From contig CALRFT010000001.1 in assembly GCA_943356745.1 (NCBI GenBank), forward strand, positions 11,946 to 75,945: a DNA stretch of 64,000 nucleotides, given 5' to 3'. This document shows, piece after piece, positions 1 through 64,000 of the stretch. A program made the position numbers and the translations under genes. Position 1 is the stretch's first letter, and every line of letters begins with the position of its first letter. The stretch is from Parcubacteria group bacterium (lineage in GTDB: Bacteria > Patescibacteriota > Minisyncoccia > Phycocordibacterales > CSBR16-119). The notes beneath the pieces are model-generated. The model saw only the letters and a program-made list of their open reading frames with translations, made no database searches and was not told where the DNA came from.

Positions 1-269
1 AATCCACCACAAAGACCTTTGTTTGATGCGTAGACAACAACAAGATTTTTTTCTCCTTTTCCTGTTTCAAGAAGTGGATGAGAAATGTCACGCTCAAGCG
101 AAAGGTTCGCTAAAAGCTGAAGTGCTTTTACCGCATACTCTTTTGAAGCCGTTGCCCTGTTAATCATTTTCTTCATCTTGGAAACAGAAACCATTTCCAT
201 AGTTTTTGTAATTTTCTTGATATTGGATACGGTTCGAATTTTTAATTTTATCTCTTTTCCCGTTGCCAT
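1..269 (-). CDS. atpG: ATP synthase F1 gamma subunit, N-terminal part (C-terminus lies beyond window start)
   Basis: Minus-strand translation from ATG at 269 reads MATGKEIKLKIRTVSNIKKITKTMEMVSVSKMKK..., a typical gamma N-terminus. It follows atpA in the canonical operon order. Confidence 0.85.
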   Translation of the reverse strand, partial: MATGKEIKLKIRTVSNIKKITKTMEMVSVSKMKKMINRATASKEYAVKALQLLANLSLERDISHPLLETGKGEKNLVVVYASNKGLCGG

Positions 270-272
270 ATA

Positions 273-1769
273 TTATTGACTATTTTTTTTGAAAACCTCG
301 AGAGCTGCAATGAGCCTGTCTTTCAGTTCATCATTCCAATCTTTTTTGAACGAATCCAAAAGATTAGTATCATGATTTTTAATAAACTCAATCATTGCTT
401 TCTCTGTTTCCTTTATTTTTTTAAGTTCAACATGGTCAAGATACCCTGCGTTTACAGCAAAGATAATAGCAACCTGTTCTTCTACAGGAATTGGATTAAA
501 TTCTGTTTGTTTCAAAATTTCCGTTACACGTTTCCCTCTTTCAATTACTCGTTTTGTATCAGAATCAAGATCTGAGTCAAATTGTGAAAATGCTTCAAGT
601 TCTCGATATTGTGCTTGGGAAAGCTTGAGTGTCCCAGCATTTTTTTTCATTGATTTTATTTGCGCAGATGTTCCAACACGAGACACTGAAAGTCCTACGT
701 TAACAGCAGGTCGAATACCCTTGTTAAACAAGGTTGTTTCAAGAAAGATTTGCCCGTCTGTAATAGAAATTACGTTTGTTGGAATATACCCAGATACATC
801 ACCTCCTTGTGTTTCGATAATAGGAAGAGCTGTGATTGAACCTCCACCATGTTCTTTATTTCTTCGACACGCACGTTCAAGAAGTCGTGAATGAAGATAA
901 AACACATCCCCTGGATACGCTTCTCGCCCTGGCGGTCTTCGAAGAAGAAGTGAGATTTCTCGATACGCAACAGCATGCTTTGAAAGATCGTCGTAGATTA
1001 CCAAAACGTCTTTTCCTTGATCCATGAAATATTCTGCGATTGAAACTCCAACATACGGTGCTAAGTATAGAAGTGCCGCACTGTCTCCCGCAGAAGCTGA
1101 AACAACGGTTGTATATTTCATCGCTCCTCGTGATTCCAAAATTCCTACAATTCGAGCAATCTTTGATTGTTTTTGACCAATAGCAACATACACACAAATC
1201 ATGTCTTGATCGTGTTGGTTCAAAATAGTATCAATTGCAATCGCTGTTTTCCCTGTTTGTCGATCACCAATAATAAGCTCTCTTTGTCCTCGCCCAACCG
1301 GAATCATCGCATCGATCGCCAAAATTCCTGTTTGAACAGGTTGACTCACTGGTTCTCGACTCATAACACCTGGTGCAATTTTTTCAACGAGAACCTTTTT
1401 TGTTTTTGTGAGTTCAGCTTTTCCATCAATTGGCTTTGCAAGGCCATCTACAATTCTCCCGATAATATCATCAGACACTTCGATTGAAAGAATTTCGTTA
1501 GTTCTTTTTACAATTTCTCCTTCTCGAATTGTTTTTGAATCACCAAGAATAATAGCTCCTACCGTATCTTCCTCTAGGTTAAGCGCCAAACCTTGTGCGC
1601 CGTTTTCAAACATCAAAATTTCAGATGATTGAACACCTCGAAGACCTCCGATTTTTGCAATACCATCAGATACAGAAACAACTGTTCCAACTTCATGAGT
1701 TCCTACAGTTTGTTCATATTCTCCGATCTTCTTTTTTAATTTATCAATAACTCCTTCTATTTTACTCAT
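273..1769 (-). CDS. atpA: ATP synthase F1 alpha subunit
   Basis: 498 aa with Walker A GDRQTGKT and strong alpha-subunit conservation throughout. Confidence 0.97.
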   Translation of the reverse strand: MSKIEGVIDKLKKKIGEYEQTVGTHEVGTVVSVSDGIAKIGGLRGVQSSEILMFENGAQGLALNLEEDTVGAIILGDSKTIREGEIVKRTNEILSIEVSDDIIGRIVDGLAKPIDGKAELTKTKKVLVEKIAPGVMSREPVSQPVQTGILAIDAMIPVGRGQRELIIGDRQTGKTAIAIDTILNQHDQDMICVYVAIGQKQSKIARIVGILESRGAMKYTTVVSASAGDSAALLYLAPYVGVSIAEYFMDQGKDVLVIYDDLSKHAVAYREISLLLRRPPGREAYPGDVFYLHSRLLERACRRNKEHGGGSITALPIIETQGGDVSGYIPTNVISITDGQIFLETTLFNKGIRPAVNVGLSVSRVGTSAQIKSMKKNAGTLKLSQAQYRELEAFSQFDSDLDSDTKRVIERGKRVTEILKQTEFNPIPVEEQVAIIFAVNAGYLDHVELKKIKETEKAMIEFIKNHDTNLLDSFKKDWNDELKDRLIAALEVFKKNSQ

Positions 1770-1783
1770 ATATGTTACTGTGA

Positions 1784-2173
1784 TTATTTAGTTAATCTAC
1801 TTTTTAGTACTTGTAAGTTGTATGCGATACTTGCATCTGTTACGACACCTTGGTGTGTTGCCTTAAATCCACCAATCAGTTTCGGGTTAACTTTAGTTTG
1901 AACCGAAACTTTTGAAGATACCTTAATAAAAGCTTTGATTTTTTCAACCATTTCTTCATTAAGTGGAAACGCTGTGTCTATGAAAAGAGTATTAAAATCA
2001 TTCTCCTTTTGTATATAGGACTCAAGATATCGAACAACTGTTTCAAGTTGTGCTAGAAGATTATTTTCTTCCAAGTAACTAACAAAAGCCTCAAATACCG
2101 AACCAATTTTTTTTGATTCAGTTTGTTTGAGTAATATAAAAAATGCTTCTGCTAATTCTTGTGAACGTATCAT
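1784..2173 (-). CDS. atpH: ATP synthase delta (OSCP) subunit, short form (129 aa)
   Basis: Sits between atpF and atpA; OSCP-like C-terminal region (IGGF...GVVTDASIAYNL). Confidence 0.75.
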   Translation of the reverse strand: MIRSQELAEAFFILLKQTESKKIGSVFEAFVSYLEENNLLAQLETVVRYLESYIQKENDFNTLFIDTAFPLNEEMVEKIKAFIKVSSKVSVQTKVNPKLIGGFKATHQGVVTDASIAYNLQVLKSRLTK

Positions 2174-2176
2174 AGA

Positions 2177-2668
2177 TTATTTGAGTATTGATTTAATGTA
2201 TTTTTCATTAACACCTTGTGTCATATTTTCTTTGAGAACTTTTTCAACTCCTGACAAAACAAGAGTAGCTGCTTTCTCTGTAAGATCTTCGTCAGCTTTT
2301 TTAAGAATCATATCAGCCTCATGAAGTGCGTGTTGGCGGATTTTCGCCGCTTCTTTATCTGCTTCTTCAGATGCATGAGCTACAATTTTATTTCGCTCTT
2401 CTTTTGCATTCCCAATGATTTCTTGAGAATTTTGATATGCTTCTTTGATAAGTTCTTCTTTTCTTTGCGATGCATCAAGAAGTGACTGTTTTGCTTTTTC
2501 AGCATCATCCAATCCTTGCTTAATTCTTTCTTGTCGCTCTTTTATAGCGTTACCGAGTTTTTTGAATACAACATTACGAAGTAAGTAGTAGATAACAAGA
2601 AAATTCACCAAGTTTGCCAAGGCGACTTTCCAATCAAATCCAAGTTTTCCCAATACTTCTTCGATCAT
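2177..2668 (-). CDS. atpF: ATP synthase F0 b subunit
   Basis: N-terminal TM helix followed by a long charged helix; operon position. Confidence 0.85.
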   Translation of the reverse strand: MIEEVLGKLGFDWKVALANLVNFLVIYYLLRNVVFKKLGNAIKERQERIKQGLDDAEKAKQSLLDASQRKEELIKEAYQNSQEIIGNAKEERNKIVAHASEEADKEAAKIRQHALHEADMILKKADEDLTEKAATLVLSGVEKVLKENMTQGVNEKYIKSILK

Positions 2669-2690
2669 AAAAATGTTTAGATACTAAAAA

Positions 2691-2897
2691 CTAGATAATA
2701 AAGAATGCAACAAGCGCGTAAATCGCTGTTGATTCACAAATCGCCATCGCAACGATCATCTTTGGAAAGATTGAATCTCCCGCTTCAGGATTTCGTCCAA
2801 TAGCTTCCATAGCCTTTGCTGCAACCCAAGCTTCAGCTGGAGCCGTTGCAACCATCGAAAGAATAATAAGTGCTTTTGCAATATATTGTGTTTCCAT
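2691..2897 (-). CDS. atpE: ATP synthase F0 c subunit
   Basis: 68-aa two-helix proteolipid containing the ion-binding Glu (ICESTAIY). Confidence 0.9.
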   Translation of the reverse strand: METQYIAKALIILSMVATAPAEAWVAAKAMEAIGRNPEAGDSIFPKMIVAMAICESTAIYALVAFFII

Positions 2898-2954
2898 ACT
2901 TTGTGTATATATTTCGCTTATGCGAATATTAAATTAATAAAACTTATAAATAAA

Positions 2955-3752
2955 TTATTTTTTCTCACCGGGTTCTGGACCGGCAGCTTGCATGTAAAAT
3001 ACTGTAATGAGTGAACCGAACACGATTGTTTGAACAAGGGCACCAAGCATACCAAATGCGACCCAAAATGATGGTAAGAGAAAGGCGAAAATACCTATCA
3101 ATACCGTTGTGAGAACATCTCCTGCGTACATGTTTCCAAAGAGACGAAGAGATACTGAAACTGCTTTTGCAAATTCCCCCACAATATCAAGACAAGCAAT
3201 GAGAATTGTAACGAACATATAAATTGGAGCGAGTCCACCTTTTTTCATATCTTCACCAAGTTGTTTAATTGGAATGAATTTATTGATATGACCCCATAAG
3301 CCGAAATCTTTTATCGACACAAGGTGAAGTACTACAATCGCTCCAAACGCAAGTCCAAGTGTGGTATTGAAATCACTTGTAGCGATTCGGAAGAGTGACT
3401 TACCATCAAAAGTAATACTTCCAAGACCCGGGACCAATCCAAAATAGTTTGAAATACCAACAAAGATAAAAATTGAACCGATAATGGGGAGTACTCTTTT
3501 TGTGTGATAGGAACTTGCAGTGATGGTATTGATTTGCCTTTCCACTGCTTCGTATACTATCTCAAAAAATGCTTGACCCTTTCCTGGAATTAAACTTTTC
3601 TTACGAAGTGCAACCACGACAAAAACAATAAGAAGAATTGTTACAAGAACCATGAATAAAGTTGAGTTTGTGATAGGAAAACCACCAATCTCAAAAATAG
3701 TAGAAGGTCCAATACTTGATATATCTCTTTTAAAACTTAAAAATTCTTGCAT
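2955..3752 (-). CDS. atpB: ATP synthase F0 a subunit
   Basis: 265-aa polytopic membrane protein with a conserved Arg helix (LSLRLFGNMYAGD). Confidence 0.9.
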   Translation of the reverse strand: MQEFLSFKRDISSIGPSTIFEIGGFPITNSTLFMVLVTILLIVFVVVALRKKSLIPGKGQAFFEIVYEAVERQINTITASSYHTKRVLPIIGSIFIFVGISNYFGLVPGLGSITFDGKSLFRIATSDFNTTLGLAFGAIVVLHLVSIKDFGLWGHINKFIPIKQLGEDMKKGGLAPIYMFVTILIACLDIVGEFAKAVSVSLRLFGNMYAGDVLTTVLIGIFAFLLPSFWVAFGMLGALVQTIVFGSLITVFYMQAAGPEPGEKK

Positions 3753-3757
3753 ATAGA

Positions 3758-4045
3758 TTATGAAGGACTTTGTTCTTGTTTCATTTTCTCTCGGATAGCT
3801 TTATATTCTTTTGAGAGTTTTGTATTTCTTTTAAGGACAATAAACCAAGAAGAAGAGAATGCAATAAACAAAAGTACAATCATTATTGTTTTTCCTGTCC
3901 CAAAATGAGCGTCGAGTGCCTGTCCACCAAAAAGAGCTGCAAATGCAGGTGCAGCAAACAAAGGAATATTAACCAAAGAATTTTTAAAAAGCTTGGTTGT
4001 CATGTTGTTATACTCTTTTTGAGTTTCTGGGTGATATGATTGCAT
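3758..4045 (-). CDS. AtpI/AtpZ-like small membrane protein heading the atp operon
   Basis: 95 aa with two TM segments, immediately upstream of atpB. Confidence 0.4.
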   Translation of the reverse strand: MQSYHPETQKEYNNMTTKLFKNSLVNIPLFAAPAFAALFGGQALDAHFGTGKTIMIVLLFIAFSSSWFIVLKRNTKLSKEYKAIREKMKQEQSPS

Positions 4046-4281
4046 ATAATTTAAGAGATAAAACTAGAAGTTTTACTCACATATTATATTCAGATTACAT
4101 TTCAGTACTACTTGACCTTTAGATATAAGTGTTTCAAATTGAAAATTAACAGTACTACAGCTATCTTTCTTTTAGAAAAGTACTTTAATTTCCCAGGTAA
4201 ATAAATTAAAGTTCTTTAAAAAACCAAAACCAAAATTATGAATTACACCCTAAATCCTTTATCCTTATGGGATAATTTTTT

Positions 4282-4839
4282 TTGTATTGGAAAAAGAATA
4301 ATCTTCTACCTAAGTTGATTACTCTCAATCTATTTTCTTTTGTTGTTTTTGCAACAGTTGAAAATACCCTGTTTCGCTACGTTGCCGATATGACCTTTCA
4401 TGAGTCAATGAAAGCACGTGGAATTGCTACAGTTTTTAATACCTTAATTGGAATCGCTTGGCCTCAAATTGAATTATTTTTTGAGTCAAAATTTTCAAAA
4501 CACCCTATTAGATTTTTAAGGGATAAATGGGAGGAATTCTCACTTTTATGTGTAAAAGTTATAGTGAATATATGCACGTATGCTTTATCCGGACATTATG
4601 GTTTCAATCTGAAGCTCGGAATTAAAGTTGGCGTTATTGTGTTCATTTCCTTTTACTGCGCAGATTTTCTCAAGTACAAACTTACCCCCTTTGTTGATAC
4701 TCAAATTAACAAGGTTGTTTTAGTTTTAACTAAAAAGAAAACTAATCCATTGCAACACAATCAGGAACTGACATTTTCTGATATTGTTTTAGTGGAAGAA
4801 AGCCAAGAAGAAGATTTGATTTTGGAAGAAAGTATTTAA
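4282..4839 (+). CDS. hypothetical membrane-associated protein
   Basis: 185-aa ORF with hydrophobic segments and an acidic C-terminal tail; followed by a terminator. Confidence 0.5.
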   Translation: MYWKKNNLLPKLITLNLFSFVVFATVENTLFRYVADMTFHESMKARGIATVFNTLIGIAWPQIELFFESKFSKHPIRFLRDKWEEFSLLCVKVIVNICTYALSGHYGFNLKLGIKVGVIVFISFYCADFLKYKLTPFVDTQINKVVLVLTKKKTNPLQHNQELTFSDIVLVEESQEEDLILEESI

Positions 4840-4845
4840 ACATTT

Positions 4846-4878
4846 AAAGTCACAGTCTTTTTGACTGTGACTTTTTTA
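4846..4878 (+). terminator. rho-independent terminator
   Basis: Hairpin agtcacagtc/gactgtgact followed by a T-run. Confidence 0.75.
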
Positions 4879-4881
4879 CTA

Positions 4882-4910
4882 TTGATATTATTTATTATGG
4901 GTGCTATAAT
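4882..4910 (+). promoter_or_regulatory. sigma70-type promoter for tRNA-Ile
   Basis: TTGATA, 17-nt spacer, then TATAAT; the tRNA starts about 20 nt downstream. Confidence 0.6.
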
Positions 4911-4930
4911 CCTTTTCGTTGTTTACATAT

Positions 4931-5006
4931 GCGCGCGTAGCTCAGCTGGTAGAGCATTCGACTGATACTCGAAAGGTCCCAGGTTCGATCCCTGGCGCGC
5001 GCACCA
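4931..5006 (+). tRNA. tRNA-Ile (anticodon GAU), CCA encoded
   Basis: Cloverleaf with acceptor stem GCGCGCG/CGCGCGC, anticodon loop CUGAUAC and T-loop TTCGATC; 3-prime CCA is present in the gene. Confidence 0.92.
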
Positions 5007-5008
5007 AA

Positions 5009-5040
5009 GAAAAACCACCTTTTAAAAGGTGGTTTTTCTT
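5009..5040 (+). terminator. rho-independent terminator after tRNA-Ile
   Basis: aaaaccacctttt/aaaaggtggtttt hairpin with a T-run. Confidence 0.8.
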
Positions 5041-5238
5041 TGTGTTAACTTTTTATAACATAAAACCACCTGCTTTTATTGCAAGTGGTTTATTTTGACC
5101 TCAACAAGGAATCAGTCAGGGATGGTGCTTCACCCCAAGATAACGGCCCTCCTTATACATTTAAGTGAGACATATTGAAGAGATATTTTAATTTTGAGCC
5201 ATCCCTCCACGGCTTGGTTAAGAAAAACTTTTTCTTTA

Positions 5239-6234
5239 TTATACCTCAGAATTTTCATTTTCAAAAAAGGTGTGAACAGCGTCAATTATTTCTGAAATAT
5301 CACCACTCATAACTTTAGGAAGATTTGACCAAGATTCTTTGATTCTGTGATCTGTGAGACGATCTTGCGGAAAATTATATGTTTTGATTTTCTCAGAACG
5401 ATCCATGTTTCCAATTTGAGACGATCGACTGTCTGAATATTTTTTTGCTTCTTCTTCATCTTTCATTTGCTGAAGTTTTGAACGAAGAAGTTCGAGTACA
5501 CGCTCTTTGTTTGCAAGCTGACTTCTTTCTACTGTTGAACGAAAATCAATTCCTGTTGGTTTGTGAATAACCCGCACAGCAGATTCAACCTTGTTTACGT
5601 TTTGCCCTCCTGCGCCTCCAGCACGAGATGTTTCAAATTCCAAATCAGCATCATTCAAAACAATGGTAGTTTTTTTGAAGATTGGCATGATTGCAACAGA
5701 AGCTGTTGAAGTATGAATTCTCCCTTGTTTTTCAGTCGCTGGAATTCTTTGCACACGATGAACTCCAGTTTCAAATCGCAGTGTTTTATATACTCCAACT
5801 CCTTTTATTTCAATCGAAGCATATTTATATCCACCAACATCGTTAATTGATTCATCAACAATTCGCCATTGCCAACCTTTTGATTCTGCGTATCGTTCGT
5901 ACATTTCAGCGAGTTCATGAGCAAAAAGCGCAGCTTCGTCTCCACCAGCCCCAGCTCGTACTTCAAGAACGATCTCATTAGGAAATTGCTCTTCTTCTTT
6001 TTGGGCTTTCAAAATTGATTCAAGTTGAGAAGTATACGCTTCAAGTTGCACTCGAATATTTTCAATCTCATCTTGTGCCATCACTTTCATTGATTCATCA
6101 GAAGCAATAAGTTCAAGGGTATCATCATATTGACCTTTCAGTTTTTTGATTTCACCAGCAACAAAAGCTGTTTGGTGATTTCCAAGCAGTTCTTCAAAAT
6201 TATATTGTTCAATTTTTGATAGTAGTTCTTCCAT
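5239..6234 (-). CDS. prfA: peptide chain release factor 1
   Basis: PAT tripeptide motif ([14 protein letters not shown]) and GGQ motif ([13 protein letters not shown]); 331 aa. Confidence 0.93.
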
Positions 6235-6254
6235 ATAGTTCTATTGTATCAGAA

Positions 6255-6280
6255 CAAAGAGCGCTCGAAAGCGCTCTTTG
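6255..6280 (-). terminator. hairpin/terminator downstream of rpmE
   Basis: Stem caaagagcgc/gcgctctttg. Confidence 0.5.
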
Positions 6281-6291
6281 TTTGTGATACT

Positions 6292-6546
6292 TTATTTTTT
6301 CTTTGCTGCTTGCGCTCGCTTTTTGAATTTGTCTACTCGTCCAGCTGTATCGAGTACTGTTTCTTTTCCTGTGTAGAATGGATGTGTATCACTTGAAATT
6401 TCTACTCGGTAAAGATCGTATTCTTTTCCTTCAAATGTTCCTTTTTCATCAGTATGTACTGTTGAAGAAATAAGAAACTGCGCTCCTGATTGAGCGTCTT
6501 GGAAAATTACTGATCGGTAGTTTTTTGGATGTATTCCTGATTTCAT
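6292..6546 (-). CDS. rpmE: 50S ribosomal protein L31
   Basis: [12 protein letters not shown]-terminus. The ORF track starts 6 codons earlier (6564); the start is placed at the conserved Met. Confidence 0.9.
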
Positions 6547-6604
6547 ACTTGGATAATTTACCACATGCCCGTGATTTTTGCAAGATTTGTGTTAATATAC
6601 AGCC

Positions 6605-7363
6605 ATGGACCCAAAAAAGCAAGAAAAACAATGGCTTTTAAATGAAAAATATCAAGGAATTGAAAGTCCTGAGTTTTTTGAGGATTTTAAAAAACTGGAA
6701 TCTGGAACACCTCTTGCTTACCTTATTGGAAACATACCCTTTCTTGAAATCACTGTCGATTTAGAATATAAACCTCTTATACCAAGACCAGAAACTGAGT
6801 TTTGGGTAAATTACTGTACTCAGAAATATATTCCCCTAGAGGCAAATATTTCCATTCTAGACATATATTCTGGTTCTGGATGTATCGGACTTGGAATCGC
6901 AAAAAAAAGACCAAACACAAAAATTCTTTGTAGCGATATTAAAAAAGAAAACATAGTTCAAATACAGAAAAATATCGTTCTCAATGGAATTTCAGAAAAG
7001 CAGGTTTCAGTTATTCAGTCTGATATATTTAAAAATATCTCAATGCAAAAATTTGATATCATTTTTGCAAATCCTCCGTATATCTCAGAACAAAGAAAAG
7101 ACACCGTTGATGATTCTGTTTTACTCTATGAAGACCACCACGCTCTTTTTGCAGAAGATGATGGATTATTTCATATTAAAAATCTGATTGAAAAAATTCC
7201 ATTTTTCTTGAAAGATAATGGGTATATGTTTATAGAATTTGATCCATGGCAAAAAAAATTAATTGAATCTTACATACAAGAAAAGGAAATATGTTTTGAA
7301 TTTTTACAGGATCAATATCAAAAAAATCGTGTACTTATAATTCAAAATAAAAAACTCGCATAA
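6605..7363 (+). CDS. prmC: release-factor glutamine N5-methyltransferase (HemK/PrmC)
   Basis: NPPY motif (FANPPYIS) and SAM-binding G-x-G (IYSGSGCIGL); adjacent to prfA. Confidence 0.88.
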   Translation: MDPKKQEKQWLLNEKYQGIESPEFFEDFKKLESGTPLAYLIGNIPFLEITVDLEYKPLIPRPETEFWVNYCTQKYIPLEANISILDIYSGSGCIGLGIAKKRPNTKILCSDIKKENIVQIQKNIVLNGISEKQVSVIQSDIFKNISMQKFDIIFANPPYISEQRKDTVDDSVLLYEDHHALFAEDDGLFHIKNLIEKIPFFLKDNGYMFIEFDPWQKKLIESYIQEKEICFEFLQDQYQKNRVLIIQNKKLA

Positions 7364-7376
7364 GCGAGTTTTTTAT
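7350..7376. terminator. bidirectional terminator hairpin
   Basis: aaaaactcgc-ataa-gcgagttttt; the prmC stop codon lies in the loop. Confidence 0.7.
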
Positions 7377-7377
7377 T

Positions 7378-8751
7378 TTAGTTTGCTGATTCAAGAAGAT
7401 CTATATCTGCTTGGATTTTTTCAGCGTGAGCCATTACTCCATTTCCATAGAATAAGTTTTTTACTTTTGGATCAGAACACCCTCTTCCTGAATAGTATTT
7501 ACATGCAGCCTCTCGTTCAGCTGTAAATGTTTGTGTTGCAGCACCGAGATCTTTTACATACAAAGCTGTTGCAAACACAGCATGTCGTGGATTCCAAGGA
7601 TTTGCAATACTTGCACCTGTCGCTGCTGCGATGCGATTTTCATATGATTCCCATGTTACTGGAATAAATTGAGAAGGACCCATTGCTCCTCCCCAACCCC
7701 CTGAAGCAAGCGGACAAGAAAGTGGTTGTCCATCCGGTGAAATTCCAAGTTTTTTGGTAATTCGAAGAAATGCGGCTTGATCATCTCGCCATGAACCGGA
7801 TGTTGGTCCAGGCATAATATCTTTCCATGTTCTTGCGTCACCTGGTCGATTACATGTTCCTACATTACTTCCAAGATTCGATTCTTGTTTCAAAATAGCA
7901 AGAATAAAAGCTGGTCGAACTCCTGTTTTAACTGAAGCTTCTTTTGCATATTCATATGCTTCACCGAAAGGAATAGCTTGTGCACCTCGAAGTTCAAAGA
8001 GTTTTGCTCTAATCTGCGAAGCTTTTGCTTTTCTATCTGCGATAACTTGCTCATATGCTTTCTCTTGAGATTTTGAAGCGTTGAGAAGTTTTTGTTGTTC
8101 TTGTTGACTTAATTCTACTTTTTTCTGTTCTGCTTCAATTTCTTTTTTCTTATCAATCTCTTCAACTCTTTTTACCTGAAGAACTTCTTTGATTTCTTCT
8201 TGTTCAGCTTTTTCAAGTTTAATATATTCCACTTCCCCTTTAATTTTTCCTTTTACTGTTGCAAGAAGATCAACACTTCCATAAAACTCAGAAATGGTGT
8301 CATCTGAAAGAAGTGAGTAGATGAATCCAGTTTGATCAAATTCATTTGTCTGACGAATAAGCTCACCGAGAGCTTCTCGCCTTTCAGACATTGTTGTTGT
8401 GAGTGTAACAATAGTTTTTTCTTTTTGAGTAATTTCACCGGAGATATTTTTTATCTCAAGATCACGAGCTTTAATTTTCGCCCTTGCTTTGTTAATCTCC
8501 GCACGAAGTGTTTCAACCTCTCTTTGAAGAGAAGCTGATTTATTTTTTTGCCCACTCAAAATTGCTTCTTGTTGTTTAATCTCAGCTTCAAGTTCAGCGA
8601 GCTCTCTTTCAAGAACAGCTCTTTCAGCGTCTGTCACTTGAGCATTTACCGACACTGGAAAAGAAATAGTTCCCAAAACAAAACCAAACAACATGAAAAC
8701 AACAAAAAATTTTGTAAATACTTTTTTAGTAGATTTAAGAATATCGCTCAT
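7378..8751 (-). CDS. membrane-anchored coiled-coil protein with C-terminal MltB-like lytic transglycosylase domain
   Basis: N-terminal TM helix and about 250 aa of heptad-rich E/K/Q sequence. The C-terminal domain has ILKQESNLG (catalytic Glu) and GAMGPSQFIPVTW, matching the MltB GAMGxxQFMPSx motif. Confidence 0.7.
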   Translation of the reverse strand: MSDILKSTKKVFTKFFVVFMLFGFVLGTISFPVSVNAQVTDAERAVLERELAELEAEIKQQEAILSGQKNKSASLQREVETLRAEINKARAKIKARDLEIKNISGEITQKEKTIVTLTTTMSERREALGELIRQTNEFDQTGFIYSLLSDDTISEFYGSVDLLATVKGKIKGEVEYIKLEKAEQEEIKEVLQVKRVEEIDKKKEIEAEQKKVELSQQEQQKLLNASKSQEKAYEQVIADRKAKASQIRAKLFELRGAQAIPFGEAYEYAKEASVKTGVRPAFILAILKQESNLGSNVGTCNRPGDARTWKDIMPGPTSGSWRDDQAAFLRITKKLGISPDGQPLSCPLASGGWGGAMGPSQFIPVTWESYENRIAAATGASIANPWNPRHAVFATALYVKDLGAATQTFTAEREAACKYYSGRGCSDPKVKNLFYGNGVMAHAEKIQADIDLLESAN

Positions 8752-8772
8752 GATTACTATTATATATCATTT

Positions 8773-8934
8773 TTAATTACCTTCTACAGAATAACTGTAC
8801 GCTGAAGCATATTTTTGTTCGGGATTTAAGGTTTTTCCAACAACAAAAACACCGAGTATAACAAAAACTATGAGTACAGTACTCATTATATTTTCAAGTG
8901 ATTTATGTCGTATATAGCTTCTGTATTCTTCCAT
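8773..8934 (-). CDS. small membrane protein (53 aa)
   Basis: MEEYRSYIRHKSLENIMSTVLIVFVILGVFVVGK...; one TM helix. Below the ORF-track cutoff, so found by eye. Confidence 0.3.
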   Translation of the reverse strand: MEEYRSYIRHKSLENIMSTVLIVFVILGVFVVGKTLNPEQKYASAYSYSVEGN

Positions 8935-8995
8935 ACATAGCTATAGACGCTTAAAAAACGAACTATTACAAACCTTACAGTTTAACGATAAAAAA

Positions 8996-10714
8996 TTATT
9001 TTTGTCTAGGTTTTATGATCCAATTTTGGATATCTTCGACCGTCCCACCAACCTTTTTCTTTGGATTAAAAATATTCCTCATGTCAAAAATATCTTTGAG
9101 TTCTTGAAACACAGAAACCATGTGATCACCAAACATATATGGCAAATATGGCGTACGAATAATTCCGTCATTATGCTCTGCAGTTATTGAGCCTTCGTAT
9201 TTTTTCACAATTGTATATACTTTTTCCGAAAGTTCAAAAATAATTTTTTGAGTTTCTGGATTTTGAAAATCCATAAGAGGAATTACGTGAAGATTTCCAT
9301 TCCCAAGATGTCCAGCAACTGTATATAAAAGCTTTCGAGAATCCAAAAGTTCAGTAAGTTCTTTCATATAAGCTGGGTAGTGAACAACTGGAATAACACA
9401 ATCATCAATGAAAGGCGCTGTTCTCAGTTTTTTTGAATGATCAGAAAGAAGCTTGAATGAATCTCGACGAATATTCCAATATTTTTCAATCTCTTTTTCA
9501 GTAGTTAAAATTCTTGATGGTAATTTCAAAAATCCCAATGCTTTTTGAGCCCGAATTGCTTCACCTTCTATTTCTTTTCTGTCATTTGAAACAAATTCAA
9601 TCAAAACAACATATTCTGGAATCCCTCCCGTGAGAGACATCCATATTTCTGGAATAAAATTAAATGCATATTTGAGAATTCCCAAAATTCCTTTGTCTTT
9701 CAAAAAATCTTTAAAGAAACGTACTGCAAATTTAAATGTATGCTTATCATATACTTCCATTGTCTCAATATCAAAACCAGAAAGATTTTCAACAATTTTC
9801 GGAAGCCGCTCACTTGAATCAGCAAACAACACCAGAAGATTTGAAAAAGTTTCAATTGGAACAACCTTATATGTTATTTCAGTAATAATCGCAGTTGTGC
9901 CTTGCGCGCCCACAATCATCTTCGTGAGATCAAAAGTTTGAGTTTCTTCATCCCAAACATCCCAAATAAGGTAACCGGAAGAGTTCTTTGTTGTTTTTGG
10001 TTTTGCTTCTTTGATTTCATTTCTATTTCTTTGAATCAAATTCCAGACTGACCGATACAGACGACCCTCAAAAGTATCTTCAATCATTTTTGCGTCGAGT
10101 TCTGTTTTTGATATTGGTTTTACGTGGTATTCATTACCATCAGAAAAAACAGCTTTAAGTTCCAAAACAAAATCTTTATTTTGACCGTACTTCAAGCTTT
10201 TTTCACCCGCGCCATTATTTCCAACCATTCCACCAACAGCACAAAGATTTTTTGAAGCCGGGAAACACGGCATAACCATACTATATTTTTCAAGCTCTTG
10301 TTCAAGAATCTTATAAGGAGTTCCAGGTAAAACCTTAACATGACCAACAACAGGAAATGAATGTTTTGTGATTGGATTATATTGAAAACCGTAATCTTTT
10401 TTTACAATCTCCAAAATACCCGACATGTATTTTGTCGTGTCTACAATAATGGACTCATTAAGAGAACCTCCAGACATGCAAGTTCCTGCGGCTCGAACAG
10501 TGAGCGACAAATCACTATATCCTCCCATTTGACGCTTTACATCGACCCAATGAACCAGTTCTTGGATATCTTTCGAGTGTTTTGGAAAGACAACAACCTG
10601 GGGTTTTACAGAGAAAATACTATAATCCGTACTTCTTGAATTCAAAATTTCCTCACTCATGTCAACATCACCCTCAATAAGGCTTTTAAGTTCTTGAATA
10701 AGTTCTTTTTCCAT
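8996..10714 (-). CDS. FAD-binding oxidoreductase (GlcD / D-lactate dehydrogenase-like, FAD-linked oxidase family)
   Basis: PCMH-type FAD-binding region (VVVFPKHSKDIQELVHW...RAAGTCMSGGS). Start chosen at MEKELIQ; the upstream extension overlaps the PfkB gene promoter. Confidence 0.78.
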   Translation of the reverse strand: MEKELIQELKSLIEGDVDMSEEILNSRSTDYSIFSVKPQVVVFPKHSKDIQELVHWVDVKRQMGGYSDLSLTVRAAGTCMSGGSLNESIIVDTTKYMSGILEIVKKDYGFQYNPITKHSFPVVGHVKVLPGTPYKILEQELEKYSMVMPCFPASKNLCAVGGMVGNNGAGEKSLKYGQNKDFVLELKAVFSDGNEYHVKPISKTELDAKMIEDTFEGRLYRSVWNLIQRNRNEIKEAKPKTTKNSSGYLIWDVWDEETQTFDLTKMIVGAQGTTAIITEITYKVVPIETFSNLLVLFADSSERLPKIVENLSGFDIETMEVYDKHTFKFAVRFFKDFLKDKGILGILKYAFNFIPEIWMSLTGGIPEYVVLIEFVSNDRKEIEGEAIRAQKALGFLKLPSRILTTEKEIEKYWNIRRDSFKLLSDHSKKLRTAPFIDDCVIPVVHYPAYMKELTELLDSRKLLYTVAGHLGNGNLHVIPLMDFQNPETQKIIFELSEKVYTIVKKYEGSITAEHNDGIIRTPYLPYMFGDHMVSVFQELKDIFDMRNIFNPKKKVGGTVEDIQNWIIKPRQK

Positions 10715-10749
10715 ATGTAGCCATTCTACCATGGAAAAGCTTGATTCAA

Positions 10750-10758
10750 TGCTATAAT
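10750..10758 (+). promoter_or_regulatory. extended -10 (TGcTATAAT) 6 nt upstream of the PfkB ATG
   Basis: TGn+TATAAT ending at 10758, with the ATG at 10765. Confidence 0.45.
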
Positions 10759-10764
10759 GCAAAT

Positions 10765-11775
10765 ATGTCGGAACAAAAAAACATTGATTTTTTAGCAATC
10801 GGCGACATTGTCGTTGATGCATTTATACAACTACAAGATGCCAGGGTTCATTGTGATATCAATAATGATAACTGTACGATTTCCATGCGTTTTGGAGACA
10901 AAATACCTTATAAAAACCTTAAGGTTGTTTCGGGAGTTGGAAATTCACCAAATGCAGCTGTGTCAGCAGCTAGACTTGGTCTTTCATCTGCAGTGGCAAC
11001 TCATATTGGTGATGATCAACACGGAAAAGACTGCATAGAATCACTCAGAAAAAATATGGTTAATACGAGTTTTGTTCAAATACAAAAAGGATACGACACA
11101 AACTACCATTTTGTTCTTTCTTTTGAAGCAGAGCGAACTATTCTAATCAAACACGCAGAATTTAAGTATGACTTTCCTTCTATTATTGGAAATCATGTAC
11201 CGAAATGGATTTACTTTAGTTCAGTTGCACCAAATTCTCTTCACTATCACGAACAAATTGGTGACTATTTGAAAAAAAATAAAGATGTTCGCTTTGCCTT
11301 CCAACCTGGAACATTCCAGATTAGTCTTGGTGCAGAAAAGTTGAAAGATATTTACCAAAGAACTGAAATATTTTTCTGCAATAGAGAAGAAGCCCAGAAA
11401 ATTCTATCCTCAAATTCGAGTGAAATTATTGAACTTCTCAAAGGTATTCACAATCTTGGACCAAAGATTGTTTGCATTACAGATGGTCCAGACGGAGCGT
11501 ATGCATACGATGGAACAAATGCTTGGTTTCAACCAATTTATCCAGATCCAAAACCTCCAGTGGAAAGAACTGGCGCGGGAGATAGTTTTGCATCAACTTT
11601 CACCTCAGCACTTGCGCTCGGACTTTCAATCGAACAAGCGCTTTCTTGGGGTCCAATTAACTCCATGAATGTTGTTCAGTATATTGGCGCACAAGAAGGA
11701 TTGCTCACAAGAAAAGAATTGGAAGAGTTTTTGGAAAATGCACCCAGCTCTTACAAAAGTAAAAAAATACTTTAA
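10765..11775 (+). CDS. PfkB-family carbohydrate kinase (ribokinase-like)
   Basis: PfkB signature DTxGAGD region (VERTGAGDSFASTF) and an N-terminal GG motif. The ORF track begins at a TTG at 10741; the ATG at 10765 is preferred. Confidence 0.85.
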   Translation: MSEQKNIDFLAIGDIVVDAFIQLQDARVHCDINNDNCTISMRFGDKIPYKNLKVVSGVGNSPNAAVSAARLGLSSAVATHIGDDQHGKDCIESLRKNMVNTSFVQIQKGYDTNYHFVLSFEAERTILIKHAEFKYDFPSIIGNHVPKWIYFSSVAPNSLHYHEQIGDYLKKNKDVRFAFQPGTFQISLGAEKLKDIYQRTEIFFCNREEAQKILSSNSSEIIELLKGIHNLGPKIVCITDGPDGAYAYDGTNAWFQPIYPDPKPPVERTGAGDSFASTFTSALALGLSIEQALSWGPINSMNVVQYIGAQEGLLTRKELEEFLENAPSSYKSKKIL

Positions 11776-11777
11776 CC

Positions 11778-12065
11778 ATGTCTGAAACCTCAAAACAAAT
11801 TAATAATATAAACGACCTCACAAAAGAACAAACTGACACTTGGATTGAAGGAGTTCTTCGTGAATATGATTGGCTCACCAAAGACAAACAAAAAATTTGT
11901 GATGAACTCAAACAAGTTCAAGAAAAACTTCGACCTCTTGAAGATCAGTATCTAGATTTTGTAGAGCATCACAAAAAAGATACCGAGGAAGCAATGGAAA
12001 CCAAACATAAAATACAGGTATTACAAGGTAAACTACGACAACTCTATGAGTTGTATAGAAAATAA
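11778..12065 (+). CDS. hypothetical coiled-coil protein (95 aa)
   Basis: Charged helical ORF, tightly packed after the PfkB gene. Confidence 0.5.
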   Translation: MSETSKQINNINDLTKEQTDTWIEGVLREYDWLTKDKQKICDELKQVQEKLRPLEDQYLDFVEHHKKDTEEAMETKHKIQVLQGKLRQLYELYRK

Positions 12066-12066
12066 T

Positions 12067-12279
12067 ATGGATAATAGTTTTAATTTTGAAAAAATTACAA
12101 AACAGAAAACAGCTCAAGAACTCATGACAGAACTAGAAAATCTTAATGTAAAAAAAAATGAACTAGAGCAAACGGAGGAAAGTTTTGATGAACCAAATAA
12201 TTTGTTTGAATTAGAAAAAGTAAAACAAAATATTACACAAGTAGAAAAAGATCTCCAAAGACGAGTAGATAATAACTAA
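12067..12279 (+). CDS. hypothetical coiled-coil protein (70 aa)
   Basis: ATG one nt after the previous stop; E/K-rich. Confidence 0.45.
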   Translation: MDNSFNFEKITKQKTAQELMTELENLNVKKNELEQTEESFDEPNNLFELEKVKQNITQVEKDLQRRVDNN

Positions 12280-12280
12280 C

Positions 12281-12394
12281 ATGACAGATTTCGAAAAAGA
12301 GATTCAAAAAATTCAAGAAGAAATTGCAGTCAAAGCAATGGTTGGTGAAGACACAAAAAAGCTTGAAGAAAAATTAAAAAAACTAAAAAAGTAA
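12281..12394 (+). CDS. small hypothetical protein (37 aa)
   Basis: MTDFEKEIQKIQEEIAVKAMVGEDTKKLEEKLKKLKK; ATG two nt after the previous stop; its stop lies inside the terminator. Confidence 0.35.
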   Translation: MTDFEKEIQKIQEEIAVKAMVGEDTKKLEEKLKKLKK

Positions 12395-12420
12395 GCATTT
12401 GCTTACTTTTTTAGTTTTTT
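12391..12420 (+). terminator. rho-independent terminator
   Basis: gtaagca-ttt-tgcttac followed by TTTTTT. Confidence 0.75.
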
Positions 12421-12427
12421 TAGATAC

Positions 12428-12456
12428 TTGACAAATTTATGTTTAAATGATATTAT
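12428..12456 (+). promoter_or_regulatory. sigma70-type promoter
   Basis: TTGACA, 17-nt spacer, then TATTAT. Confidence 0.55.
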
Positions 12457-12481
12457 TTGTTTAAATTTAAAACTTTATCTT

Positions 12482-12664
12482 ATGAAAACAATCTCGTTCC
12501 TTCTTTTTTCGCTTTTCGCAATACTAATGGTAAAAATTAGCTTTGTGCCAGCAATATCAAGCCAAGCCTTCCAAGATGAAAACTTATTTATTGCCGGATC
12601 GGTTTCGGGAACACTCGGCTTATTATTTCTATCTCTAAGCAGAAATAAAATGACCTCTTTATAA
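12482..12664 (+). CDS. small membrane protein (60 aa)
   Basis: MKTISFLLFSLFAILMVKISFVPA...; two hydrophobic helices; preceded by its own promoter. Confidence 0.45.
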   Translation: MKTISFLLFSLFAILMVKISFVPAISSQAFQDENLFIAGSVSGTLGLLFLSLSRNKMTSL

Positions 12665-12680
12665 AGAGGTCATTTTTTAT
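12647..12680. terminator. bidirectional terminator
   Basis: Perfect hairpin aaaatgacctcttt-ataa-agaggtcatttt with T-runs on both strands. Confidence 0.8.
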
Positions 12681-13678
12681 TTTCTAGCTCTTACTTTTTT
12701 AACTGCTATTTTAATATCACTCACTGTGAGACCATACTCTTTGTAAAGTTCTTCTGCTGTTCCTGACTGACCAAATCTATCGTGAACCCCCACAAACTCC
12801 ATCGGTCTTGGGAAATCTGAAGCCAAACATTCAGCAATCGCACTTCCCAATCCTCCAGTTACTTGATGCTCTTCAACAGTCACTATCCCTCCGCAATCTT
12901 TTGCAAATTTTCGAATTGATTGAGTATCAAGAGGTTTTATTGTTGCAAGATTCATCACAGAAACAGAAACTCCTTCTTCTGCAAGTTCTCGAGCTGCAAG
13001 TATCGCAGAATATACAAGTGATCCACAAGCAATAATTCCAACTTCCGGAAGTTTTCCAGAGTATGAATGTCCATCAAAAAATATTTGTGCCTTCCCTATT
13101 TCAAATGAGGTTTCTTCTGTTGTAAAAACCGGACTCTTTTCCCGAGCAAGTCGTATATACACTGGACCATTATGCTTGGTCGCAGCGACAGTTGCTTTGT
13201 ATGCTTCGTTGCTGTCACATGGCACAAGAACTGTCATGTTTGGTTGCATTCGCATGAGTCCAATATCTTCTAAAGCTTGATGAGTTGCACCGTCGGGACC
13301 CACAGAAAGCCCAGCGTGACAACCAACAATTTTCACTGGGAAATTATTCAAAGAAATTGTTGTACGAATTTGTTCGTTGTTTCTTCCTGGAGAAAAAGCA
13401 GCGTATGACATAATAAATGGAATCTTTCCATAATTTGCCATTCCAGATGCTAAAGCCGCAAGATTTTGTTCCGCAACCCCAAGTTCAACATAGCGTTCAG
13501 GAAATTCTTTTTGAAACCATTCTGTTCTTGTTGATTCAGATAAGTCTGCACAAAGTGCCACAACTCGAGCATCTTGCTTTCCAGCTTCAACCAAACCAAG
13601 CCCAAAACCGTCTCGAGTTGCTTTTTGCTCGAGTTTTATTTTTGAAAATAAATCTTTGTGAAGTTTTGGATCAAACAT
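12677..13678 (-). CDS. tktB: transketolase, C-terminal (pyrimidine-binding) subunit
   Basis: 333-aa split-transketolase C half (GADGPTHQ-like GPDGATHQALEDIG). Confidence 0.92.
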   Translation of the reverse strand: MFDPKLHKDLFSKIKLEQKATRDGFGLGLVEAGKQDARVVALCADLSESTRTEWFQKEFPERYVELGVAEQNLAALASGMANYGKIPFIMSYAAFSPGRNNEQIRTTISLNNFPVKIVGCHAGLSVGPDGATHQALEDIGLMRMQPNMTVLVPCDSNEAYKATVAATKHNGPVYIRLAREKSPVFTTEETSFEIGKAQIFFDGHSYSGKLPEVGIIACGSLVYSAILAARELAEEGVSVSVMNLATIKPLDTQSIRKFAKDCGGIVTVEEHQVTGGLGSAIAECLASDFPRPMEFVGVHDRFGQSGTAEELYKEYGLTVSDIKIAVKKVRARK

Positions 13679-13689
13679 ACAAATTTAAA

Positions 13690-13944
13690 TTAAAGCGAAT
13701 ATGAAGTAAGACACTCTTGATAGAATGATTCTTCTCGAGCTTTATCGTCATATTCTTGTGAAGATGTAAGATCGGTACAAAATTCTTCAACATTTGCATA
13801 ACCTTCAAACTGCGCCGTGTCTCGAGTTGGTAAAAACTCCTCCTGTGATTTTCCTCTATTTTGAATCTTTGAAGCAATGAGAAGAATAATTGCAATACCT
13901 ATAATACTAAGCATCAATATTGTTTTTTTACTTAATTTAGTCAT
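13690..13944 (-). CDS. small membrane protein inserted between the transketolase halves
   Basis: 84 aa with one TM helix (ILMLSIIGIAIILLIA) and an acidic Cys-containing tail. Overlaps the tktN stop by 8 nt. Confidence 0.4.
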   Translation of the reverse strand: MTKLSKKTILMLSIIGIAIILLIASKIQNRGKSQEEFLPTRDTAQFEGYANVEEFCTDLTSSQEYDDKAREESFYQECLTSYSL

Positions 13945-14800
13945 GATGTGTAGATTCTATTTTACCTCGTAATGTTCGTAATTCTTTTAAGAATTTTTGC
14001 TCTTCTTCTTTTGTTGGCGGTTTTCCATGCCATGTGTAATCAAATTCAATTTCTTTAATTCCTTTACCTGGAATTGTATGAGCAATAATCATAATTGGCT
14101 TTTCGTAAATAGCGCGAGCTGTATCAATCGCATACACAACTTCTTCAATATTATTTCCATTCACCTCAATAACATGCCAATTAAATGATTCCCATTTATC
14201 CTTGAGCGGTTCAATAGGCATAACATCTTCAGTCATTCCATTAATCTGAATATTATTTCTATCAATAATTCCTATTAAATTTGAAAGTCTATTTTTCCCT
14301 GCAAACATAGCTGCCTCCCAAATATTTCCTGTTTGCATTTCACCGTCAGACATAAGACAAAAGGTTGTAAACTTTTTGTTATCCATTCTTCCAGCATATG
14401 CAATACCAGCAGCTTGGGAAAGCCCAGATCCAAGTGGTCCTGACGTTGTCTCAAGAGCAAATATCTTACTTCTTTCTGGGTGACCTTGAAGTCTTGAACC
14501 AAACTTTCGAAGAGTTTTGAGTTCCTCGATTGGAAAATATCCAGCCAGTGCCATCACGGCGTAACGAATCGGTACAATATGTCCATTTGAAAGAATAATT
14601 CTATCTCTTTCTTCCCAATCTGGATTATGAACATCATGTTTTGCGGAATGAAAATAAAGTGCAGTAAAAATATCCGCAATACCAAGAGGTCCAGCAGTAT
14701 GACCTGAACCGGCGTCTTCAAGCATATCAACAACGAGCATTCTTGCTTCGTTTGCTTTGAGTTCAAGTTCTTTGATTGTGTGAGGAGGAATAAATGACAT
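13937..14800 (-). CDS. tktA: transketolase, N-terminal (TPP-binding) subunit
   Basis: 287 aa with a TPP-binding GDG motif (MSDGEMQTGN) and the His pair SGHTAGPLGIAD. Confidence 0.92.
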   Translation of the reverse strand: MSFIPPHTIKELELKANEARMLVVDMLEDAGSGHTAGPLGIADIFTALYFHSAKHDVHNPDWEERDRIILSNGHIVPIRYAVMALAGYFPIEELKTLRKFGSRLQGHPERSKIFALETTSGPLGSGLSQAAGIAYAGRMDNKKFTTFCLMSDGEMQTGNIWEAAMFAGKNRLSNLIGIIDRNNIQINGMTEDVMPIEPLKDKWESFNWHVIEVNGNNIEEVVYAIDTARAIYEKPIMIIAHTIPGKGIKEIEFDYTWHGKPPTKEEEQKFLKELRTLRGKIESTHHD

Positions 14801-14812
14801 GGTTATATTGTA

Positions 14813-15514
14813 CTATATTTCTGATTCAGAATTTTCACCCGAAAGCGTGTGGATTGCCTCTACGACATCAATACTTTTTGATAAGTATGACCCAGAGACA
14901 AGGCGAGTAGCGCCAGCTTTGATAAGTTGTTTTGAAGTTTCAGGACTTACACCTCCATCAATACTGACAATCATATCGGGAACGATTTTTTTAACTTGTT
15001 TTATTTGTGTAAGGACTCTTTCATCAAATACCTGGCCTTGCTTCCCAATTGTTTCAATCCCCATACATTGGACAAAGTCAACATGTTTCAATATTTCAGA
15101 ATATTCTGAGATTAAATCATCACACGAGAAAGCAATTCCAAAATGAATAAAACTCTGAACACTTCTGTGTTTTTCAAGAAAAGCTATGTATGATTTTGGA
15201 TCCACACTCCCTGCATGAATAATAATTCGTGAAGGACCCCACTCAATAAATCTCTCAAGACTTTCTAGTGGATTTGCAATCATAAGATCAAGTTCAATAT
15301 CAATATCCTGCCAACCAGGAAAACCTTCTTCTTCAAGAATTTTATATTCTTCGTACTGGTTTTTGCTGTTGTATGGCCATGTTTTTGGCGCTGCAAAATC
15401 ACCATCAACCAAATCAATTTGAATAGTTTGAATTGAGGTTTCAAGATACCGAGAAACAGTATCTTCGATATCTTTTCTTGTTTTTGGTAATACCGCAGGA
15501 ATTATTTCAATCAT
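14813..15514 (-). CDS. rpe: ribulose-phosphate 3-epimerase family protein
   Basis: IDLVDGDF and SIDGGVS...AGA...VSGSYL motifs typical of the RPE TIM barrel. Start chosen at MIEIIPAVL. Confidence 0.78.
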   Translation of the reverse strand: MIEIIPAVLPKTRKDIEDTVSRYLETSIQTIQIDLVDGDFAAPKTWPYNSKNQYEEYKILEEEGFPGWQDIDIELDLMIANPLESLERFIEWGPSRIIIHAGSVDPKSYIAFLEKHRSVQSFIHFGIAFSCDDLISEYSEILKHVDFVQCMGIETIGKQGQVFDERVLTQIKQVKKIVPDMIVSIDGGVSPETSKQLIKAGATRLVSGSYLSKSIDVVEAIHTLSGENSESEI

Positions 15515-15521
15515 ATGAATA

Positions 15522-16622
15522 TTATAAAACAATAAGGAGAATAATGATAAACAAAACAAGAACCCAGAACAAACCTCGAACACCAGCGCTATGATGACGA
15601 CTTATGTAGCCCTTACCGTGTTCCAATTTTGCTTGTCTTGCAAGAGCATTGAGCTCTAATCTTTCAATAAAAAGTTCTTGTGCTTTCCCAACATTTGAGT
15701 CTTCACCAAGCCATGCATCCAAAGCAGGTGCTTGCAGTGCTCGTGAAAAAGAAAATGTAACCTGCCATGGATATGGACCAAGCGCCGCGATTTCGTTGAG
15801 ATTATGAAGAGCGTATTGTGGATTTTGTCCACCAGATAAAAACACAACACCTCCTGTGTGTGGCGGAACATTTTTTTTCAAAACTTCAGCAGTATGTTTT
15901 GCAACCAATTCATGGGAAGCTTCAACCTCTGCTTCACTTCCAGCAACAACCATACTTGTCTTGAGAATCAGACCCCCGAGATAGACTTCATGTTTTTCCA
16001 GAGCTTGGAAAAGTTTTTCTAACACTTTTTCAGTGACAATTTTCGCTCGTTCAATCGTATGATTTCCATCGAGCAAGACTTCAGGTTCAACCATGGGAAC
16101 CATTCCAGTTTCTTGTACCACTCTTGCATATCTCGCTAGAAGTTCACAGTTTTCTTCAATTGCCTTTTCACTCGGAAGAGTGTCGCTTACAGAAAAAGCT
16201 GCGCGCCATTTTGTAAATGTTGCATTCATCTGTTTGTAGTCAAACAAACGACTTCTTAAATCTTCTATTCCCTTTGTTTTTGTTTCAAGACTGTTTGGTT
16301 CAAGTGGTTCTAAACCAAGATCAACCTTAATACCAATCAAAACTCCTTTTCGTTTCAAAAGATCACGGAAAAGTTCTCCGTCGAGTGTCATTTGACGTAT
16401 TGTTTCATCATACAAAATAACCCCAGAAACATATTTTTCAATGTGAGGAGTCACAAGAAGAAGTTCTCGATATCGCCTTCTATTTTCTTCTGTTCCAGGA
16501 ATATTATATTCTGCAAATCTTTTATTGCATGAAGTGTTGCTTTCATCAGCAGCCAAAATACCCTTATGTCTATGTATAAGTTGTGTGGTGATTGTTGTGA
16601 GTTTATGTTTGTCTATTTGCAT
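15522..16622 (-). CDS. fba: fructose-bisphosphate aldolase class I, with an atypical hydrophobic C-terminal tail
   Basis: ILAADES motif and class I aldolase conservation. The C-terminus ends ...GLFWVLVLFIIILLIVL instead of the usual ...SLFxxNHAY. Confidence 0.88.
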   Translation of the reverse strand: MQIDKHKLTTITTQLIHRHKGILAADESNTSCNKRFAEYNIPGTEENRRRYRELLLVTPHIEKYVSGVILYDETIRQMTLDGELFRDLLKRKGVLIGIKVDLGLEPLEPNSLETKTKGIEDLRSRLFDYKQMNATFTKWRAAFSVSDTLPSEKAIEENCELLARYARVVQETGMVPMVEPEVLLDGNHTIERAKIVTEKVLEKLFQALEKHEVYLGGLILKTSMVVAGSEAEVEASHELVAKHTAEVLKKNVPPHTGGVVFLSGGQNPQYALHNLNEIAALGPYPWQVTFSFSRALQAPALDAWLGEDSNVGKAQELFIERLELNALARQAKLEHGKGYISRHHSAGVRGLFWVLVLFIIILLIVL

Positions 16623-16623
16623 A

Positions 16624-17097
16624 TTATAAAAAGTCTTCAAAAAGTTTATCAATTTTTTCTATTCTTCTGACATGTCTTTCGTCTTCAGAAAAAGGAGTAT
16701 TGAGCCATTGTTGCACCACCATTTTTGCTTCAGGAAGTCCGACAAAACGCGCTCCAAGGCTCAAAATATTTGCGTCATTGTGTTCTCGTGAAAGAGAAAT
16801 AATTTCAACATTTCCACCATAGTAAGAAACAGCGCGAACATTGGCAAATCTGTTGCAAACAATTGCTTCACCTGTTCCACTTCCTCCGAGCACAATTCCT
16901 CGCAAGGTATCAGAATGTCTTGAAACATCTCGCGCAACAAGTTTTACAAAATCTGGATAATCATCTTCCGAGTTATGTTTCCAGGCACCATGATCAACAA
17001 CCTCATATCCTTCTTCTTTCAAAAAAGAAATGAGTTCTTGTTTCAATTCAAAACCAGCATGATCACTCGCAATTGCGATTGTTCCTTTTGTCTTCAT
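16624..17097 (-). CDS. rpiB: ribose-5-phosphate isomerase B
   Basis: RpiB/LacAB family (GTGxG... CNRFANVRA). Start chosen at MKTKGTIAI. Confidence 0.9.
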   Translation of the reverse strand: MKTKGTIAIASDHAGFELKQELISFLKEEGYEVVDHGAWKHNSEDDYPDFVKLVARDVSRHSDTLRGIVLGGSGTGEAIVCNRFANVRAVSYYGGNVEIISLSREHNDANILSLGARFVGLPEAKMVVQQWLNTPFSEDERHVRRIEKIDKLFEDFL

Positions 17098-17109
17098 ATT
17101 TACATTGTA

Positions 17110-17150
17110 CCAGAAAAAACAAAAACCCCGTGAATATTCACGGGGTTTTT
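17110..17150. repeat. 41-bp repeat copy 1, containing a palindromic terminator
   Basis: ccagaaaaaacaaaaaccccgtgaatattcacggggttttt, identical to 17861-17901; the stem is ccccgtgaatattcacgggg. Confidence 0.9.
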
Positions 17151-17821
17151 TCTTCATTTCTGAAAAGAGAAATCCAATTTGTAATCTCCTCGTAATTTTT
17201 AAGACCGATTTCCACTGCACGAGATTTACAAATAGTTAAAAGTTCATCAACGGAAAAATCCTTCAGGTATACCAGCATCATAAGAGAAAAAGTATTCCAA
17301 AAATTGTCTTGAAAATTTGACGACAAGCTCATGATTTCAAGCAGTGTGTCTTCTTTTTCTTTTTTCCCTTTTGCTAAAATATACTTGATATCGTATTTTA
17401 CCCAAAAGTTTTCATACAATGCTAGCGGACTTGTTTTTTCTACCCATTCAAAAGAGGATAGATGTTTTGTCTTTCCCGCAATAAGCCCAATAACAGAAAG
17501 GCGTTCAAATTTTCTATCCGGATATTCTACCTCTGTCCATTTTTCATTCAAAAAAATAAAAAGGGTGTCATAAAAATCTTGAGTATCAATACCTGCCCGC
17601 TGAACCCACGACACAAATGAAATAAAATTAGGATACTGCGGAAATAATTCAAGAGAACCGGGAATTATTTCAATAGACAAGTCGGTGAAATCGTTTCGAA
17701 TAATTGAATTATTTTTTAAAAAATCAGCATATAAATCTCTTAGTAAAAAACCATCTTTTGATATGGGTTGATCATTCCTAAGCATTTGAGCCAATTCCGT
17801 AATGTTTGTAAGTTTTTTCAT
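17138..17821 (-). CDS. hypothetical protein (227 aa)
   Basis: Intact ORF with no recognisable motif; its stop codon lies in the loop of repeat copy 1. Confidence 0.55.
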   Translation of the reverse strand: MKKLTNITELAQMLRNDQPISKDGFLLRDLYADFLKNNSIIRNDFTDLSIEIIPGSLELFPQYPNFISFVSWVQRAGIDTQDFYDTLFIFLNEKWTEVEYPDRKFERLSVIGLIAGKTKHLSSFEWVEKTSPLALYENFWVKYDIKYILAKGKKEKEDTLLEIMSLSSNFQDNFWNTFSLMMLVYLKDFSVDELLTICKSRAVEIGLKNYEEITNWISLFRNEEKTP

Positions 17822-17860
17822 AGTACAGTATTTTTTGTTTTCATCACCTTATCACATTAT

Positions 17861-17901
17861 CCAGAAAAAACAAAAACCCCGTGAATATTCACGGGGTTTT
17901 T
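17861..17901. repeat. 41-bp repeat copy 2, containing a palindromic terminator (downstream of gap)
   Basis: Identical to 17110-17150. Confidence 0.9.
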
Positions 17902-17903
17902 GT

Positions 17904-18920
17904 TTATTTACCTGTTTTAATAACATGATCCACTAATGTATGCGTATACCCCATTTCGTTGTCGTACCAAGCTAAAACTTTTACCAAATTTCCGTCCACA
18001 ACTCGTGTCATAGAAAGATCGGCAATTGAAGCGTGTGGACTTCCAAGAATATCACTTGAAACAAGCTGATCTTCTGTCGCAGAAAATACTCTCGCCCATC
18101 TGGAATCCATTGCAGCTTCTTTCAAAATCTTGTTTACTTCTTCCACGCTCGTATTTCTCTTTGCGATAAATGTTACATCAGCAAGAGAACCGGCAATCAC
18201 TGGTACACGAATCGCGATTCCATCAAACTTCCCTTTCAAATTTGTCACAACTTCAGTCACAGCTTTTGCTGCGCCCGTACTTGTCGGAACCATATTCTGC
18301 GCCGCCGCTCGTCCTTCACGCCAATCTTTTTTGTTTGGTCCGTCGACAATACTTTGACTTGCTGTGTATGCGTGTACAGTATTTAAAATTGCTTTTTCAA
18401 TTCCAATAGCGTCATCCAAGATTGCAATGAGCGGACTTACTGCATTTGTAGTACATGAACCATTTGAAGAAATATCACAGGTTCCAAGTTGTTCGTCATT
18501 GATTGCCATGAGAACTGTTGCTGAAGTTACTCCTTCTTCTGGAGTTCCTTTTGCCGGTGCAGAAATCACAACTTTTTTTGCACCTGCTTTTCTGTGAAGA
18601 TTTGCTTTTGCATAATCAGTAAATACGCCTGTTGATTCAACAACAACATCAATGTTGAGGTCTCCCCATGGAAGTTTGAGCGGATCTGTTTCTGAAAAGA
18701 AAGAAAGAATTTTTCCATTTACCACAAGTTTGCCGTCAACAACCTCAACAGCGAACTTTGAAACTCCGTATGCTGTGTCATATTTGAGAAGATAGGCAAG
18801 ATTGTGAATATCACCAAGATCGTTCACTGCAACAATTTCAAGTTCTGGTCGCTCCACTGCGACTTTTAAAAATGCTCTTCCGATTCGGCCAAGGCCATTG
18901 ATTGCGACACGTGTTTTCAT
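17904..18920 (-). CDS. gap: glyceraldehyde-3-phosphate dehydrogenase, type I
   Basis: NGLGRIGR Rossmann motif and SCTTNA active-site Cys. Confidence 0.95.
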   Translation of the reverse strand: MKTRVAINGLGRIGRAFLKVAVERPELEIVAVNDLGDIHNLAYLLKYDTAYGVSKFAVEVVDGKLVVNGKILSFFSETDPLKLPWGDLNIDVVVESTGVFTDYAKANLHRKAGAKKVVISAPAKGTPEEGVTSATVLMAINDEQLGTCDISSNGSCTTNAVSPLIAILDDAIGIEKAILNTVHAYTASQSIVDGPNKKDWREGRAAAQNMVPTSTGAAKAVTEVVTNLKGKFDGIAIRVPVIAGSLADVTFIAKRNTSVEEVNKILKEAAMDSRWARVFSATEDQLVSSDILGSPHASIADLSMTRVVDGNLVKVLAWYDNEMGYTHTLVDHVIKTGK

Positions 18921-18992
18921 AAGTATGTATAAGATTTGAAATGATTAATATGCTTGTAGTATAGCAAAAATATCTTAATTGACGAAAAGATT

Positions 18993-19388
18993 ATGTTTAC
19001 TATACTGAAAGAAAAAAGCTCTATGGATAAACCTCTTTGTATAGATGTTAAAATTATTGTTGATTTTTTTATCTATCTTATTCTTTTCATATCTCTTTGT
19101 ATTTATGTTTTTCTCAGACTCAAATGGAAACAAGTGAATTCTCAAAATATAATTTTATACTTTAATCTTATAGATATTTCCCATATTTTAACTTTGGGTT
19201 TGAGTCTTCTGGTTGGTTTTATTTTGCAAGAAAAACATTTTATATTCACTCTAATACTCGCTATTGTTATAAGTATGTTTTTCATATCAAACATTTCGTT
19301 TAGTGTAAAAAATCGAGAAAAATACAAAGAAGCTAAGAGGAACAGAAGAAAGATTATTGATTCAAGTATTTTGGATCAAGAGATTTAA
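18993..19388 (+). CDS. hypothetical membrane protein
   Basis: 131 aa with 3-4 hydrophobic helices. Confidence 0.5.
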   Translation: MFTILKEKSSMDKPLCIDVKIIVDFFIYLILFISLCIYVFLRLKWKQVNSQNIILYFNLIDISHILTLGLSLLVGFILQEKHFIFTLILAIVISMFFISNISFSVKNREKYKEAKRNRRKIIDSSILDQEI

Positions 19389-19394
19389 AGATTA

Positions 19395-19429
19395 AAAGAG
19401 TCCGAAGCGTAGCTTCGGACTCTTTTTTA
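19395..19429. terminator. bidirectional terminator
   Basis: agagtccgaagc-gta-gcttcggactct with flanking T/A runs. Confidence 0.8.
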
Positions 19430-20854
19430 TGAAAGTATTTGTTTCAAAATCTCAGTTGCGATTTCTGGGTTTACAGAACCCTTACTTTCTTTCATTACCT
19501 GACCCATGAGGAATTTCAAAACATTTTCGTTTCCATTTTTGTAATCTTCAACTTGAGCTGGAAATCCTTCAATTATTTTTTGAACCATTGTTTTAATAGC
19601 TCCTTCATCTGACTGCTGAAGCAAACCTTTTTCTTCTGCGATTACTGACGGTTTTCCACCTTGTGTACAGAGAATGAGAAGAATATCTTTTGCGCCTCGA
19701 GAGTTGATAAGATTTTTTGCAATCATTTCAACAAGTTCAGCAAAAGATTCTTTTTGTGGATACTGAAAACCTTCAATATTTGCTCGATATCCCAAAAGAT
19801 CAGAACAAAGATAGTTTGATGCTTTTACCAGAACATCTTTTTGATTTGAGAATACAGATACAGCATGTTCAAAAATTGGTGCAATTTCTTTATCTCCAAT
19901 CAAGATCTCAATATCTTCTGCTTTGATTCCAAGATTTGAATATCGCTCTCTTTTTTGCCATGGAAGTTCTGGAAGTTCAGACTTCATTTTTTCAATATCA
20001 AACATTTCATGAAGATAGAACTTTGGAATATCTGGATCTGGAAAATATCGATAGTCTTCTGAATTTTCTTTTGAACGTTGAGAAACTGTGATTTGTTTGT
20101 CTTCATCCCAGCCTCTGGTTTCTTGTTTAATCTCATCCCCTCGTCCATCTTCCAAAAGTGCAATGTGTCGATCCATTTCATACCGCGCAGCTGCTTCTGC
20201 AGCTTTAAATGATCCAATATTTTTCACTTCCACTTTTGTTCCAAATTTTGCTGGATCATCCGAAACCGAAAGGTTTACTTCAACTCGCATTTCTCCCTTT
20301 TGAAGATTTGCATCTCCTGCTCCAAGTGTTCGAAGAAGAAGCTGAAATTCTTTTGCAAATTCAGAAACTTTTTCTGGAGTATAAATAACCGGCTCAGTCA
20401 CAAGCTCTGCAAGAGGAATTCCAGCTCGATTGAAATCAACTAAAGAATATCCTGATTCATGTTTGTTTGTTCCTGTATCTTCTTCCAAGTGAATTCGAGT
20501 TAAAGCAACACCTGCAAGAGAACCACCAGAAACAATCGGATGTTTATATTGAGAAATCTGATAGCCTTTTGGAATATCTGGATAGAAGTAGTTTTTTCGG
20601 TCAAATTCTGTAAAGTTTGCAATATTTCCTCCGACAGCAAGCCCAATTCGAATCATATGCTCGAGAGCTTTTTTGTTTACCACAGGAAGAGTTCCAGGGT
20701 GCGCTAAAGAAACCGGATCAATATTTTGATTTGGTTCCTCTTCATCAGGATTATTGAGTGCTCGAGAAAACATTTTTGTTTTTGTTTTAAGCTCCGCATG
20801 AATCTCAAGTCCTATAGTGAGATAATATTTTCCTTTGTATATTGGTCGTTCCAT
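19427..20854 (-). CDS. gatB: Asp-tRNA(Asn)/Glu-tRNA(Gln) amidotransferase subunit B
   Basis: GatB N-terminus MERPIYKGKYYLTIGLEIHAEL and a C-terminal YqeY-like domain. Start at 20854 because a TATAAT -10 lies inside the longer ORF extension. Confidence 0.92.
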   Translation of the reverse strand: MERPIYKGKYYLTIGLEIHAELKTKTKMFSRALNNPDEEEPNQNIDPVSLAHPGTLPVVNKKALEHMIRIGLAVGGNIANFTEFDRKNYFYPDIPKGYQISQYKHPIVSGGSLAGVALTRIHLEEDTGTNKHESGYSLVDFNRAGIPLAELVTEPVIYTPEKVSEFAKEFQLLLRTLGAGDANLQKGEMRVEVNLSVSDDPAKFGTKVEVKNIGSFKAAEAAARYEMDRHIALLEDGRGDEIKQETRGWDEDKQITVSQRSKENSEDYRYFPDPDIPKFYLHEMFDIEKMKSELPELPWQKRERYSNLGIKAEDIEILIGDKEIAPIFEHAVSVFSNQKDVLVKASNYLCSDLLGYRANIEGFQYPQKESFAELVEMIAKNLINSRGAKDILLILCTQGGKPSVIAEEKGLLQQSDEGAIKTMVQKIIEGFPAQVEDYKNGNENVLKFLMGQVMKESKGSVNPEIATEILKQILS

Positions 20855-20861
20855 GTCTTGG

Positions 20862-20867
20862 ATTATA
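20862..20867 (-). promoter_or_regulatory. -10 TATAAT 7 nt upstream of the gatB ATG
   Basis: Minus-strand TATAAT, then ccaagac, then ATG. Confidence 0.4.
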
Positions 20868-20929
20868 CTCAAATTTATTGTTTTATGAAATTTGACAAAT
20901 ATTATTAATATAGTATTAAACGAAATAAA

Positions 20930-20950
20930 AATACCCCTTCCGGGGTTGTT
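20930..20950 (-). terminator. terminator downstream of obg
   Basis: Short GC stem acccc/ggggt followed by a T-run on the minus strand. Confidence 0.5.
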
Positions 20951-20951
20951 T

Positions 20952-21935
20952 TTATTTTCTCAAAATTTTAAGAATTTCTTGTTCAAATTCTTTTACTTGT
21001 TCCCCGTCAAACATACTGATTGCCATAACTGGTTTTTTGAGTTTTGAAAATTGTTTCAAAACATCTTTCACCATTTTTTCTGGTACCATATCTGTTTTTG
21101 TAAGAAGAATGAATTCATCTTTTTCAAGAAGTTTTGGATCAAATACTTCAAGTTCTTTTCGAATTGTTTTGTAAGCATCCATCATTCCTCCTTCTTTTTC
21201 GATTTCGTTTTCAAAAGAAACAAGATGAACCAGGGTTTTTGTTCGGGAAATATGTTTCAAGAATTTAATTCCAAGACCTCTTCCTTCTCCAGCTCCTTCG
21301 ATAATTCCTGGAATATCAGCGATTACAAAATCATAGAAAGCTCCCAAGTGAGGATCAAGTGTCGTAAAGGCATATGCTCCAATTTTTGATTTTGAGTTTG
21401 TGACAGATTGAATCAAACTTGATTTTCCAGCATTTGGAAATCCGACAAGTCCAAGATCTGCAAACAAACGAAGTTCAATAGAAAATTCTGCTTCTTCTCC
21501 TTTTTTACCTGGAGTCCATTCATATGGGGTTGTGTTTGTCGAAGCTTTGAAATGTTCGTTTCCAAAACCACCTCTTCCTCCTCGGAGAATTTTTATTTTT
21601 TGCCCAGGAGATGTGAGTTCATACTGAGCTCCAGTAGAAAGATTTGTAATTAAAGTTCCGACAGGAAGAAGAATTATTTTATCTTCTCCATTCACACCGT
21701 GCATACTTTTTCTTGAGCCGTCTTCACCTTTTTCCGCAAGAAATTCTGGACCATGAGAATATTTTGAGAGAATAGAAACGTCTCGAACAGCTTCAATATA
21801 TACATCTCCACCATTTCCACCGTCGCCACCAGAAGGTCCACCCTTTGGGATAAACTTTTCCTGGCGCCATCGTATAACGCCGTTTCCACCGTCGCCCGCC
21901 TTTGCATAGATTTTTAGCTCGTCTACGAATGCCAT
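20952..21935 (-). CDS. obg: GTPase Obg
   Basis: Obg fold N-terminus (FVDELKIYAKAGDGGNG) and G-domain motifs GFPNAGKSS, DIPG, LTKTD. Confidence 0.95.
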   Translation of the reverse strand: MAFVDELKIYAKAGDGGNGVIRWRQEKFIPKGGPSGGDGGNGGDVYIEAVRDVSILSKYSHGPEFLAEKGEDGSRKSMHGVNGEDKIILLPVGTLITNLSTGAQYELTSPGQKIKILRGGRGGFGNEHFKASTNTTPYEWTPGKKGEEAEFSIELRLFADLGLVGFPNAGKSSLIQSVTNSKSKIGAYAFTTLDPHLGAFYDFVIADIPGIIEGAGEGRGLGIKFLKHISRTKTLVHLVSFENEIEKEGGMMDAYKTIRKELEVFDPKLLEKDEFILLTKTDMVPEKMVKDVLKQFSKLKKPVMAISMFDGEQVKEFEQEILKILRK

Positions 21936-21946
21936 AGGTTTACAGA

Positions 21947-22861
21947 TTACGCTTTTTGTGACTTTTTAGCAAGTTCCAGAGCTTCTTCTTTTGTTTTTGC
22001 GGAGCACAAAAAACCTGAGTTGTGACAAAAAACAGCCCCAGAAACTCCGGTTTCTTTTGCTAACTCTTCACCTCGAAGCCCTCGCCAAGACGGAGGAAAT
22101 GGTTTTTTTGAATCAAAAGTTCCCTTTTCTTTTCGAGTAGTACAAACATCCCAACCGCCGCCACGCTTTGACGGATATACAAAATACAAAAGTTCAGAAA
22201 AGTCTTGCACAGCAATTGATATGGCAACTCGACCGAAAAAATCATCTACAACCAAAATTTCTTTTTCATCTTGCTGTTCATAGATTTCTTGCACTTTTAA
22301 ATTTATCTCATATTGAACCTTTGTTTGGTGAATCATACGCTCAAGATAGAGCGCTGCAATATGCATTGCATCATCGAAACGATGATCCGAAAGTCCCATA
22401 TCTTCCACATGAGTCAGATTAAAAGATTGCAGTAGACTTTGAACAAAAACAGGAGAAATATCATCTCGAAGATTTTGAGAAATAGTAACTCCATTATCAG
22501 CAGCGTCGATTGCTTGAACAAGATTTATATCAATCTGATCTGCAATATCTTGTGAATCACAAAGAAGTGATCCATATTTTTTCCAAACCAAACCAAATGA
22601 CGCAAATGGAATTCCATTCGCCCGCTCACCCGCCCCACCTTTTTGATGATGGTCGAAACGATTTGTTTCTTCATCATATTCAGCACCAATATCAAATACA
22701 ATATCGCCTGTATTAATCACCTCCTGATTAACACTTCGAATAAGTTTGTAGGATTTCTTTATTTTTTTGTAATAGAGATGCAGAGTTGCAGCAGCAAAAA
22801 CATCATCTGAATGAAATGATCCACTGTGTGTTATGAGTACATCTTTTTTATTCCAAAACAT
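21947..22861 (-). CDS. MYG1/UPF0160-family metal-dependent hydrolase
   Basis: N-terminal HSGSFHSDDVFA motif characteristic of the MYG1 family. Confidence 0.6.
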   Translation of the reverse strand: MFWNKKDVLITHSGSFHSDDVFAAATLHLYYKKIKKSYKLIRSVNQEVINTGDIVFDIGAEYDEETNRFDHHQKGGAGERANGIPFASFGLVWKKYGSLLCDSQDIADQIDINLVQAIDAADNGVTISQNLRDDISPVFVQSLLQSFNLTHVEDMGLSDHRFDDAMHIAALYLERMIHQTKVQYEINLKVQEIYEQQDEKEILVVDDFFGRVAISIAVQDFSELLYFVYPSKRGGGWDVCTTRKEKGTFDSKKPFPPSWRGLRGEELAKETGVSGAVFCHNSGFLCSAKTKEEALELAKKSQKA

Positions 22862-23211
22862 TAGTTTTCTTCTCTATCAATAAATGTTGACAATAACCCA
22901 CTTACCACCGAAACAACCAAACTTCCCCAAAAAGCAGCAATGAATGTTGTTACAAAAAATCCAGAGATGACACTTCCAGCAAACCAAAATAATCCGGCAT
23001 TAATAACAAGAGAAAAAAGACCAAATGTAAGAAGTGTGATTGGGAGAGTTATTATTTTTATAATTGGCTTAATAAGTCCATGTGCGAATGTAAGCACAAC
23101 ACCCATCAAAACCAAAGCTTGCCAACCATCATAAGAAACCCCGGAAACAATTCTCGAAGCAAGATATACCGCACCTATAAAAATAAGTGTACGCAAGATA
23201 ATATTTTTCAT
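22861..23211 (-). CDS. DUF360/YvlD-like (holin-family) small membrane protein
   Basis: 116 aa with four TM helices; overlaps the preceding gene by 1 nt (ATGA). Confidence 0.5.
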   Translation of the reverse strand: MKNIILRTLIFIGAVYLASRIVSGVSYDGWQALVLMGVVLTFAHGLIKPIIKIITLPITLLTFGLFSLVINAGLFWFAGSVISGFFVTTFIAAFWGSLVVSVVSGLLSTFIDREEN

Positions 23212-23226
23212 ATAAATGTGTAACTG

Positions 23227-23682
23227 TTAGTTAAAAAGTGATTCAACAACCGCTTTAACATCTGAACCATCAGCTTGACCTCCTAGTTCTTTCATAACCG
23301 CACCAACAAGAATTCCTACTTTTGATTTATCATCCAATCCAAGCTCTGCTTTTTTCTTTTCTGCAATTGGTTTGATTTCTTCTTGAGACATCATTTTTGG
23401 AAGAAGTGTTTCAAGAACAGAAAGTTCCGCTTCTTCTTGAACCGCCAAATCTTCTCTTCCACCATTTCTAAATTGCTCAATTGAATCTTTTCTTTGTTTT
23501 GCAAGACGCTTAATAACACCCATTGCAAGATCATCAGAAACCTCACTTTGTGGAGTCATTCCCTTTGCAACAAGCTCGTTTGTAAATGCTGCTTTAATGT
23601 TTCGCATTACAGAGAGACGAACTTCATCTTTATTTTTCATGGCTTCTTTCAAAGCTTCTTTGATATTGTTTTCTATTGACAT
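23227..23682 (-). CDS. GatB/YqeY domain protein
   Basis: MSIENNIKEALKEAMKNKDEVRLSVMRNIKAAF matches the YqeY N-terminus. Start at 23682, not the ORF-track 23751. Confidence 0.8.
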   Translation of the reverse strand: MSIENNIKEALKEAMKNKDEVRLSVMRNIKAAFTNELVAKGMTPQSEVSDDLAMGVIKRLAKQRKDSIEQFRNGGREDLAVQEEAELSVLETLLPKMMSQEEIKPIAEKKKAELGLDDKSKVGILVGAVMKELGGQADGSDVKAVVESLFN

Positions 23683-23689
23683 AATACCT

Positions 23690-23698
23690 ACTATATCA
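23690..23698 (-). promoter_or_regulatory. extended -10 (TGaTATAGT) 7 nt upstream of the yqeY ATG
   Basis: Minus-strand tgaTATAGT, then aggtatt, then ATG. Confidence 0.45.
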
Positions 23699-23723
23699 TT
23701 TTTGGTTCTTTTTTGGAAATAGA

Positions 23724-23756
23724 AAAAGCGGCGCACGAAGTGCGCCGCCAAAAAGG
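23724..23756 (-). terminator. GC-rich intrinsic terminator oriented on the minus strand, upstream of the yqeY promoter
   Basis: ggcggcgcac-ttc-gtgcgccgc followed by TTTTTCTATTT on the minus strand. Confidence 0.55.
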
Positions 23757-23996
23757 GACAAAGAGTCTAAAAGAAAATGGTTCAAAATACCAAATTATAC
23801 AATTTTTCTACAAGTCAACCGTTACTAAATGATTGCCCAGAATAGATAGAGTATTAATATTGGTAAAAACCCTAAGAAAACCATTAACCGCTTACAAAAA
23901 ACTCTTCGCCCTCCACCCTATTAAGCTTTGATAGAGTGAACGGGTTCCAAAAACAAAATATCACACTATTAAAAATAAATCAAGTCCCTTTTGATG

Positions 23997-24005
23997 TGAT
24001 ATACT
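23997..24005 (+). promoter_or_regulatory. extended -10 (TGaTATACT) 6 nt upstream of the exonuclease ATG
   Basis: tgaTATACT, then aaattc, then ATG at 24012. Confidence 0.45.
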
Positions 24006-24011
24006 AAATTC

Positions 24012-24758
24012 ATGAAATTAGACACTTTTTACAATATTTTTATCTTTGATACAGAGACCACAGGAGCAGATTCAAAAGACAGACTTTGTCAACTTGCTTA
24101 CAAAAATATCAATGAAAATTCAATCGTAAACGAGCTTTTCAATCCTCCAATTCCTATTTCTGTAGCTTCTCAAGCCGTGCACCACATAACCCCCAAAATG
24201 GTTGCAGAAAAACCACTCTTTCAAGAAAGTCCTTTATATGAAGAAATAAAAAAGGTATTCGAAAGTGAAAAAAATATTGTTGTTGCCCATAATGCAAAAT
24301 TTGATGTTGAGATGCTCGCGCGAGAAAATATCGCTTGCACAAATGTGATTGATACACTCAAGATAGTTCGTCACCTTGATCCAGACATGAAAATTGAAAG
24401 ACATAATCTTCAATATCTGCGATATCTTCTTGAGCTTGATAATGATATTGATGAACCAATCCAAGCACACGACGCAAAAGGTGATGTTTTAATTCTTGAA
24501 AAACTTTTCATTCGACTTTTCAGAAAAATGCGAGAAGATTTTTCAAATGACACAGAAACTCTTGAAAAGATGATTCAGATTTCAAAAGATCCAAGTTTGA
24601 TTCGAAAATTTAATTTTGGAAAACATATTGGTTCTTTTGTTTCCGATGTGGCACTTAAGGACCGAGGATATCTTGAATGGCTTCTTAAAACAAAGCGGAG
24701 CGAAGAACAGCCCGATGAAGACTGGATTTATACGCTTGAGCATTTTCTCAATACATAG
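24012..24758 (+). CDS. DEDDh 3-prime-5-prime exonuclease (DnaQ/epsilon-like) with C-terminal extension
   Basis: Exo I FDTETTG, Exo II HNAKFD and Exo III HDAKGD motifs. Confidence 0.8.
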   Translation: MKLDTFYNIFIFDTETTGADSKDRLCQLAYKNINENSIVNELFNPPIPISVASQAVHHITPKMVAEKPLFQESPLYEEIKKVFESEKNIVVAHNAKFDVEMLARENIACTNVIDTLKIVRHLDPDMKIERHNLQYLRYLLELDNDIDEPIQAHDAKGDVLILEKLFIRLFRKMREDFSNDTETLEKMIQISKDPSLIRKFNFGKHIGSFVSDVALKDRGYLEWLLKTKRSEEQPDEDWIYTLEHFLNT

Positions 24759-24775
24759 TACTGTAAAGAAAACGC

Positions 24776-24950
24776 TATGCTTATGGAAAAAACATGTACT
24801 CGCAATCCTGATCTATTGTTTGTCTCATTTTTGATTCCTGTTGGAATAGTATATTGGATCTTTCCGATAGTTTTCCAAATATCACTCATCTGTTCAGGTT
24901 TTATTTTAATTACTGGTCTGTATATATATTTTAAAAGTCCGCTTTCTTGA
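24776..24950 (+). CDS. small hydrophobic protein (57 aa)
   Basis: MLMEKTCTRNPDLLFVSFLIPVGIVYWIFPIVFQISLICSGFILITGLYIYFKSPLS; the stop lies inside the terminator hairpin. Confidence 0.3.
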
Positions 24951-24960
24951 GAAAGCGGAC
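24930..24960 (+). terminator. rho-independent terminator
   Basis: aaagtccgctttc-ttga-gaaagcggacttt. Confidence 0.75.
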
Positions 24961-25013
24961 TTTATTGCATTTTTTATATATTATTGTATAATATCAAAAA
25001 ACCCACATGTATT

Positions 25014-25298
25014 ATGATAAATATTATTGAAATTATTACTCAAGCATCGAAAATCTACCTTTTAGTAGCTGATGGACAAGAAGCAATCCGAATAGACGAA
25101 CAGGAAGTCGCGAGCTTTAAGGAGCAAGCTGAGTTTTTTGTAAGAAAAAAATATGGACATTTTCTTGATATTCAAAATGTGTCTATCGATTTCCAGGGCG
25201 AGACTCAGGGAGCTGCTTGGGTGGAGATTTACCCGAAAAGCGATGGGATTTTAGAGTCCATTGCTGAAGAATACGGAATCAACATTGAGGAACATTAA
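25014..25298 (+). CDS. hypothetical protein (94 aa)
   Basis: The ORF track starts at a TTG at 24984 that overlaps a TATAAT; the ATG at 25014 is preferred. Confidence 0.45.
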   Translation: MINIIEIITQASKIYLLVADGQEAIRIDEQEVASFKEQAEFFVRKKYGHFLDIQNVSIDFQGETQGAAWVEIYPKSDGILESIAEEYGINIEEH

Positions 25299-25315
25299 AA
25301 TAAGTTCCTTAAATT

Positions 25316-25348
25316 TTAAAAAACCCGCAAATCTGTGGGTTTTTTCTT
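25316..25348 (+). terminator. rho-independent terminator
   Basis: aaaaacccgcaaatctgtgggttttttc. Confidence 0.7.
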
Positions 25349-25363
25349 TTCCTCCCTCTCGGG

Positions 25364-25369
25364 TATAAT
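25364..25369 (+). promoter_or_regulatory. -10 TATAAT 7 nt upstream of the rmuC ATG
   Basis: TATAAT, then aagcact, then ATG at 25377. Confidence 0.4.
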
Positions 25370-25376
25370 AAGCACT

Positions 25377-26417
25377 ATGGAAATACTAATACTTGGACTA
25401 CTTGTTGTAGCTATCATATTACTCATTATCAACATGAAGAAAAAACCAGTCGAAAAAAACGACGACAAGGCGATGGGACTTTTACTTCAGCAAATCAACG
25501 AACTCAACCGAACCGTAAACTCTCAGATTGGAGACTTTTCAAAATCTGTTGATTCAAAACTCTCAGACTCGGCAAGACAAACATTTTCTGCGATTCGTGA
25601 CATTACGGAGCAAGTCACTCGCCTTCAAGAAACAAACAAGCAAGTGATGGGATTTACAGAACAACTTGAGCAACTTCAAAATATTTTAAAAAATCCAAAA
25701 CAGCGAGGTGTTTTGGGAGAATACTATCTTGAAACACTTCTCAAAAATGTTCTCCCTCCAGGAAGCTACCAGATGCAATATGGATTTTCAAATGGAGAAA
25801 TTGTCGACGCTGCGGTATTTGTACGAGACAAAATAATTCCAATCGATTCAAAATTTTCTCTTGAAAACTACAATAGAATTGTCGAGGCTCGTGAACCGAG
25901 TGAAAAAGATAGGCTTGAAAAACTTTTCACAAACGACCTCAAAAACCGAATTGTGGAAACTTCAAAATATATTCGCCCGGAAGAAAAAACAATGGACTTT
26001 GCTTTCATGTTCATTCCTCATGAAGCAATTTACTATGATCTTCTGATAAACAAAATCGGAGCAATGCAAGGAGAAGACACAGAAAACCTCATTCAACGAG
26101 CAGCTTCAAAATACAAAGTGATTATTGTTTCCCCAACTTCATTCCTTGCCTATCTTCAAACGGTTTTACAAGGCCTCAAGGCGCTTCAAATCGAAGAAAG
26201 TGCAAAAGATATTCAAAAGCGAGTTGGAGAGCTTGGAACACATTTAAAGAGCTATGAAGAGTATCACAATAAGCTTGGAAAAAATCTTGGAACAGTGGTC
26301 AACCAATATGAACTCTCAAGCAAAGAACTCAAAAAAATAGATAAGGATGTTTTCAGAATTACAGGAGACACTATCAACCTTGAACTAGAAACTGTTGAAA
26401 AACCAGAACTTGAATAA
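25377..26417 (+). CDS. rmuC: DNA recombination protein RmuC
   Basis: N-terminal TM helix, coiled coil, and a C-terminal RmuC nuclease-like domain (AFMFIPHEAIYYDL). Confidence 0.8.
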   Translation: MEILILGLLVVAIILLIINMKKKPVEKNDDKAMGLLLQQINELNRTVNSQIGDFSKSVDSKLSDSARQTFSAIRDITEQVTRLQETNKQVMGFTEQLEQLQNILKNPKQRGVLGEYYLETLLKNVLPPGSYQMQYGFSNGEIVDAAVFVRDKIIPIDSKFSLENYNRIVEAREPSEKDRLEKLFTNDLKNRIVETSKYIRPEEKTMDFAFMFIPHEAIYYDLLINKIGAMQGEDTENLIQRAASKYKVIIVSPTSFLAYLQTVLQGLKALQIEESAKDIQKRVGELGTHLKSYEEYHNKLGKNLGTVVNQYELSSKELKKIDKDVFRITGDTINLELETVEKPELE

Positions 26418-26428
26418 ATAAAGATAAG

Positions 26429-26458
26429 AAAAAGCCCGACGCAAGCGTCGGGCTTTTT
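26429..26458 (+). terminator. rho-independent terminator
   Basis: aaaagcccgacgc-aa-gcgtcgggctttt. Confidence 0.8.
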
Positions 26459-26472
26459 ATTCTAACAACAAA

Positions 26473-26673
26473 TCAACATCCGCTACTATGAATCAAGCAA
26501 TCTTCTGCTATAGGTTTCAAAACATGGAATGGACAGTCGCGAGACTCAAGTCTTCCAAAAAGGGTATGTTTATCGCAGGTGCAATCTGTATGATTCAATT
26601 GTCGACATGTACAGATATTCATCTGTACATGTAAGGGTACAAATGGTTGAGTAAATAAATTCATAAGCAACAA
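26473..26673 (-). CDS. questionable Cys-rich small ORF (66 aa) in a terminator-bounded island
   Basis: Eight Cys residues (CTCRQLNHTDCTCDKH...CPFH...C), but a perfect 28-bp palindrome lies inside it. Confidence 0.2.
   Translation of the reverse strand: MLLMNLFTQPFVPLHVQMNICTCRQLNHTDCTCDKHTLFGRLESRDCPFHVLKPIAEDCLIHSSGC
26605..26632. promoter_or_regulatory. perfect 28-bp palindrome (12-bp arms, 4-nt spacer)
   Basis: ACATGTACAGAT-ATTC-ATCTGTACATGT. Confidence 0.6.
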
Positions 26674-26695
26674 TTTTCTTCTATTCTAACATAAC

Positions 26696-26720
26696 AAAAA
26701 CCCCGCGCTCCGGGGTTTTT
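26696..26720 (-). terminator. terminator downstream of the 26730-27287 gene
   Basis: aaaaaccccgcgctccggggttttt. Confidence 0.75.
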
Positions 26721-26729
26721 GTGTAAAAA

Positions 26730-27287
26730 CTATTTAACGATAGTTGTGATGTCAATTGAGTACAGGTCAGCAAAAGTTGGGTTTGAAACTCCTTCTTTTG
26801 TATCCATGTATTTCACAACCACAGTATCCATTTGTTGAAGTACTGCGAATTCTCGAGTCATCGCTCCATATGTACATTTTGCATATGCAAGTGGGATTCC
26901 TTCAACACCTGTTGTGTCTACAAAATCAACCTCTTCACATACTCCTGGATGAAATCCAAGTTTGTATGGGTTTCGAAGATTGATTACACTTCCATTTCGT
27001 GAGAAATCAGCAAATCGCATCTTTACCCATGTTTGTCCTTCTGGAACACTTGGGTCTTCTGTATCGAATTCCCACTGCACTCCACTGAAGTCATAGACAT
27101 TTCCATCAACTGATGCAATTGTCGCTGCTGATTCTTCAGTTTGTCCTTCTGCTGTTTCTGCAGATTCTTCGTTTACAATAGCCTCGTCTGCTTTATCTCC
27201 TGGCTTTGAAAAAACAATGATCAAAATTATAACAATAATGGTCAAAGCCCAAAGAAGAGCGTTTTTATTATTTTTTACCCATTTCAT
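26730..27287 (-). CDS. secreted/membrane-anchored hypothetical protein
   Basis: N-terminal TM/signal (LLWALTIIVIILIIVF), acidic linker, and a beta-rich C-terminal part. Confidence 0.55.
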   Translation of the reverse strand: MKWVKNNKNALLWALTIIVIILIIVFSKPGDKADEAIVNEESAETAEGQTEESAATIASVDGNVYDFSGVQWEFDTEDPSVPEGQTWVKMRFADFSRNGSVINLRNPYKLGFHPGVCEEVDFVDTTGVEGIPLAYAKCTYGAMTREFAVLQQMDTVVVKYMDTKEGVSNPTFADLYSIDITTIVK

Positions 27288-27383
27288 AACGTTTTAATTA
27301 TATCAGAGTTCAAGCGAAATCAACCTTGATTATAAGTGTTTTTTGGGGTATTCTTTGAATGTCTTTGTATAAAGAAACATAAA

Positions 27384-27458
27384 GGCTCTATCGTCTAGCG
27401 GCTAGGACGCCAGGTTCTCATCCTGGAAACCGGAGTTCGATTCTCCGTAGAGTCACCA
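27384..27458 (+). tRNA. tRNA-Glu (anticodon CUC), CCA encoded
   Basis: Glu-type D-arm TCGTCTAGCGGCTAGGAC, anticodon loop UUCUCAU, T-loop TTCGATT; acceptor GGCTCTA/TAGAGTC with one G-U pair. Confidence 0.88.
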
Positions 27459-27484
27459 ACTCGTACTGACTCGAGAAGCACATT

Positions 27485-28327
27485 ATGATGACCACACAAA
27501 TAACACAAATAGAGAAATGGAATAATAGACAGAGAGAACTGTTAAAATTTCTAGGTACAACAGAACCCGTTAGGGGTAATATTATACGTGAGTGGATCGC
27601 AGAATGCATAGTTCACTTTACAGAAGTAAATGTTCCGCAAAATATAATTGCATATTTTTTAACAAAAATGGAACATATTAGCATAAAAGGGAAAAAAAAA
27701 TTAAAGACTATTTACTTTCAAGACGATGATGAAGAAGAGGAGAAAGAAAGCTTTATTGGTCCATTTGAATTTGTTGGCAACGGGTACCTAATTACATCAG
27801 GTAATATATTGACTGGTAAACAAGGTGGTCATGTAAAGATGACCCCAATATTAGTAGCATTTAGGGTAGCTCAAAATTTAATTGATACATATAAAGATCA
27901 AAATAATATCATTCCTAAAATTTTAATTACAGAATTAGAAAAGTATAAAGATACGAAGAGTTTGTCGTTATCTTTAAGCACAATACAAACCGCTTTTGAA
28001 AAAGATGATATTGATTCAATGTTAATATCGATTATTACATCAACTGATTTAATTTTAAGTCTAATACCTGAGTTATCCTCTACAAAAGATTTGAAGCCTA
28101 AAATTCAAACCGCGCATGACAGTAAGACTATTTACGGGAAATACTCTATGGACCCTGAAATCTTATGGTCAATAAATAATTCACGTATTATACGAAATTA
28201 TAAAATCCATAAACCTATTAAAACTAACCACACCACTACTTATGAAGCAGTGGGGTATGCACACCTTCTTCATTTATTAATTTCATCAATATTAAGTTCT
28301 GGTGAGTTAAAATTAACAAAAGAATAG
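27485..28327 (+). CDS. hypothetical protein (280 aa), tRNA-adjacent and AT-rich
   Basis: Intact ORF starting 26 nt after tRNA-Glu; contains an acidic DDDEEEEKE patch and no recognisable motifs. Confidence 0.55.
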   Translation: MMTTQITQIEKWNNRQRELLKFLGTTEPVRGNIIREWIAECIVHFTEVNVPQNIIAYFLTKMEHISIKGKKKLKTIYFQDDDEEEEKESFIGPFEFVGNGYLITSGNILTGKQGGHVKMTPILVAFRVAQNLIDTYKDQNNIIPKILITELEKYKDTKSLSLSLSTIQTAFEKDDIDSMLISIITSTDLILSLIPELSSTKDLKPKIQTAHDSKTIYGKYSMDPEILWSINNSRIIRNYKIHKPIKTNHTTTYEAVGYAHLLHLLISSILSSGELKLTKE

Positions 28328-28386
28328 CTCTCTCGAGGTGTTTTTCTCTTCCCTTTTATTTCCCCTTATGATACTCTCTCAAATAC

Positions 28387-28749
28387 ATGAAAACAACAGT
28401 CACAAAACAATTTAAATTTGAAGCAGCGCACACACTGCCAAACCATAATGGAAAATGTAAAAATCTCCACGGGCATTCATACCTTTTGGAAGTGACAGTT
28501 TCAGGAGAAAAACAAACTAGCGGTCCACAAGAAGGAATGATTATCGATTTTGGAGATATGACAAAAATAGTAGAAGAACACATTGTAAAAAAGTGGGATC
28601 ATCAATTTTTGAATGACATACTTCCCTTTGTGACCACAGCAGAAAATCTTGCAGAAGAATGTTTTCGAATTTTGGAATCGCAAGGTCTTCAGGTGGAAAG
28701 AATCAAACTTTGGGAAACCTCAAAAGCATATGCAGAAGTGAAAAGATAA
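28387..28749 (+). CDS. queD: 6-carboxy-5,6,7,8-tetrahydropterin synthase (QueD/PTPS family)
   Basis: FKFEAAHTLPNH...CKNLHGHSY zinc-binding His/Cys motif; 120 aa. Confidence 0.9.
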   Translation: MKTTVTKQFKFEAAHTLPNHNGKCKNLHGHSYLLEVTVSGEKQTSGPQEGMIIDFGDMTKIVEEHIVKKWDHQFLNDILPFVTTAENLAEECFRILESQGLQVERIKLWETSKAYAEVKR

Positions 28750-28750
28750 T

Positions 28751-28776
28751 AAAAAACCTCTTATGAGGTTTTTTAT
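28751..28776 (+). terminator. rho-independent terminator
   Basis: aaaaaacctc-ttat-gaggtttttt. Confidence 0.8.
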
Positions 28777-28921
28777 TATGGCTCTAAAAATCTAACATCT
28801 ATATAATTTCATACAAAAGAAATTGTTCACCCTAATGTTCTTTGGGGTTGAATTTATTAGGATATTATGGTCTTATAGTGTATACTCAGTATGAGATCAC
28901 ATTGTTATTAATGTTATCAAT

Positions 28922-29311
28922 ATGTTAAATTCTCCTAAAAAGATTATGACTAAATCAAATCAAGTGATGAAAAATCTATTAATCACTGTTGGAATAATCG
29001 CTCTCGTTGCACTTATTCTGTTTGGAATATTTCAAACAATCAATAATTCAAAAGATGGTGAAGATCTAAGTGTAGAATCAACCACGGAAGTAGAAGCTGA
29101 AAAAGACGCAAATCCTCTTTTGAGCGAAGCACAAGAAAAGTCTCTTGGAAATATTGGGGTTGACCCTGGAAGTCTGCCTACAGAAATAACACCAGCAATG
29201 CAAATTTGTTTTGTTGAAAAATTAGGACTGGAAAGAGCTGAGGAAATAGCAGATGGAGATTCTCCAACGCCTGGAGATTACATCAAAGCTAAAAGTTGTT
29301 TAGATATCTAG
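28922..29311 (+). CDS. membrane-anchored hypothetical protein
   Basis: TM helix (LLITVGIIALVALILFGIF) followed by an acidic extracellular region. Confidence 0.5.
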   Translation: MLNSPKKIMTKSNQVMKNLLITVGIIALVALILFGIFQTINNSKDGEDLSVESTTEVEAEKDANPLLSEAQEKSLGNIGVDPGSLPTEITPAMQICFVEKLGLERAEEIADGDSPTPGDYIKAKSCLDI

Positions 29312-29317
29312 CAAAAA

Positions 29318-29344
29318 TAAAAAACCTCGTAAGAGGTTTTTTTG
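29318..29344 (+). terminator. rho-independent terminator
   Basis: aaaaaacctcg-taa-gaggttttttt. Confidence 0.8.
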
Positions 29345-29357
29345 CTATAATCAACTT

Positions 29358-29594
29358 ATGAAAAAAGAATCACTCCACACAACTTCATCTGATATGAATG
29401 TGGTTTTCAAAGAAAATCTAAAGATACATGAAATCTGGAAAACTCTCACTCCCCTTGCTCAAAATGAATTTGTTTGTTGGATCACCTCTGCAAAGAAGAA
29501 AGAAACTCGAGAAAAAAGAATCTTGAGAATGATTGAGGATTTACGTAAAGGAAAAAGAAGACCATGTTGCTGGGCTGGGTGTCCTCATAGATAA
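29358..29594 (+). CDS. YdeI/OmpD-associated family-like small protein
   Basis: W..SAKKKETREKRI...RRPCCWAGCPHR C-terminus resembles the YdeI family (from memory). Confidence 0.45.
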   Translation: MKKESLHTTSSDMNVVFKENLKIHEIWKTLTPLAQNEFVCWITSAKKKETREKRILRMIEDLRKGKRRPCCWAGCPHR

Positions 29595-29660
29595 TCTCTC
29601 TTGCATTAAAGATAAAAAGGACTATACTTACTGCCGATTATCTATTTAATAAATATACAT

Positions 29661-30296
29661 ATGTCAGACGAACTACTACAAATTGTCGATCCAGAGACAG
29701 GAGAACCAACAGGAGAACATCTTCCTCGAAAAAAGGTTCTTGAAGAAAAACTCTGGTGCCGAACAACAAATATTTTTATCCTCAACACAAAAGGTGAAGT
29801 TCTTTGTCACCAAAGATCACTTTCTAAAGAACGATTCCCTGGAACCTGGAGTACTCACTTTGGAGGTCACGTAACAGAAGGAGAATCTTTCAAAATTAGC
29901 GCCCTTAAAGAAACAGAAGAAGAGCTTGGACTCAAAGTGAATGCATTTCAAATGATTCCATGGAGAACAAGTAAAAAAAGTGTAAGTCGAATTTGGGTTC
30001 GAGATTTTATCACAGTATTTGATGGAGATATTTCAAAACTTCCCATTCAAACATCAGAAATTGAACAGATTAAATGGTTTACTCCTGAAGAAATACTAGC
30101 AGAGCTCGACGCGGAAGGAGATGAAGATACAGTCAACTGGCTTGCTGGGACACATGACTTCTATGCAGACTATCAATGTATGCGAGCAGTACTTACCGCA
30201 ACAATCGACGCTGGAATTTTTGGTGGAGATTATACACCACTTAGAAACTGGCAACCTGTTTTAGGAAAAGATAACAAAAGCTCAACGCCTCATTAA
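29661..30296 (+). CDS. NUDIX hydrolase
   Basis: Nudix box GGHVTEGESFKISALKETEEELGL. Confidence 0.85.
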   Translation: MSDELLQIVDPETGEPTGEHLPRKKVLEEKLWCRTTNIFILNTKGEVLCHQRSLSKERFPGTWSTHFGGHVTEGESFKISALKETEEELGLKVNAFQMIPWRTSKKSVSRIWVRDFITVFDGDISKLPIQTSEIEQIKWFTPEEILAELDAEGDEDTVNWLAGTHDFYADYQCMRAVLTATIDAGIFGGDYTPLRNWQPVLGKDNKSSTPH

Positions 30297-30300
30297 AATA

Positions 30301-30330
30301 AAAACCCCTCGTACGTTTACGAGGGGTTTT
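30301..30330. repeat. 30-bp terminator hairpin, copy 1 of an identical pair
   Basis: aaaacccctcgtacgtttacgaggggtttt, identical to 31708-31737. Confidence 0.9.
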
Positions 30331-30361
30331 GCAAATCATTTGCATAAATATAAAAATAATA

Positions 30362-30367
30362 TATACT
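30362..30367 (+). promoter_or_regulatory. -10 TATACT 7 nt upstream of the ATPase ATG
   Basis: TATACT, then tcaattt, then ATG at 30375. Confidence 0.35.
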
Positions 30368-30374
30368 TCAATTT

Positions 30375-31199
30375 ATGATTATTGGATTTCTAGGAAAAGG
30401 AGGAAGTGGGAAATCTTCCACAGCTACACAATTCGCGCTTTGGCTTGAGAAAGAAGGATATTCTCTGCTTGCGATAGACGCAGATCACAATATGGATTTT
30501 CTGTACAATCTCACTCAAGGAAAAGAAGTTCTCTCTCATTTTCTTGGAAGCTCTGGCTTTGATATAGAAGATTTTCTTGATGCAGATCATTCAAAAAAAT
30601 ATAAAGAAATATTTTTGGAGACAAAAAGTAAACATAAATTTTCACTCCTTCCCCTTGATTCATTTTCTGAAAAATATATAAGCTCGATTCGAAAAAATAT
30701 TCGAGTTATGGCAGCGGGTCCACAAACAGACGAGGTGATTGGTGGGAAAGTGTGTAGTCACAATCTCACGTCAGTACTCAAGCTCTATCTTCCCCTGCTT
30801 CAAGTTCCAGACAAACATATTGTGGTAGTGGATGAAAAAGCTGGCGCGGATGGAGTCACAACTGGAATTGTAACAGGGCTTGATTATGCTATTGTGGTGT
30901 GTGAACCTTCTTTACATAGCACAAAAACAGCCAGACAAATACTTTCACTTCTTGAAAAATACAACACGCCAAAAGTGGTGGTGGGTAACAAAATCACAAG
31001 CCCAGAAGACATGGATTTTATTTCCCAAGAAATCCCAGACGAAGCTATTATTTTCATACCAGCAAGCAGCGGAGTCCGAACAAAACCAAGTGAATATGAC
31101 CCACAGTATGAAGAAGCTTTGCAAAATCTTTTTCAATATCTTTTGGAAAACTATGAAGACAAAAGATATGAGCGAACATTGGAAAAATTTTCTTCATAG
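30375..31199 (+). CDS. ParA/MinD-superfamily P-loop ATPase (CooC/ArsA-like)
   Basis: Deviant Walker A GKGGSGKSS, then DADHNMD, and a Walker B-like VVVDEKAG. Confidence 0.78.
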   Translation: MIIGFLGKGGSGKSSTATQFALWLEKEGYSLLAIDADHNMDFLYNLTQGKEVLSHFLGSSGFDIEDFLDADHSKKYKEIFLETKSKHKFSLLPLDSFSEKYISSIRKNIRVMAAGPQTDEVIGGKVCSHNLTSVLKLYLPLLQVPDKHIVVVDEKAGADGVTTGIVTGLDYAIVVCEPSLHSTKTARQILSLLEKYNTPKVVVGNKITSPEDMDFISQEIPDEAIIFIPASSGVRTKPSEYDPQYEEALQNLFQYLLENYEDKRYERTLEKFSS

Positions 31200-31280
31200 T
31201 ATGTTTTTATATCACACAAACCATGCCTTTGTGTGATACATAAAACATATAGTTCTTTTTAACCTTTTAAATTTATAATT

Positions 31281-31703
31281 ATGGATTGCGAAAAAGCCCG
31301 TCAGGTTTATGTTGGTGGACCAGATCAGTACATCGACCAAGTTAAAGAAATGTTTCCGAAAGCATATGAATGGCTTTCAGAGCTAGCCAAGAAAACAGTA
31401 CAAGGTACCGGAAAACATCCCTTTCACAAAAAAGTGGTTGAGATGGCAGGAGATGGACCATACTATCTCGAGCATGGAGATGATAATGATCCTGTCTTCA
31501 AAGAAGTTCATGAACTTCTAAGTGACCTGACAGGTATGCATCTTATCAACAAACACTTCTCCGGTATACACGGAACAAAACTCAGCTTTTCAAATATCTG
31601 CTGCAGTAGTTGCAAATGTGTAAAAGGAGAAATGTCCATCGAGAAGATCATGCGTATTCAATACGCAGCTGTACAAGTAGAAGCTGATGGCACACTCGTT
31701 TAA
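31281..31703 (+). CDS. hypothetical Cys-containing protein (140 aa) paired with the ATPase
   Basis: Intact ORF with a CCSSCKC cluster near the C-terminus; 81 nt after the ATPase. Confidence 0.55.
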   Translation: MDCEKARQVYVGGPDQYIDQVKEMFPKAYEWLSELAKKTVQGTGKHPFHKKVVEMAGDGPYYLEHGDDNDPVFKEVHELLSDLTGMHLINKHFSGIHGTKLSFSNICCSSCKCVKGEMSIEKIMRIQYAAVQVEADGTLV

Positions 31704-31707
31704 AACA

Positions 31708-31737
31708 AAACCCCTCGTACGTTTACGAGGGGTTTTT
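31708..31737. repeat. 30-bp terminator hairpin, copy 2 (bidirectional)
   Basis: Identical to 30301-30330. Confidence 0.9.
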
Positions 31738-31741
31738 AACA

Positions 31742-32794
31742 CTAAACCTCCACAGTGTGAGATTCATTGCCGAGTTTATGGAGATATTTAAAATGCTCTA
31801 CAATTGCTTTTCCAAAACCACCAATATTGTTGTAAGGTATGTTTTTTTCTTTGCAATACCTTTGAACAATTTTTGAGATTTTTGGATAATGAACATGGGA
31901 AATGTATGGAAAAATATGGTGTTCAATTTGATAATTGAGACCACCAGTTAACCATGTAACAAATCGATTCCCAACCGCAAAATTGCATGTCGTACGGATT
32001 TGATGCTCTTCTCGATTAAACTCAATAGTTTTTGGAAAATGAGTAAGGCTCGAAACGTGAGCAGGTTGAAACACCAAAGAGAGAAACAAACCAGCAGTCA
32101 GATGCATACACAAGAAAAAGACAAGAACATACCAAAAAGAAACTTTCCAAAATAATCCAGGGATAACAATCCAAAATACAAAGTAGCCAATCTTTGAAAG
32201 TGAGATAGCAAGAAGGTGATTTTTGATTTTTTTAAAATTTCTCCTGTTTTTTTTGTAGTATCGGTAAGCTTGACCAAAGTCTTTCCACGTACACCAAAAG
32301 AGGGTCATGATTGAATAGAAGAAAGGAGCATACCACGCTTGATATTTGTGCCCCTTCCTTAGTGGTTGATGAGGACTAAAACGAAAGAGCCCTCTTGTGT
32401 CGAGATCACTGTCGTGTTCGGTTGAATTTGTAAAAGAATGATGATCCAGATTATGTTGTTCGTTCCAGTTAGGTCCGTAGCCACCCACAAAATAAATTGA
32501 TGACCCAAACAATAAGTTCACCCACTCTTTTTGAGAGAAAGATCTATGATTTGCATCATGCATCACTCCCATACCAATTCCAGACTTGGCGATACCAGCA
32601 AGAATTCCCATACAGACAAGAATCCAAAGAGGTACAGAAAACAAAAAAAGAGCAGTGTATAAAGAAAAATATACTCCTATCAAAATAAAGGCTTTGATAT
32701 AGAGATTTATATTTCCATTGAATTTTTCTGCCAGAAACACTTTTACTTCCTCGTGAAGCTCTGTGTCATTTTCATGATTTTTATTTTTTTCCAT
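31742..32794 (-). CDS. membrane fatty-acid desaturase family protein
   Basis: Three His boxes (HDANH, HNLDHH, QIEHH) and four or more TM helices. Confidence 0.85.
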   Translation of the reverse strand: MEKNKNHENDTELHEEVKVFLAEKFNGNINLYIKAFILIGVYFSLYTALFLFSVPLWILVCMGILAGIAKSGIGMGVMHDANHRSFSQKEWVNLLFGSSIYFVGGYGPNWNEQHNLDHHSFTNSTEHDSDLDTRGLFRFSPHQPLRKGHKYQAWYAPFFYSIMTLFWCTWKDFGQAYRYYKKNRRNFKKIKNHLLAISLSKIGYFVFWIVIPGLFWKVSFWYVLVFFLCMHLTAGLFLSLVFQPAHVSSLTHFPKTIEFNREEHQIRTTCNFAVGNRFVTWLTGGLNYQIEHHIFPYISHVHYPKISKIVQRYCKEKNIPYNNIGGFGKAIVEHFKYLHKLGNESHTVEV

Positions 32795-32875
32795 TGTAAA
32801 AAACTTTTTTTCTAATCATAGCAAAATATGAAATTAAAAAACACTATTCAGTAGTACTGAATAGTGTTTTAAATA

Positions 32876-33190
32876 TCACACTGTTTCAAGCTCTCCTACA
32901 ATGGTTTTAACAATAACTTTTTCCTCTTTTTCATCAAAAGGTTTCATGAAATCGATTTCAAATTTTTCTCTTTGCTCAGATCCAAACTTTCTCATTGCGA
33001 TCTCGTTTTTAAACATGAGAATAAAGTTAATTGATTTTTTTTCAATATCTTGGATATGACGAGCAATATCCTCGACTAGTCCATTTTTAACCATTTCGGA
33101 TTTAAGGGTTAAAAAAGTTTTTAAGCCCTTACCCAAAAGCTCTTCGCTTTCAGTTTCAAAAAAAACATACAATCTTAAATTTTCTTCCAT
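32876..33190 (-). CDS. hypothetical protein (104 aa)
   Basis: Intact ORF with no recognisable motif. Confidence 0.45.
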   Translation of the reverse strand: MEENLRLYVFFETESEELLGKGLKTFLTLKSEMVKNGLVEDIARHIQDIEKKSINFILMFKNEIAMRKFGSEQREKFEIDFMKPFDEKEEKVIVKTIVGELETV

Positions 33191-33228
33191 GGTACTTTAT
33201 TTTTTAAGGTTTTATGAGATGGTACCAC

Positions 33229-33257
33229 AAAGCCCCTCGCAAAGCGAGGGGCTTTTT
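33229..33257 (-). terminator. rho-independent terminator
   Basis: aaagcccctcgc-aaa-gcgaggggcttttt. Confidence 0.8.
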
Positions 33258-33258
33258 G

Positions 33259-33981
33259 TTATTTAAAATATTGAGCTTTAAACAAATTTTTATTGTCACC
33301 AACCGCAGAGATTTTTAGTTCTTGTTGACCCACTGCATACGATGCAATTTGATATGGAACAAAAATAAACGTCACAGAATCATTATCAGAATACCAAATA
33401 CTCCAATTTTCTTTAGTCCCACTTGATCCTTCTGGATATTCAACAGTCAGTTCCTTATCTGCAAGAGCGGCGAAAATATTAAGTGAATCTTTACTAGAAA
33501 TAATATCTGTCACCTCAATTCTCTTTCCTGTTTTTTTATCATAGTTAAATGATTCAAGAAAAGTATTTCCATGAGCCCCGCCGGTATATTCATATCCTTG
33601 AACAAGATATGAAATAATAGTATCTGATTCATATGTTTGATATTTCATATCAAGATTCCAAGGAAAAGATGCTGTTTCCAAATCACCCGCTTCTTTTCTC
33701 ATTGAAACAAAACGATCAATCTGTTCATCTCCGTACTTTGCAATTTCTTGAACATCCTCCGGAAGATCAGCATTCACAATCAAACTAGAATCTTTAAATG
33801 AATAGGTTCCGTCTTCTTCAAGAAAAACCAACTCTTCAGAAACGTCTTGTTTTGTTTCTGTTTGTTCTTCATTTTGAATTTCTTCTTTTTTTGTGTCACT
33901 TTTCAGAAAAACCAAATACAAAGCAAAACCTATCAAAAGAACAAGTCCCGTTATTTTTAAAATTCTTAAAAATTTTGTCAT
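33259..33981 (-). CDS. DUF3298/DUF4163-like (RsiV/PdaC-type) membrane-anchored protein
   Basis: N-terminal TM helix and a YEYTGGAHGNTF motif typical of DUF3298. Confidence 0.6.
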   Translation of the reverse strand: MTKFLRILKITGLVLLIGFALYLVFLKSDTKKEEIQNEEQTETKQDVSEELVFLEEDGTYSFKDSSLIVNADLPEDVQEIAKYGDEQIDRFVSMRKEAGDLETASFPWNLDMKYQTYESDTIISYLVQGYEYTGGAHGNTFLESFNYDKKTGKRIEVTDIISSKDSLNIFAALADKELTVEYPEGSSGTKENWSIWYSDNDSVTFIFVPYQIASYAVGQQELKISAVGDNKNLFKAQYFK

Positions 33982-33986
33982 AGATA

Positions 33987-35717
33987 TTACCTATCTGGAG
34001 GTAGGTTGTAATAACGAATAATAAAATCTGTTATATCGAAAAATGGACTTGAAAGGGTTTGAGAGGCGTACTTCACACCCTTAGGGTGATTGATTGAAAG
34101 CACTACAATAAACTGCGGATCATAGGCTGGAAAATAACCAAAAAATGAGTGTCTGTTTCGGTCTTGATAATACCCACCAGTCGGATTTGGGATTTGAGCT
34201 GTTCCAGTTTTTGCAGCAACTGTATATCCAGCTTGTGCATAGGAACCTTCCCCAAGAGTCTCGTCAACAATTGAAACAAGTATTTTTGTAATTTCATGAG
34301 AAGTATCGGCGCTAAATACCTGTTTTTTTTCTTCTTTTGGATAGATAAATTCCTTATCTTCCATATCCTTATAATCAATTTTTTTAACAATGTGAGGTTG
34401 AATTAAATATCCACCATTTCCAAGTGTTGAGAGAGCTCTCGCAAGAGCAATTGGACTTGTCGAAATTCCTTGACCAAAACTCGATGTTGCATATTCTACC
34501 CGTCCACCTGTTTCGAGATTTTTTACTAATCCTTTTACCTCACTTGGAAGGTCAATTCCTGTACGTTCACCAATTCCATAAGAAAGCATATATTCTTTAA
34601 ACTTTTCTCTTCCCATTTGTTGCATGATAAATACCATACCAGTATTGAGTGAGTCAGCTAAAATTTTATTAACCGTCACCTGCCCTCTTCCTTTTTCATC
34701 GAAGTTCTTAATTGTAGCGTCTTCCACCTGTATAAACCCAGCATCATAATATTCTGTTTCAGAAGTAATTGCCCCCATATCAAGAGCCCCTGCAACAACA
34801 AGAGGTTTTACTACTGAACCAAACTCATAGACATTTTCAACCAGAGGATTTCTAAATAATGAGATATCTTCAACTTTTCCAAACTCGTTATTGTTGTACG
34901 AAGGAAGCGCAGTCATTGCATAAATTTCTCCTGTTTGAGGATTCATAATAATTCCAAAACCAGAATCCGCATTCCATGTCTCAAGAGTATCTGAGAGAGT
35001 TTGTTCAAGATATTGTTGAACCCTTGTTTCAATAGTAGTCACTACATCACCTTCTGGGTTGTCCTTACTAAAAAATGAACTACCTAAATGTGAAAACACT
35101 TGAGCAAAATTATTTACCTTTTGCTGTTCTTTCCGACGAGAAAGAATGTCATTGTAATATCGCTCAAGTCCATATTGCCCTTCTAAAGAATCCTCTTTAT
35201 AAGCAACAAAACCAAGCACATTGGAAAGTATTCCTTCGCCTGGATAATATCGCCATGTATCTTCATAAAGATAAACTCCCGGAATTCCCAGTTTTTTGAT
35301 AGCATCAGCGCGTTCTCGTTCTATTCTTTTCTCAATTTCTTCATAGGGGTCATTTTGCTTAGTTGCCCGCTTCAAAAAATCCTCTTTCTTTGTTGTTACA
35401 AGAAAAGGTTCAAGAGAAGCATATACTTCATCTGCGTTTTCTATTTTTCCTGGATCAACCGCCAATAAATAACCTCTAATAACTGTTGCACCAGCCATGA
35501 GAGTTCCATCTTTTGAAGTAAGAAAAATTGTTCCCCGATCAAAAATACCACTTGATTGAACATATGACCTGTCGGCTTCTTTGGTAAACTCATCATTTCG
35601 AAGGATTTGAAGTGAAAATGTCTTACCAAGCAAAAGAAGTGCTAGGACAATAATAAATATCCCGACCCAGACAAGTCGTTTTGTTTGCTGATCAGAAGAT
35701 CGAGTCATAGGATACAA
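33987..35717 (-). CDS. ftsI: penicillin-binding protein, class B transpeptidase (FtsI-type, division/cell-wall cluster)
   Basis: N-terminal TM helix, SVVKP (SxxK), a probable SxN motif and KTGTAQ; sits in the mraZ-rsmH-ftsL cluster. Confidence 0.88.
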   Translation of the reverse strand: MYPMTRSSDQQTKRLVWVGIFIIVLALLLLGKTFSLQILRNDEFTKEADRSYVQSSGIFDRGTIFLTSKDGTLMAGATVIRGYLLAVDPGKIENADEVYASLEPFLVTTKKEDFLKRATKQNDPYEEIEKRIERERADAIKKLGIPGVYLYEDTWRYYPGEGILSNVLGFVAYKEDSLEGQYGLERYYNDILSRRKEQQKVNNFAQVFSHLGSSFFSKDNPEGDVVTTIETRVQQYLEQTLSDTLETWNADSGFGIIMNPQTGEIYAMTALPSYNNNEFGKVEDISLFRNPLVENVYEFGSVVKPLVVAGALDMGAITSETEYYDAGFIQVEDATIKNFDEKGRGQVTVNKILADSLNTGMVFIMQQMGREKFKEYMLSYGIGERTGIDLPSEVKGLVKNLETGGRVEYATSSFGQGISTSPIALARALSTLGNGGYLIQPHIVKKIDYKDMEDKEFIYPKEEKKQVFSADTSHEITKILVSIVDETLGEGSYAQAGYTVAAKTGTAQIPNPTGGYYQDRNRHSFFGYFPAYDPQFIVVLSINHPKGVKYASQTLSSPFFDITDFIIRYYNLPPDR

Positions 35718-35722
35718 AAAGA

Positions 35723-36046
35723 TTATTGATTAAAGGCAAATGTTGACTCTGTGTTAACATATACTTCTTCAGTATAACTCACAAAACCAAGCTCAGGAAG
35801 TGATTCTTTGTGAATCGAGTTGTAGTAAGAAAAAAGATCACTCTCAAGAGTTGCGATCTCTGTTCGAGCCATTGAAATTTCTTGTTCAACATTTTTTTTG
35901 TTTACCACGTTGTAGATAGTTTTTCCTGTCAGAACGATATATGTCCCAAAAAGAAGTAGCACAATACAAGACATTGTCTGTACCAACTTTTTCATTGAAT
36001 AATTTCTATTTTTGATTGTAATGTATGCTGCTTCGTTTTTAAACAT
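35723..36046 (-). CDS. ftsL: FtsL-like cell division protein
   Basis: Small protein with one TM helix and a coiled coil, between rsmH and ftsI. The true start may be the internal MKKLVQ. Confidence 0.55.
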   Translation of the reverse strand: MFKNEAAYITIKNRNYSMKKLVQTMSCIVLLLFGTYIVLTGKTIYNVVNKKNVEQEISMARTEIATLESDLFSYYNSIHKESLPELGFVSYTEEVYVNTESTFAFNQ

Positions 36047-36076
36047 ATGCGTGTGATGCGTAGTAAACTAATAAAC

Positions 36077-36976
36077 TTACCTCATTTCAAACACTCGTAA
36101 TTTCGCGCTTCGTGATCGCGGATTTTGTTTGATTTCATCTCCTGTTGGAATAATTGGTTTTTTGGTAATTCGTGTACCAATCCCATCTAGTTCCATTTGA
36201 TGAAATGCTCTTTTAATGATTCTGTCTTCAAGGCTATGAAAAGAAATGATTGCCACTCTTCCTTGTGAAGCCATGATTCGTGGAACAGATTCAAGAAAAG
36301 ACTTTAGGTTTTCCAATTCTCGGTTGACTGCGATTCTAATCGCTTGAAAGGTTTTTGTTGCCGGGTGAATTTTTCCTTTCTGGTAAAACAAAGGAACTGA
36401 TTTTTTAACAATATCTGCAAGTTCAAAGGTTGTTTGAATCGCTTTCGTTTTTCGTGCTTCGATGATAGCTTTTGCAATACGTCGACTAAACTGTTCCTCT
36501 CCAAAACCATAAATGATATCTGCAATACTTTCTTCTGACCAGTGATTTACAACATCGTATGCTGTAACATCTTCTGGAGAATCTGAAAGTGTCATAATCA
36601 GTGACTCATCTTTCATAAAAGAAAAGCCTCTTCCTTCTACCTCGAGCTGATTTGAACTAAAACCAAGATCGAGAACAACTTTATTAATTGACTGCATGTG
36701 TTTTTCGCCCACTGCTTTTTCAATATCTCCAAAGTTTGTTTTTATGAAAGAAACCTGAGAAGACCAACCTGCTTGTTTCAAACGTTCCTCTGAACGATTG
36801 AGAGCGTTTTGATCAAGATCAAGCCCAAGAACAAATATATTACCTTTCATTTTCTCAAGCATAAGGAGTGTATGACCTCCGGCACCAAGTGTGCCGTCGA
36901 CAACAATATCTCCTTTTTGCAAATTGAGAAAATCAACTGTTTCTTGTAAAAGTACTGTTATGTGTACATTCTTCAT
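36077..36976 (-). CDS. rsmH: 16S rRNA (cytosine1402-N4)-methyltransferase
   Basis: MraW family (HITVLLQE..., DGTLGAGGH). Start chosen at MKNVHITVLL. Confidence 0.92.
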   Translation of the reverse strand: MKNVHITVLLQETVDFLNLQKGDIVVDGTLGAGGHTLLMLEKMKGNIFVLGLDLDQNALNRSEERLKQAGWSSQVSFIKTNFGDIEKAVGEKHMQSINKVVLDLGFSSNQLEVEGRGFSFMKDESLIMTLSDSPEDVTAYDVVNHWSEESIADIIYGFGEEQFSRRIAKAIIEARKTKAIQTTFELADIVKKSVPLFYQKGKIHPATKTFQAIRIAVNRELENLKSFLESVPRIMASQGRVAIISFHSLEDRIIKRAFHQMELDGIGTRITKKPIIPTGDEIKQNPRSRSAKLRVFEMR

Positions 36977-36989
36977 ATGCGTTTTGAGA

Positions 36990-37424
36990 CTAGAGCATTC
37001 CAGCATGGCCGAGTTTTTCTGCCAGCTGATCTGCTTGTCCTTCTACAACCTTCTTATAACCATTCCATGTTTCTTCATCCCAAAGTTCAATACGATTTTG
37101 AACTCCGACCAGAGCTATTTTTGAGTTGAGACCAGCTCTTGTTTTAAGAAAATCTGGAACCAGAATTCTTCCACTTGAGTCGACATCAACCTCTTGAGCT
37201 CCTCCAAACATATATCGGTTAAAACTTCGATTATCCGCTTGAAGCATCGAGTTTTCAGCAAGGCGATCCGCCATTACCTGCCACTCTTTTTGAGTAAAAA
37301 CAAAAAGACAATTATCCAAACCAGGTGTTACAACCAGATTCTTCCCCATTTCTTTACGAAACTTTGCAGGAAGTGAAAGACGATTTTTTTCGTCCATTGT
37401 ATGTATGTATTCACCGATAAGCAT
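36990..37424 (-). CDS. mraZ: transcriptional regulator MraZ
   Basis: Duplicated MraZ domain (DEKNRLSLPAKFR ... DSSGRILVPDFL). Confidence 0.9.
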   Translation of the reverse strand: MLIGEYIHTMDEKNRLSLPAKFRKEMGKNLVVTPGLDNCLFVFTQKEWQVMADRLAENSMLQADNRSFNRYMFGGAQEVDVDSSGRILVPDFLKTRAGLNSKIALVGVQNRIELWDEETWNGYKKVVEGQADQLAEKLGHAGML

Positions 37425-37520
37425 ATTGAGTAAAAGTCTTTTTATGTCTACGAAACGTGCGGATTTCTAAGGATAATCCGCACATTCGTATACGTGCGTT
37501 TGTTTGCGTGTTGAGATTTT

Positions 37521-37566
37521 CCCACTTCATCCCACCACGCATTAATTATATTCCATTTCATCCCAC
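37521..37566 (-). promoter_or_regulatory. mraZ promoter with GTGGG direct repeats (MraZ boxes)
   Basis: On the minus strand there is a GTGGG, a TATAAT -10, then two GTGGG repeats with a 10-bp period (GTGGGatgaaGTGGG). Confidence 0.55.
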
Positions 37567-37584
37567 TCTCAAACTTTTTTATGG

Positions 37585-37626
37585 GGATAACCAACACAAA
37601 AAGCAGGGTTCGCTTCGCGAACCCTG
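37585..37626. terminator. bidirectional terminator
   Basis: aagcagggttcgc-ttcg-cgaaccctgctt flanked by A/T runs. Confidence 0.8.
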
Positions 37627-37660
37627 CTTTTTGTGTTCCGTTATTGACTCATAATAAAAA

Positions 37661-37832
37661 ATATTTTATTATGAAAACAAATCTGACACCTATGGACGAA
37701 AGCATGGAATTGAAAGAATCTGTTTGTGTAGGAAAAACAGAAACAGGAAATCAAATCTTTTTCTACGCTGGAGGATTTCCGGCAAGTAGTGAAGCTACGA
37801 ATGGAAATCCTCTTTTTCAAATAAAAAAATAA
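37661..37832 (+). CDS. small protein (56 aa), questionable
   Basis: MKTNLTPMDESMELKESVCVGKTETGNQIFFYAGGFPASSEATNGNPLFQIKK. Lies between two terminators; TTGACT sits 22 nt upstream. Confidence 0.3.
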
Positions 37833-37850
37833 CCCGTGGAAATAACCACA

Positions 37851-37879
37851 AAAAACCCCGCAAAGCGCGGGGGTTTTTT
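37851..37879. terminator. bidirectional terminator
   Basis: aaaaaccccgcaaagcgcgggggtttttt. Confidence 0.8.
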
Positions 37880-37886
37880 CTACTTC

Positions 37887-39371
37887 TTAGATATCCTTAT
37901 CCCTCATAATCGGGAAGAAAATAACATCTCGAAGATTTTTTTGTTCTGTGAATATTGAAACAAGTCTATCGATTCCCATTCCAAATCCAGTCATTGGAGG
38001 CATTCCGTGTTCCATAGCAGTGAGAAAGCGCTCATCAATTTCCATTGCTTCTTCATCACCACTCTCTTTTGCTTGTGATTGCTTCTCAAGAAGATTTCTC
38101 TGAACAAATGGATCAACAAGTTCAGCATATTGGTTTGTAATTTCAGCACCAGCAACAATAAGCTGCGTTACCTTCGCTGTCCCATCACCATTTTGCTGCG
38201 CGAGAGGTTTTAAATCACTTGGATAATTCGTAACAAAAGTTGGATTAATAATTTTATAGCGAGAAGATTTTTTGAAGATAAAATCAAGGAGATTTCCCTT
38301 TCCAGTAGTTTTCACTTCTTTCTCTTCCATCCCAAACTCCTCTGCTTTCTTTTGGATTTCAGAAAGTGAAGCTGAGCTCATATCTATATCTGCATTCTCT
38401 TTGAGTAATTCAGAAAAAGAAACCCGTTGCCAATTTCCTGCAAAATCAACAAGTACACTATTTCCGTCTTTGTCATATACAGTAAAATCTGTTTTTCCAA
38501 CCACGTCTCGAGCAATACCTTTTAACATTTCTTCTGTCCAATTCATGTTATCTTCCAGAGTATTATATGCAGAGTACCATTCAATCATGGTGAACTCTTG
38601 AATATGTGTTGGGTCAGAACCTTCATTTCGGAAATTTTTTCCGATTTCATAGATTCTGTTGTATCCACCAACCATAAGCATTTTGTGTTCGAGCTCAAGG
38701 GAAATTCGAAGTACCATATCCATATCATAATCATTATGGTGAGTGTTGAATGTTTTTGCCATTGCACCCCCTGCTTGGTTTTGAAGAATTGGAGTTTCTA
38801 TTTCAAGAAAGCCTTTATTGTCCAGATACTGACGAATAGCTTTGATAATATTTGAACGTATAATAAATCGTTCAAACACTTCTTTGTCAGACAAAATATC
38901 AAGATATCGTTTTCGGTAGCGTTCTTCAACATCTTGAAGTCCTGCCCATTTTTCTGGAAGTGGAAGAAGAGACTTAGTTGCCATCTTCCAAGAGTTCATC
39001 AAAATAGAACTTTGTCCTCGCTCTGTTTTGAAAAGTTCACCACGAACTTCTATAAAATCACCAAGATCAATAGTATCTCTGAAAAGTGAGAATTGTTTTT
39101 CTTCCATCTCGTCTTTTTTAAGTACAGCTTGAAATTCTGCTGTTCCATCATTTAAAACAACAAAAGAAATAGCTCCTTGTCCACGAACTGCCATCACTCT
39201 TCCGACTACAGAAATCTCATTCGCATCAGCAAGAAAATCATTAAAACGAAGTTCTAATTCTTTTAATGTTACATCACGTTGTACCGAGTTAGCAAAAGGC
39301 TCCATACCAGCATCGCGTAGTATGGAGATCTTTTGTTCTCGTATTTGTTTTATTTCATCTATTCGAGACAT
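37887..39371 (-). CDS. lysS: lysine--tRNA ligase (class II)
   Basis: N-terminal OB-fold anticodon-binding domain plus class II motifs (FRNEG, GMGIDRL). Confidence 0.95.
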   Translation of the reverse strand: MSRIDEIKQIREQKISILRDAGMEPFANSVQRDVTLKELELRFNDFLADANEISVVGRVMAVRGQGAISFVVLNDGTAEFQAVLKKDEMEEKQFSLFRDTIDLGDFIEVRGELFKTERGQSSILMNSWKMATKSLLPLPEKWAGLQDVEERYRKRYLDILSDKEVFERFIIRSNIIKAIRQYLDNKGFLEIETPILQNQAGGAMAKTFNTHHNDYDMDMVLRISLELEHKMLMVGGYNRIYEIGKNFRNEGSDPTHIQEFTMIEWYSAYNTLEDNMNWTEEMLKGIARDVVGKTDFTVYDKDGNSVLVDFAGNWQRVSFSELLKENADIDMSSASLSEIQKKAEEFGMEEKEVKTTGKGNLLDFIFKKSSRYKIINPTFVTNYPSDLKPLAQQNGDGTAKVTQLIVAGAEITNQYAELVDPFVQRNLLEKQSQAKESGDEEAMEIDERFLTAMEHGMPPMTGFGMGIDRLVSIFTEQKNLRDVIFFPIMRDKDI

Positions 39372-39377
39372 GTACTA

Positions 39378-39842
39378 TTATTTTACATCAATAATTGTAT
39401 ATGTGCTTTGTCCTCCTGGTGTTGAAAACGTAACTTCATCACCTTTTTTGTGTTCAAACAAAGCAGCACCGAGTGGTGACTTATAAGAAAGTTTTCCTGA
39501 AGCCATATCTGCTTCTTCTGGACCAACCATCTTGTATTCCTTTTGTTCCTTTGTTCCCTTCTTTTGAACAACAACATGTGAACCAACCTTAATCACTCCT
39601 GTTTTTGATCCACTTGAAACAATTGCTGTTTTGAGAATATATTCAATTTCTTTTATTCGGGCTTCGTTTTTTCCTTGGGCTTCTCGCGCTTGATGATATT
39701 CAGCATTTTCTGACAAATCCCCAAGAGACTTTGCAAATTCAAGAGCTTCTATAATTTCCTGTCGTTTCGTAGAAGACAATTCTTTCAGCTCTTTTTCAAG
39801 GTCTACTTTTTGTTCTTTTGTAATGTAAAGATTATTATCCAT
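39378..39842 (-). CDS. greA: transcription elongation factor GreA
   Basis: 154 aa with a coiled-coil N-terminal domain and an FKBP-like C-terminal domain; TTGACA/TATACC promoter upstream. Confidence 0.9.
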   Translation of the reverse strand: MDNNLYITKEQKVDLEKELKELSSTKRQEIIEALEFAKSLGDLSENAEYHQAREAQGKNEARIKEIEYILKTAIVSSGSKTGVIKVGSHVVVQKKGTKEQKEYKMVGPEEADMASGKLSYKSPLGAALFEHKKGDEVTFSTPGGQSTYTIIDVK

Positions 39843-39892
39843 GGCACTTATGGTATATTGCTAATCCTCTTATGTCAATCGACCTTTGTGGG

Positions 39893-41596
39893 TTACTCTG
39901 GATTCAAATATTCAGGTCTTTCAATTCTCATCCAGTCAAATATTTGCCTCATAACAAACGACGCACTTATTTCTGCTTTACTTGGTCCTCGTTCCATCAT
40001 GACAACAAAGGCGTATTTTGGTTCTTCGTATGGGAAAAATCCAATTACCCAAGAATTAACAAGGGAATTTCTTGGACCGGTTTGTGCTGTTCCTGTTTTT
40101 GCTGCAACCGATACATAGGAAACATTAAGAAATTGTCCTGTTCCGTCTGTTACAACCTGTCTCATTCCTTCTTGTACAATTTGAATATGCTCTGGATCAA
40201 ATTTTTCTGAAAGAGGCACACTTTGCTCTGTATCAGGATCGAAAACAATATATGGAGTGATAAGGTTTCCACCATTTGCAAGTGACGCAACCGCACGAAG
40301 CATTTGCATCGGTGTTACTTGAAATCCATATTGACCAATAGCAGTGTTGTAGGTATCTCCAAGACGCCAAATATCTCCATTAAAGATTTTTGCTTTCCAA
40401 TCTGGATTAGGAATCACACCAGCAATCTCACCAGAAAGTGCAATATTTGTTTTTGAACCAATACCAAAAACTTTTACATACTTTTCAATTCGAGTAATTC
40501 CAAGTCCAGGCTGACCTTTATTTCCACCTCCAATAATATAGAAGAAATTATTGACTGATTCTGCAAGAGCTTTTCGAACATCAGTCCAACCAACCGGCTC
40601 GTCCTGCCAATCTCGAAAAACACTCACCACGTTTGGATCATAAGGACTCACAACCTCAAGAGTTCCATCACTATAAAATCTTGTGCTTTCGGTAATAATA
40701 CCTTCGTGAAGCGCAGCAAGAGCAACAAAAGGTTTTACAGTAGAGCCTGGTGAATACAAACCACCTAGGGCTCTATTCAAGAACGGTTTTCGTTCATCTT
40801 TAAATAATGCATTAATCGTCGCTGCGTCTTCACCGGAAGAAAGTATATTTGGATCATACTCTGGATAACTAGCAAGTGTAAGAAGTTCTCCTGTTTCAAT
40901 ATCCATAATAGCAACTGCGCCACCCTGATATCCGACACGACCACTCAAATCAGCCATCGCCTCGTAAGCTTTTTGTTGAACACCAGCATCAATAGTTAAT
41001 GTAAGAGTCCTTCCATGATCTGGTTGGTTTACTGTATTTTCAGAAATAATTTCACCTTTTACATTTCTTTCAATAATTTTTTCTCCGTTAATTCCATTTA
41101 CATGCTGATTGAAATCTTTTTCAATTCCAGTAACACCTTCAAATTCTTTTTTCCAATAAAATCCAGCTTTATCTTTTTGTGGGTATGTCACATACCCAAG
41201 AAGAACGCCGAAACCAGGATTTGTTGTATATTTTCTCTCAGCAAAATCACTTCCTTCTTCTCTTCTTTCATTCCAAGCAAGTTCTACCCCGTTTCTATCC
41301 TGAATAATTCCACGATCAGCAAAGAGAATATCTCTATCAAGACTATTTCGAATACTCAATTCTTTATAGTGCTCACCATCGCGAAGCTGAAGTGCGTATA
41401 ACCTTCCAGAAAATAAAATACAGATTAAACAGAAAATAAGCCCAAGAATTGTTGGAATATATTTTCGTATAGGAGTTTCAATTCGTCCCTCAAATTGCTG
41501 ACGATCAAAATTAGGAGAATTTAAAGAATCAAGAAAAACCTCATCAAGAAACAATTCTTTATTTTTATTTTTTTTCTTAATCTTTAAAAGTCTCAT
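39893..41596 (-). CDS. mrdA: penicillin-binding protein 2-type transpeptidase
   Basis: N-terminal TM helix, STVKP (SxxK), SGN and KTGTAQ motifs. Confidence 0.88.
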   Translation of the reverse strand: MRLLKIKKKNKNKELFLDEVFLDSLNSPNFDRQQFEGRIETPIRKYIPTILGLIFCLICILFSGRLYALQLRDGEHYKELSIRNSLDRDILFADRGIIQDRNGVELAWNERREEGSDFAERKYTTNPGFGVLLGYVTYPQKDKAGFYWKKEFEGVTGIEKDFNQHVNGINGEKIIERNVKGEIISENTVNQPDHGRTLTLTIDAGVQQKAYEAMADLSGRVGYQGGAVAIMDIETGELLTLASYPEYDPNILSSGEDAATINALFKDERKPFLNRALGGLYSPGSTVKPFVALAALHEGIITESTRFYSDGTLEVVSPYDPNVVSVFRDWQDEPVGWTDVRKALAESVNNFFYIIGGGNKGQPGLGITRIEKYVKVFGIGSKTNIALSGEIAGVIPNPDWKAKIFNGDIWRLGDTYNTAIGQYGFQVTPMQMLRAVASLANGGNLITPYIVFDPDTEQSVPLSEKFDPEHIQIVQEGMRQVVTDGTGQFLNVSYVSVAAKTGTAQTGPRNSLVNSWVIGFFPYEEPKYAFVVMMERGPSKAEISASFVMRQIFDWMRIERPEYLNPE

Positions 41597-41609
41597 ATGA
41601 CAATACTAG

Positions 41610-41879
41610 TTACTCTTTAGCAAGGTAATTATTAAATCTTGTTCTTGTGTGAACAAGCCAAGAAATCACATAGATTCCAAGCCCCCACACAAGATACACA
41701 GCCTCAAATGATGCTTTATTATACACATAAACACTATTCAAAACCACCATGATGATAAATATTTCCCAGTAATTACGAAACCAAAGACTAGCAAGAAAAG
41801 TAAGAAATAAGAATATCCATACTGGTAATAGAAAGCCAAGGATAGCAAGAATGGAAGTTATAAACACACGTACAATCAT
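41610..41879 (-). CDS. small polytopic membrane protein in the mreD position
   Basis: 89 aa with 2-3 TM helices, directly upstream of mrdA. Confidence 0.45.
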   Translation of the reverse strand: MIVRVFITSILAILGFLLPVWIFLFLTFLASLWFRNYWEIFIIMVVLNSVYVYNKASFEAVYLVWGLGIYVISWLVHTRTRFNNYLAKE

Positions 41880-41881
41880 AT

Positions 41882-42643
41882 TTATTCTTGGCTATAATCT
41901 TTTCGAATAATCCTTTTAAAGAGTTGTATAAGTTTTGAAAGAATCCAAAACAAAAGAACAAGAACCAAAGCAAAAAATAATATTTTTTTGGTAACAATAA
42001 AAAGAAGCATTGTCACAATAATTCCATGAACTACAATGATAGCCTTTATTTTATCTGTTGTGTCTTCTTTTTGTTGGTTAATTCTTTCTTGAGTCTCTTG
42101 AAGTGGTTGTATTTTTGATTCTCTCCAAATATTAAGATTATTTGTAATTGTGGTAAAAAATTCTTGAGTCTCGTCAATAACCCCAGCAACAATTGCTCCA
42201 AAACCTCCTTTCTGTCTTAGATTTTCGGCAATATTAGAACTTTTAAATCCAATCATGAATTCTTTTGGTGTTGTTGAAGGACCAAGAATTGCAACATTAG
42301 AGCCTTCCAGTTTCAAATTTTCTGCTTTTGCAACAAAACTATGCTCCCCAAGAATTGCTTGCCAAGTAATAACATATTCACCAGATTGACCTCCTTCAAG
42401 GTTAAGTTCTCTTGAACCAAGTAATACATCAGCATTATAGAAACTTATTTTTCCAGTCAGGGTTTTGTCTTCGAAGTTTGCAAAACGAACCAAAAGCTCA
42501 ACCTCATCACCTTCTACAATAGAATTCTTTTGTATCTCAACAGTTTCTGTAGTAAAACCTGTTGTATTTGCGTACACCAAAGAAACACCGAAAAGTAACG
42601 ATGCGACAAAGACTGCAAAAGTTAATGATATTTTTTTAAACAT
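41882..42643 (-). CDS. secreted protein with C-terminal TM helices, in the mreC position
   Basis: Signal peptide (MFKKISLTFAVFVASLLFGVSLVYA), a beta-rich body and two C-terminal TM helices. Confidence 0.5.
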   Translation of the reverse strand: MFKKISLTFAVFVASLLFGVSLVYANTTGFTTETVEIQKNSIVEGDEVELLVRFANFEDKTLTGKISFYNADVLLGSRELNLEGGQSGEYVITWQAILGEHSFVAKAENLKLEGSNVAILGPSTTPKEFMIGFKSSNIAENLRQKGGFGAIVAGVIDETQEFFTTITNNLNIWRESKIQPLQETQERINQQKEDTTDKIKAIIVVHGIIVTMLLFIVTKKILFFALVLVLLFWILSKLIQLFKRIIRKDYSQE

Positions 42644-42671
42644 ACTCTTATTATATACTATGTATTTCTTT

Positions 42672-43115
42672 CTATTTAAGAGTATCTTCGTTTGAAACAA
42701 AGTTATCTACTTCAAAAGTGAATGTTGAAGAAACACCATTTACCACAACATTATAATCACCTTTTAGAAGCCCATCTGTTCCCTCAAGGATGAAAGAGGT
42801 ATCAAAAGCAGAAAGAACTTGAGCGCATTGTATATCAAGAGGTCGTTTGGTTTGAAGATTTACAACAAAATCACCATCTTTCCCATCTCGAGATTGCACA
42901 ATATCTCCAAGTTCTGTACAAGCATCTGGCAAATCTCCAGACACACTTACTCGAACTCCCATAGGAAATGATTCTTGAAGAGAGGTCGAAACGCTTGTTA
43001 CACTTGCTTCACCGATAGCAAAATTAGTCATTTCTTCTTTTTTATTTTTCTTAAGAATAACAATCACAATAATGGCAATAATAAGGACTCCTAGAACTAT
43101 AAGTAGTTTTTTCAT
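42672..43115 (-). CDS. membrane-anchored hypothetical protein
   Basis: N-terminal TM helix (LLIVLGVLIIAIIVIVIL) followed by a beta-rich domain. Confidence 0.5.
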   Translation of the reverse strand: MKKLLIVLGVLIIAIIVIVILKKNKKEEMTNFAIGEASVTSVSTSLQESFPMGVRVSVSGDLPDACTELGDIVQSRDGKDGDFVVNLQTKRPLDIQCAQVLSAFDTSFILEGTDGLLKGDYNVVVNGVSSTFTFEVDNFVSNEDTLK

Positions 43116-43168
43116 AATAGTATTTTTTATGTTTATAAATTACACATATAGTATAGCAAATTCAAAGG

Positions 43169-43174
43169 TATAAT
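43169..43174 (+). promoter_or_regulatory. -10 TATAAT 8 nt upstream of the P-type ATPase ATG
   Basis: TATAAT, then gtctctat, then ATG at 43183. Confidence 0.4.
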
Positions 43175-43182
43175 GTCTCTAT

Positions 43183-45807
43183 ATGGATAATGAACACATA
43201 CCAAACTATCAATCACTTTCTATAGATGAAAGTTTTGGAAAACTAAGATCGCAAAAAAATGGACTTTCTGAAAACGAAGCAAAGAAACGCCTTGAATTGT
43301 ATGGCTTTAATGAAATAAACACTGATGAAGATTTTAATTACTTGCAAGCTATTATTGAAAATATCCTCAATCCTTTTTCTATCATCCTCATTACAGCAGC
43401 GAGTATTTCTTTTTTCTCAAAACACCCTATTGATGGATTTGTTATTCTTTTAGTAATTATTGCTAACTTTGGAATTGATATTTACCATAAAAAAACAGCA
43501 CACAATAATATCGAACTTTTAAAAAAAGGAGTTACTCATTATTCAACATTGCTTCGTGATGGAAATCTTGTTAAAAAACCAGTTTCAGAAATAGTGCCTG
43601 GAGATATTATTCACCTCGAAGAAGGTGATGTTATCCCAGCAGACGCTAGACTTATTCAAGTTGACGGACTACATATTAATGAAAGTCTACTAACCGGAGA
43701 ATCTCTTCCTGTTCAAAAAGATATTTCACGAATGACAGGAATTCATCCAATATCAGATCTCCGTAATATGGTATGGCTTGGAAGTGTTGTAACTGAAGGT
43801 TCGGGAATTTGTCTTGTAACAGCAACTGCATTTAAAACTCAATTTGGACAAATAGCAAAAGAACTCAAGAAAACCCAGCGTGGTTCAAACCCTTTTTTAG
43901 ATAAAACAAAAAAACTCACAAAAAATATTGGAATTGTTGGGATCTTTATTACTCTTATTTTATTTGGGATCCAATACGGGATCATGGACCAAAATTTAGG
44001 AGAAATAGCGATATTCTCGCTTGCTGTACTTGTGTCAATTATTCCAGAAAGTTTACCCACAATTATGAACCTAACTCTCGCTCGAGGCGCAAAAGCTCTT
44101 GCTGAAGAACATGCTGTAGTAAAAGAACTTTCAACGGTAGAGTCCATTGGTTCAACAACTGTTATTATCACAGATAAGACTGGTACCCTTACTGAAAATT
44201 CAATGCGTGTTGAAATGATTGTCACACAAGAAGGAAAGGAATTTTCTGTGACAGGTTTTGGTTGGAAAAAAGTAGGAATGTTTCTGCACAACAACCACCG
44301 TTTCAACCCAGAAGAAGACAAAACGCTTTCACAAATACTTGAGTATGCTCTTTTAGGAAATAGATCTCACGTATACCAAAAAGATGAAGAAGATGTTGTG
44401 ATTGGAGAACCAACAGAAGCAGCACTTTTAGTTATGGCTGAGAAAGCAGGAAAAACAAGGCAGGATATTTTAAAAACATACAATATTATACAAAGAACTC
44501 GTTTTCTTCATTCACACAAAGTACTCGTAACTATCGTCGAGAAAGATTCCCAAAAACAAATACTTGTTATTGGTGCACCAGAAACTATTTGGAAATATAG
44601 CAGTGTTAATAACGCCACAATAACCAAAACTGAAGAACTTGCTCATAAGGGACTTCGAATCATTGCTTTTGCATGTGCAGATATTAATTCAGTTCCAAGT
44701 GATTTTGAAAAACTTCCAAATCTTAACTATCTTGGTTTTGTTGCAATGCGTGATCCAATTCGAGAAGGGGTTAAGGAAACTATAGAACAAGCAAAAAATG
44801 CAGGAATTCGCGTAATTATGGCGACTGGAGATCATGCTAAAACCGCACGATATATCGCTGAAGAAATTGGAATTATTAAAAAAGGACACACTGGAGAAAT
44901 CATGGAAGGTGTTGAATTTTTATCACTTGATGAAAAAAGCCAAAGAGAATATCTCAAAAATGTTTCGGTGTTCGCAAGAGTTACCCCTGAAATAAAACTT
45001 CAAATCACAAAAATACTTCAAAAAGATAAGGAGATTGTAACGATGATTGGAGATGGAGTTAATGATGTTCTTGCGCTCAAACAAGCTGATATTGGTGTCG
45101 CTATGGCTGGTTCTGGAACAGGCGCAGCAAGAGATGCGAGTTCCATTGTTCTCACAAACAACAATTTCATCACAATAGTCCATGCGGTTCTTCGTGGAAG
45201 ACATATTTTTAAAAATATAAAAAATGTTACGAACTTTCTCTTAAGCACAAATGCAGCTGAAGCGCTCATTCTTATCATTGCAACATTTTTAGGGATGCCA
45301 CTTCCACTTATTGCAACACAGATACTTCTTATCAACCTTGTCACAGATGGGATTGGAGCGCTTCCCTTTGCGTTTCAAAAACCAAATATCTCAATTATCC
45401 CAAGACCTAAACCTGGAATTCTTCTTTCTCGTTTTGATTATGGAATCATAGCAAGTGCGACTGTCGGAATGACAATTGCACCACTTCTTGCATTTAATAT
45501 GTTTTCTAGCGAAAGTATAAAACATGCGCAAAGTATGGCCTTTCTTACACTTTGTATCACTCAAATATCTCGCCTTATAGCACTTCAAGAGGAGAAATCA
45601 ATCAAATCTTTACTAAAAGAAAATACATGGTTTATTAAATCTATCGGGATTTCCTTTGTTATACTAGTATTAGTATTTACAGTAAATCCAGTGCGGAATA
45701 TTTTTTCTTTAGAGATATTAAGTCTTAGAGATATAACTTCAGCTTTCATACTTTCTCTACTACCTCTTGTTACTGTTACTATATATAAACTTATTCACAA
45801 AAAATAA
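43183..45807 (+). CDS. P-type cation-transporting ATPase (type II, Ca2+/Mg2+-like)
   Basis: DKTGTLT phosphorylation motif, TGES, GDGVND and MATGD hinge motifs; 874 aa. Confidence 0.92.
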   Translation: MDNEHIPNYQSLSIDESFGKLRSQKNGLSENEAKKRLELYGFNEINTDEDFNYLQAIIENILNPFSIILITAASISFFSKHPIDGFVILLVIIANFGIDIYHKKTAHNNIELLKKGVTHYSTLLRDGNLVKKPVSEIVPGDIIHLEEGDVIPADARLIQVDGLHINESLLTGESLPVQKDISRMTGIHPISDLRNMVWLGSVVTEGSGICLVTATAFKTQFGQIAKELKKTQRGSNPFLDKTKKLTKNIGIVGIFITLILFGIQYGIMDQNLGEIAIFSLAVLVSIIPESLPTIMNLTLARGAKALAEEHAVVKELSTVESIGSTTVIITDKTGTLTENSMRVEMIVTQEGKEFSVTGFGWKKVGMFLHNNHRFNPEEDKTLSQILEYALLGNRSHVYQKDEEDVVIGEPTEAALLVMAEKAGKTRQDILKTYNIIQRTRFLHSHKVLVTIVEKDSQKQILVIGAPETIWKYSSVNNATITKTEELAHKGLRIIAFACADINSVPSDFEKLPNLNYLGFVAMRDPIREGVKETIEQAKNAGIRVIMATGDHAKTARYIAEEIGIIKKGHTGEIMEGVEFLSLDEKSQREYLKNVSVFARVTPEIKLQITKILQKDKEIVTMIGDGVNDVLALKQADIGVAMAGSGTGAARDASSIVLTNNNFITIVHAVLRGRHIFKNIKNVTNFLLSTNAAEALILIIATFLGMPLPLIATQILLINLVTDGIGALPFAFQKPNISIIPRPKPGILLSRFDYGIIASATVGMTIAPLLAFNMFSSESIKHAQSMAFLTLCITQISRLIALQEEKSIKSLLKENTWFIKSIGISFVILVLVFTVNPVRNIFSLEILSLRDITSAFILSLLPLVTVTIYKLIHKK

Positions 45808-45810
45808 AAC

Positions 45811-46497
45811 ATGTTCGAGTCACTTGATTTTAATCAAATAGGGGGTTTAACCTATGGAGGAATGTTTATTCTTGCACTTATTGCAAACATGGTTGTACCT
45901 GTCCCAGAAGAAATTGTACTTATTGCTGTTGGTTATTTTAGCGCAAAAGGACAATTCAATTTCTTGTATAGTTATGGAATCTTTGTTGCAGGAATGTTTG
46001 TTTCAGATACCATTTTGTATTTTATGGCATACAAAGGATCTCGAATAACAAAAAGGCTTCAGAGAAAAATAGAAAATAATAGACATCTCAAAGATGAAGG
46101 TTTTGTACAAAGACACATACGAAAAATTATTTTTATTTCTCGATTTCTCATGTATCTTCGATGGATCGGTCCAGTTATCTCAGGCGTTGCTCGTGTTCCC
46201 TACAAAAAGTTTGCAATTCTCGATTTTCTAGCACTTCTGGTATATGTTCCTCTTATTCTTTTCCTTGGATTTTATTTTGAAAACTATATCGACAAGATAA
46301 TCTCTGACGTAAATAGAATACGAAACATATTCATGTTGATATTCAGTATTATTGTTCTTATATTTATTGCAAAAAATGCAAACAAAAATTTCTTACGCAG
46401 TATCACAGAAACAATTGATGAATATACTCCGACATGGATTCCAGGTCTTAGTGTGAAAAAAGAAAAATTTAAAAATGAAGAAAAAAAACCAGACTAG
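45811..46497 (+). CDS. DedA/VTT-domain membrane protein
   Basis: DedA-like topology (GYFSAKG..., FISRFLMYLRWIGPVISGVARVPYKKF). Confidence 0.75.
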   Translation: MFESLDFNQIGGLTYGGMFILALIANMVVPVPEEIVLIAVGYFSAKGQFNFLYSYGIFVAGMFVSDTILYFMAYKGSRITKRLQRKIENNRHLKDEGFVQRHIRKIIFISRFLMYLRWIGPVISGVARVPYKKFAILDFLALLVYVPLILFLGFYFENYIDKIISDVNRIRNIFMLIFSIIVLIFIAKNANKNFLRSITETIDEYTPTWIPGLSVKKEKFKNEEKKPD

Positions 46498-46510
46498 TCT
46501 GGTTTTTTTT
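46488..46510. terminator. terminator hairpin
   Basis: ccagactagtctgg palindrome followed by TTTTTTTT. Confidence 0.7.
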
Positions 46511-47269
46511 CTATAATAAATTTTGTATCTTTTCGTATTCTATAAACTTAAAGACTTGAAACGCCGATTCTTGAAATAGTGACCATTCATTAATAACAAG
46601 AAGAATTCCGATAATAAACATAAGTACGCCTCCCGTGATTGATAGAGCTTTGAAAAGCCGTGTATGTCTTTGGAAAAAGTTTTGTGAACGATGGTAGAGA
46701 AATGCTGAAAATATAAAAGGAATAGAAAACCCAAGTGAAAATACAAAAAGTAGAATTGCTCCTTGTAACGCTGTCCCCAGAGCTCCAGCAAGAACAAGTA
46801 CCGTTCCAAGTATTGGTCCAATACATGGAGCCCAACCGAGAGCAAAAATAGCACCAACTAAAGCAGATCCTTTAGGAGTTCCGACTTGAAGCCATGACGG
46901 ATTTTTAATTCGAGCAGTTATTTGGAACCAAGATTCTGGTATAACTTTGAGTATTGCTAAGGAGAAAAAAATAATCAGAGCTCCACTTATTTGAAGAAGA
47001 ATCGGGCGAAATGTCCCCCAAAAAGATCCAAATAATCCTAAAGTTAATCCGAGAATAATAAATACTGAAGAAAAACCAAGAACAAAGAATACACTATTTT
47101 TTCTTATTTGAGATTCCGCAAAAGATTTTGTTTCTAAATTTGTAATATCTTTATTTGAAACCCCAGAAATAAAAGCAAGATACCCTGGAACCATTGGTAA
47201 AGTACAAGGCGCCAAAAACATAAGAAGTCCTGATATGAAAGCTGGAGCAAGAAGACCAAGCACTAACAT
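46511..47269 (-). CDS. ccdA: cytochrome c-type biogenesis/thiol-disulfide transporter CcdA (DsbD core)
   Basis: LAPCTLPMVPGY and GWAPCIGPILG Cys motifs; six TM helices. Confidence 0.8.
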   Translation of the reverse strand: MLVLGLLAPAFISGLLMFLAPCTLPMVPGYLAFISGVSNKDITNLETKSFAESQIRKNSVFFVLGFSSVFIILGLTLGLFGSFWGTFRPILLQISGALIIFFSLAILKVIPESWFQITARIKNPSWLQVGTPKGSALVGAIFALGWAPCIGPILGTVLVLAGALGTALQGAILLFVFSLGFSIPFIFSAFLYHRSQNFFQRHTRLFKALSITGGVLMFIIGILLVINEWSLFQESAFQVFKFIEYEKIQNLL

Positions 47270-47271
47270 AT

Positions 47272-47706
47272 TTAACGTGTTATAGAAATAAGTCGATTAG
47301 TTCCATCTGTTTCTTCTCCCCATGGACTACATACTGTAATTCTCTTTTCCTGACCAGAAAAGGAAACTTTATAATCTTGTCCATTTGGATCAACTGGAAT
47401 TGTCTCAAAATAATCAGGAACTAACAGTGTTTCAAAATCTCTTACAGTAAGCGAAGATTCTGAGCAAGCAATATCAGTTTCGTACAAAGAAATCAAAGTA
47501 CTGTACTCTGTAGAACTAATAGAAAGCTTCCATAAATTATCAGCGATTTCAGAAACATGTTGAAATCGAAGAGCATTTCGAGTCTCCCGCTCCTGATCTT
47601 CCTTTCCATTGCCGGAAATAAAAATAAAGACTACCCCAACAATAAAAAGAAGGATAGCGAGAATCTCTACAAAACCTAGTGAACTTTTAGTATTTTCTGA
47701 TGACAT
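47272..47706 (-). CDS. membrane-anchored hypothetical protein with pilin-like N-terminus
   Basis: KSSLGFVEILAILLFIVGVVFIF loosely resembles a prepilin G-F-x-x-E leader, followed by a small Cys-containing domain. Confidence 0.45.
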   Translation of the reverse strand: MSSENTKSSLGFVEILAILLFIVGVVFIFISGNGKEDQERETRNALRFQHVSEIADNLWKLSISSTEYSTLISLYETDIACSESSLTVRDFETLLVPDYFETIPVDPNGQDYKVSFSGQEKRITVCSPWGEETDGTNRLISITR

Positions 47707-47837
47707 ATTGTAGTAAAAATTAAAATCAATACTTTGTATTATACCTGAACCAAAAAAAGTATTATCTTGTCTTTTTGACTTTTTTGTTTTAGTATGGTGG
47801 GGATAAAAAGTTCATTAACAAAAAAAACCCAAAAAAC

Positions 47838-49205
47838 ATGGAATTAGGAATCCTTATTGTATTTATTCTTGGCTATACTGGTATAGCCTTTGAGCACGTT
47901 ATTAAAATCAATAAAACACCAACCGCGCTTATTACAGGCGCACTCTGTTGGACAATTTTATTAATTGGCGCAACAATAATTCCAGAACATCTAGTTTCTG
48001 ATTATTCAAATCTTTCTATAACACTCGGACAACAGGATGTGTCCTTATCAGAATTTTTTAACCATAGACTTCTTCACCATCTTCAAGAAATAGCGGCTAT
48101 TTTAATCTTTCTAATGGCTGCAATGACTATTGTTGAAGTTGTTGATGCACATGAGGGATTTAATATCATTACAGATAAAATTACCTCAACGAGTAAGGTT
48201 AAACTTCTTTGGATTGTGAGTATTATCACTTTTTTCTTGTCAGCAGCTCTTGATAATCTTACTACCGCAATTGTAATGGTGAGTTTGGTTAGTAAACTTA
48301 TTGATGACAAAAAAACTCGTTGGTTTTTTGGTGGAATGATAGTCATTGCAGCAAACTCAGGAGGTGCTTGGTCACCAATTGGCGACGTAACAACAACAAT
48401 GCTTTGGATAGGAAAGCAAATTACAACTGTTGAAATTATTAAAAGTCTATTTCTTCCAAGTCTTGTAAGTTTACTAGTTCCACTTAGCATTTTATCTTTA
48501 ATCATGAAAGGAAATGTTAATCGACCTGAAAATAAATCTCGAAGCAAATCAAGAACAACAAAAAAAGAAAAGCTTACTGCTTTCTTTCTTGGCATAGGAG
48601 GTCTTCTTTTTGTTCCGATTTTCAAAAATGTAACACATCTTCCTCCATTTATGGGGATTATACTTTCTCTTGGGATTGTATGGCTTGTAACAGAAATCAT
48701 GCACAGCAAGAAAGAAGAAGAAGTTAAGGATACACTTTCCGCTCTTCATGCACTTCGTAAGATTGATATGCCGTCTGTGCTTTTCTTTCTTGGTATTCTT
48801 CTTGCGGTTTCAGCACTTCAAGAAGTTGGACATTTGCAAACACTTGCAACAACACTAAAAGAAACACTTAATAATCCATATGCAATAAATATGTCAATTG
48901 GAGGGTTGTCTGCAATTGTAGATAATGTACCTCTTGTTGCAGCAAGTATGAATATGTATGACATTAGTCCCGCTGTGACAAATGACAGTTGGTCAAATCA
49001 CTTTGTTCAAGATGGAGTTTTCTGGCATTTTCTTGCGTACTGCGCAGGAACAGGTGGAAGTATGTTGATCATTGGATCCGCAGCTGGTGTCGCTGTTATG
49101 GGTATTCAAAAAATTGATTTCATGTGGTACCTCAAAAACATTAGCTTGTGGGCTTTAATTGGGTATATTTCCGGAGGAATTGTTTACATTATTCAAAACA
49201 TGTAA
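47838..49205 (+). CDS. NhaD/ArsB-superfamily ion transporter (Na+/H+ antiporter-like)
   Basis: 455 aa with about 12 TM helices and CitMHS/NhaD-like repeats. Confidence 0.7.
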   Translation: MELGILIVFILGYTGIAFEHVIKINKTPTALITGALCWTILLIGATIIPEHLVSDYSNLSITLGQQDVSLSEFFNHRLLHHLQEIAAILIFLMAAMTIVEVVDAHEGFNIITDKITSTSKVKLLWIVSIITFFLSAALDNLTTAIVMVSLVSKLIDDKKTRWFFGGMIVIAANSGGAWSPIGDVTTTMLWIGKQITTVEIIKSLFLPSLVSLLVPLSILSLIMKGNVNRPENKSRSKSRTTKKEKLTAFFLGIGGLLFVPIFKNVTHLPPFMGIILSLGIVWLVTEIMHSKKEEEVKDTLSALHALRKIDMPSVLFFLGILLAVSALQEVGHLQTLATTLKETLNNPYAINMSIGGLSAIVDNVPLVAASMNMYDISPAVTNDSWSNHFVQDGVFWHFLAYCAGTGGSMLIIGSAAGVAVMGIQKIDFMWYLKNISLWALIGYISGGIVYIIQNM

Positions 49206-49206
49206 A

Positions 49207-49236
49207 CAAAAAGCCGTCGCTTTCGCGACGGCTTTT
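49207..49236. terminator. bidirectional terminator
   Basis: aaaaagccgtcgc-tttc-gcgacggcttttt. Confidence 0.85.
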
Positions 49237-49238
49237 TC

Positions 49239-49574
49239 TTATTCCCAAGACATCTGCCAATCTTTCATTTGATTGATTTCAGTTGTTTGTGCCTTAATAA
49301 TTGCAGTTGCCAGATCTTTGATTTCTTGTCTTTCTGAACTTTCAAGAGCAAGCTCTGCCATCTCAATAGCTCCCTCATGATGAACAATCATTTGTTCAAG
49401 AAAAGCTTGGTCAAAAGCATTCCCTGTCTTTCCCACGAGCTCGGCATTCATATCCATCATCATCTGATCCATAGACATTGAATGCATATCATGTGAATTA
49501 TTTCCTTTTATAGAAAACCCGATTAACCCTCCAATAATAAGTGCGAATAGTGGTATTACAATATTTTTATTCAT
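49239..49574 (-). CDS. DUF305-family secreted protein
   Basis: FDQAFLEQMIVHHEGAIEMA (HHxGAIxM) hallmark; N-terminal signal/TM. Confidence 0.75.
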   Translation of the reverse strand: MNKNIVIPLFALIIGGLIGFSIKGNNSHDMHSMSMDQMMMDMNAELVGKTGNAFDQAFLEQMIVHHEGAIEMAELALESSERQEIKDLATAIIKAQTTEINQMKDWQMSWE

Positions 49575-49588
49575 ATGTTTTTTAAAAA

Positions 49589-51154
49589 TTAAAATTTCAT
49601 AGTGTGTTTTGAAACACGAGAAGGTGATGTGATAGGTTTTACAGCCTTATCTTTTTCACCTTCTTCTTTATGGTGTTTCAAAAATCGAGCAGTTCTCTTA
49701 AGGTCGTTTGTAAAGTATAAAATAATTTTAACAAAGGAAGCAATTCCAACCACAACAAGAATTGCAATACCAAGGTAACTTACGAAACTAATTGCAAATC
49801 CAAGTAATTGAGATGGTTCAACTTTAAACGCAACTGGGTTACTTTGAAGCTTTGTATCTTCATTATAAGCTTGAACAAATGCTGTATGATATCCAAGATC
49901 AAGATGAGATCCTATAGCAAAACTAAACCTACCATCTCTATCAACAATTCCTTCTTCTGTATATACAACATTTCCCTTTCTTGTAAGTGTGAGAAGTAGC
50001 TTATTATCTGGTGTTCCGGAACCTTGAATAGTAATGATTTTTCCTTGTTCAATTTCTTCTGGATATTCTGTAATAATTGGTTTTGTAATGAGGGCTTCCC
50101 CAAAAGAAACAATCACTTCACGAATAGTTTGATTTCCCGCTTTATCAAAAGCAATTATCTCAATATTTTGTTCGCCACTATAGATAGGAGGAAGTTCGTA
50201 GTTTATTACCTCTTGCTCGTCAATTCTAATTATTTCGCCTCCACCAATCTTGATTTCATAATGTGAAAATCCTGAATCTATATCATCTGTTGTAAAAGTT
50301 AGTTTTGGAGAAGTATCTTCATTGTTTACTGAGACATCAAAATCTTGCGGTGGTTTTGTGTCAATATTTAATTTAAATCTTCCAACAGAACTCCATCCTG
50401 CGGTAGTTCTTGTTTGTACTGAGAAGTAATATGTACCCTCACCAAGATCTTCTATTGTTTTTGTCGAAACTGGAGGAATGTAACTTACTGTTGGTGTACT
50501 ATTTTGATTTCTACCAATCAAAAGCTTTGTTTCAAGAGCTCCTTGCGGTAACTCCCAATTAAATATAGCTGTTGTTTTGTTGTACCATCCATTTTGATCT
50601 GGATGTGTTTCTGAGCTTATGACAGGGGCATTATTATTTACAGGTTTTGGAGTTTCTGGTTTTGGTTCAACAAAAGCTTCAGTAATCGTGAAATTACCAC
50701 TACTCAAAGTACTTGCAATATTTGTACCAAGACCATCATTAGCAAGAATAGACCCTGAACTAAATTTAACCTGAGCAGTTCCAGGCGATTTTGGTCTAAA
50801 AGTTACAGAAAGAAGTTTACCCCCATTTCCAGAATATCCTGGATTCAACACAACTCCCTCAAAGTTAATCGTTCCGGCCGAATTTGAGAAACTTGGCTCT
50901 TGAACCCACAAAGAAAATATTGAACCAGTTTTTGAAATAGAAACTACTTCAAGATTATTCGTCGGAAATGTAATAACACCAGAAGATGCGTTCATGATTT
51001 GACCATCTGTGTTTGCAAGAAAATTAACAGTAAAATTTTTCCCTACCTGATACTGCCCACTCGAAGGAGACATTCCCAAAGACGCCGAGTGTGCAGTGGG
51101 CGCACTACTCAACATAAGAATCATTATTGAAAAAATAGAAAATATTTTTTTCAT
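49589..51154 (-). CDS. surface protein with cohesin-like N-terminal beta-domain, FN3/Ig-like middle and C-terminal TM anchor
   Basis: Signal peptide (AHSAS) followed by ...GVITFPTNNLEVVSI...SLWV...GTINFEG...VTF...GTAQVKF; C-terminal TM helix (AISFVSYLGIAILVVVGIASFV) and a basic tail. Confidence 0.55.
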   Translation of the reverse strand: MKKIFSIFSIMILMLSSAPTAHSASLGMSPSSGQYQVGKNFTVNFLANTDGQIMNASSGVITFPTNNLEVVSISKTGSIFSLWVQEPSFSNSAGTINFEGVVLNPGYSGNGGKLLSVTFRPKSPGTAQVKFSSGSILANDGLGTNIASTLSSGNFTITEAFVEPKPETPKPVNNNAPVISSETHPDQNGWYNKTTAIFNWELPQGALETKLLIGRNQNSTPTVSYIPPVSTKTIEDLGEGTYYFSVQTRTTAGWSSVGRFKLNIDTKPPQDFDVSVNNEDTSPKLTFTTDDIDSGFSHYEIKIGGGEIIRIDEQEVINYELPPIYSGEQNIEIIAFDKAGNQTIREVIVSFGEALITKPIITEYPEEIEQGKIITIQGSGTPDNKLLLTLTRKGNVVYTEEGIVDRDGRFSFAIGSHLDLGYHTAFVQAYNEDTKLQSNPVAFKVEPSQLLGFAISFVSYLGIAILVVVGIASFVKIILYFTNDLKRTARFLKHHKEEGEKDKAVKPITSPSRVSKHTMKF

Positions 51155-52023
51155 TGATGTTTTTTACGGTACACAACAACACCCGAAACTATTACAACAA
51201 TAAGTATACTAAATATTAGGATAAAATTCTCATCAAATATTTTTTCCTGTGGATGAACAACTGAAATTCTCTCATTCCCAGCAACGTCAACCGCTTTTAC
51301 AAAAATTGTTTTAAATAATTTTTGATCTTTTAAAACATAAGGACTTTGAACTTCTTGAAATGAACCAAAATATCCTTCTTTTACCTCATAACGAAGTATA
51401 CCAACTCCCTTATCTTGAGTTGCAAAAACTAAAACATTTCGACCATCATAGAGATTTTCATCTTGAGTAATGATTGGAGTAAAGTCTTCTGGTTTTTCTG
51501 TGTCTTTAGGGACAATATACTCTTGAGAAAAATTACCATCTTCTGATATGTAAATCTTTTTGTCTATAGAATTGATTTTATTTTCGGTTCCAATTCCGTC
51601 ATGAAGTAATACCGAACCACCTTCTGTAGAAATTCTTAATTCATCATCAGGATTTTGACCTCGTATTTCTAAAGAGAAAAGAAACAACGCACTTCCCTGT
51701 ATTCCCCCTGGGGTAATTCCTGAAAAGTAAATTGAATTTCCTTGAACTTCCGGTTTATCAACCCAGAAAAGTATTGAAGAGTTTCCTGTATTAATAGAAA
51801 TTTTTGGATCTTCGATTCCTTCTACCTGAATAGTTCCCGAAATTGTGTTAACAATATCTTCTGAGTCAAGCAAAACATCCACAACAACGGTGTCGTTTGA
51901 ACCATAAAGAGCATGGTTTGTTTCAAAAAAGAAACCCGCAGCAAAAACACTCAGTGGGATATTTAAGAATGAATACAAGAATATAAAAATGTAAATTATT
52001 TTTTTCATAATTAACCTGTCCAA
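51151..52023 (-). CDS. surface protein with cohesin-like domain and C-terminal TM anchor (paralog of the N-terminal domain of the 49589-51154 protein)
   Basis: Signal peptide, then TISGTIQVEGIEDPKISINTGNSSILFWV...IYFSGI...LFLFSLEIRG..., alignable to the N-terminal domain of the 49589-51154 protein; C-terminal TM helix. Its stop overlaps the next gene's start. Confidence 0.5.
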   Translation of the reverse strand: MDRLIMKKIIYIFIFLYSFLNIPLSVFAAGFFFETNHALYGSNDTVVVDVLLDSEDIVNTISGTIQVEGIEDPKISINTGNSSILFWVDKPEVQGNSIYFSGITPGGIQGSALFLFSLEIRGQNPDDELRISTEGGSVLLHDGIGTENKINSIDKKIYISEDGNFSQEYIVPKDTEKPEDFTPIITQDENLYDGRNVLVFATQDKGVGILRYEVKEGYFGSFQEVQSPYVLKDQKLFKTIFVKAVDVAGNERISVVHPQEKIFDENFILIFSILIVVIVSGVVVYRKKHQ

Positions 52024-53039
52024 TGATAAGCCATAATACTGAAATCGATAAGATCAATTTTGTTATCTCCATTAAGTTTTTGAGCTTCCACAAGAGAAAA
52101 TGATTGACTCAGTGTTCGTTTATACCAAAAAGCTGCAATTGAAAAATCAACAAGATTCACACGAAGGTCATTATTAAGATCTGCCTTTCTTGACGAATTT
52201 TGTAAATCAGAAGGGTTAAGGAAAACATTTGCGTCACCCACAATAAAGCCTAGTGCATTTCCAAAAGGACTTATTTCATTTCCAATTTGTGATTTAGACT
52301 TTGCCGAGTGAGAACCATAAGCAAGAAGTGCACTGTTAAAATTAAGTAGATACGCCCCATCCTGATCTGCTTCTTCCGTAACAAAATATGATGGCTCTGA
52401 GTTAACATTAATTGTAACCTCAGAGTTTGGTGTTGTTTGACCAAAAATACTAATAGTATCACCTCGTCTCACCTGGGACTTATCGAGCCCAATTGTTGGA
52501 GCAATAAAAATTCCACCGATACTTGTAGTAACTCCTGAACTAATGAAAATAGGAAAAGTAAATGGACTTGAAATAATTCCATCATCATCTTCACCATATG
52601 CAGAGAAAATATAATTTCCAGTTGAGAGACCACTTACTGTCACACTAAATTTACTATCTGGACCAGCAATTGTAGTTACAATGAGTTGTCCATCTTTCAA
52701 TATACTTACCCTACTAAGCGGATAGGCTCTTCCAGTAAGAACAACATTGGTTTCAGGAATGGAAGAACCTCCTCCACCGCCAGATGTATTTGAGCAAGAA
52801 GATGTATTAAAAGTACAAGAAACAGAACAAGATAGAGTTCCACTTGAAAAACCAAGGGAAACACAACTTGCCCCACCAAGTGAAGAACCGTCACATTGCT
52901 CTCCAATTCCAATAACCCCATCTCCACAACCTCCCACTGTTGCTGATATTTCAACAGTGATAGCCTGTAGATTATTTGGGGCTATAAGATAGAAAATTAT
53001 AAGAAATAAAGAAGTAGTTTTTGTAATAAAACCATACAT
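52011..53039 (-). CDS. secreted Cys-rich protein with C-terminal dockerin-type tandem repeat
   Basis: Signal peptide; CGDGVIGIGEQCDGSS Cys-rich repeat; the C-terminus has two segments, DLNNDLRVNLVDFSI and KLNGDNKIDLIDFSI, matching the dockerin pattern DxNxDxxVNxxD. Confidence 0.6.
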   Translation of the reverse strand: MYGFITKTTSLFLIIFYLIAPNNLQAITVEISATVGGCGDGVIGIGEQCDGSSLGGASCVSLGFSSGTLSCSVSCTFNTSSCSNTSGGGGGSSIPETNVVLTGRAYPLSRVSILKDGQLIVTTIAGPDSKFSVTVSGLSTGNYIFSAYGEDDDGIISSPFTFPIFISSGVTTSIGGIFIAPTIGLDKSQVRRGDTISIFGQTTPNSEVTINVNSEPSYFVTEEADQDGAYLLNFNSALLAYGSHSAKSKSQIGNEISPFGNALGFIVGDANVFLNPSDLQNSSRKADLNNDLRVNLVDFSIAAFWYKRTLSQSFSLVEAQKLNGDNKIDLIDFSIMAYHWTG

Positions 53040-53041
53040 GA

Positions 53042-54217
53042 CTAAATTCTTCTCTTAGGTTTTTGTAATGGTTTTTGAGTGGTTGGTTTTGAAATATCTT
53101 TAATAGAATGAGATGAGATGGTTGATGACACAGTTTGTTTTTTTTCTTGTTTCTCAATTGTTTTTTGAGAACTATTTTGTTGATTGTATATTCCAGCCTG
53201 TGACAAAACCCAGGCATTATATCTCTTGAGTATCATTTTAAATCCTTTTCCAAAAAGGAAAAATCCTAGCAATAAGATACTAAGTGCTTGCCATGGAATA
53301 ACAAAAAAATGATATGAGTCTTTTGCGTTTTGTGCTGATTCACCCCAAGTAATATCAAGTTTTGCTGTATACCAACCAAATTTAAAATCTTTCAATTGAA
53401 CTTTTACCGATTCGAAAAAACCAAGCTTTACAGGATTACCAGTATCATCAAGCTGTCTCTCATCTCCTAAATACACTTCGTATCGACGTGCACTACCAGG
53501 CAACACACTTCCTTCATTTTTATTAGCATTTACTTCCTCTGTTTTAAATCTAAAAGTATTTAAAAGAGAAACTGTTCCTCGAGGAACAACCCTGTCTCCC
53601 CCTGTGTTACTGAGCCTGTATTCCACGACAATAGGAGGGGTTGAAACAACACGAAGATTATTTTTAGTTGTAAAAGACACAAGTCCTCCACCTTCTTCAA
53701 TTTCACCATTTACCCGAAGCAAAATAAGAACTCCTACTTTCCCACCAACAGAAACCTGTCCACCTGACCCAGTTGGTGGTTGTGTACCGAAAAACACAGC
53801 GGCAAAATAACCTCCTGGTTTAGCAGAACTTGGGATTGCAATAGAAAAAGGAACCTTAACTTCTTCTGAAGAGGAAACAAGAACTGAATCAGTAGATCTC
53901 AGCCATGTAGCAAGCCCATCTTTAGCACCAATAAAATATGGCGCACCTGAGTCTCCTCTCGGTTCAAAATTTTCAAAAGAAACGTAGTAATTTTTTTGAG
54001 ATGACTCTCCAGCCGATTCATCAAAGAGTGCTATTTCTCCAGTGATTGTTTGGCCTGGATCACCTGATATTTCAAGACGAGCAGGAGAAACAGTAAGAGC
54101 AAACGCAAAAAAAGGAGCACTTATTGAGGCCAAAACAAAACCGAGTAGAATTATAAGTCTCCTTTTCATAGAAATAGTATATATTAAAATTAGAATTTTA
54201 GAAGTTTGCTGAAGCAA
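53042..54217 (-). CDS. surface beta-rich protein with C-terminal TM anchor and K/R/Q-rich cytoplasmic tail
   Basis: Signal peptide (APFFAFA), a body of about 280 aa, a TM helix (ALSILLLGFFLFG) and a long basic tail. The architecture resembles DUF916/DUF3324 CscA-type proteins (speculative). Confidence 0.5.
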   Translation of the reverse strand: MLQQTSKILILIYTISMKRRLIILLGFVLASISAPFFAFALTVSPARLEISGDPGQTITGEIALFDESAGESSQKNYYVSFENFEPRGDSGAPYFIGAKDGLATWLRSTDSVLVSSSEEVKVPFSIAIPSSAKPGGYFAAVFFGTQPPTGSGGQVSVGGKVGVLILLRVNGEIEEGGGLVSFTTKNNLRVVSTPPIVVEYRLSNTGGDRVVPRGTVSLLNTFRFKTEEVNANKNEGSVLPGSARRYEVYLGDERQLDDTGNPVKLGFFESVKVQLKDFKFGWYTAKLDITWGESAQNAKDSYHFFVIPWQALSILLLGFFLFGKGFKMILKRYNAWVLSQAGIYNQQNSSQKTIEKQEKKQTVSSTISSHSIKDISKPTTQKPLQKPKRRI

Positions 54218-55304
54218 GATATGTCAAAGTAGAGGAGTAGCTTCCAGCTTCTGTATTTGCACTAATGTTTGCGATATATCTTATTGAGTATGTTGTATCT
54301 GCGGTTGCGCCGGTAGCTGCTGCGAATTCATCTGGAAACGCAGCTGAATCAAAAGCAAATCCAGTAGATGCATATGGCGCAGATACTGTTCCTATTCCTC
54401 CTGAAGCAGTTGCTCTAATTCCAAACTGCTCTGTTCCAACAGAAGATGCTGTATTAGTAGAGCCAATAGCATCAATAGTATCTCCACCTGAAGTAAGTGT
54501 GGTTCCATTTAAAGAAAGAGTATATCCGTTTGAAGCATTTGTTCCAACGGTAAGTGTATGCGCTTCGACCTCAGAAGATCCTCCCGATGTATCACCTATT
54601 GCATATCTTGCAGCAGACGAAGAGAGACTTCCAAATCCAATAGTACTATCAGAAATTGTGAAAGTAATAGATTGAGCAACTGTTGCTGACACGGACACTT
54701 GGTCATCAGAAAGAATTGTTACTGAGATATTTCCAGAATCAGAAGCTCCAGCAGTAACAGCAATGGAATAAGTTGTCGCTGAAGATGGGTTTATATATTG
54801 AGAGTTCGTAGATCCACCTGTCGCATTTTCTCCTATCTCGATACACACCTCTGCTCCAACAGGAACTGTAGCAGACGCACCTCCTGATGTAAGAGTGAGG
54901 AGTCGATTTTCTGTAGTAGAAAACACAGCATTCCATTGAGAAGCTGTTGCACCTGACGCAACGAGTGTTTGCGCTGTTCCATCACAAATACCATCCGGGA
55001 CTGTATCAATCAAGAAATCAACATCACTAAAATCCAATGCACCCTGAGGGTCGTTTGATCCATCAAAATCTGATGGGAATGTGAGTGTTATTGTTTGCCC
55101 CGAAGCAACACCTGTTGGTGTTGTAAATTCGATTTCGTGATCGGATGCTTGGTTAACAGCGAGACGAGACATTATATCTGCAGCGTCAGTAATTGATGCA
55201 GCTTGCGCTACATAGAATGGAAAAAATGCCGTAAAGACTAAAATCGAGGAAGTAAGTACAGCGATTCCTTTTTGAAAGAATGAACTAAAAAATGCGTGCT
55301 TCAT
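54198..55304 (-). CDS. secreted Ser/Thr/Gly-rich surface protein sharing a C-terminal ~170-aa domain with the 1041-aa protein
   Basis: Signal peptide (YVAQA/AS). Its C-terminal domain (TISDSTIGFGSLSSSAARYA...TEQFGIRA...AFDSAAFPDE...AGSYSSTLTYLASANF) is homologous to 55402-55950. Confidence 0.55.
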   Translation of the reverse strand: MKHAFFSSFFQKGIAVLTSSILVFTAFFPFYVAQAASITDAADIMSRLAVNQASDHEIEFTTPTGVASGQTITLTFPSDFDGSNDPQGALDFSDVDFLIDTVPDGICDGTAQTLVASGATASQWNAVFSTTENRLLTLTSGGASATVPVGAEVCIEIGENATGGSTNSQYINPSSATTYSIAVTAGASDSGNISVTILSDDQVSVSATVAQSITFTISDSTIGFGSLSSSAARYAIGDTSGGSSEVEAHTLTVGTNASNGYTLSLNGTTLTSGGDTIDAIGSTNTASSVGTEQFGIRATASGGIGTVSAPYASTGFAFDSAAFPDEFAAATGATADTTYSIRYIANISANTEAGSYSSTLTYLASANF

Positions 55305-55345
55305 AAATAAAAGTTATTAAATAATACCTGTTTATTATACCAAAC

Positions 55346-55380
55346 AAAAAACAATCTTTCTGGATTGAAAGATTGTTTTA
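55346..55380 (-). terminator. intra-cluster terminator between the 1041-aa and 368-aa genes
   Basis: acaatctttc-tggatt-gaaagattgt followed by a T-run on the minus strand; a TATAAT follows 31 nt before the next ATG. Confidence 0.55.
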
Positions 55381-55401
55381 TTGTGGATATCTTATTCATT
55401 A

Positions 55402-58400
55402 TTAATAGCTCGCTGTTACAGTATATGTCAAAATTCCGTTATAAACCCCCGCTTCAGTTAAACTTGTAATGTTACTGAGATATCGTACTCCATACTCTGT
55501 TGGAGTATTATCACCACTTCCAGTCGCGATTTGATCAGGAAACGCGGCTGCATCAAAAGCAAATTCAGAAGCTTGATTATATGGAACAGAAACAGTACCA
55601 GTACCCGAATTCACAACAGCGCGAATTCCAAATTGCTCCGTACCGGGAGAAGAAGCGGCAGATGTTCCGCCTATTGAATTAATAGTTGCTCCACTGCAAG
55701 CATTACACGTGAGTGTTGTTCCATTAACAGTCAAAATATATCCTCCACTTGCATTTGTTGAAGCAGTTACAGTATGAGCGTCAGAAGAATCAGTTCCAGA
55801 CCCAAGAGTATCCCCTGTCGCATATCGAGCGCTACTTGGCGAAAGAGAACCAAACCCAATCGAGTTATCTGAAATGGTCATTGATATTTCTTGAACACCT
55901 CCAGCGGCTGCTGTGGTAATTTCAGGATAGTTTGTATAGGTATCAAATAAAGTACCACTAGTAGCCCCAACCACTCTAAAACAAAATGTTGTTTCAGGAT
56001 TTGCTCCATTATCACGTAAAGCAAAATCCCATTTGCCACTTTGACTTTGATTGGTGATGGAAGCTTGGTTGTTTGTGAATGGATTAGACTCAACATAACT
56101 TTGATTTACAATCGTTCGTCCACCGTCTGTCGGATCATTAGCATTTGGCGTAAGAGCTGCATCATCTGCCGGTGTCGGGTTATCCTGAAATGCAATAGAA
56201 GTCACACTAGTCACGTCAGTATACACAGCAGGTGTTCCACCGCTTGGAGATGCGCAAGTACCAGTTCCCTTGTCTACATACTGGAGTTTGAAATTTTTTC
56301 CATCAACAAAAAGATTTCCAAAATCATTTCGTATATTCATTCGAAGACGAAATACCTGATTGGTACTCGAAAGCGTTGCAGGAGTATCCTGAGCCGCAAG
56401 AACAGACCCCACATCTTGAGTATCTACATTTTCAAAAAATCTATACGTAGCCTGAGTATAACGCTTTGCATTCCATGCAGCAAAATCATAGGTGAAAGTA
56501 TTTTCATTTGAATCTACTCCAGTACCAAGACTAAATCCGTTTGAGATAAGATTTGTAATTTGATTTGTAATCGAAGGAAGAGCGAGAAATTGCGATGTAC
56601 TATCCCCTGTTTGAACAGAGGTACGAAGTAGAGCTCCCCGAGCTGTTCCACCCGTACGTTTTTTTATCCAGACAAGATCTGGCTGAAAACCAAGTGAGGT
56701 AATGTTTCTCACAGTACCGTTTCCTGTATAGGTTCCCACGCAAAAGGTTCCATCTTCAGTACAACTATTTCCCCCAAACATGAAATATGGAATTCGGATT
56801 GCGTTAACATTAGCAGCATTTGCACTTCCTATTTGAAAACCATCAGAGTTAAATGCTTGTATAAGATTCGAAGTAGAAGCCCCAGCATTAAATAGATTAG
56901 AAATATCTTCAACCATAGAACTTGTACGCCATGGAGAGAAGTTATTTGATAATGATTTGATTGTCACAAAATCTGGCTGAAATGGAAGCCTGTCTATATT
57001 TCTATTATCTTGAACATTTCCAGAATAAGCTCCTATTAAAAAATCAGAAGCAGTACCAACACCATCTGATTGAGATGCGTTACCAAACGCGGTCCAGTAA
57101 TAGGTATCTCCGGCAGTGTTTACTGTTGGACTTGTTCCTACTGAAAAACTATTGGTACCGAGAGCGGTAACACCCCCAGTAAAGTTAGAAAGTGCGAGAG
57201 CGAAATATCCGGTTGAATTTTGTCCTATACCTCGATGAGCCCAGACCGCCGCCTGGTCTGTGGCTTGATCTCTATGCTTTACAATAACTAGATCCGGATT
57301 AAAAGGAAGCCCTGCCACAGAAAAAGCAGCACCTGTTCCAGTATATGAACCGTTTATCATCCGAAACCTTCCACTGGTATCAAACGCCGGCTCAGGTGCC
57401 CCTCCAAAAACACCATAATAAGTAGTAACACCATTTACATTAACACCACTAGTTGAACTACCTACTTGAAACCCTCCTGTGCTAAAAAGTCTTTGGATAA
57501 TATTTGCCGACCCGGCAGCGTCAGTTGAAGGCATTGTAAAGTCACCATAAGATGCACGAAAATTTAAAAATCCATTTGTGGCTCCGGCTCCTTTTGCAAC
57601 CACGAAATCAGGCTGAAAAGTAAGTGCTGTATCGTCTGAAGAATCTATATTATTGTTATCGAGTCCATTTCCCACAAAAGAACCTGCCTTAAATGCTCCA
57701 GGGGTATTTTTAAATGCAAAATAATGATAGGTGTTTGCCGCGGTATTTACGGCGGCATTACTACCGATAGAAAATCCATTTGAAAGAATACTGTCTATTG
57801 CTCCCGATGCGATATCTGCCCCACCCCACTGACTTGAAACCGTACCACTATGGACACTTGTTTTAAACACCCCAATACTCCCACCCGCGCGCTTCACAGA
57901 TACAAAGTCTGGCTGGAAGCCGACAGAGGTAATATTTTGAGAAGTACCATTCCCAGTATAAGACCCAACACAAAAAGTCCCAGAAGAGTTACAATCTGAT
58001 CCACGAAAAGCAACCCAATAATATATTGTAGTGTTAGCGTTTACATCGCTGTCATTTCCGACTGTAAATCCATCACTATTGAAAGACTGAATGTGGTTGG
58101 TGGTGAGGTTTCCATCTGTCTCCGCCCAAGCCAAAGAAAGCTCCCCAGTCATAGTAGAAGTCTTGACCACCATCCCCTCACTACCCCCTGCGTCAAAATC
58201 TTTTACGATCACCATTTGAGGCTGAAAACCAACCTTGGTGATTTGTCGATTATCGACACCATTTCCCACATAGTATCCTGTTTGTATTTGAAAGGTAGCA
58301 GCATTTGCACGTTCCACCTCAGGCTGTAAAAGATGTCCAATGTGTCTATCCACCAGATTACCTTTTTCTTGGGTTGCAATATACAAAAGGTCAACAACAT

Positions 58401-58527
58401 TTCTATCTTCAATTTTCTGAGTTACGAAGTCTATCATATCTTGAGACGGGAAACCAGAAAAAAACATCGCAAACGCAAGTGTAAAAACCGCACAATATCG
58501 ATATATTTTTTTAATAATTTGCAACAT
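55402..58527 (-). CDS. large secreted repeat protein (1041 aa) with six GNG...GFQPD repeats and a conserved C-terminal domain
   Basis: Signal peptide. Repeats fit G(S/T)YxGNGxxxNITxxGFQPD(F/L)VxxK alternating with SNGFSxGS...TY(H/Y)YFAF. The C-terminal roughly 170 aa are homologous to the 368-aa neighbour. Confidence 0.6.
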   Translation of the reverse strand: MLQIIKKIYRYCAVFTLAFAMFFSGFPSQDMIDFVTQKIEDRNVVDLLYIATQEKGNLVDRHIGHLLQPEVERANAATFQIQTGYYVGNGVDNRQITKVGFQPQMVIVKDFDAGGSEGMVVKTSTMTGELSLAWAETDGNLTTNHIQSFNSDGFTVGNDSDVNANTTIYYWVAFRGSDCNSSGTFCVGSYTGNGTSQNITSVGFQPDFVSVKRAGGSIGVFKTSVHSGTVSSQWGGADIASGAIDSILSNGFSIGSNAAVNTAANTYHYFAFKNTPGAFKAGSFVGNGLDNNNIDSSDDTALTFQPDFVVAKGAGATNGFLNFRASYGDFTMPSTDAAGSANIIQRLFSTGGFQVGSSTSGVNVNGVTTYYGVFGGAPEPAFDTSGRFRMINGSYTGTGAAFSVAGLPFNPDLVIVKHRDQATDQAAVWAHRGIGQNSTGYFALALSNFTGGVTALGTNSFSVGTSPTVNTAGDTYYWTAFGNASQSDGVGTASDFLIGAYSGNVQDNRNIDRLPFQPDFVTIKSLSNNFSPWRTSSMVEDISNLFNAGASTSNLIQAFNSDGFQIGSANAANVNAIRIPYFMFGGNSCTEDGTFCVGTYTGNGTVRNITSLGFQPDLVWIKKRTGGTARGALLRTSVQTGDSTSQFLALPSITNQITNLISNGFSLGTGVDSNENTFTYDFAAWNAKRYTQATYRFFENVDTQDVGSVLAAQDTPATLSSTNQVFRLRMNIRNDFGNLFVDGKNFKLQYVDKGTGTCASPSGGTPAVYTDVTSVTSIAFQDNPTPADDAALTPNANDPTDGGRTIVNQSYVESNPFTNNQASITNQSQSGKWDFALRDNGANPETTFCFRVVGATSGTLFDTYTNYPEITTAAAGGVQEISMTISDNSIGFGSLSPSSARYATGDTLGSGTDSSDAHTVTASTNASGGYILTVNGTTLTCNACSGATINSIGGTSAASSPGTEQFGIRAVVNSGTGTVSVPYNQASEFAFDAAAFPDQIATGSGDNTPTEYGVRYLSNITSLTEAGVYNGILTYTVTASY

Positions 58528-59494
58528 ATTGATAAATAACCGACGAAATTTCTTTCATAATCATCTCCGCATCTTGGCGAGTTTTTTCTGATGGGACATC
58601 TATCATGAGAGTAATAAGATAAGGTCTATTTGGCACATAGACAATACCTGAATCAAGATAGATTGTATCTAAATCATTGATACCTATTTTATGTGCAAAG
58701 GTCACACCCTCTGGTATGCCGGCATCCAAAAAAGTATTAAAGTAGGTACTTGATAGTATTTCTAAAAGTGTTGTAGAGTGTTGTCTTGAGAGATAACTTG
58801 AGGTATACAAAGCACGAAAAATTCGAGTATATTCTCGCGCTGTAACTCTGTATTGAGAATCATAAAAATCACTAAACCCTAAAGCGTTGAAAAGTTCTTC
58901 ATATCCATCTTCGGACAGATTTCGAAGAAATATTCTGTGTGCGGTGTCATCTGAATTCACAAGAAGCTCAAATAAAAGCTCTTCTATAGTAAGTCGTGTA
59001 CCTACCGGCTCTTGATACAATTCTCCAAAATCACTATTTCTATCTTCCATAAAAAGTACTAGTTCGTTGGAAAGCTTCCATTCCCCATCTTGAATTTTTT
59101 TCATCACCACAAATGCTGTCGGCATTTTTGAAAGAGATGCTGGGAAAAATCGCTTTTCTTCATTTATAGAAATACTTGCCCCTGTGTTAAGATACTCAAA
59201 ATATAACCCTATCTCAAAACCCTGCGCTTCATATTCTCCAACACGGGAAACCAAATCACGCCGAATAGGTTCTATCGTTGTGAAAAAATGCTCCTGATCG
59301 ACAAAGCTTCGAGAAGCTTCGATGAGAGGAAAAGGGTTGATATAATCTTCGGACTTCCTTTCTCTTAGAAATAAAAATCCCCATACAATATTTGTACACA
59401 CAAAAACAATCAAAAATATCAGAGATATTTTTTTTGAATTCCACCAAGGTGTTTTTTTATTATTACTCTTCTCTTTCATATGATTAGTTTTCAA
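58511..59494 (-). CDS. membrane-anchored serine hydrolase, class A beta-lactamase / low-molecular-weight PBP-like
   Basis: SLSK (SxxK), SDDTA (SDN-like) and a KIG (KTG-like) triad with correct spacing; N-terminal TM helix. Confidence 0.6.
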   Translation of the reverse strand: MKTNHMKEKSNNKKTPWWNSKKISLIFLIVFVCTNIVWGFLFLRERKSEDYINPFPLIEASRSFVDQEHFFTTIEPIRRDLVSRVGEYEAQGFEIGLYFEYLNTGASISINEEKRFFPASLSKMPTAFVVMKKIQDGEWKLSNELVLFMEDRNSDFGELYQEPVGTRLTIEELLFELLVNSDDTAHRIFLRNLSEDGYEELFNALGFSDFYDSQYRVTAREYTRIFRALYTSSYLSRQHSTTLLEILSSTYFNTFLDAGIPEGVTFAHKIGINDLDTIYLDSGIVYVPNRPYLITLMIDVPSEKTRQDAEMIMKEISSVIYQYVANY

Positions 59495-60314
59495 TATTCA
59501 TCTGACATGTGGTGATTGATGGATTTGCCACACCTTTGGTAAATATAAAAGTCACACTAAAATTTCCATCTTGTGTTTCGCCATTTTTTTCTAGTGTAAA
59601 TGGAACTTCTTTTTGGTTGGAAGGTATTGATATCGATTGTCTTTCATTTTCTTTAAAGAAAATATCAAAACCGGGAGGAATACCTACTATCTCAAGATTT
59701 GCAGGACCACTGGCTTCATTATGGTTGACCATGACAACATTATTTTTGTTTGGAAGAAACTGCATATCGACAGAAAATGTTTCGATCCAACAGGCATGAA
59801 CCGCATTTATATCAGTGGTAAATTCTTTCACTTCAGGGATTGCGGATATGCTCGGGAGATCTTCTGGATCAATCAAAAGAATATCTTCCATATACTCCTC
59901 TTCTAATATTTGAGTTTCTTCTTCAGTAATTTGCTCTGGCTCATCTACAAATATATCTAAGATTTTTTCAAAAAATCCTGGCTTCTCTTGCTCAATATCT
60001 TCAATCGTAACTTCTGGTACTTCTTGAGTTGTTTTTTCTTGTAACACTTCAGTAGAATCTTGCTCAACGTCTTCTGTTGCAATAACTTCCACAAGTTCTT
60101 CGACTGGAGAATTTTCAACACTTTCTCCTAATACCTCTGGAGTTTCTGAATTTATTTCAGTTACTTGATCTTGTGATATTTCAGATACTGATTCTTCCGA
60201 AACTACTGGAGTTTCAGAAATATCTTGAGCAAGAGCAAATTGATATAAAGCAAAAACAGCAATAAGTACCCCTATTGCTTGAAAGGTATTTTTAAAACGA
60301 CTCATAAATTTCAT
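59484..60314 (-). CDS. secreted acidic (E/D/Q-rich) protein
   Basis: Signal peptide (FALA/QD), a long acidic low-complexity region, and a beta-rich C-terminal domain with Cys. Confidence 0.5.
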   Translation of the reverse strand: MKFMSRFKNTFQAIGVLIAVFALYQFALAQDISETPVVSEESVSEISQDQVTEINSETPEVLGESVENSPVEELVEVIATEDVEQDSTEVLQEKTTQEVPEVTIEDIEQEKPGFFEKILDIFVDEPEQITEEETQILEEEYMEDILLIDPEDLPSISAIPEVKEFTTDINAVHACWIETFSVDMQFLPNKNNVVMVNHNEASGPANLEIVGIPPGFDIFFKENERQSISIPSNQKEVPFTLEKNGETQDGNFSVTFIFTKGVANPSITTCQMNIEN

Positions 60315-60385
60315 ATATATAGTATATCAAACTTTTAATAATACATTTAAACAGCCTCTTGAGAGAGACTGTTTAAATAGTTATA

Positions 60386-60934
60386 TTATATTTCTTGAAA
60401 CTGTATTTGTGTTGGAATTTCAAATTGAGTTTTATCAACATCCCATTCCTGACAATCATAATCTCCAATCTGTTCCGCATTCCAAGAGTAAGTTCCTGAC
60501 ATTCCCGATTGTGACTGTGCGTTATTGGTATCAATAACGGAAACTTTGTATCCAATAGGCGCCATATTGGTCCAAGTATATGAGAATCCATCTCGAACAA
60601 TAACAGAAGAAAGAATACTCATCCCAGAAACTTGAGTTGTAAAATCTCCACGAATATTTCCATCATACAAGAACACTTTTCCTTGTGTTGATTGAGACAT
60701 TCCAGCATCAATATATTGATTAACTGTACACTGATATGATCCTTTATCTTGTTTCAAAAATTCTGAAAAAGCCATCTTTTTGCCCTGAGAATTATTTTCA
60801 TTTTCCGTCATTGTCTGATTGGAATCTTGAACTACTGGTGTATCTAATTTATTTGTAGATTTATTATTAATCAAAAATAACCCAAGACCAGCGAACACTA
60901 TTACTATAATTGCGATAATTGTTGTTTTTGCCAT
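60386..60934 (-). CDS. secreted hypothetical protein
   Basis: Start chosen at MAKTTIIAIIVIVFAGLGL (TM/signal); the ORF-track extension overlaps the upstream gene and terminator. Confidence 0.5.
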   Translation of the reverse strand: MAKTTIIAIIVIVFAGLGLFLINNKSTNKLDTPVVQDSNQTMTENENNSQGKKMAFSEFLKQDKGSYQCTVNQYIDAGMSQSTQGKVFLYDGNIRGDFTTQVSGMSILSSVIVRDGFSYTWTNMAPIGYKVSVIDTNNAQSQSGMSGTYSWNAEQIGDYDCQEWDVDKTQFEIPTQIQFQEI

Positions 60935-60954
60935 GAAAGCATTATAACAAATAC

Positions 60955-60983
60955 AAAAAGAAGCGACAGTGTCGCTTCTTTTT
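60955..60983 (-). terminator. rho-independent terminator
   Basis: aaaaagaagcgac-agt-gtcgcttcttttt. Confidence 0.8.
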
Positions 60984-61040
60984 AATGGGTCGAGGTATAT
61001 AAGTTTATGTTTGTTTGTGTATATAGGTTTTTGTAATTTT

Positions 61041-61712
61041 TTATGAAAGAATTTCTCCGATTCGGTTACCGATTTTTTTGAAAAATCCACCTTCTCTTTT
61101 TTCTTTCATTGTTTCTTTAAACTCTTGAATTCTATCTCCAAAAGTTTCCTTCATGAGTTCATGTGCTTCTTCATGTTTTCCTTCATCATGAAGAGTTTTT
61201 ACTTCTTCAAGAACAGCCTTGTCTTCATCAGAAAGAGATTCCATATCTATTGGAAAATGTGGCATTTGCCCAAGCATTGGAAACACCTCTTTGATTTCTT
61301 GCATTTTTTCTCGAGCAGCTTCATGATCACCAGACTCTCGAAGTTTATGAGCTTCTACCATGATTGAAAAAGTATCTTCTGTTACTTTTTCTGCAATAGT
61401 TTCACCCACAGCGTCCACGAAAGCATCGTAATCATTTGCCTCAAGGGCTGATTTTACAGCATCAGTTTTTTCCTTATCAAAATTTCCCATCATTTTAGGA
61501 GTTTTGAGTTCAATTCCATACTCTTTCATTTTAGTCTGAAGAGCTTCGAAATCTCCAGAATCACGCAATTCTTTAAGTTCATCTCTTTGATCTTGTGTAA
61601 GATCTTTAAATGGTCCTCCTTTATCTTCAGCAGCATACAAAGATGACGCGCTACTGAAAAGTATAGCGAGCATCAATGCAGTTACCCCTAAGTATTTTGT
61701 ACTTTTTTTCAT
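61041..61712 (-). CDS. LTXXQ-motif (CpxP/Spy-like) extracytoplasmic helical protein
   Basis: Signal peptide and an LTQDQRDELKEL motif, with repeated ...HEAAREKM.../...HEEAHELM... helical units. Confidence 0.5.
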   Translation of the reverse strand: MKKSTKYLGVTALMLAILFSSASSLYAAEDKGGPFKDLTQDQRDELKELRDSGDFEALQTKMKEYGIELKTPKMMGNFDKEKTDAVKSALEANDYDAFVDAVGETIAEKVTEDTFSIMVEAHKLRESGDHEAAREKMQEIKEVFPMLGQMPHFPIDMESLSDEDKAVLEEVKTLHDEGKHEEAHELMKETFGDRIQEFKETMKEKREGGFFKKIGNRIGEILS

Positions 61713-61772
61713 ATATTTTATATATTACAAATAAGATATTTAGTTTTATGTAATGTGCTTGTAGTATTCTGA

Positions 61773-62600
61773 TCAGTTCCTACATAAACTATTACGCACT
61801 TCTTGTATATTTCTTTCACTTGGATATATAAATTCTTTATTTGGTGGAACAACAGGATCTGAACCAAGTATCTCAAGATAGATTCCCTCTTCTTCAAATG
61901 ATTTTTGAAGATTTGTTTTTGGTTCTTTAAACTCTCCAGCAAGAGGAAACCAAGGGATAAACGTACATGCCTTAAATGTACTTGAATCTTCAATATTTCC
62001 AATAATTCTAATATTCTGAACTTGAGACAAAAGTTCCCTATCAACCTCTGGAATATTTGCAATATCAATATTCCACATAATATCTTTGTTATCACGAATA
62101 ACAAGGCTATTATCTTTTATTGAAATAATCACCCCAGAAAGCAGGCCGTCTTCAGGATTGCTCCATCTATTTTCGATTTGATTTGGAACAGCTTGATATG
62201 TAGAAACTCGTTTCCCAATTGCATTATCTACAAAAGAACCAACTTTAACAGCAAATAAAACAGACCCGAGAATTAAACTTATAACGATAGAAGAACTTAT
62301 AATTATCCACCATTTATATTTATATCCTTTTTCTGTTGTTCTTACGAAAAAATGAGTAGCTAAAATAAGAACAGATAGTGAAAGTATCCAAAGTATTGGA
62401 AGAGCTTTCAAAAAGCCACCAAGTTCAATAGCGTTAGCAAAAGAAAAAAGAATAACAGAAAATGAAAGACTACCTAGAAAAATTGTAAACACAACTAAAA
62501 ACCACAGTGATATTTTTTTAAGTAAAAAATATAACTTTGTCCTTGGTGTGATTGTATTGTCTTTTATTTTCTCTAAAATATTATTTTTAATTGAAGTCAT
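61773..62600 (-). CDS. anti-sigma-factor-like membrane protein
   Basis: Immediately downstream of, and overlapping, the ECF sigma gene; four TM helices and an extracytoplasmic C-terminal domain. Start chosen at MTSIKNN. Confidence 0.45.
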   Translation of the reverse strand: MTSIKNNILEKIKDNTITPRTKLYFLLKKISLWFLVVFTIFLGSLSFSVILFSFANAIELGGFLKALPILWILSLSVLILATHFFVRTTEKGYKYKWWIIISSSIVISLILGSVLFAVKVGSFVDNAIGKRVSTYQAVPNQIENRWSNPEDGLLSGVIISIKDNSLVIRDNKDIMWNIDIANIPEVDRELLSQVQNIRIIGNIEDSSTFKACTFIPWFPLAGEFKEPKTNLQKSFEEEGIYLEILGSDPVVPPNKEFIYPSERNIQEVRNSLCRN

Positions 62601-63168
62601 ATATTGTATTCCAGTATGTAATAAATTCTTTTTTTGCACGAGATACAAGTGTTGCGATTGTACCCATGGGCTTTTTTAAAATATCTGATATTTCTTCATA
62701 GCTTTTCTCTTCAAAAAATCTCAAAATTATTATTTGTCTATATCCGTCTGACATTTTTCCAACAACAGTTTCTATTTGTTCAGATAACTCAGTAGTATGG
62801 ATATCTTTTAAAATATCAACTTCTGAAGCAAAATTTTGCAAAGCTATATCTTCTATTTCAACCAAACCCTTTTCTTTTTGTGTTTGCTTTTTTCTATGAA
62901 GACTAACCACATGATTATGACAAATTCGGTATATCCAAGATGAAAAAGAAAGTGAAGTATCAAAACCACGAAGATTTTCATACGCCTTAATAAAAACATC
63001 TTGAACAATATCTTCGGCTTCGTGTTTTGGTATATATGTTATTCGCCTTACATATCGAAGAAGTTTTTGTTCATATCTATCAATAAGTTCACCAAAAAAC
63101 TCCGGATTTTCCTGGAGTGTCTTATGAGCAATTTCCTGATCTGAAATATGTTGAATATCTTGACTCAT
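62587..63168 (-). CDS. RNA polymerase sigma factor, ECF (sigma-70 region 2/4) family
   Basis: Region 2 (DIVQDVFIKAYENLRGFD...SWIYRICHN) and region 4 (SYEEISDILKKPMGTIATLVSRAKK). Confidence 0.85.
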   Translation of the reverse strand: MSQDIQHISDQEIAHKTLQENPEFFGELIDRYEQKLLRYVRRITYIPKHEAEDIVQDVFIKAYENLRGFDTSLSFSSWIYRICHNHVVSLHRKKQTQKEKGLVEIEDIALQNFASEVDILKDIHTTELSEQIETVVGKMSDGYRQIIILRFFEEKSYEEISDILKKPMGTIATLVSRAKKEFITYWNTIYDFN

Positions 63169-63290
63169 GAATATAAACGTATTATACACGTTGTATATTA
63201 TTACGCGCATGTTCCATATTTATTTCATTATTTGACAAACTAATACAATCATAGTAATCTAGCAATCAAACCCTTTAATTTTTAAATAAT

Positions 63291-64000
63291 ATGAACAAAC
63301 CTTTGTCCTTTGAAAACCTACTAGACATTTCAGGTTTACCTGAAAAACTTGTATTTCTTTGTAGAAAAAAAGAAGAAAATGCAATTCAAGAAATTATTGC
63401 TTTTCTCCAAAAAGCCTATAAACAAAACTACAACGAAACACTTATAAATGTAAGCTTGCAAAAACAAAACATGATGAGTGATGTTCTTGGTTCACAATCT
63501 TGTCTCTTTGAAAAGATTACAACCCATTCTTGGGAAAAAAATTTCCTTGAAAACTTTTCACAAGATAAAAATAGAAAGAAATCAAAAAATGTTTTCCTAT
63601 GGGGTCACATTTTTATCCAAAGTGACTGGGAACTAGGAGGGAAAATATCTCAAGAAGGAGGTGGTATTGAATTTATCTTTGATAATTTTGGATCCAACCT
63701 AGTTGAAATCAACCATGAGCAGTACTACTTTGGTGAAAGATCGATTATTGCCCACAACACAGAAGTTGTAGATGAAGATTACTCTTTAATAATCCACATT
63801 CCAACGATCGTGATTGATTCAAGGATGAGTGAAAAGATACTCAAATCAATACAGAATCGAAAGGTTTTGGGTAATATTTACACTCTGTATGCACTCAGCT
63901 CTGAACAAGCAATGATTCGTAACTTTTTCCAAGAAGAAGAGATTATTGCACGTGGTAACAGAACCGAAACACTGGAAGATATACTTAGAAACATACCATG
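63291..64000 (+). CDS. hypothetical protein, 5-prime part (runs off the window end)
   Basis: Open frame of 236 codons from ATG 63291 to the window end with no stop (checked codon by codon). Confidence 0.4.
   Translation, partial: MNKPLSFENLLDISGLPEKLVFLCRKKEENAIQEIIAFLQKAYKQNYNETLINVSLQKQNMMSDVLGSQSCLFEKITTHSWEKNFLENFSQDKNRKKSKNVFLWGHIFIQSDWELGGKISQEGGGIEFIFDNFGSNLVEINHEQYYFGERSIIAHNTEVVDEDYSLIIHIPTIVIDSRMSEKILKSIQNRKVLGNIYTLYALSSEQAMIRNFFQEEEIIARGNRTETLEDILRNIP

What the first reader, a model, noticed from the sequence alone, without database searches (positions are those of the whole stretch)
30301..31737. ParA/CooC-like ATPase plus small Cys-cluster protein cassette bounded by identical 30-bp terminators
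aaaacccctcgtacgtttacgaggggtttt occurs identically at 30301-30330 (after the NUDIX gene) and at 31708-31737 (after the 140-aa gene, where it is bidirectional with the desaturase).

Between the two copies lies a two-gene unit. The first gene is a deviant-Walker-A ATPase (GKGGSGKSS ... DADHNMD) of the MinD/ParA/CooC/ArsA class. The second is a 140-aa protein with a CCSSCKC cluster and conserved His and Asp residues.

P-loop ATPases of this class usually act with a small metal-binding partner. Examples are CooC with CooJ/CooT, ArsA with ArsD, and HypB/UreG-type systems. I suggest this pair is an uncharacterised metallochaperone or delivery couple, possibly acquired as a unit.
Basis: partly seen in the sequence, partly recalled or inferred. 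Interest (0 to 1): 0.55.

Follow-up and report, generated by a model that had tools for sequence, protein, structure and literature searches.

The report
Metal-regulated ATPase pair on variable cassette
A CooC-like ATPase and a small cysteine-motif protein, a gene pair found behind a Fur-type metal-sensing operator across many candidate-phyla-radiation bacteria, sit here on a 1.4-kb segment that is bounded by two identical terminator hairpins and is missing from near-identical strains.

Summary
It flanks a 274-aa deviant-Walker-A ATPase and a 140-aa Cys-motif protein.

The pair is a real, conserved module.
- The 140-aa family lies next to an ATPase orthologue in all 15 contexts examined.
- The ATPase belongs to a large Patescibacteria family related to CooC. 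An invariant Cys-x-His replaces CooC's metal-binding Cys-x-Cys.
- The ATPase is nearly always followed by a Cys-motif partner from one of at least four families. One is Pfam PF20704, to which the 140-aa family is remotely related.
- A perfect palindrome, TGCAAATCATTTGCA (30330-30344), precedes the operon. The same Nur-box-like motif is about 85-fold enriched upstream of orthologues. It also precedes adjacent Fur-family, COG0523, ZIP and ZnuA genes.

The best reading is a metal-limitation-induced metallochaperone couple, probably for zinc. The metal and the direction of transfer are inferred.

Two near-identical strains have NUDIX and desaturase convergent on one hairpin and lack the cassette. 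Segment 30331-31736 is therefore a strain-variable indel bounded by the repeat. Two further terminator-bounded cassettes lie in the same window.

The parts
30301..30330 (.). Hairpin copy 1. It is the intrinsic-terminator-like stem-loop after NUDIX and the left boundary of the indel.
   Evidence: The single copy in strains L091/L092 carries this copy's left flank.
30330..30344 (.). Perfect palindrome TGCAAATCATTTGCA, a candidate Fur-family operator of the ATGCAA-N5-TTGCAT (Nur-box-like) type.
   Evidence: It is the only exact site in the window. TGCAA-N5-TTGCA is present within 200 nt upstream of the ATPase in 32 of 75 loci, at 2.73 per kb against 0.032 per kb elsewhere. Consensus, target genes, Nur box in PMC2691836.
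30339..30367 (+). Putative promoter: TTTGCA, 17 nt, TATACT. The -35 lies inside the palindrome, and the ATG follows 8 nt after the -10, so the mRNA may be leaderless.
   Evidence: Consensus scan. This is weak, because promoter-like sites occur at chance frequency in this region.
30375..31199 (+). CooC-related deviant-Walker-A ATPase, 274 aa. K8 is the signature lysine; C127-S-H129 is invariant.
31199..31250 (+). Intercistronic extended stem-loop.
   Evidence: Energy -19.1 kcal/mol, z -4.9. It is conserved in L001 and L003-L005, with a compensatory C-G to U-A change in L001. It is not a significant match to the RNA model R1.
31251..31258 (+). AGTTCTTT motif upstream of the small gene. Many orthologous spacers share it.
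31281..31703 (+). 140-aa Cys-motif partner protein: N-terminal M-D-C, H65, D82, C107-C108, C111, Q127.
31707..31736 (.). Hairpin copy 2. It is a bidirectional terminator between the small gene and the desaturase, and the right boundary of the indel.
   Evidence: The single copy in L091/L092 carries this copy's right flank.
30331..31736 (+). 1406-bp segment (operator, two genes and one hairpin copy) that is absent from the near-identical strains L091/L092.

Best explanation
The two genes form one operon that is a member of a module conserved across Patescibacteria. A CooC-like P-loop ATPase is followed, after a spacer of about 80-100 nt, by a small cysteine-motif partner.

Regulation (inferred). 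A Fur-family metal sensor, not encoded in this window, binds the palindrome at 30330-30344, which overlaps the -35. It represses the operon when its metal is plentiful. The operon is switched on under metal limitation, most likely of zinc.

Mechanism (inferred by analogy with CooC1 and ATPase-type HypB). ATP closes an ATPase dimer through the signature lysine. Cys127 and His129 of the two subunits then form a bridging 2Cys-2His metal site. ATP hydrolysis opens the dimer and passes the metal to or from the partner. The partner binds it through its vicinal Cys107-Cys108, with Cys111 or His65, and the N-terminal Cys3 arm.

Shown here: the homology, the invariant motifs, the strict adjacency of the two genes, the conserved operator and the metal-uptake neighbours. 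Not shown: the metal, the complex and the client.

Separately, the whole operon plus one hairpin copy is a 1406-bp presence/absence polymorphism between close strains. The two identical hairpins are its breakpoints. It arose by recombination at the terminator, either insertion at a single hairpin or deletion between the two copies.
For: Adjacency
- The ATPase orthologue lies directly upstream on the same strand in all four close relatives and in L005.
- The same holds in distant relatives with 27-40% identical small proteins: L008, L025, L036, L041, L058, L065, L082 and L093. In L084 the small gene lies upstream instead. The L094 fragment matches the ATPase C-terminus by eye.

ATPase
- At least 531 homologues, at about 48% identity in Patescibacteria.
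- Invariant GKGGSGKS, DxDHNMD, C127 and H129.
- A family profile matches CooC1 (3kje) over its full length at E 3.8e-15. C-S-H aligns with CooC1's C-Y-C.
- The AlphaFold model (pLDDT 90.8) has CooC1 as its second-best PDB neighbour.

Partner
- Invariant C107, C108 and Q127; nearly invariant H65 and D82.
- Confident model, pLDDT 94.7, with no PDB fold match.
- Remote homology to the PF20704-type partners: hhalign 93%, E 3.4e-7.
- Other orthologous loci carry other Cys-motif partners in the same position.

Regulon
- The operator is about 85-fold enriched upstream of the ATPase.
- Sites lie in promoters of the ATPase (48), Fur (26), ZIP (7), cobW (6) and ZnuA (3).
- A Fur-family gene lies within 4 kb in 58 of 86 loci.
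- L006 reads ZnuABC, then divergently cobW, ATPase, partner and Fur. L093 reads Fur, ATPase, small protein.

Indel
- L091/L092 share 98-100% identity with the window in the flanks. They have one hairpin and no cassette.
Against: - No experiment or complex model links the two proteins or any metal.
- The window contains no Fur, ZIP, ZnuA or cobW gene. Regulation here rests on the operator alone.
- The adjacent Fur proteins score best against iron Fur and PerR models, not Zur.
- The operator core resembles the nickel-responsive Nur box, so the metal is open.
- CooC's Cys-x-Cys is not conserved, and no CO dehydrogenase gene was seen nearby.
- Only 8 of 80 orthologous genome loci carry this particular partner family. 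It may therefore be a client rather than a chaperone.
- The predicted promoter is a chance-level consensus match.
Confidence: 0.6

Rival explanations
1. The pair is a ParA/MinD-type positioning or partition ATPase with a small adaptor, as in ParF-ParG or MinD-MinE. The upstream palindrome would be its own autoregulatory operator or centromere-like site.
For: - Deviant Walker A.
- The best PHROG hit is a ParA-like partition protein, E 1.9e-14.
- The top Foldseek hit is a ParA-family ATPase, 3ea0, and MinD, FlhG and Soj also rank high.
- The cassette-like layout, with a small downstream gene and an upstream palindrome, resembles plasmid par loci.
Against: - The NCBIfam ParA and MinD models score 22-32 bits against cut-offs of 180-213.
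- The partner has no ParB, ParG or MinE-like family or fold.
- The palindrome also precedes Fur, ZIP, cobW and ZnuA genes.
- An invariant Cys-x-His sits at CooC's metal site.
- The module is chromosomal and conserved across a phylum.
Confidence: 0.08
2. The architecture is the same, but the metal is nickel or iron (or an Fe-S cluster) rather than zinc. The regulator would then be a Nur- or Fur-type sensor.
For: - The operator core TGCAA-N5-TTGCA matches the 6-5-6 Nur box tTGCaa-N5-ttGCAA.
- CooC and ATPase-type HypB are nickel chaperones.
- The adjacent regulators score best against iron Fur models.
- Pfam NUBPL/ParA (PF10609) hits the P-loop region.
Against: - The regulon neighbours are COG0523 (cobW), ZnuA/ABC-3 and ZIP, the classic low-zinc set.
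- No nik, NiCoT, hydrogenase, urease or CO dehydrogenase genes were seen in the loci.
- The Mrp/NBP35 CxxC motif is absent. One Cys per subunit cannot bridge a [4Fe-4S] cluster in the usual way.
Confidence: 0.2
3. The small protein is not a chaperone. It is the client or effector that the ATPase matures: one of several alternative metal-dependent or metal-sparing proteins that different lineages place behind the same ATPase.
For: The ATPase is constant, while the downstream gene switches between at least four families of 130-250 aa. Profile similarity is weak or absent among most of them. Each has conserved Cys motifs but a different size.
Against: The partners are small and have no enzyme-family match. 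Two of the four families are remotely homologous. Terminal Cys arms are typical of metallochaperones.
Confidence: 0.25
4. The identical hairpins are ordinary independent terminators, or a product of gene conversion, and say nothing about mobility.
For: They have textbook intrinsic-terminator anatomy, and the window is rich in such hairpins: 32 found against 10.4 expected. Cassette G+C content is native.
Against: - 30 of 30 identity with only two copies in the window.
- The empty site in L091/L092 has exactly one copy, with the outer flanks of the two window copies.
- Two more cassettes in the window have the same anatomy. One of them is also absent in L092.
Confidence: 0.05

Closest known systems
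CooC (CooC1 of Carboxydothermus hydrogenoformans, PDB 3kje), the ATP-dependent nickel-insertion protein for CO dehydrogenase
   Same: MinD-class fold and deviant Walker A with a signature lysine. There is full-length profile similarity (E 3.8e-15), and a Cys-containing motif sits at the same position as the dimer-interface metal site.
   Different: The motif is Cys-Ser-His, not Cys-x-Cys. No CO dehydrogenase is nearby. The context is a Fur-family, zinc-uptake-like regulon. There is an obligatory downstream Cys-motif partner. Identity is about 20%.
ATPase-type (Mrp/MinD-type) HypB with HypA, of Thermococcales (PDB 5auq)
   Same: A MinD-class ATPase is paired with a small metal-binding protein of about 140 aa that uses an N-terminal residue motif plus a Cys motif. 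HypB is a structural neighbour, E 2.4e-8.
   Different: The small protein has no sequence or fold match to HypA. No hydrogenase genes were seen nearby.
COG0523 zinc metallochaperone GTPases (ZigA, YeiR, ZNG1) of Zur regulons
   Same: Nucleotide-driven P-loop proteins with a Cys-rich metal motif that are induced by metal limitation. Members are encoded in the same operons in relatives, for example cobW directly upstream of the ATPase in L006.
   Different: They belong to a different P-loop class (G3E GTPase versus MinD-type ATPase). They have a CxCC motif and no dedicated small partner.
Pfam PF20704 (KH_NucS_shadow) / NCBIfam SCO5389 family
   Same: The partner family c6 of the same ATPase belongs to PF20704. 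The window's 140-aa family aligns with it at 93% hhalign probability and shares the N-C-C and Q-I-x-x-Q/A motifs.
   Different: None of 31 members of the 140-aa family reaches the Pfam model. The third Cys is N-terminal here and C-terminal there. PF20704 itself has no known function and was once filed as a spurious ORF (PMC9710616).
Nur box of Streptomyces coelicolor (tTGCaa-N5-ttGCAA; PMC2691836)
   Same: A 6-5-6 palindrome with the same TGCAA/TTGCA core, associated with a Fur-family regulator gene.
   Different: The phylum is different. The consensus here is aATGCAA-N5-TTGCATt. The regulon looks like zinc uptake rather than nickel uptake and superoxide dismutase. Binding is untested.

Membership tests
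CooC (COG3640, CO dehydrogenase nickel-insertion ATPase) | Deviant Walker A GKGGxGK[ST] with signature lysine | tested here: met
   GKGGSGKS is invariant in 30 of 30 family members.
CooC (COG3640, CO dehydrogenase nickel-insertion ATPase) | Full-length sequence similarity to a characterised CooC | tested here: met
   The family profile matches 3kje at E 3.8e-15, residues 1-232 against 1-219. Foldseek rank 2, E 1e-10.
CooC (COG3640, CO dehydrogenase nickel-insertion ATPase) | Cys-x-Cys metal-binding motif at the dimer interface | tested here: not met
   The aligned position is an invariant Cys127-Ser-His129.
CooC (COG3640, CO dehydrogenase nickel-insertion ATPase) | Genomic association with CO dehydrogenase / acetyl-CoA synthase genes | tested here: not met
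   None among the annotated neighbours in the window or in relatives.
CooC (COG3640, CO dehydrogenase nickel-insertion ATPase) | ATP-dependent nickel binding and insertion | not testable with these tools
   This needs biochemistry.
ParA / MinD partition and positioning ATPases | Score above the curated family thresholds | tested here: not met
   ParA_partition scores 31.6 bits against a cut-off of 180. minD_bact scores 26.7 against 212.9.
ParA / MinD partition and positioning ATPases | Cognate partner of ParB, ParG or MinE type | tested here: not met
   The partner has no Pfam, NCBIfam, PHROG or PADLOC family and no PDB fold match.
Pfam PF20704 / SCO5389 family (for the 140-aa protein) | Match to the family HMM at or above the gathering score | tested here: not met
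   No PF20704 hit even at E up to 1 for any of the 31 members of the 140-aa family, including the window protein.
Pfam PF20704 / SCO5389 family (for the 140-aa protein) | Profile-profile homology to bona fide members | tested here: met
   hhalign of A2 against A4 (PF20704-annotated partners) gives probability 93%, E 3.4e-7 over 93 columns. The c6 HMM hits the window ORF at E 1e-4.
Fur-family (Zur/Nur-like) regulon member | Conserved palindromic operator in the promoter region | tested here: met
   A perfect site lies at 30330-30344. The motif is about 85-fold enriched upstream of orthologues.
Fur-family (Zur/Nur-like) regulon member | Regulator gene present and shown to bind the site | tested here: inconclusive
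   A Fur-family gene is adjacent in 58 of 86 related loci, but none lies in this 64-kb window. Binding is untestable here.
Integron gene cassette (attC-bounded) | attC anatomy (RYYYAAC / GTTRRRY cores, imperfect stem with extrahelical bases) and a nearby IntI integrase | tested here: not met
   By reading the sequence, the repeat is a perfect 13-bp G+C-rich stem with A and T runs, which is terminator anatomy, and it has no core sites. The window was not scanned systematically for an integrase.
Intercistronic RNA motif R1 (found here in orthologous loci) | Significant covariance-model match in the ATPase-partner spacer | tested here: not met
   The window spacer 31197-31262 scores 6.7 bits, E 5. 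It shares only a long hairpin and the GTTCTTT motif.

The most novel reading that the evidence does not exclude
Terminator hairpins in this CPR genome act as attachment or recombination sites for a gene-cassette exchange process that has no recognisable integrase inside the cassettes. Complete small operons, including this metal-regulated ATPase pair, would then be gained and lost between strains with duplication of the whole terminator.

Three observations fit this reading:
- Three such cassettes lie in 64 kb.
- Two of them are confirmed as presence/absence polymorphisms.
- The 30-nt hairpin is 30 of 30 conserved in a relative whose flanking genes are only 66-76% identical.
Probability: 0.2. 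Interest if true: 0.8.

Novelty: new variant of a known kind. Interest (0 to 1): 0.62.

Why it matters
If correct, this would be a widespread and uncharacterised metal-handling module in Patescibacteria, organisms with tiny genomes and poorly understood metal economy. It would consist of a CooC-type ATPase re-tooled with a Cys-x-His site, interchangeable Cys-motif partners and a Fur-family operator.

It also gives the first functional lead for Pfam PF20704 / SCO5389, a family once dismissed as a spurious ORF.

It yields a predicted regulon and operator that could be tested directly.

Independently, the terminator-bounded presence/absence cassettes point to a simple route of strain-level gene flux in CPR genomes.

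Tried and rejected
- **Family scans of the 140-aa protein.** Pfam, NCBIfam, PADLOC and PHROGs gave nothing.
- **PDB searches for the 140-aa family.** Sequence search with the family profile gave only chance hits, E at least 0.29. Foldseek of the confident model against PDB gave a best E of 0.6.
- **Locus search with the 31-sequence alignment.** The ATPase alignment was used instead.
- **The 231-aa partner of L006.** It showed no profile similarity to the 140-aa family, probability 0.1%. Partner families c3 and c18 could not be linked to it convincingly.
- **A weak tblastn 'Fur' hit at 6932-7162.** It lies inside a methyltransferase-like ORF and was rejected.
- **Rfam.** Nothing at gathering score in the spacers. 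Only sub-threshold hits over the hairpin in the window.
- **Model R1.** It does not recover the window's spacer.
- **Viral contigs.** Neither hairpin core is present.
- **Literature.** Searches for CooC, Patescibacteria and zinc found nothing relevant.
- **Horizontal transfer by composition.** No G+C anomaly.
- **Integron attC reading.** Rejected on the anatomy of the repeat.
Full report
**Observation**

The 30-nt sequence AAAACCCCTCGTACGTTTACGAGGGGTTTT occurs at 30301-30330 and at 31707-31736. With up to three mismatches allowed these remain the only copies in the 64-kb window, and none of 100 shuffles produced a match. Each copy is a 13-bp stem with a 4-nt loop, flanked by A and T runs. The scan for terminator-like sites finds it among 32 such hairpins in 18 kb, against 10.4 expected.

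- NUDIX, 29661-30296 (+)
- a 274-aa ATPase, 30375-31199 (+)
- a 140-aa ORF, 31281-31703 (+)
- a fatty-acid desaturase, 31742-32794 (-)

**The ATPase**

Pfam places it only weakly in the CbiA/MinD/ParA superfamily, at 33 bits. Every specific NCBIfam model (ParA, MinD, BchL, ArsA, ApbC) scores far below its cut-off.

It nonetheless belongs to a large and tightly conserved family. There are 531 hits, typically 280 aa and about 48% identical, and many are annotated by JGI as 'CO dehydrogenase maturation factor'. In the genome collection they come almost entirely from Patescibacteria MAGs.

An alignment of 30 members has 63% mean column identity. GKGGSGKS, D35-x-D37-H-N-x-D, MAAGPQTD, C127, H129 and DEKAGADG are all invariant.

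A profile of this alignment matches CooC1 (PDB 3kje) over its full length at E 3.8e-15. In that alignment the family's C-S-H falls on CooC1's C-Y-C. From my own knowledge of the CooC1 structures, that is the Cys-x-Cys motif which binds Ni or Zn at the ATP-dependent dimer interface.

The AlphaFold model (pLDDT 90.8, pTM 0.91) has a ParA-family ATPase and CooC1 as its two best PDB neighbours. BchL, MinD, FlhG, NifH and ATPase-type HypB follow. The loop that carries C127 and H129 is the least confident part of the core.

The protein is therefore CooC-like in fold and layout but fails two defining CooC features. It lacks the Cys-x-Cys motif, and it has no association with CO dehydrogenase.

**The 140-aa protein**

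The word-indexed search found only three relatives, at 72-77% identity. The exhaustive profile search of 1.84 billion representatives found 28 clusters.

Conservation across the family is as follows:
- C107, C108 and Q127 are invariant.
- H65, D82 and A130 are nearly invariant.
- Most members have C or H at the position of C111.
- Nearly all full-length members begin M-[DN]-C.

AlphaFold gives a confident model from 31 sequences (pLDDT 94.7, pTM 0.88). It is helical, with a three-stranded sheet whose hairpin carries the Cys-Cys pair. Nothing in the PDB resembles it, with a best Foldseek E of 0.6. No family library recognises it.

**Co-occurrence**

Every context of the 140-aa family that I could read has an ATPase orthologue adjacent on the same strand. 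These contexts are:
- the four short contigs of the close relatives
- L005
- L008
- seven genome loci with the small gene downstream, and one with it upstream
- L093
- the truncated L094, whose upstream fragment matches the ATPase C-terminus by eye

The converse does not hold. Of 80 genome loci with the ATPase, only 8 carry this partner. Almost all have some co-directional gene about 80-100 nt downstream. These genes fall into several families:

| Family | Size | Hallmarks | Loci |
|---|---|---|---|
| c3 | about 235 aa | N-terminal M-C, LCSCG motif | about 30 |
| c6 | about 130 aa | MSFPS...NCC...QI..Q...DC | 19 |
| c18 | about 250 aa | GHGCGCSC | 7 |
| the 140-aa family | about 140 aa | M-[DN]-C, NICCSGC | 12 |

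Family c6 belongs to Pfam PF20704 and NCBIfam 'SCO5389 family'. That family was reinstated from AntiFam after AlphaFold showed it to be real, and it has no known function (PMC9710616).

The 140-aa family is a remote homologue of c6. hhalign gives 93% probability and E 3.4e-7, with N-C-C and Q-I aligned. None of its members reaches the Pfam model. The third conserved Cys is N-terminal in one family and is the C-terminal residue in the other. That would fit a flexible terminal metal-binding arm, which is my inference.

**Regulatory context**

Immediately after the first hairpin lies a perfect 7-1-7 palindrome, TGCAAATCATTTGCA (30330-30344), 30 nt before the ATG. It is the only exact site in the window.

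The pattern TGCAA-N5-TTGCA occurs within 200 nt upstream of the ATPase in 32 of 75 loci. That is 2.73 sites per kb, against 0.032 per kb in the remaining 778 kb of the same loci. The consensus from 58 distinct sites is aATGCAA-N5-TTGCATt with a variable centre. This is the 6-5-6 architecture and core of the Streptomyces Nur box, tTGCaa-N5-ttGCAA (PMC2691836).

A Fur-family gene (PF01475, E 1e-24) lies within 4 kb in 58 of 86 loci. It is mostly divergent from the ATPase or is the first gene of the operon.

The sites sit in the promoters of these genes:

| Gene | Sites |
|---|---|
| ATPase | 48 |
| Fur-family gene | 26 |
| ZIP transporter | 7 |
| COG0523 / cobW | 6 |
| ZnuA | 3 |
| YibE/F | 2 |

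L006 shows the whole set: ZnuA, ZnuC and ZnuB divergent from cobW, ATPase, partner and Fur. This is the gene set of a low-zinc (Zur) regulon.

The adjacent regulators score best against iron Fur models, and the box looks like a nickel regulator's. The metal is therefore inferred, not shown.

The window itself contains no Fur, ZIP, ZnuA or cobW gene. In the 79%-identical relative L005, a Fur gene is convergent with the small gene, at the position where the window has the desaturase.

**Mechanism proposed**

A Fur-family sensor represses the operon at the palindrome, which overlaps a weak consensus -35. When metal is limiting, the ATPase and its partner are made.

By analogy with CooC1 and ATPase-type HypB/HypA, ATP closes an ATPase dimer and builds a bridging 2Cys-2His site. 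Hydrolysis then releases the metal to, or takes it from, the partner's Cys-Cys site and terminal Cys.

The homology, motifs, adjacency and regulon are shown here. Metal binding, the complex, the direction of transfer and the client are inferred.

The rivals are set out in the rival-explanations section:
- a partition-type ATPase
- a metal other than zinc
- the partner as client rather than chaperone

**The identical hairpins**

A scan of metagenome contigs for the hairpin core found two contigs, L091 and L092. Their flanks match the window at 98-100% nucleotide identity. In both, NUDIX and the desaturase are convergent on a single hairpin:

...CCTCATTAAAATAAAAACCCCTCGTACGTTTACGAGGGGTTTTTAACACTAAACC...

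That copy has the left flank of the window's first copy and the right flank of its second. The ATPase and the small gene are absent.

The segment 30331-31736 (operator, operon and one hairpin) is therefore a 1406-bp indel whose breakpoints are the direct repeat.

Next to it, the desaturase (31707-32900) is only 85-90% identical between the strains, against a background of 98-100%. That is the signature of a recombination tract from a more divergent relative.

Gain and loss cannot be separated:
- For loss: the pair lies beside the same PBP-MraW-MraZ block in L005, and beside NUDIX, in inverted order, in L001. This favours an old residence at the locus, followed by deletion between the repeats in L091/L092.
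- For gain: the perfect identity of the repeats favours a recent event.
- Composition is uninformative.

In L001 the flanking coding DNA is only 66-76% identical to the window. Even so, the hairpin is 30 of 30 identical, in NUDIX orientation. That is more conservation than a terminator needs.

**The pattern recurs**

The 129-aa ORF at 28922-29311 lies between two near-identical terminators (28748-28774 and 29316-29342). It is also missing from L092, which has one terminator there.

A 227-aa ORF (17138-17821, minus strand) lies between two 41-nt, 100% identical terminator copies at 17110-17150 and 17861-17901.

A third variable spot follows tRNA-Glu (27384-27458), where the window and L092 carry different genes.

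The hairpin is thus not a genome-wide element. Terminator-bounded, strain-variable cassettes are, however, a feature of this genome. The repeats lack attC anatomy, and the cassettes encode no recombinase that I could recognise.

**Spacer RNA**

In most orthologous loci, whichever partner follows, the spacer between the ATPase and its partner holds three elements: a long hairpin, a short second hairpin and a GTTCTTT motif ahead of the ribosome-binding site.

In the long hairpin, 13 of 14 pairs show compensatory changes. A covariance model built from 21 spacers hits about 35 of 88 sources over 931 kb. Every match lies in or over that spacer, and a few are reverse-strand matches to the hairpin alone. 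Rfam has nothing there.

The window's spacer keeps an extended hairpin (31199-31250; z -4.9; compensatory change in L001) and AGTTCTTT. It does not score as a member, at 6.7 bits.

**Verdict**

The metallochaperone reading is supported by context but remains unproven. The 'acquired as a unit' idea is supported as an indel polymorphism.

I rate this a new variant of a known kind: a MinD/CooC-class metal-handling ATPase with a small partner. Three leads came out of the work and were not part of the original finding:
- the operator and its regulon
- the spacer RNA
- the terminator-bounded cassettes

Noticed in passing
L006:5841-5915, L064:6676-6752, L054:6823-6907 and about 30 other loci; window 31199-31258 is a degenerate version: A conserved structured element lies between the ATPase and its partner gene: a long hairpin (13 of 14 pairs with compensatory changes), a short second hairpin and a GTTCTTT motif before the ribosome-binding site. 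Model R1 matches only in or over this spacer, in about 35 of 88 sources. It is not in Rfam.
   Followed up: partly
window 28748-29342: A 129-aa ORF (28922-29311) is flanked by near-identical terminators, AATAAAAAACCTC[TTAT/GTAA]GAGGTTTTTT. The close strain L092 has one terminator and no ORF at this site. This is a second terminator-bounded indel, 1 kb from the finding.
   Followed up: partly
window 17110-17901: A 41-nt, 100% identical terminator repeat (CCAGAAAAAACAAAAACCCCGTGAATATTCACGGGGTTTTT) flanks a 227-aa ORF of unknown function (17138-17821, minus strand). It lies between RpiB-like and GAPDH-like ORFs; those two names come from reading the translations and were not checked against a family library. 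This is a third cassette of the same anatomy. No empty site was available to check.
   Followed up: partly
window 27459-28340 versus L092:1103-2094: Directly after tRNA-Glu (27384-27458) the window carries a 280-aa ORF with no family. The near-identical strain carries two different ORFs there, of 80 aa and 175 aa (the latter DUF7689). This is a tRNA-adjacent variable spot.
   Followed up: partly
window 31707-32900: The desaturase next to the cassette is only 85-90% identical to L092 at the nucleotide level, whereas the surrounding genome is 98-100% identical. This is a divergent recombination tract abutting the indel.
   Followed up: partly
L001:1279-1308 versus window 30301-30330: The 30-nt hairpin is 30 of 30 identical in a relative whose flanking NUDIX, ATPase and small-protein genes are only 66-76% identical at the DNA level. 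There it lies between the small gene and a convergent NUDIX gene, which is a different gene order.
   Followed up: partly
L005:1418-1435, and proteins P0006, P0031: The annotated N-terminal extensions of some ATPase orthologues (MQIICK..., MQITCI...) are translations of the operator palindrome ATGCAAATCATTTGCA. The real start is the conserved MI[IL]GFLGKGG.
   Followed up: yes
L034, L060-L089 (partner family c6); proteins P0152-P0271: In Patescibacteria, members of Pfam PF20704 / SCO5389 family are encoded directly downstream of the CooC-like ATPase, often beside ZIP and YibE/F genes. The family has no known function and was formerly an AntiFam entry. This gives it a functional lead.
   Followed up: partly
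window 6292-6564 (-): A 90-aa L31-like ribosomal protein whose translation shows no Cys at all, hence no CxxC zinc motif. It looks like the zinc-independent type that Zur regulons often contain. No operator-like site was seen upstream.
   Followed up: no
29 of 86 ATPase loci, e.g. L038:2236-3387, L089:5473-6581: YibE/F-like membrane proteins (PF07907) are the second most frequent neighbour of the module after Fur. The member examined has a C-terminal His-rich tail. They may be an unrecognised metal transporter of the same regulon.
   Followed up: no

Follow-up and report, generated by a model that had tools for sequence, protein, structure and literature searches.

Cohesin-like and dockerin-like genes lie side by side on the minus strand of the DNA stretch analysed here (the window, 64,000 nucleotides), which comes from an ultrasmall CPR (Paceibacteria-like) bacterium, and they raise the question of what such modules hold together. 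A sequence-only reading had suggested a minimal cellulosome-like assembly. The picture of a free-standing minimal cellulosome does not survive, as the cohesin and dockerin genes form the tail of an operon which opens with two Pam-type pilins. They are the last three of its six genes (49589-58527), and most likely serve to tether the base of a fibre to the cell membrane and not to build a cellulosome. For the operon as a whole we favour, at about an even chance of being correct, a Pam-type donor-strand-exchange surface fibre whose base is tethered by a cohesin-dockerin joint.

Organization of the operon

The six genes are tightly packed, and their products are beta-rich and either secreted or membrane-anchored. 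The minus-strand open reading frames described earlier for 49589-55304 are all present, and the upstream limit of the operon, 58527, lies outside that range. Two of the gene starts were longest-ORF artefacts: the 391-aa frame most likely begins at M17 (54169), giving a 375-aa product identical to the database protein P0121, and the 290-aa frame most likely begins at the ATG at 52008, giving 285 aa. The features are as follows.

55402..58527, minus strand: G1, 1041 aa; signal peptide, about 870 aa of DUF7483 repeats, Pam-pilin C-domain (residues 879-1041, 55405-55893)
55348..55379, minus strand: hairpin in the G1-G2 spacer, 13-bp stem and T-rich tail (terminator-like scan, consensus match only)
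54198..55304, minus strand: G2, 368 aa; signal peptide, N-terminal beta domain, linker, Pam-pilin C-domain (residues 211-368)
54672..54707, minus strand: G2 linker strand DDQVSVSATVAQ, residues 200-211; V203, V205, A207 and V209 share one face
53042..54169, minus strand: G3, 375 aa from M17; two Ig domains, TM helix (residues 295-314), WxLIP-like fold
52011..53039, minus strand: G4, 342 aa; signal peptide, donor-like N-terminal strand, six-Cys module (residues 38-82), two Ig-like domains (Big_6), C-terminal dockerin
52935..52961, minus strand: G4 N-terminal strand ITVEISATV, residues 27-35, at the predicted mature N-terminus; copies the pilin linker motif V-x-[VI]-[ST]-A-x-V
52014..52187, minus strand: G4 dockerin module, residues 285-342; two F-hand repeats, DLNNDLRVNLVD and KLNGDNKIDLID, each followed by DFSI[AM]A
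51151..52008, minus strand: G5, 285 aa from the ATG at 52008; signal peptide, cohesin-like domain (about residues 24-150, 51559-51939), one Ig-like domain, TM helix (262-280), basic tail
49589..51154, minus strand: G6, 521 aa; signal peptide, cohesin (residues 24-158, 50681-51085), FnIII-like and two Ig-like domains (179-446), TM helix (about 453-481), basic cytoplasmic tail

The signal peptides proposed for consecutive genes are borne out by hydrophobic, signal-peptide-compatible N-termini in seven consecutive products, from 55402-58527 down to 49239-49574 (Kyte-Doolittle; AF2 N-terminal helices), and judging from these segments all six operon products would be exported by Sec. The overlapping stop and start codons reported earlier hold at one junction, 51151/51154 (ATGA), the only true gene overlap in the operon; the others have spacers of 2 nt (53042/53039 and 52011/52008), 28 nt (54198/54169) and 97 nt (55402/55304). 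The hairpin within the longest spacer may act in attenuation, or else in RNA processing or stability.

Two Pam-type pilins open the operon

The sequence-only reading had left 54198-55304 uncharacterised and omitted 55402-58527. Both products are pilins by the NCBIfam model NF058581 (CPR_Pam_pilin_C, "Pam pilus system pilin subunit"; cut-off 55 bits), which G2 matches at 85.7 bits (E 3.2e-24) and G1 at 66.5 bits, and their C-domains share 56% identity. G1 also matches Pfam DUF7483 at 2.9e-35 in six stretches. [quoted passage not shown]

The two pilins differ in the strand that precedes the C-domain. When 39 loci were compared in register, V4 and V10 of the G2 linker were found in 39/39 and A8 in 38/39. 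This strand is kept in second-position pilins and missing from first-position pilins, where the motif occurs in 1 of 39, and no donor-strand motif was found ahead of the C-domain of G1. By analogy to the Pam pilus structures, DDQVSVSATVAQ is a candidate for the donated strand and G2 for the shaft pilin. By homology to the PamA/PamB structures, G2 would polymerise with its linker strand slotted into the groove of the subunit before it. G1, with a C-domain groove, no donor strand and a big variable N-terminal region (depending on the locus, first-position genes encode 133 to 2095 aa), would be the candidate tip adhesin that starts the fibre.

G3 is a two-Ig membrane protein

G3 has no significant match in Pfam or NCBIfam. 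AF2 models are available for G6 and G3; the latter (pLDDT 80.5) consists of two beta domains and a C-terminal helix, with residues 136-142 at low confidence, and the 391-aa frame ends in a single TM helix followed by a basic tail. The best Foldseek match is RbmA (7.9e-11), followed by WxLIP 9i1y/9i25 (1.3e-10) and the chaperones CsuC, CfaA, DraB and YadV (1e-8 to 1e-7). A conserved strand, GGQVSVGGKVGVLILLRV, comes after a flexible Gly loop and is kept across the G3 family. On its modelled fold G3 is a candidate assembly chaperone in the role of PamC/PamD, and fold and motif together suggest that its strand QVSVGGKV would cap every new pilin at its incomplete Ig-like C-domain.

No sequence link to PamC, PamD or PamR was found. 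The Pam system has membrane-anchored chaperones and an anchor, PamR, made of an N-terminal strand, two FnIII domains and a TM helix, and it is to this anchor, not to the chaperones, that the RbmA fold was assigned (bioRxiv 10.64898/2026.03.03.709456). Since the best fold match of G3 is therefore the anchor fold, G3 and G4 could also be given different roles.

An alternative DUF916/DUF3324-like reading of 53042-54217 had also been offered, and it is supported by the match of the AF2 model to the E. faecium WxLIP structures 9i1y and 9i25, in which WxLIP stands alone and is bound to a long WxL protein, at about 1e-10. It can be carried further into a WxL/Csc-like complex without a polymer, where G3 would permanently hold single G1 and G2 proteins by strand insertion, no filament would form and G4-G6 would make up a second display layer. 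In favour of this arrangement, PF06030 (WxLIP_PGBD) is the top Pfam family for G3 homologues, albeit marginally (3/32, E 0.011), and the WxL clusters of Firmicutes (PMC10599100; 9i1y, 9i25) have a matching layout: a small protein, a large one bearing binding domains at its N-terminus, and a two-Ig TM protein. In those clusters as well the TM helix of the two-Ig protein is C-terminal, the neighbouring genes encode a small and a large secreted protein that have a C-terminal domain in common, and binding is thought to use a strand inserted from the two-Ig protein. However, G1 and G2 match the C-domain model of Pam pilins, whose filaments have been solved, and the linker strand is present in G2-type and not in G1-type subunits, as polymerisation predicts. 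Neither a WxL domain match nor a WxL motif was found; the domain being undetectable, the locus does not strictly qualify as a Csc/WxL cluster. It further differs from WxL clusters in that no cohesin or dockerin is known there and no LPXTG protein is present here. We consider the polymer-free arrangement rather improbable.

G4 carries a dockerin and a pilin-like N-terminal strand

The two 15-residue segments noticed earlier in 52011-53039 are present, DLNNDLRVNLVDFSI at residues 287-301 and KLNGDNKIDLIDFSI at residues 321-335, and the proposal of a C-terminal dockerin is supported at the level of the G4 family. G4 itself falls short of the Pfam Dockerin_1 model (PF00404; 20.1 bits, gathering score 22.9), whereas 31 of 32 homologues match it (best 7.1e-10). 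As a single sequence G4 has only one match in the PDB, the dockerin 5nrm_B, and the family profile finds dockerins in all nine of its best PDB matches, with 2y3n_B first (3.5e-4). Ca-ligand positions 1, 3, 5, 9 and 12 of repeat 1 are conserved in the family; repeat 2 has Lys at position 1 of the Ca-loop, where the residue varies. The family comprises 2255 homologues, some of which are labelled dockerin proteins by UniRef and NCBI. The Cys-rich CGDG...EQCDG module was also described correctly, and its six Cys are invariant in the family; in homologues it gives no more than sub-threshold matches to DUF4215 and TIGR02232. The Ig-like domains match Big_6 at 2.6e-9.

The N-terminal strand of G4 corresponds to the strand just before the shaft pilin C-domain, i.e. 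the Pam donor-strand position. A PSSM derived solely from pilin linkers and run on 1757 non-pilin ORFs placed G4 N-termini at 32 of the top 60 matches (hypergeometric 2e-29), among which was just one G3. In the pilin-linker register the positions that face the groove agree: A8 and V10 of G4 are as conserved as in pilins, and V4 is found in 36/39 loci. A related motif, [QE]V[STA][VI]x[AG]x[VI], which like the other linker and strand motifs was defined post hoc from data already inspected, turns up 45 times in pilins, 33 times in G3, 6 times in G4 and just twice among 807 other ORFs. No cognate-specific covariation was found between pilin linker and G4 strand (p = 0.66), and the strand might perhaps be the first strand of G4's own Cys-rich module. 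With a linker-like strand at the mature N-terminus but no groove, G4 would end the fibre, and it is thus our candidate pilus terminator and adaptor.

G5 and G6 are cohesin stalks

The N-terminal domain said to be shared by 49589-51154 and 51151-52023 is confirmed by BLASTP (25% identity, E 1e-9) and by profile-profile comparison of the two families (hhalign, 100% probability, E 1.1e-39); judged by these alignments, G5 is a paralogue of G6. The single TM helix and basic tail were likewise seen at the end of both proteins. Pfam Cohesin (PF00963) matches neither G5 nor G6 of the window, but it does match 5 of 40 members of the G5 family (3195 representative clusters) and the syntenic G5 orthologue of locus L004, at 26.6 bits (gathering score 24.1). 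The operon holds two cohesin stalks and one dockerin.

Conservation across CPR genomes

Of 80 species-level CPR genomes, nearly all show the order variable pilin, pilin of about 355 aa, G3, dockerin protein, cohesin, cohesin, and a pilin of about 350-370 aa directly precedes the G3 gene in nearly all of the 80 loci. Downstream sequence sufficed for this comparison in 67 loci; dockerin and cohesin genes are both present in 56 of them and both absent in 10 (raw counts, phylogeny ignored); at the sole apparent exception, L007, the gene is duplicated and the dockerin is on the second copy. This strict co-occurrence supports the earlier suggestion that the two modules pair. In five dockerin-less loci (L002, L022, L031, L044 and L047) the N-terminal strand and Cys module are retained in the G4 homologue, which finishes in a TM helix of its own with a basic tail; a C-terminal TM helix is seen in 0 of 35 dockerin-bearing homologues. 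Dockerin plus cohesin-TM protein is therefore interchangeable with a direct membrane anchor. In L030, L032 and L033, G4 has neither dockerin nor TM helix. Taken together, co-occurrence and TM-helix substitution suggest that the G4 dockerin binds cohesins held off the membrane on Ig-like stalks, short in G5 and long in G6, and that the fibre would thereby be fixed to the cell.

The same identities and co-occurrence would fit equally well a separate display module. Here G4, an adhesin or ligand-binding protein in its own right, would be shown by the membrane scaffoldins G5 and G6 through cohesin-dockerin binding; the pilins and G3 would share its transcript without being physically joined to it, and any fibre would be held by a PamR-like G3. 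The RbmA match of G3 agrees with such a role, and the Cys-rich module and Ig domains of G4 could bind a ligand. This reading, essentially the "minimal cellulosome-like attachment complex" of the sequence-only account, leaves unexplained the in-register pilin linker motif at the mature N-terminus of G4, and also why in all loci read, the divergent L085 among them, G4, G5 and G6 come after pilin and G3-like genes; moreover, G3 is without a pilin-like N-terminal strand. We regard it as a real but minor possibility.

A cellulosome-type, polysaccharide-degrading complex would account for the presence of cohesin and dockerin modules, but we judge it very nearly negligible. No glycoside hydrolase or carbohydrate-binding module was found in the operon or in the other window proteins scanned, and the unrelated enzyme-like families recorded at the 21-kb locus L001 are only a beta-lactamase-like one and a P-type ATPase. 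The single dockerin is borne by a non-enzymatic Ig-repeat protein, and dockerin matches are confined to the G4 position throughout about 80 loci, which extend up to 21 kb. As the operon is without a glycoside hydrolase, the earlier preference for attachment over degradation was reasonable.

Comparison with known systems

The tethered fibre that we propose resembles Pam pili in its CPR lineage, in the two-domain shaft pilin with a conserved linker between domains, in the grouping of pilins with a two-Ig protein bearing a C-terminal TM helix in one operon, and in having one subunit built like the proposed terminator PamR, with a strand at the N-terminus and Ig/FnIII domains in tandem. Both are without an usher or an outer-membrane component. 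In contrast to the three two-Ig TM proteins of the Pam system (PamC, PamD and PamR) there is one here, the TM helix is replaced in the PamR-like G4 by a Cys-rich module and a dockerin, and two cohesin-bearing TM proteins are added; neither cohesin nor dockerin is mentioned in the Pam preprint (bioRxiv 10.64898/2026.03.03.709456). The tip would be a 1041-aa DUF7483-repeat protein instead of the single-domain PamT, and the lineage looks Paceibacteria-like and not Saccharimonadia or Microgenomatia.

Non-cellulosomal cohesin-dockerin pairs are known, with cohesins such as those of Clostridium perfringens GH33/GH84 (2vo8, 2w1n) and of Archaeoglobus fulgidus (2xdh). The cohesins of the window have low identity to them (13-23%) and sit on C-terminally TM-anchored stalks, and the putative partner is a pilus-operon protein, as opposed to a hydrolase or toxin.

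Chaperone-usher pili (Pap, Fim, Csu, CFA/I) differ in having an usher and an outer membrane, both lacking here, where the candidate chaperone is membrane-anchored, the donor strand would be an inter-domain linker and not an N-terminal extension (G4 excepted), and anchoring is proposed to be via cohesin-dockerin. They share with the present operon the logic of donor-strand complementation and exchange, a chaperone fold resembled by G3 (CsuC, CfaA, DraB, YadV) and the proposed set of subunits: a tip adhesin that lacks a donor strand, a shaft subunit that polymerises, and a terminator.

Organisation of the operon

Seven consecutive ORFs are located on the minus strand between positions 49239 and 58527 of the window. 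The first six of these, G1 to G6 (49589-58527), are listed below.

Genes G1 to G6 in operon order, with coordinates in the window
G1: 55402-58527, minus strand, first-position pilin of 1041 aa
G2: 54198-55304, minus strand, second-position pilin of 368 aa
G3: 53042-54217 as listed, minus strand, membrane protein with two Ig-like domains; 375 aa when counted from the most likely start, M17 (54169)
G4: 52011-53039, minus strand, dockerin protein of 342 aa
G5: 51151-52023 as listed, minus strand, short cohesin protein; likely start ATG at 52008, giving 285 aa
G6: 49589-51154, minus strand, long cohesin protein of 521 aa

A DUF305 gene (49239-49574, Pfam E 1.2e-21), whose product also carries a hydrophobic segment at its N-terminus, follows on the same strand 14 nt after G6. 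The sequence-only reading had described a run of minus-strand genes for signal-peptide proteins with overlapping stop and start codons. A hydrophobic N-terminal segment is indeed present in 7/7 products (G1-G6 and the DUF305 protein). The junctions are tight, with spacers of 2 nt at G3/G4 and G4/G5, 28 nt at G2/G3 and 97 nt at G1/G2, but mostly without overlap, the only one being the ATGA at the G5/G6 junction. A C-terminal transmembrane (TM) helix with a basic tail is found in G3, G5 and G6, as had been proposed for both cohesin-like proteins. An identical stretch of 21 kb is present in a 518,649-bp metagenome contig in ENA, where G3 is called from M17.

The 97-nt spacer between G1 and G2 contains a hairpin with a 13-bp stem and a T-rich tail (55348-55379, minus strand), which from its sequence could set the ratio of tip-adhesin to shaft-pilin transcript or could be a processing site. 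A promoter scan was uninformative because sigma-70-like sites were fewer than in shuffled sequence. Directly upstream on the same strand is a class-A beta-lactamase-like gene (58511-59494; PF13354, E 6.8e-37), the end of which overlaps the start of G1. It is preceded by several uncharacterised secreted proteins (to about 62648; positions 1002-5659 of the 21-kb locus), and an ECF-type sigma factor is also located upstream in the parent contig. This neighbourhood may be regulatory or involved in cell-wall remodelling.

Two pilins at the start of the operon

[quoted passage not shown] In their pilins a beta-sandwich N-domain is joined to a truncated Ig-like C-domain by a linker strand, which the next subunit receives (bioRxiv 10.64898/2026.03.03.709456). 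The C-terminus of G2 matches the NCBIfam model NF058581, 'Pam pilus system pilin subunit', with 85.7 bits and G1 matches it with 66.5 bits (cut-off 55 bits), and the cut-off is also passed by pilins of related loci. The C-domains of G1 and G2 share 56% identity. [quoted passage not shown] That the operon begins with pilin genes had been missed in the sequence-only reading. A single-sequence search of G2 against the PDB gave no match.

The 12 residues that precede the C-domain of second-position pilins have the sequence DDQVSVSATVAQ or one close to it. This conserved linker has an alternating hydrophobic face and belongs to second-position pilins only; the linker motif occurs in 1/39 first-position pilins, and its absence gives the latter the look expected of a tip subunit. 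Across the related loci (L005-L084) the first pilin gene encodes 133-2095 aa, with unrelated N-terminal regions joined to a conserved C-domain. Such variability is the pattern expected of a fast-evolving host-recognition tip and makes this hypervariable gene a candidate determinant of host specificity.

G3 resembles WxLIP and RbmA in fold

G3 has no significant match in Pfam and none in NCBIfam. The gene had been described as DUF916/DUF3324-like, which hinted at a WxL/Csc-like complex as an alternative to the cohesin reading. At the sequence level, WxLIP_PGBD (PF06030) is marginal in 3/32 G3 homologues (E 0.011) and absent from the window's G3 itself, and the G3 profile found no match among PDB sequences. 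The AlphaFold2 model of G3 (pLDDT 80.5) shows two Ig-like domains and a TM helix, and Foldseek aligned it best with RbmA (7.9e-11) and with the E. faecium WxLIP structures 9i1y and 9i25, free and WxL-bound (1.3e-10). The chaperone-usher chaperones CsuC, CfaA, DraB and YadV ranked below these (1e-8 to 1e-7). Because of these fold matches, WxLIP included, the alternative is structurally reasonable for G3. In the strict sense of a WxL/Csc cluster it was rejected because the WxL domain is missing: PF13731 gave no hit in G1 or G2 at E <= 1, and their C-termini (...TLTYLASANF and ...ILTYTVTASY) contain no Trp-x-Leu, let alone a dual motif.

A strand of the form GG[QE]V[ST][VI]GGK[IV]GVLxLLRV is strictly conserved in G3, directly after a Gly loop of low confidence. 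WxLIP is thought to bind its partner through strand insertion (PMC10599100). The Pam chaperones PamC and PamD are PapD-like with a C-terminal TM helix (bioRxiv 10.64898/2026.03.03.709456). G3 is a candidate for this role. NCBIfam models for the Pam chaperone and anchor gave no hits for G3 or G4, nor did an NCBIfam search of the TM-type variants of G4.

G4 ends in a dockerin

The two dockerin-like segments and the Cys-rich module of G4 are present exactly as they had been quoted. The protein also has an N-terminal strand and two Ig domains and ends in the dockerin, without a TM helix. On its own, G4 reaches 20.1 bits with Pfam Dockerin_1 and narrowly misses the gathering score of 22.9 bits, and its sole match in a single-sequence search of the PDB is a type I dockerin. 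The family is clearer: 31/32 aligned homologues match Dockerin_1 (best 7.1e-10), and the best nine matches of the family profile in the PDB are all cellulosomal dockerins. The family is well conserved with 2255 hits, some of them named dockerin proteins by UniRef or NCBI.

The Ca-binding F-hand repeats are located at residues 287-301 and 321-335. Conserved loop positions are 1, 3, 5, 9 and 12 in repeat 1 and 3, 5, 9 and 12 in repeat 2, where position 1 is Lys in the window's G4 and variable across the family. Since the helix start DFSI[AM]A follows both repeats, the module is internally symmetric. The predicted architecture is that of a dockerin, in which the Ca-binding F-hand segment is duplicated and a helix comes after each copy.

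About 2 kb downstream of the operon are genes for a DsbD/CcdA-type membrane protein (46511-47269) and a small secreted protein (47272-47706). As G4 has six invariant cysteines, the nearby disulfide handling is perhaps relevant, perhaps a coincidence.

G5 and G6 carry cohesin-like domains

Pfam Cohesin (PF00963) gave no hit for G5 or G6 at E <= 1, and a single-sequence PDB search with G5 returned noise only (growth hormone, E about 1). With the full-length G6 profile, the PDB yielded Bap-type Ig repeats only and no cohesins. The N-domain is nevertheless common to both proteins, as had been noticed from the sequence, and a profile-profile comparison of the two families gave E 1.1e-39. Homologues of G6 number >1200 in CPR metagenomes; Pfam Cohesin is matched by 18/30 aligned full-length ones, at residues about 32-143, and by 5/40 homologues of G5. 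Six G6 homologues and the syntenic G5 orthologue of locus L004 score 25.9-31.7 bits (the L004 orthologue 26.6), above the gathering score of 24.1 bits. The AlphaFold2 model of G6 (pLDDT 85.8) has five parts, an N-terminal domain at 24-158, three more beta domains and a long TM helix, and the N-terminal domain agrees with the cohesin fold, which is defined as a nine-stranded jelly-roll beta-sandwich of about 140 residues. The cohesin reading stands on the Pfam matches of the homologues, the comparison of the two families and the G6 model, and the absence of a cohesin fold that would have spoken against it was not observed.

Two G6 homologues, P0077 and P0101, carry bAvd-like and 23S-rRNA-IVP domains (PF22296, PF05635), as is typical for the accessory protein of diversity-generating retroelements. 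It is a hint that surface loci of this kind in some cases adjoin, or are fused with, components of such elements.

Dockerin and cohesin genes occur together

A G3 profile search yielded 80 loci from species-level CPR genomes, whose ORFs were annotated with purpose-built profiles. Where a record title gives a definite lineage, it is one of Paceibacterota/Parcubacteria, Kaiser-, Taylor-, Nomura-, Staskawicz-, Magasanik-, Falkow- and Gracilibacteria. The genes recur in one order: a variable pilin of 133-2095 aa, then the ~355-aa pilin, G3, the dockerin protein and two cohesin proteins, the short one before the long one. This suggests that fibres of a related kind are widespread among Paceibacteria-like lineages, with component families of hundreds to thousands of members. 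Many of the TPA MAG records among L005-L084, in which this CPR-type operon is found, bear the title 'uncultured Candidatus Saccharibacteria' or 'uncultured Gammaproteobacteria', while one is labelled Bacillota and one protein Spirochaetota; such titles are probably placeholders or wrong.

Co-occurrence was counted, without regard to kinship between loci, in 67 loci that have a G4 homologue followed by no less than 2.5 kb of sequence. Dockerin and cohesin genes are present together in 56/67 and neither is present in 10/67. L007, which at first looks like the only exception, contains a gene duplication, with the dockerin on the second copy. In five of the dockerin-less loci (L022, L031, L044 and L047 among them) the G4 homologue keeps the N-terminal strand and the Cys module and has its own TM helix and basic tail, a helix found in 0/35 complete dockerin-bearing homologues. 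The simplest reading is that a dockerin together with a cohesin on a TM stalk does the job of a direct membrane anchor. Both the co-occurrence (56 with both against 10 with neither) and the replacement of the TM helix are indirect evidence for the predicted Ca-dependent binding between the two modules. In three related loci (L030, L032 and L033) the G4 homologue, 227-236 aa long, lacks both dockerin and TM helix, and cohesin genes are absent downstream of it.

A strand motif shared by G4 and the pilins

G4 homologues have the sequence AITVEISATVPG, or one close to it, in the 12 residues ahead of the Cys module, which lie at the predicted mature N-terminus. They are in the same register as the pilin linkers: V4, A8 and V10 hardly vary in either family, with V/I at position 6 and S/T at position 7. 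The resulting face is hydrophobic and alternating, with a single small residue, as expected for a donor strand, from which we infer strand insertion. When 1757 non-pilin ORFs were scanned with a PSSM built from pilin linkers only, G4 N-termini made up 32/60 top hits (hypergeometric 2e-29), and the pattern [QE]V[STA][VI]x[AG]x[VI] occurred 45 times in pilins, 33 in G3, 6 in G4 and 2 in other ORFs (n=807), the strand motifs having been defined after looking at the data. Locus-specific covariation between pilin linker and G4 strand was absent across 39 loci (p = 0.66). The groove-facing positions are invariant and the remaining positions vary independently, and the test neither supports nor refutes the strand model.

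A cohesin-dockerin joint as proposed pilus anchor

The cohesin-dockerin module is known from cellulosomes, and the operon had been taken for a minimal cellulosome-like assembly. The identity of the domains was right. However, dockerins occur across loci at the G4 position only, and the cellulosome was rejected because no glycoside hydrolase or CBM was detected in the operon or in the other window proteins scanned. A pilus operon with a cohesin-dockerin anchor should replace it as the functional frame.

In the model that we propose, G1 would be the tip adhesin, with a groove and no donor strand, G2 the shaft subunit and G3 a membrane-anchored chaperone. G4 would act as terminator and adaptor, made of donor strand, spacer and dockerin, and G5 and G6 would be the cohesin stalks in the membrane. 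The cohesin-dockerin pair would then bear the load where a donor-strand-exchange pilus is attached to the cytoplasmic membrane, by way of a terminator with a pilin-type strand and a dockerin at opposite ends and two unequal stalks. Such an arrangement would be the usual Pam-type form in Paceibacteria and the CPR classes related to them. It would also imply that Pam pili and WxL/WxLIP clusters of Firmicutes are two branches of one monoderm donor-strand system. To this reading of the joint we give slightly less than an even chance. Cohesin-dockerin bonds are mechanically very strong, which would suit an anchor under load.

CPR cells are not known to have an outer membrane. The operon contains no usher-like gene, which sets it apart from chaperone-usher pili, and the pilins carry no LPXTG motif. 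For such a cell the proposed joint would provide an anchoring that is detachable yet strong. If true, the model would assign a defined function to one of the many 'orphan' cohesin-dockerin pairs outside cellulosomes. CPR bacteria, which live attached to host cells, account for much of bacterial diversity; most of their attachment machinery is uncharacterised, and the operon bears on it.

In layout, G4 resembles PamR, which is RbmA-like, has a strand at its N-terminus as well as a TM helix and has been proposed as fibre end and anchor (bioRxiv 10.64898/2026.03.03.709456). The window's G4 has the strand and the Ig domains but carries the dockerin in place of the C-terminal TM helix and so differs from a PamR-type anchor (strand, tandem FnIII/Ig, TM helix), a form that persists in the G4 homologues of some lineages (L022, L031, L044, L047). 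Cohesin, dockerin and WxL domains are not mentioned in the Pam preprint (bioRxiv 10.64898/2026.03.03.709456), and the searchable literature contains no paper linking cohesin or dockerin to CPR pili. The parts are of known kinds, and their combination is undescribed as far as that literature shows.

A divergent cluster is found in the MAG GCA_030154545.1, where a 488-aa pilin-like gene and a shorter G3-like gene precede the dockerin/cohesin trio. Its G4 homologue is named for Candidatus Microsyncoccus archaeolyticus, whose group has been studied in enrichment cultures, and these may offer an experimental route.

Beyond the TM helix, longer G6 homologues continue into a helical cytoplasmic tail of ~100 aa (profile positions 464-566 of alignment A1), which weakly resembles ATP synthase subunit b (E 0.12-0.13); the tail of the window's G6 is shorter. 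ATP synthase genes are located near pam operons (bioRxiv 10.64898/2026.03.03.709456), and the window's ATP synthase alpha gene, at 273-1769, lies about 48 kb from the operon.

Follow-up and report, generated by a model that had tools for sequence, protein, structure and literature searches.

A giant DUF7483-repeat protein and its smaller neighbour as probable tip and shaft subunits of a Pam-type pilus in a Parcubacteria group bacterium

The Pam pilus is a donor-strand-exchange pilus of the ultrasmall Patescibacteria (CPR) that was first defined in 2026, from cryo-EM of Ca. Mycosynbacter amalyticus (bioRxiv 10.64898/2026.03.03.709456). In that structure the C-terminal domain (CTD) of a Pam pilin takes a strand from the neighbouring pilin, and two different pilins each make up stretches of the fibres. 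The system also includes membrane-anchored, PapD/FimC-like chaperones and a donor-only terminator, PamR, which anchors the fibre and has an N-terminal strand, two FnIII domains and a transmembrane (TM) helix. WxL proteins, in comparison, have been described as peptidoglycan-bound platforms and not as fibres (PMC10599100). Here we analyze a stretch of 64,000 nucleotides from a Parcubacteria group bacterium (GCA_943356745.1, CALRFT010000001.1:11946-75945; hereafter the window) in which two neighbouring genes encode a giant protein of 1041 aa (55402..58527) and a protein of 368 aa (54198..55304); these and all features given below are on the minus strand. Both open reading frames are exact matches to genes called on the source, a 518,649-bp metagenomic contig. 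The two genes probably encode subunits of a Pam-type pilus, the giant protein as its tip and the 368-aa protein as its shaft. A preliminary description of the window had pointed to the domain shared by the two proteins; the observation is real, but it belongs to this already known system.

Residues 879–1041 of the giant protein (55405..55893) and residues 211–368 of the 368-aa protein (54201..54674) align over 163 columns with 56% identity and 72% positives (E 9e-45), in agreement with the ~170 shared C-terminal residues originally reported. Compositional bias is excluded as the source of this likeness because the E-value was obtained with compositional matrix adjustment. Both proteins pass the curated cut-off of 55 bits for NF058581 (CPR_Pam_pilin_C, “Pam pilus system pilin subunit”), with 85.7 bits for the 368-aa protein and 66.5 bits for the giant protein, and 39 of 39 related CTDs match the same model (best E 1.5e-39). 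Scores for the PamT equivalog (NF058579) are 44.4 and 33.8 bits, below its cut-off of 240, and neither protein is CTD-only. The terminal AG(S/V)Y...LTY...A(N/S)(F/Y) motif is likewise real, being conserved over 39 aligned homologues that all end in an aromatic residue. As had been expected of a module attached to different passengers, the CTD, searched against 1.84 billion representative proteins, has matches in 767 clusters at E ≤ 1e-3, and in the best 150 of these 767 matches it is located at or a few residues from the C-terminus of proteins of 121–3243 aa, the shortest of which are fragments. Family membership suggests that the CTD is a strand-accepting, incomplete (‘truncated’) Ig-like domain. 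The earlier idea of a polymerising, donor-strand-type module is thus upheld by the NF058581 score and by the strand acceptance seen in cryo-EM (bioRxiv 10.64898/2026.03.03.709456), but the proposal that the C-terminal strand is the unpaired donor finds no support, since DSSP assigns it to the strand state in the monomer models of both proteins.

A comparison of operons from 80 species-level loci shows a conserved gene order: a variable CTD protein, the pilin, a membrane-anchored chaperone-like protein, a dockerin protein, and TM cohesin proteins. The variable CTD protein, which is encoded by the first gene, is found upstream in 53 of 69 loci, the chaperone-like gene lies directly downstream of the pilin in all 74 loci with room for it, the dockerin protein is present in 56 of 69, and cohesin-like proteins follow in 53 of 66. 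The pilins end in ...LTY(V)ATANF, and a TM helix was found in 0 of 89 pilins and 0 of 58 variable CTD proteins. A sortase-assembled Gram-positive pilus (LPXTG plus TM helix) was considered and rejected on account of these pilin ends. A chaperone-usher pilus was also rejected, as the eight operon and flanking proteins and 37 members of the chaperone family gave no Usher or PapD match in Pfam. Upstream of the giant gene, and overlapping its start by 17 nt, is a gene for a class-A beta-lactamase-fold protein (58511..59494; PF13354, E 6.8e-37), which is adjacent and on the same strand in 14 of 61 related loci.

In the giant protein, a hydrophobic segment at the N-terminus is followed by six DUF7483 repeats, then by a middle beta domain, and finally by the Pam pilin CTD (AF2 model with pLDDT 87.9 and pTM 0.73). 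The six tandem repeats of ~100 aa span residues 78–689 (56461..58296), with units at 78–180, 181–274, 275–383, 384–493, 494–589 and 590–689, so that the count of six given in the preliminary description stands. Fourteen of the 15 BLASTP comparisons between units reach E ≤ 1e-3 with composition-based statistics (best 6e-25; identity 20–45%). Every unit holds both the G(S/T)YxGNG...GFQPD(F/L)V..K and the S(N/D)GF..G...VN...Y.F motif; the two motifs are therefore correctly placed in each repeat, but they are halves of one ~100-aa unit and not alternating segments. Nor is the motif novel, as was first thought, since the protein matches DUF7483 (Pfam PF24299) in six stretches (E 2.9e-35; 122.4 bits against a gathering threshold of 27) and the repeats also match PHROG tail-fibre families, including phrog_24898 ‘tail fiber protein’ (E 1.1e-40). 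The suggested beta-propeller or beta-helix is not supported: each unit is modeled by AF2 as an all-beta domain of ~8 strands, and one unit matches stand-alone viral proteins of 110 aa (TM 0.74, rmsd 1.9 Å).

Together with a Foldseek search against BFVD, in which the repeats match phage DUF7483 proteins (E 5e-38), the PHROG matches could mean that a tail fibre derived from a prophage has become the giant protein, whose likeness to its neighbour would be only incidental. We consider this highly improbable. The four operon proteins searched against PHROGs matched no other phage family, neighbouring genes on the source contig bear only cellular Pfam domains, and the giant protein itself combines a Pam CTD with a hydrophobic segment of export type at its N-terminus. 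Moreover, repeats and CTD occur together in at least 28 homologues, and a DUF7483–CTD fusion is found at the corresponding place in the operon of another species (locus L004).

By inspection, the N-terminus of the giant protein has ~45 conserved residues between the hydrophobic segment and an AxA site, and is not a textbook signal peptide. The middle domain (residues 690–868; 55924..56460) has eight strands in the AF2 model, which places a beta domain at 689–871, where the N-terminal domain would be in a pilin. Profiles of this domain and of the N-terminal domain of the 368-aa protein have no similarity (hhalign probability 0.1%), and an HMM of the middle domain also matches other first-gene CTD proteins without DUF7483.

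The 368-aa protein, with 931 homologues, comprises a signal peptide, an N-terminal beta-sandwich, a putative donor strand, and the CTD. The signal peptide is typical and by inspection ends VAQA|A. In the AF2 model (pLDDT 89.8), strands at 39–198 form the N-terminal domain and those at 213–365 form the CTD, with a hinge at 201–210 that is the sole low-confidence stretch of the mature protein (pLDDT 57). The candidate donor strand, DDQVSVSATV (residues 200–209; 54678..54707), falls in this region. A (DD)QVxVxATV-type motif (h-x-h-x-[AGS]-x-h) is located ahead of the CTD in 74 of 84 pilins and in 0 of 58 first-gene proteins, including the 1041-aa protein, whose hinge at the corresponding position, EITTAAAGGV (residues 869–878; 55894..55923), is without the donor motif. 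Once mature, the minimal subunits P0478 and P0485 begin with the same type of strand, and so do 53 of 54 dockerin-protein orthologues, compared with 12% expected. This distribution makes the strand between the pilin N-terminal domain and CTD the likely donor.

Between the two genes, a terminator-like hairpin with a 13-bp stem and a T-run (55348..55379; a consensus match from a pattern scan and the sequence) lies directly 3′ of the giant gene. It is followed by a putative extended −10-like element, TGGTATAAT (55334..55342), 30 nt ahead of the ATG of the pilin gene; this element was read from the sequence and is absent from the list given by the pattern scan, no −35 having been required to match. 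Such an arrangement would suit a tip made in few copies and a shaft made in many. Alternatively, both proteins may be ordinary shaft pilins like PamA and PamB, with the giant protein distributed along the fibre and its repeats projecting sideways rather than restricted to the tip. Two different pilins do occur in stretches in M. amalyticus fibres, in related loci approximately one first-gene protein in two has the size of a pilin (300–400 aa), and the giant protein has, besides the beta domain at the N-terminal-domain position, a conserved strand, QEISMTISDN, preceding its CTD. It retains the conserved QEISMTISDNSIGFG strand, and were this the donated strand in place of QVxVxATV, any position in the fibre would be open to the giant protein. 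However, the QVxVxATV-type strand that is common to pilins, minimal subunits and the dockerin protein is missing from all of the first-gene proteins examined, and these are present in a single copy per operon with hypervariable passengers, whose length varies across species between 253 and >3200 aa and among which Laminin_G_3, Gly_rich_2 and G8 domains occur. The hairpin, in addition, separates the giant gene from the promoter-like element of the pilin. We therefore regard a shaft position for both proteins as unlikely.

Downstream of the pilin, a gene at 53042..54169 encodes a 375-aa protein with a signal peptide, an ectodomain of ~260 aa, a TM helix at residues 288–307 and a basic tail in the cytoplasm; 81 of 84 orthologues have a TM helix at the C-terminus. 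The protein would most likely act as the chaperone. It matches none of the chaperone families in Pfam or NCBIfam, and the profile of its family has no similarity to E. coli FimC (hhalign probability 0.1%). The next gene (52011..53039) encodes a 342-aa protein with a signal peptide, the strand ITVEISATV (52935..52961), a Cys-rich module, an Ig-like Big_6 domain and, at its C-terminus, a dockerin-like repeat. Dockerin_1 (PF00404) and Big_6 are each detected in 33 of 36 family members (Dockerin_1 best E 1.8e-11), while the window copy scores 20.1 bits for Dockerin_1, below the cut-off of 22.9. A C-terminal TM helix is missing from 56 of 59 orthologues. Genes for a 275-aa cohesin-like protein (51151..51978; C-terminal TM helix at 246–272) and a 508-aa cohesin-like/Ig-like protein (49589..51115; C-terminal TM helix at 436–470) follow, both putative membrane anchors. 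Cohesin (PF00963) is found in 18 of 50 members of the cohesin-like family (best E 2.1e-9), the window copy being unmatched, and 89 of 100 orthologues have a C-terminal TM helix. These domains point to a possible dockerin–cohesin anchoring of the fibre.

A membrane-anchored partner next to two secreted proteins is also what would be expected of WxL-like surface display without a fibre. The CTD would then hold the small and large proteins non-covalently on the cell wall, and the 375-aa protein would be a WxLIP-like partner stabilising both by strand insertion, as proposed for Firmicutes WxL clusters. The operon logic of small and large proteins with a common C-terminal domain plus a TM protein matches that of WxL clusters (PMC10599100). 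WxLIP_PGBD is the most frequent, if weak, Pfam match of the chaperone family (4 of 37, best E 0.011), WxLIP_HBD matches 2 of 48 pilins (E 0.077), and PDB 9i25_C, ‘WxLIP bound to long WxL’, stands at rank 44 (E 3.5e-3) among the matches of the pilin model. Yet every WxLIP match is at noise level, and the WxL likeness that had been suggested for the C-terminus fails in that PF13731 has no match at E ≤ 1 in the window proteins and 48 homologues, the terminal motif being LTY and not WxL. The CTD and chaperone-like profiles each retrieved nothing from PDB sequences, 9i25 included, and for the cell-wall binding proposed in the preliminary description we found no evidence. With the CTD above the curated Pam pilin cut-off, with members of its family forming filaments in cryo-EM (bioRxiv 10.64898/2026.03.03.709456), and with a donor-strand motif pattern over three gene classes that would have no role under pure anchoring, we judge surface display without a fibre to be quite improbable.

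Returning to the Pam-type pilus as our preferred reading, the CTD groove of each subunit would be completed by a beta-strand of the next subunit, and until the strands are exchanged the groove would be capped by the 375-aa protein. The 368-aa protein would build the shaft because it appears able both to donate and to accept a strand. The giant protein, which has a passenger of six DUF7483 domains and one beta domain in place of a donor strand, could only be the first and most distal subunit because it has the acceptor domain and not the donor strand motif. It is probably the adhesive tip of the pilus, where its passenger, presumably with a role in adhesion, would turn a receptor-binding array towards the host cell. 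With a donor-type strand and no acceptor domain, the 342-aa protein would act as a base or terminator that ends the fibre, and its C-terminal dockerin may tether the fibre to the two following cohesin-like TM proteins. The strand donated, the occupancy of the groove, and the order of tip, shaft and base are all read from motifs in this model.

Compared with the Pam pilus of Ca. M. amalyticus (pilins PamA/PamB, chaperones PamC/PamD, tip PamT and terminator PamR), this locus shares the CTD, above the curated cut-off, and the same pilin layout of signal peptide, N-terminal beta-sandwich, linker strand and CTD. Both operons encode a chaperone-like protein whose TM helix is C-terminal, and also a protein, here putatively donor-only, whose strand is N-terminal; neither has an usher, sortase or ATPase, and both are restricted to CPR. 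In contrast to Pam, there is one chaperone-like gene instead of two, without a sequence match to named chaperone families, the tip candidate has 1041 aa with six DUF7483 repeats rather than being CTD-only like PamT, and the putative donor-only protein has a dockerin instead of a TM helix, with two cohesin-like TM proteins after it. The inferred logic is the same as that of chaperone-usher pili (FimH/PapG tip, FimA/PapA shaft, FimC/PapD chaperone, PapH terminator), namely an acceptor-only two-part tip adhesin, a shaft subunit that donates and accepts, a groove-capping chaperone and a dedicated terminator. Unlike those pili, there is neither an usher nor an outer membrane here, the chaperone-like protein is membrane-anchored, the donor strand would lie between two domains rather than at the N-terminus except in the minimal subunits, and the CTD has no sequence similarity to FimA (hhalign probability 0.9%). 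Phage tail-fibre proteins with DUF7483 (PF24299; phrog_24898, phrog_19943) carry the same ~100-aa all-beta repeat in tandem, whereas here the array is joined to an export signal and to a domain that serves cellular pilus assembly, within a conserved cellular operon.

The WxL clusters of Lactobacillales and Bacillales (PMC10599100; PDB 9i25) likewise combine small and large secreted proteins that have a common C-terminal domain with an Ig-like partner (WxLIP = DUF916/DUF3324) that has a C-terminal TM helix, and a strand of the partner is predicted to complete the beta-sandwich of the C-terminal domain (PMC10599100). They differ in the two Trp-x-Leu motifs of the WxL domain, as the proteins studied here have neither these nor a Pfam WxL match, and match WxLIP at noise level. 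It is conceivable, if unlikely, that the CPR Pam and Firmicutes WxL/WxLIP clusters are two branches of one ancient monoderm surface assembly that is usher-less and strand-complemented. This reading rests on the pair of small and large proteins with an open-groove C-terminal beta-sandwich and on the membrane-anchored, Ig-like, strand-inserting partner in both systems, and it also cites the Paceibacteria-type operon code of an acceptor-only tip, a donor-and-acceptor shaft and a donor-only dockerin–cohesin base. If it were true, Pam-like assembly would be far older and wider than CPR, and donor-strand fibres could be formed or nucleated in enterococci, listeriae and lactobacilli too, by their WxL proteins.

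The giant protein (1041 aa; 55402–58527, − strand) and the 368-aa pilin encoded 97 nt downstream of it (54198–55304, − strand) are open reading frames identical to called genes on the 518,649-bp metagenomic contig. When divided at each recurrence of G(S/T)YxGNG, the giant protein yields six tandem units (residues 78–180, 181–274, 275–383, 384–493, 494–589 and 590–689), with 14 of the 15 unit pairs aligning at E ≤ 1e-3 under composition-based statistics (best 6e-25; identity 20–45%). This confirms the six repeats of the preliminary description but not its alternation of two kinds of segment, as both listed motifs are present in every unit and thus form two halves of one unit of about 100 aa. 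The motif, thought at the time to be unrecognised, is already catalogued as Pfam DUF7483 (122 bits against a cut-off of 27, in six stretches) and in the PHROG families ‘tail fiber protein’ (E 1.1e-40) and ‘virion structural protein’; our literature search found no paper mentioning DUF7483/PF24299. In the AlphaFold2 model, built with 33 full-length homologues (pLDDT 87.9, pTM 0.73), each unit has about eight beta-strands. Foldseek searches of predicted viral structures matched phage DUF7483 proteins at E 5e-38, and a single unit superposes on stand-alone viral proteins of 110–117 aa (TM 0.72–0.74, rmsd ∼2 Å). These stand-alone counterparts, together with the strand content, argue that each unit is an autonomous all-beta domain rather than a propeller blade or a turn of a beta-helix, as had been suggested. 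A Foldseek search of the PDB with the whole model was uninformative, with only poor matches to Ig-like/MG strings (integrin, complement C3) and to FimH-FimG at E 5e-3, and hhalign found no similarity between the middle domain and the N-terminal domain of the pilin.

Short Cys-x6/7-Cys loops occur only where R1 meets R2 and R5 meets R6 (SDCNSSGTFCVG and NSCTEDGTFCVG; residues 176–187 and 585–597, about 57967–58002 and 56737–56775, − strand) and probably staple adjoining domains together by disulfides. All 33 homologues retain C179 and C186; C849 is also invariant, and further conserved cysteine pairs are found in the giant protein's C-terminal domain (C941-x-x-C944) and in the pilin N-terminal domain (C107/C155). 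Disulfide-handling genes, encoding DsbD-like membrane proteins, thioredoxin and a DsbD_TM-MsrA/MsrB fusion, flank the operon in the window (46511–47269, − strand) and in locus L001 (1–2168). Residues 1–77 of the giant protein (58297–58527, − strand) include a conserved segment of about 45 aa, of pattern …FPSQ.LIDF…IEDRNVVD.LY…LL.P.V, between a hydrophobic segment and AxA|ATF. About half of the aligned homologues share this segment, the rest having a plain signal peptide right up to the same site. Predicted with low confidence to be helical, the segment might serve as a signal anchor or a pro-region.

The C-termini of the giant protein and the pilin align at 56% identity over 163 columns (E 9e-45), which bears out the C-terminal domain proposed for the two neighbors. 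Compositional bias, which the preliminary description had named as what might undo it, is excluded as the source of either the repeats or the shared domain by composition-corrected alignment E-values. Both proteins match NCBIfam NF058581, ‘Pam pilus system pilin subunit’, with 85.7 bits for the pilin and 66.5 bits for the giant protein against a curated cut-off of 55. A profile of the two domains retrieved 767 clusters at E ≤ 1e-3 among 1.84 billion representative proteins, and in the 150 best of these matches the domain lies at the C-terminus or a few residues short of the end, so the idea of one module attached to different passengers holds at family scale. Short representatives consisting of this domain only are mostly contig-edge fragments, with just two (P0478 and P0485) appearing complete, and the family HMM found neither a third protein with the domain nor a PamT-like gene for the domain only within the 64-kb window.

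The AlphaFold2 model of the pilin (48 homologues, pLDDT 89.8) comprises an N-terminal signal helix, strands at residues 39–198 and a beta domain extending to residue 365. The C-terminal strand, previously suspected of being unpaired, is assigned a strand state by DSSP in both monomer models. Top Foldseek matches of the pilin model in the PDB were the two-Ig MSCRAMM adhesins SdrE, ClfA and SdrG (E ∼1e-6, TM 0.2), which reflect generic Ig-like similarity. Sequence searches of the PDB with both proteins and with the C-terminal domain and chaperone-family profiles returned no meaningful match, and hhalign detected no similarity of the domain to Escherichia coli FimA.

Pilins carry (DD)QVxVxATV directly upstream of a conserved QSLTFSISDNxIGFG strand. 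The general form h-x-h-x-[AGS]-x-h precedes the C-terminal domain in 74 of 84 pilins versus 0 of 58 first-gene proteins (the variable proteins with this domain encoded at the operon start), including the giant protein, which has YPEITTAAAGGV at that position. A QVxVxATV-type strand forms the mature N-terminus of the two complete minimal subunits (signal peptide, strand, C-terminal domain), and ITVEI(S/T)ATV forms that of 53/54 orthologues of the 342-aa protein encoded downstream (background expectation 12%), which do not have the C-terminal domain. Based on this distribution across gene classes and the N-terminal occurrences, we propose that QVxVxATV is the donated strand; the low confidence of residues 201–210 in the pilin model (pLDDT 57) is what would be expected of a strand lacking its partner in a monomer. 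Tip, shaft and base roles would follow from such donation: the giant protein, as acceptor only, would cap the fiber tip, the pilin, as donor and acceptor, would build the shaft, and the 342-aa protein, as donor only, would occupy the base. Between the giant and pilin genes, pattern matching located two elements (55334–55379, − strand): a terminator-like hairpin (13-bp stem plus T-run) and, a few bases further on, TGGTATAAT, which matches an extended −10 consensus and lies 30 nt upstream of the pilin start codon. This arrangement suggests that the pilin is transcribed separately and more strongly, and would suit a fiber with few tip and many shaft subunits.

The 375-aa chaperone-like protein has a signal peptide, an ectodomain of about 260 aa, one transmembrane helix (288–307) and a basic tail, the same layout as PamC/PamD, and a Kyte–Doolittle scan placed a C-terminal transmembrane helix in 81/84 of its orthologues. 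It matches no named chaperone family, and hhalign found no profile similarity between its family and E. coli FimC. Three conserved downstream genes (49589–53039, − strand) encode the 342-aa dockerin protein and two cohesin-like proteins (275 and 508 aa) with C-terminal transmembrane helices, placing a putative cohesin–dockerin pair in a CPR pilus operon, away from any cellulosome context. Dockerin_1 and Big_6 are each found in 33 of 36 members of the 342-aa family, which usually has no transmembrane helix, while the 275-/508-aa family has Cohesin in 18 of 50 members and a C-terminal transmembrane helix in 89 of 100. Together, this family content and helix distribution suggest that the base subunit may be tethered via its dockerin to membrane cohesins, the weakest step in the proposed scheme since the window copies of both score below Pfam cut-offs.

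Scanning the pilin alignment against one genome per GTDB species identified 80 related loci, the named ones belonging to Paceibacterota/Parcubacteria (Nomura-, Kaiser-, Magasanik- and Doudnabacteria). Gene order, called with HMMs built from our own alignments, is strongly conserved: sometimes a beta-lactamase-fold gene (14/61 loci), a first-gene protein with the C-terminal domain and of very variable size (253 to >3200 aa; 53/69), one to three pilins, the chaperone-like gene (74/74), the 342-aa protein homologue (56/69), and the 275-aa and 508-aa protein homologues (53/66). Only one other locus (L004) has a DUF7483-type first gene; the remaining first-gene proteins have Gly_rich_2, Laminin_G_3 or G8 domains, or no recognizable domain. 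Six loci (L030, L037, L050, L061, L065 and L072) have an alternative layout of pilin, chaperone-like gene, another gene with the C-terminal domain and one or two more chaperone-like genes, with no dockerin or cohesin genes. Some operon-bearing records are titled ‘uncultured Gammaproteobacteria’ or ‘Bacillota’ (L016, L044, L071, L076, L079 and L068), and are probably mislabeled or contaminated MAGs rather than true occurrences outside CPR. In the window, the class-A beta-lactamase-fold gene (58511–59494, − strand; PF13354, E 6.8e-37) overlaps the giant gene start by 17 nt; in the 14 related loci it adjoins the operon on the same strand, and its product might remodel peptidoglycan for fiber passage. 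Some 3 kb further upstream, the strand that carries the operon has a pair of overlapping genes (61773–63210, − strand), the first for an ECF-type sigma factor (Sigma70_r2/r4 in the source contig gene table) and the second for a multi-transmembrane protein that might act as the anti-sigma factor.

The preliminary description also likened the C-termini to WxL-type motifs, yet membership of that family is not supported: Pfam WxL matched neither the window proteins nor 48 homologues, and WxL motifs are absent. The analogy is nonetheless notable. WxL clusters likewise comprise a small and a large protein with a C-terminal domain in common, together with an Ig-like transmembrane-helix protein, and in AlphaFold predictions a strand contributed by WxLIP completes the WxL sandwich (PMC10599100). 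Hints of a link are confined to noise level: WxLIP_PGBD matches 4/37 homologues of the chaperone-like protein (best E 0.011), and the WxLIP chain 9i25_C ranked 44th in the Foldseek search of the pilin model against the PDB. PDB sequence searches gave no match, though 9i25 (WxLIP bound to a long WxL) was among the structures searched by Foldseek. A tblastn search of plasmids with the chaperone-like protein, aimed at WxLIP genes (E ≤ 10), returned nothing. We found no paper combining ‘WxL domain’ with ‘donor strand’, the top-ranked results on WxL with strand exchange, filaments or chaperone-usher did not mention WxL, and neither does the Pam preprint (bioRxiv 10.64898/2026.03.03.709456). Deep homology of the Pam and WxL systems is retained as a novel reading of low probability.

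Attachment to other microbes is the way of life of CPR bacteria, whose means of recognizing and holding their hosts are largely not understood. The Pam pilus is, to our knowledge, the first CPR-specific fiber with a structure, its tip and anchoring being modeled only. It was named from cryo-EM of filaments of the CPR parasite Ca. Mycosynbacter amalyticus in a 2026 preprint (bioRxiv 10.64898/2026.03.03.709456). The operon described there also has genes for chaperones of the PapD/FimC type, each ending in a transmembrane helix, for PamT as a tip consisting of the C-terminal domain only, and for PamR as a terminator with an N-terminal strand. The feature described here is real and well conserved, but it belongs to this system, described in 2026, rather than to a new kind, and the C-terminal domain and the repeat both have database families. 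Relative to the preprint, four results, all computational, appear to be new. A tail-fiber-like DUF7483 array fused to the Pam C-terminal domain is likely a tip adhesin; the host-recognition tip would then be hypervariable and often a tail-fiber- or lectin-like protein, and tip passengers could serve as host-range markers for uncultured CPR. The acceptor-only, dual and donor-only motif distribution appears to be new, a sequence code that predicts subunit positions and hence a testable order. The present operon type appears abundant in Paceibacteria, and a Pam-type system is seemingly common in Paceibacteria/Parcubacteria and more widely distributed; the six loci of alternative layout are nearer to the two-chaperone arrangement of M. 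amalyticus. Lastly, the dockerin–cohesin module appears to be an addition, and would anchor the fiber by an alternative solution: PamR has its own transmembrane helix, and the tether proposed here would be a variant of it.
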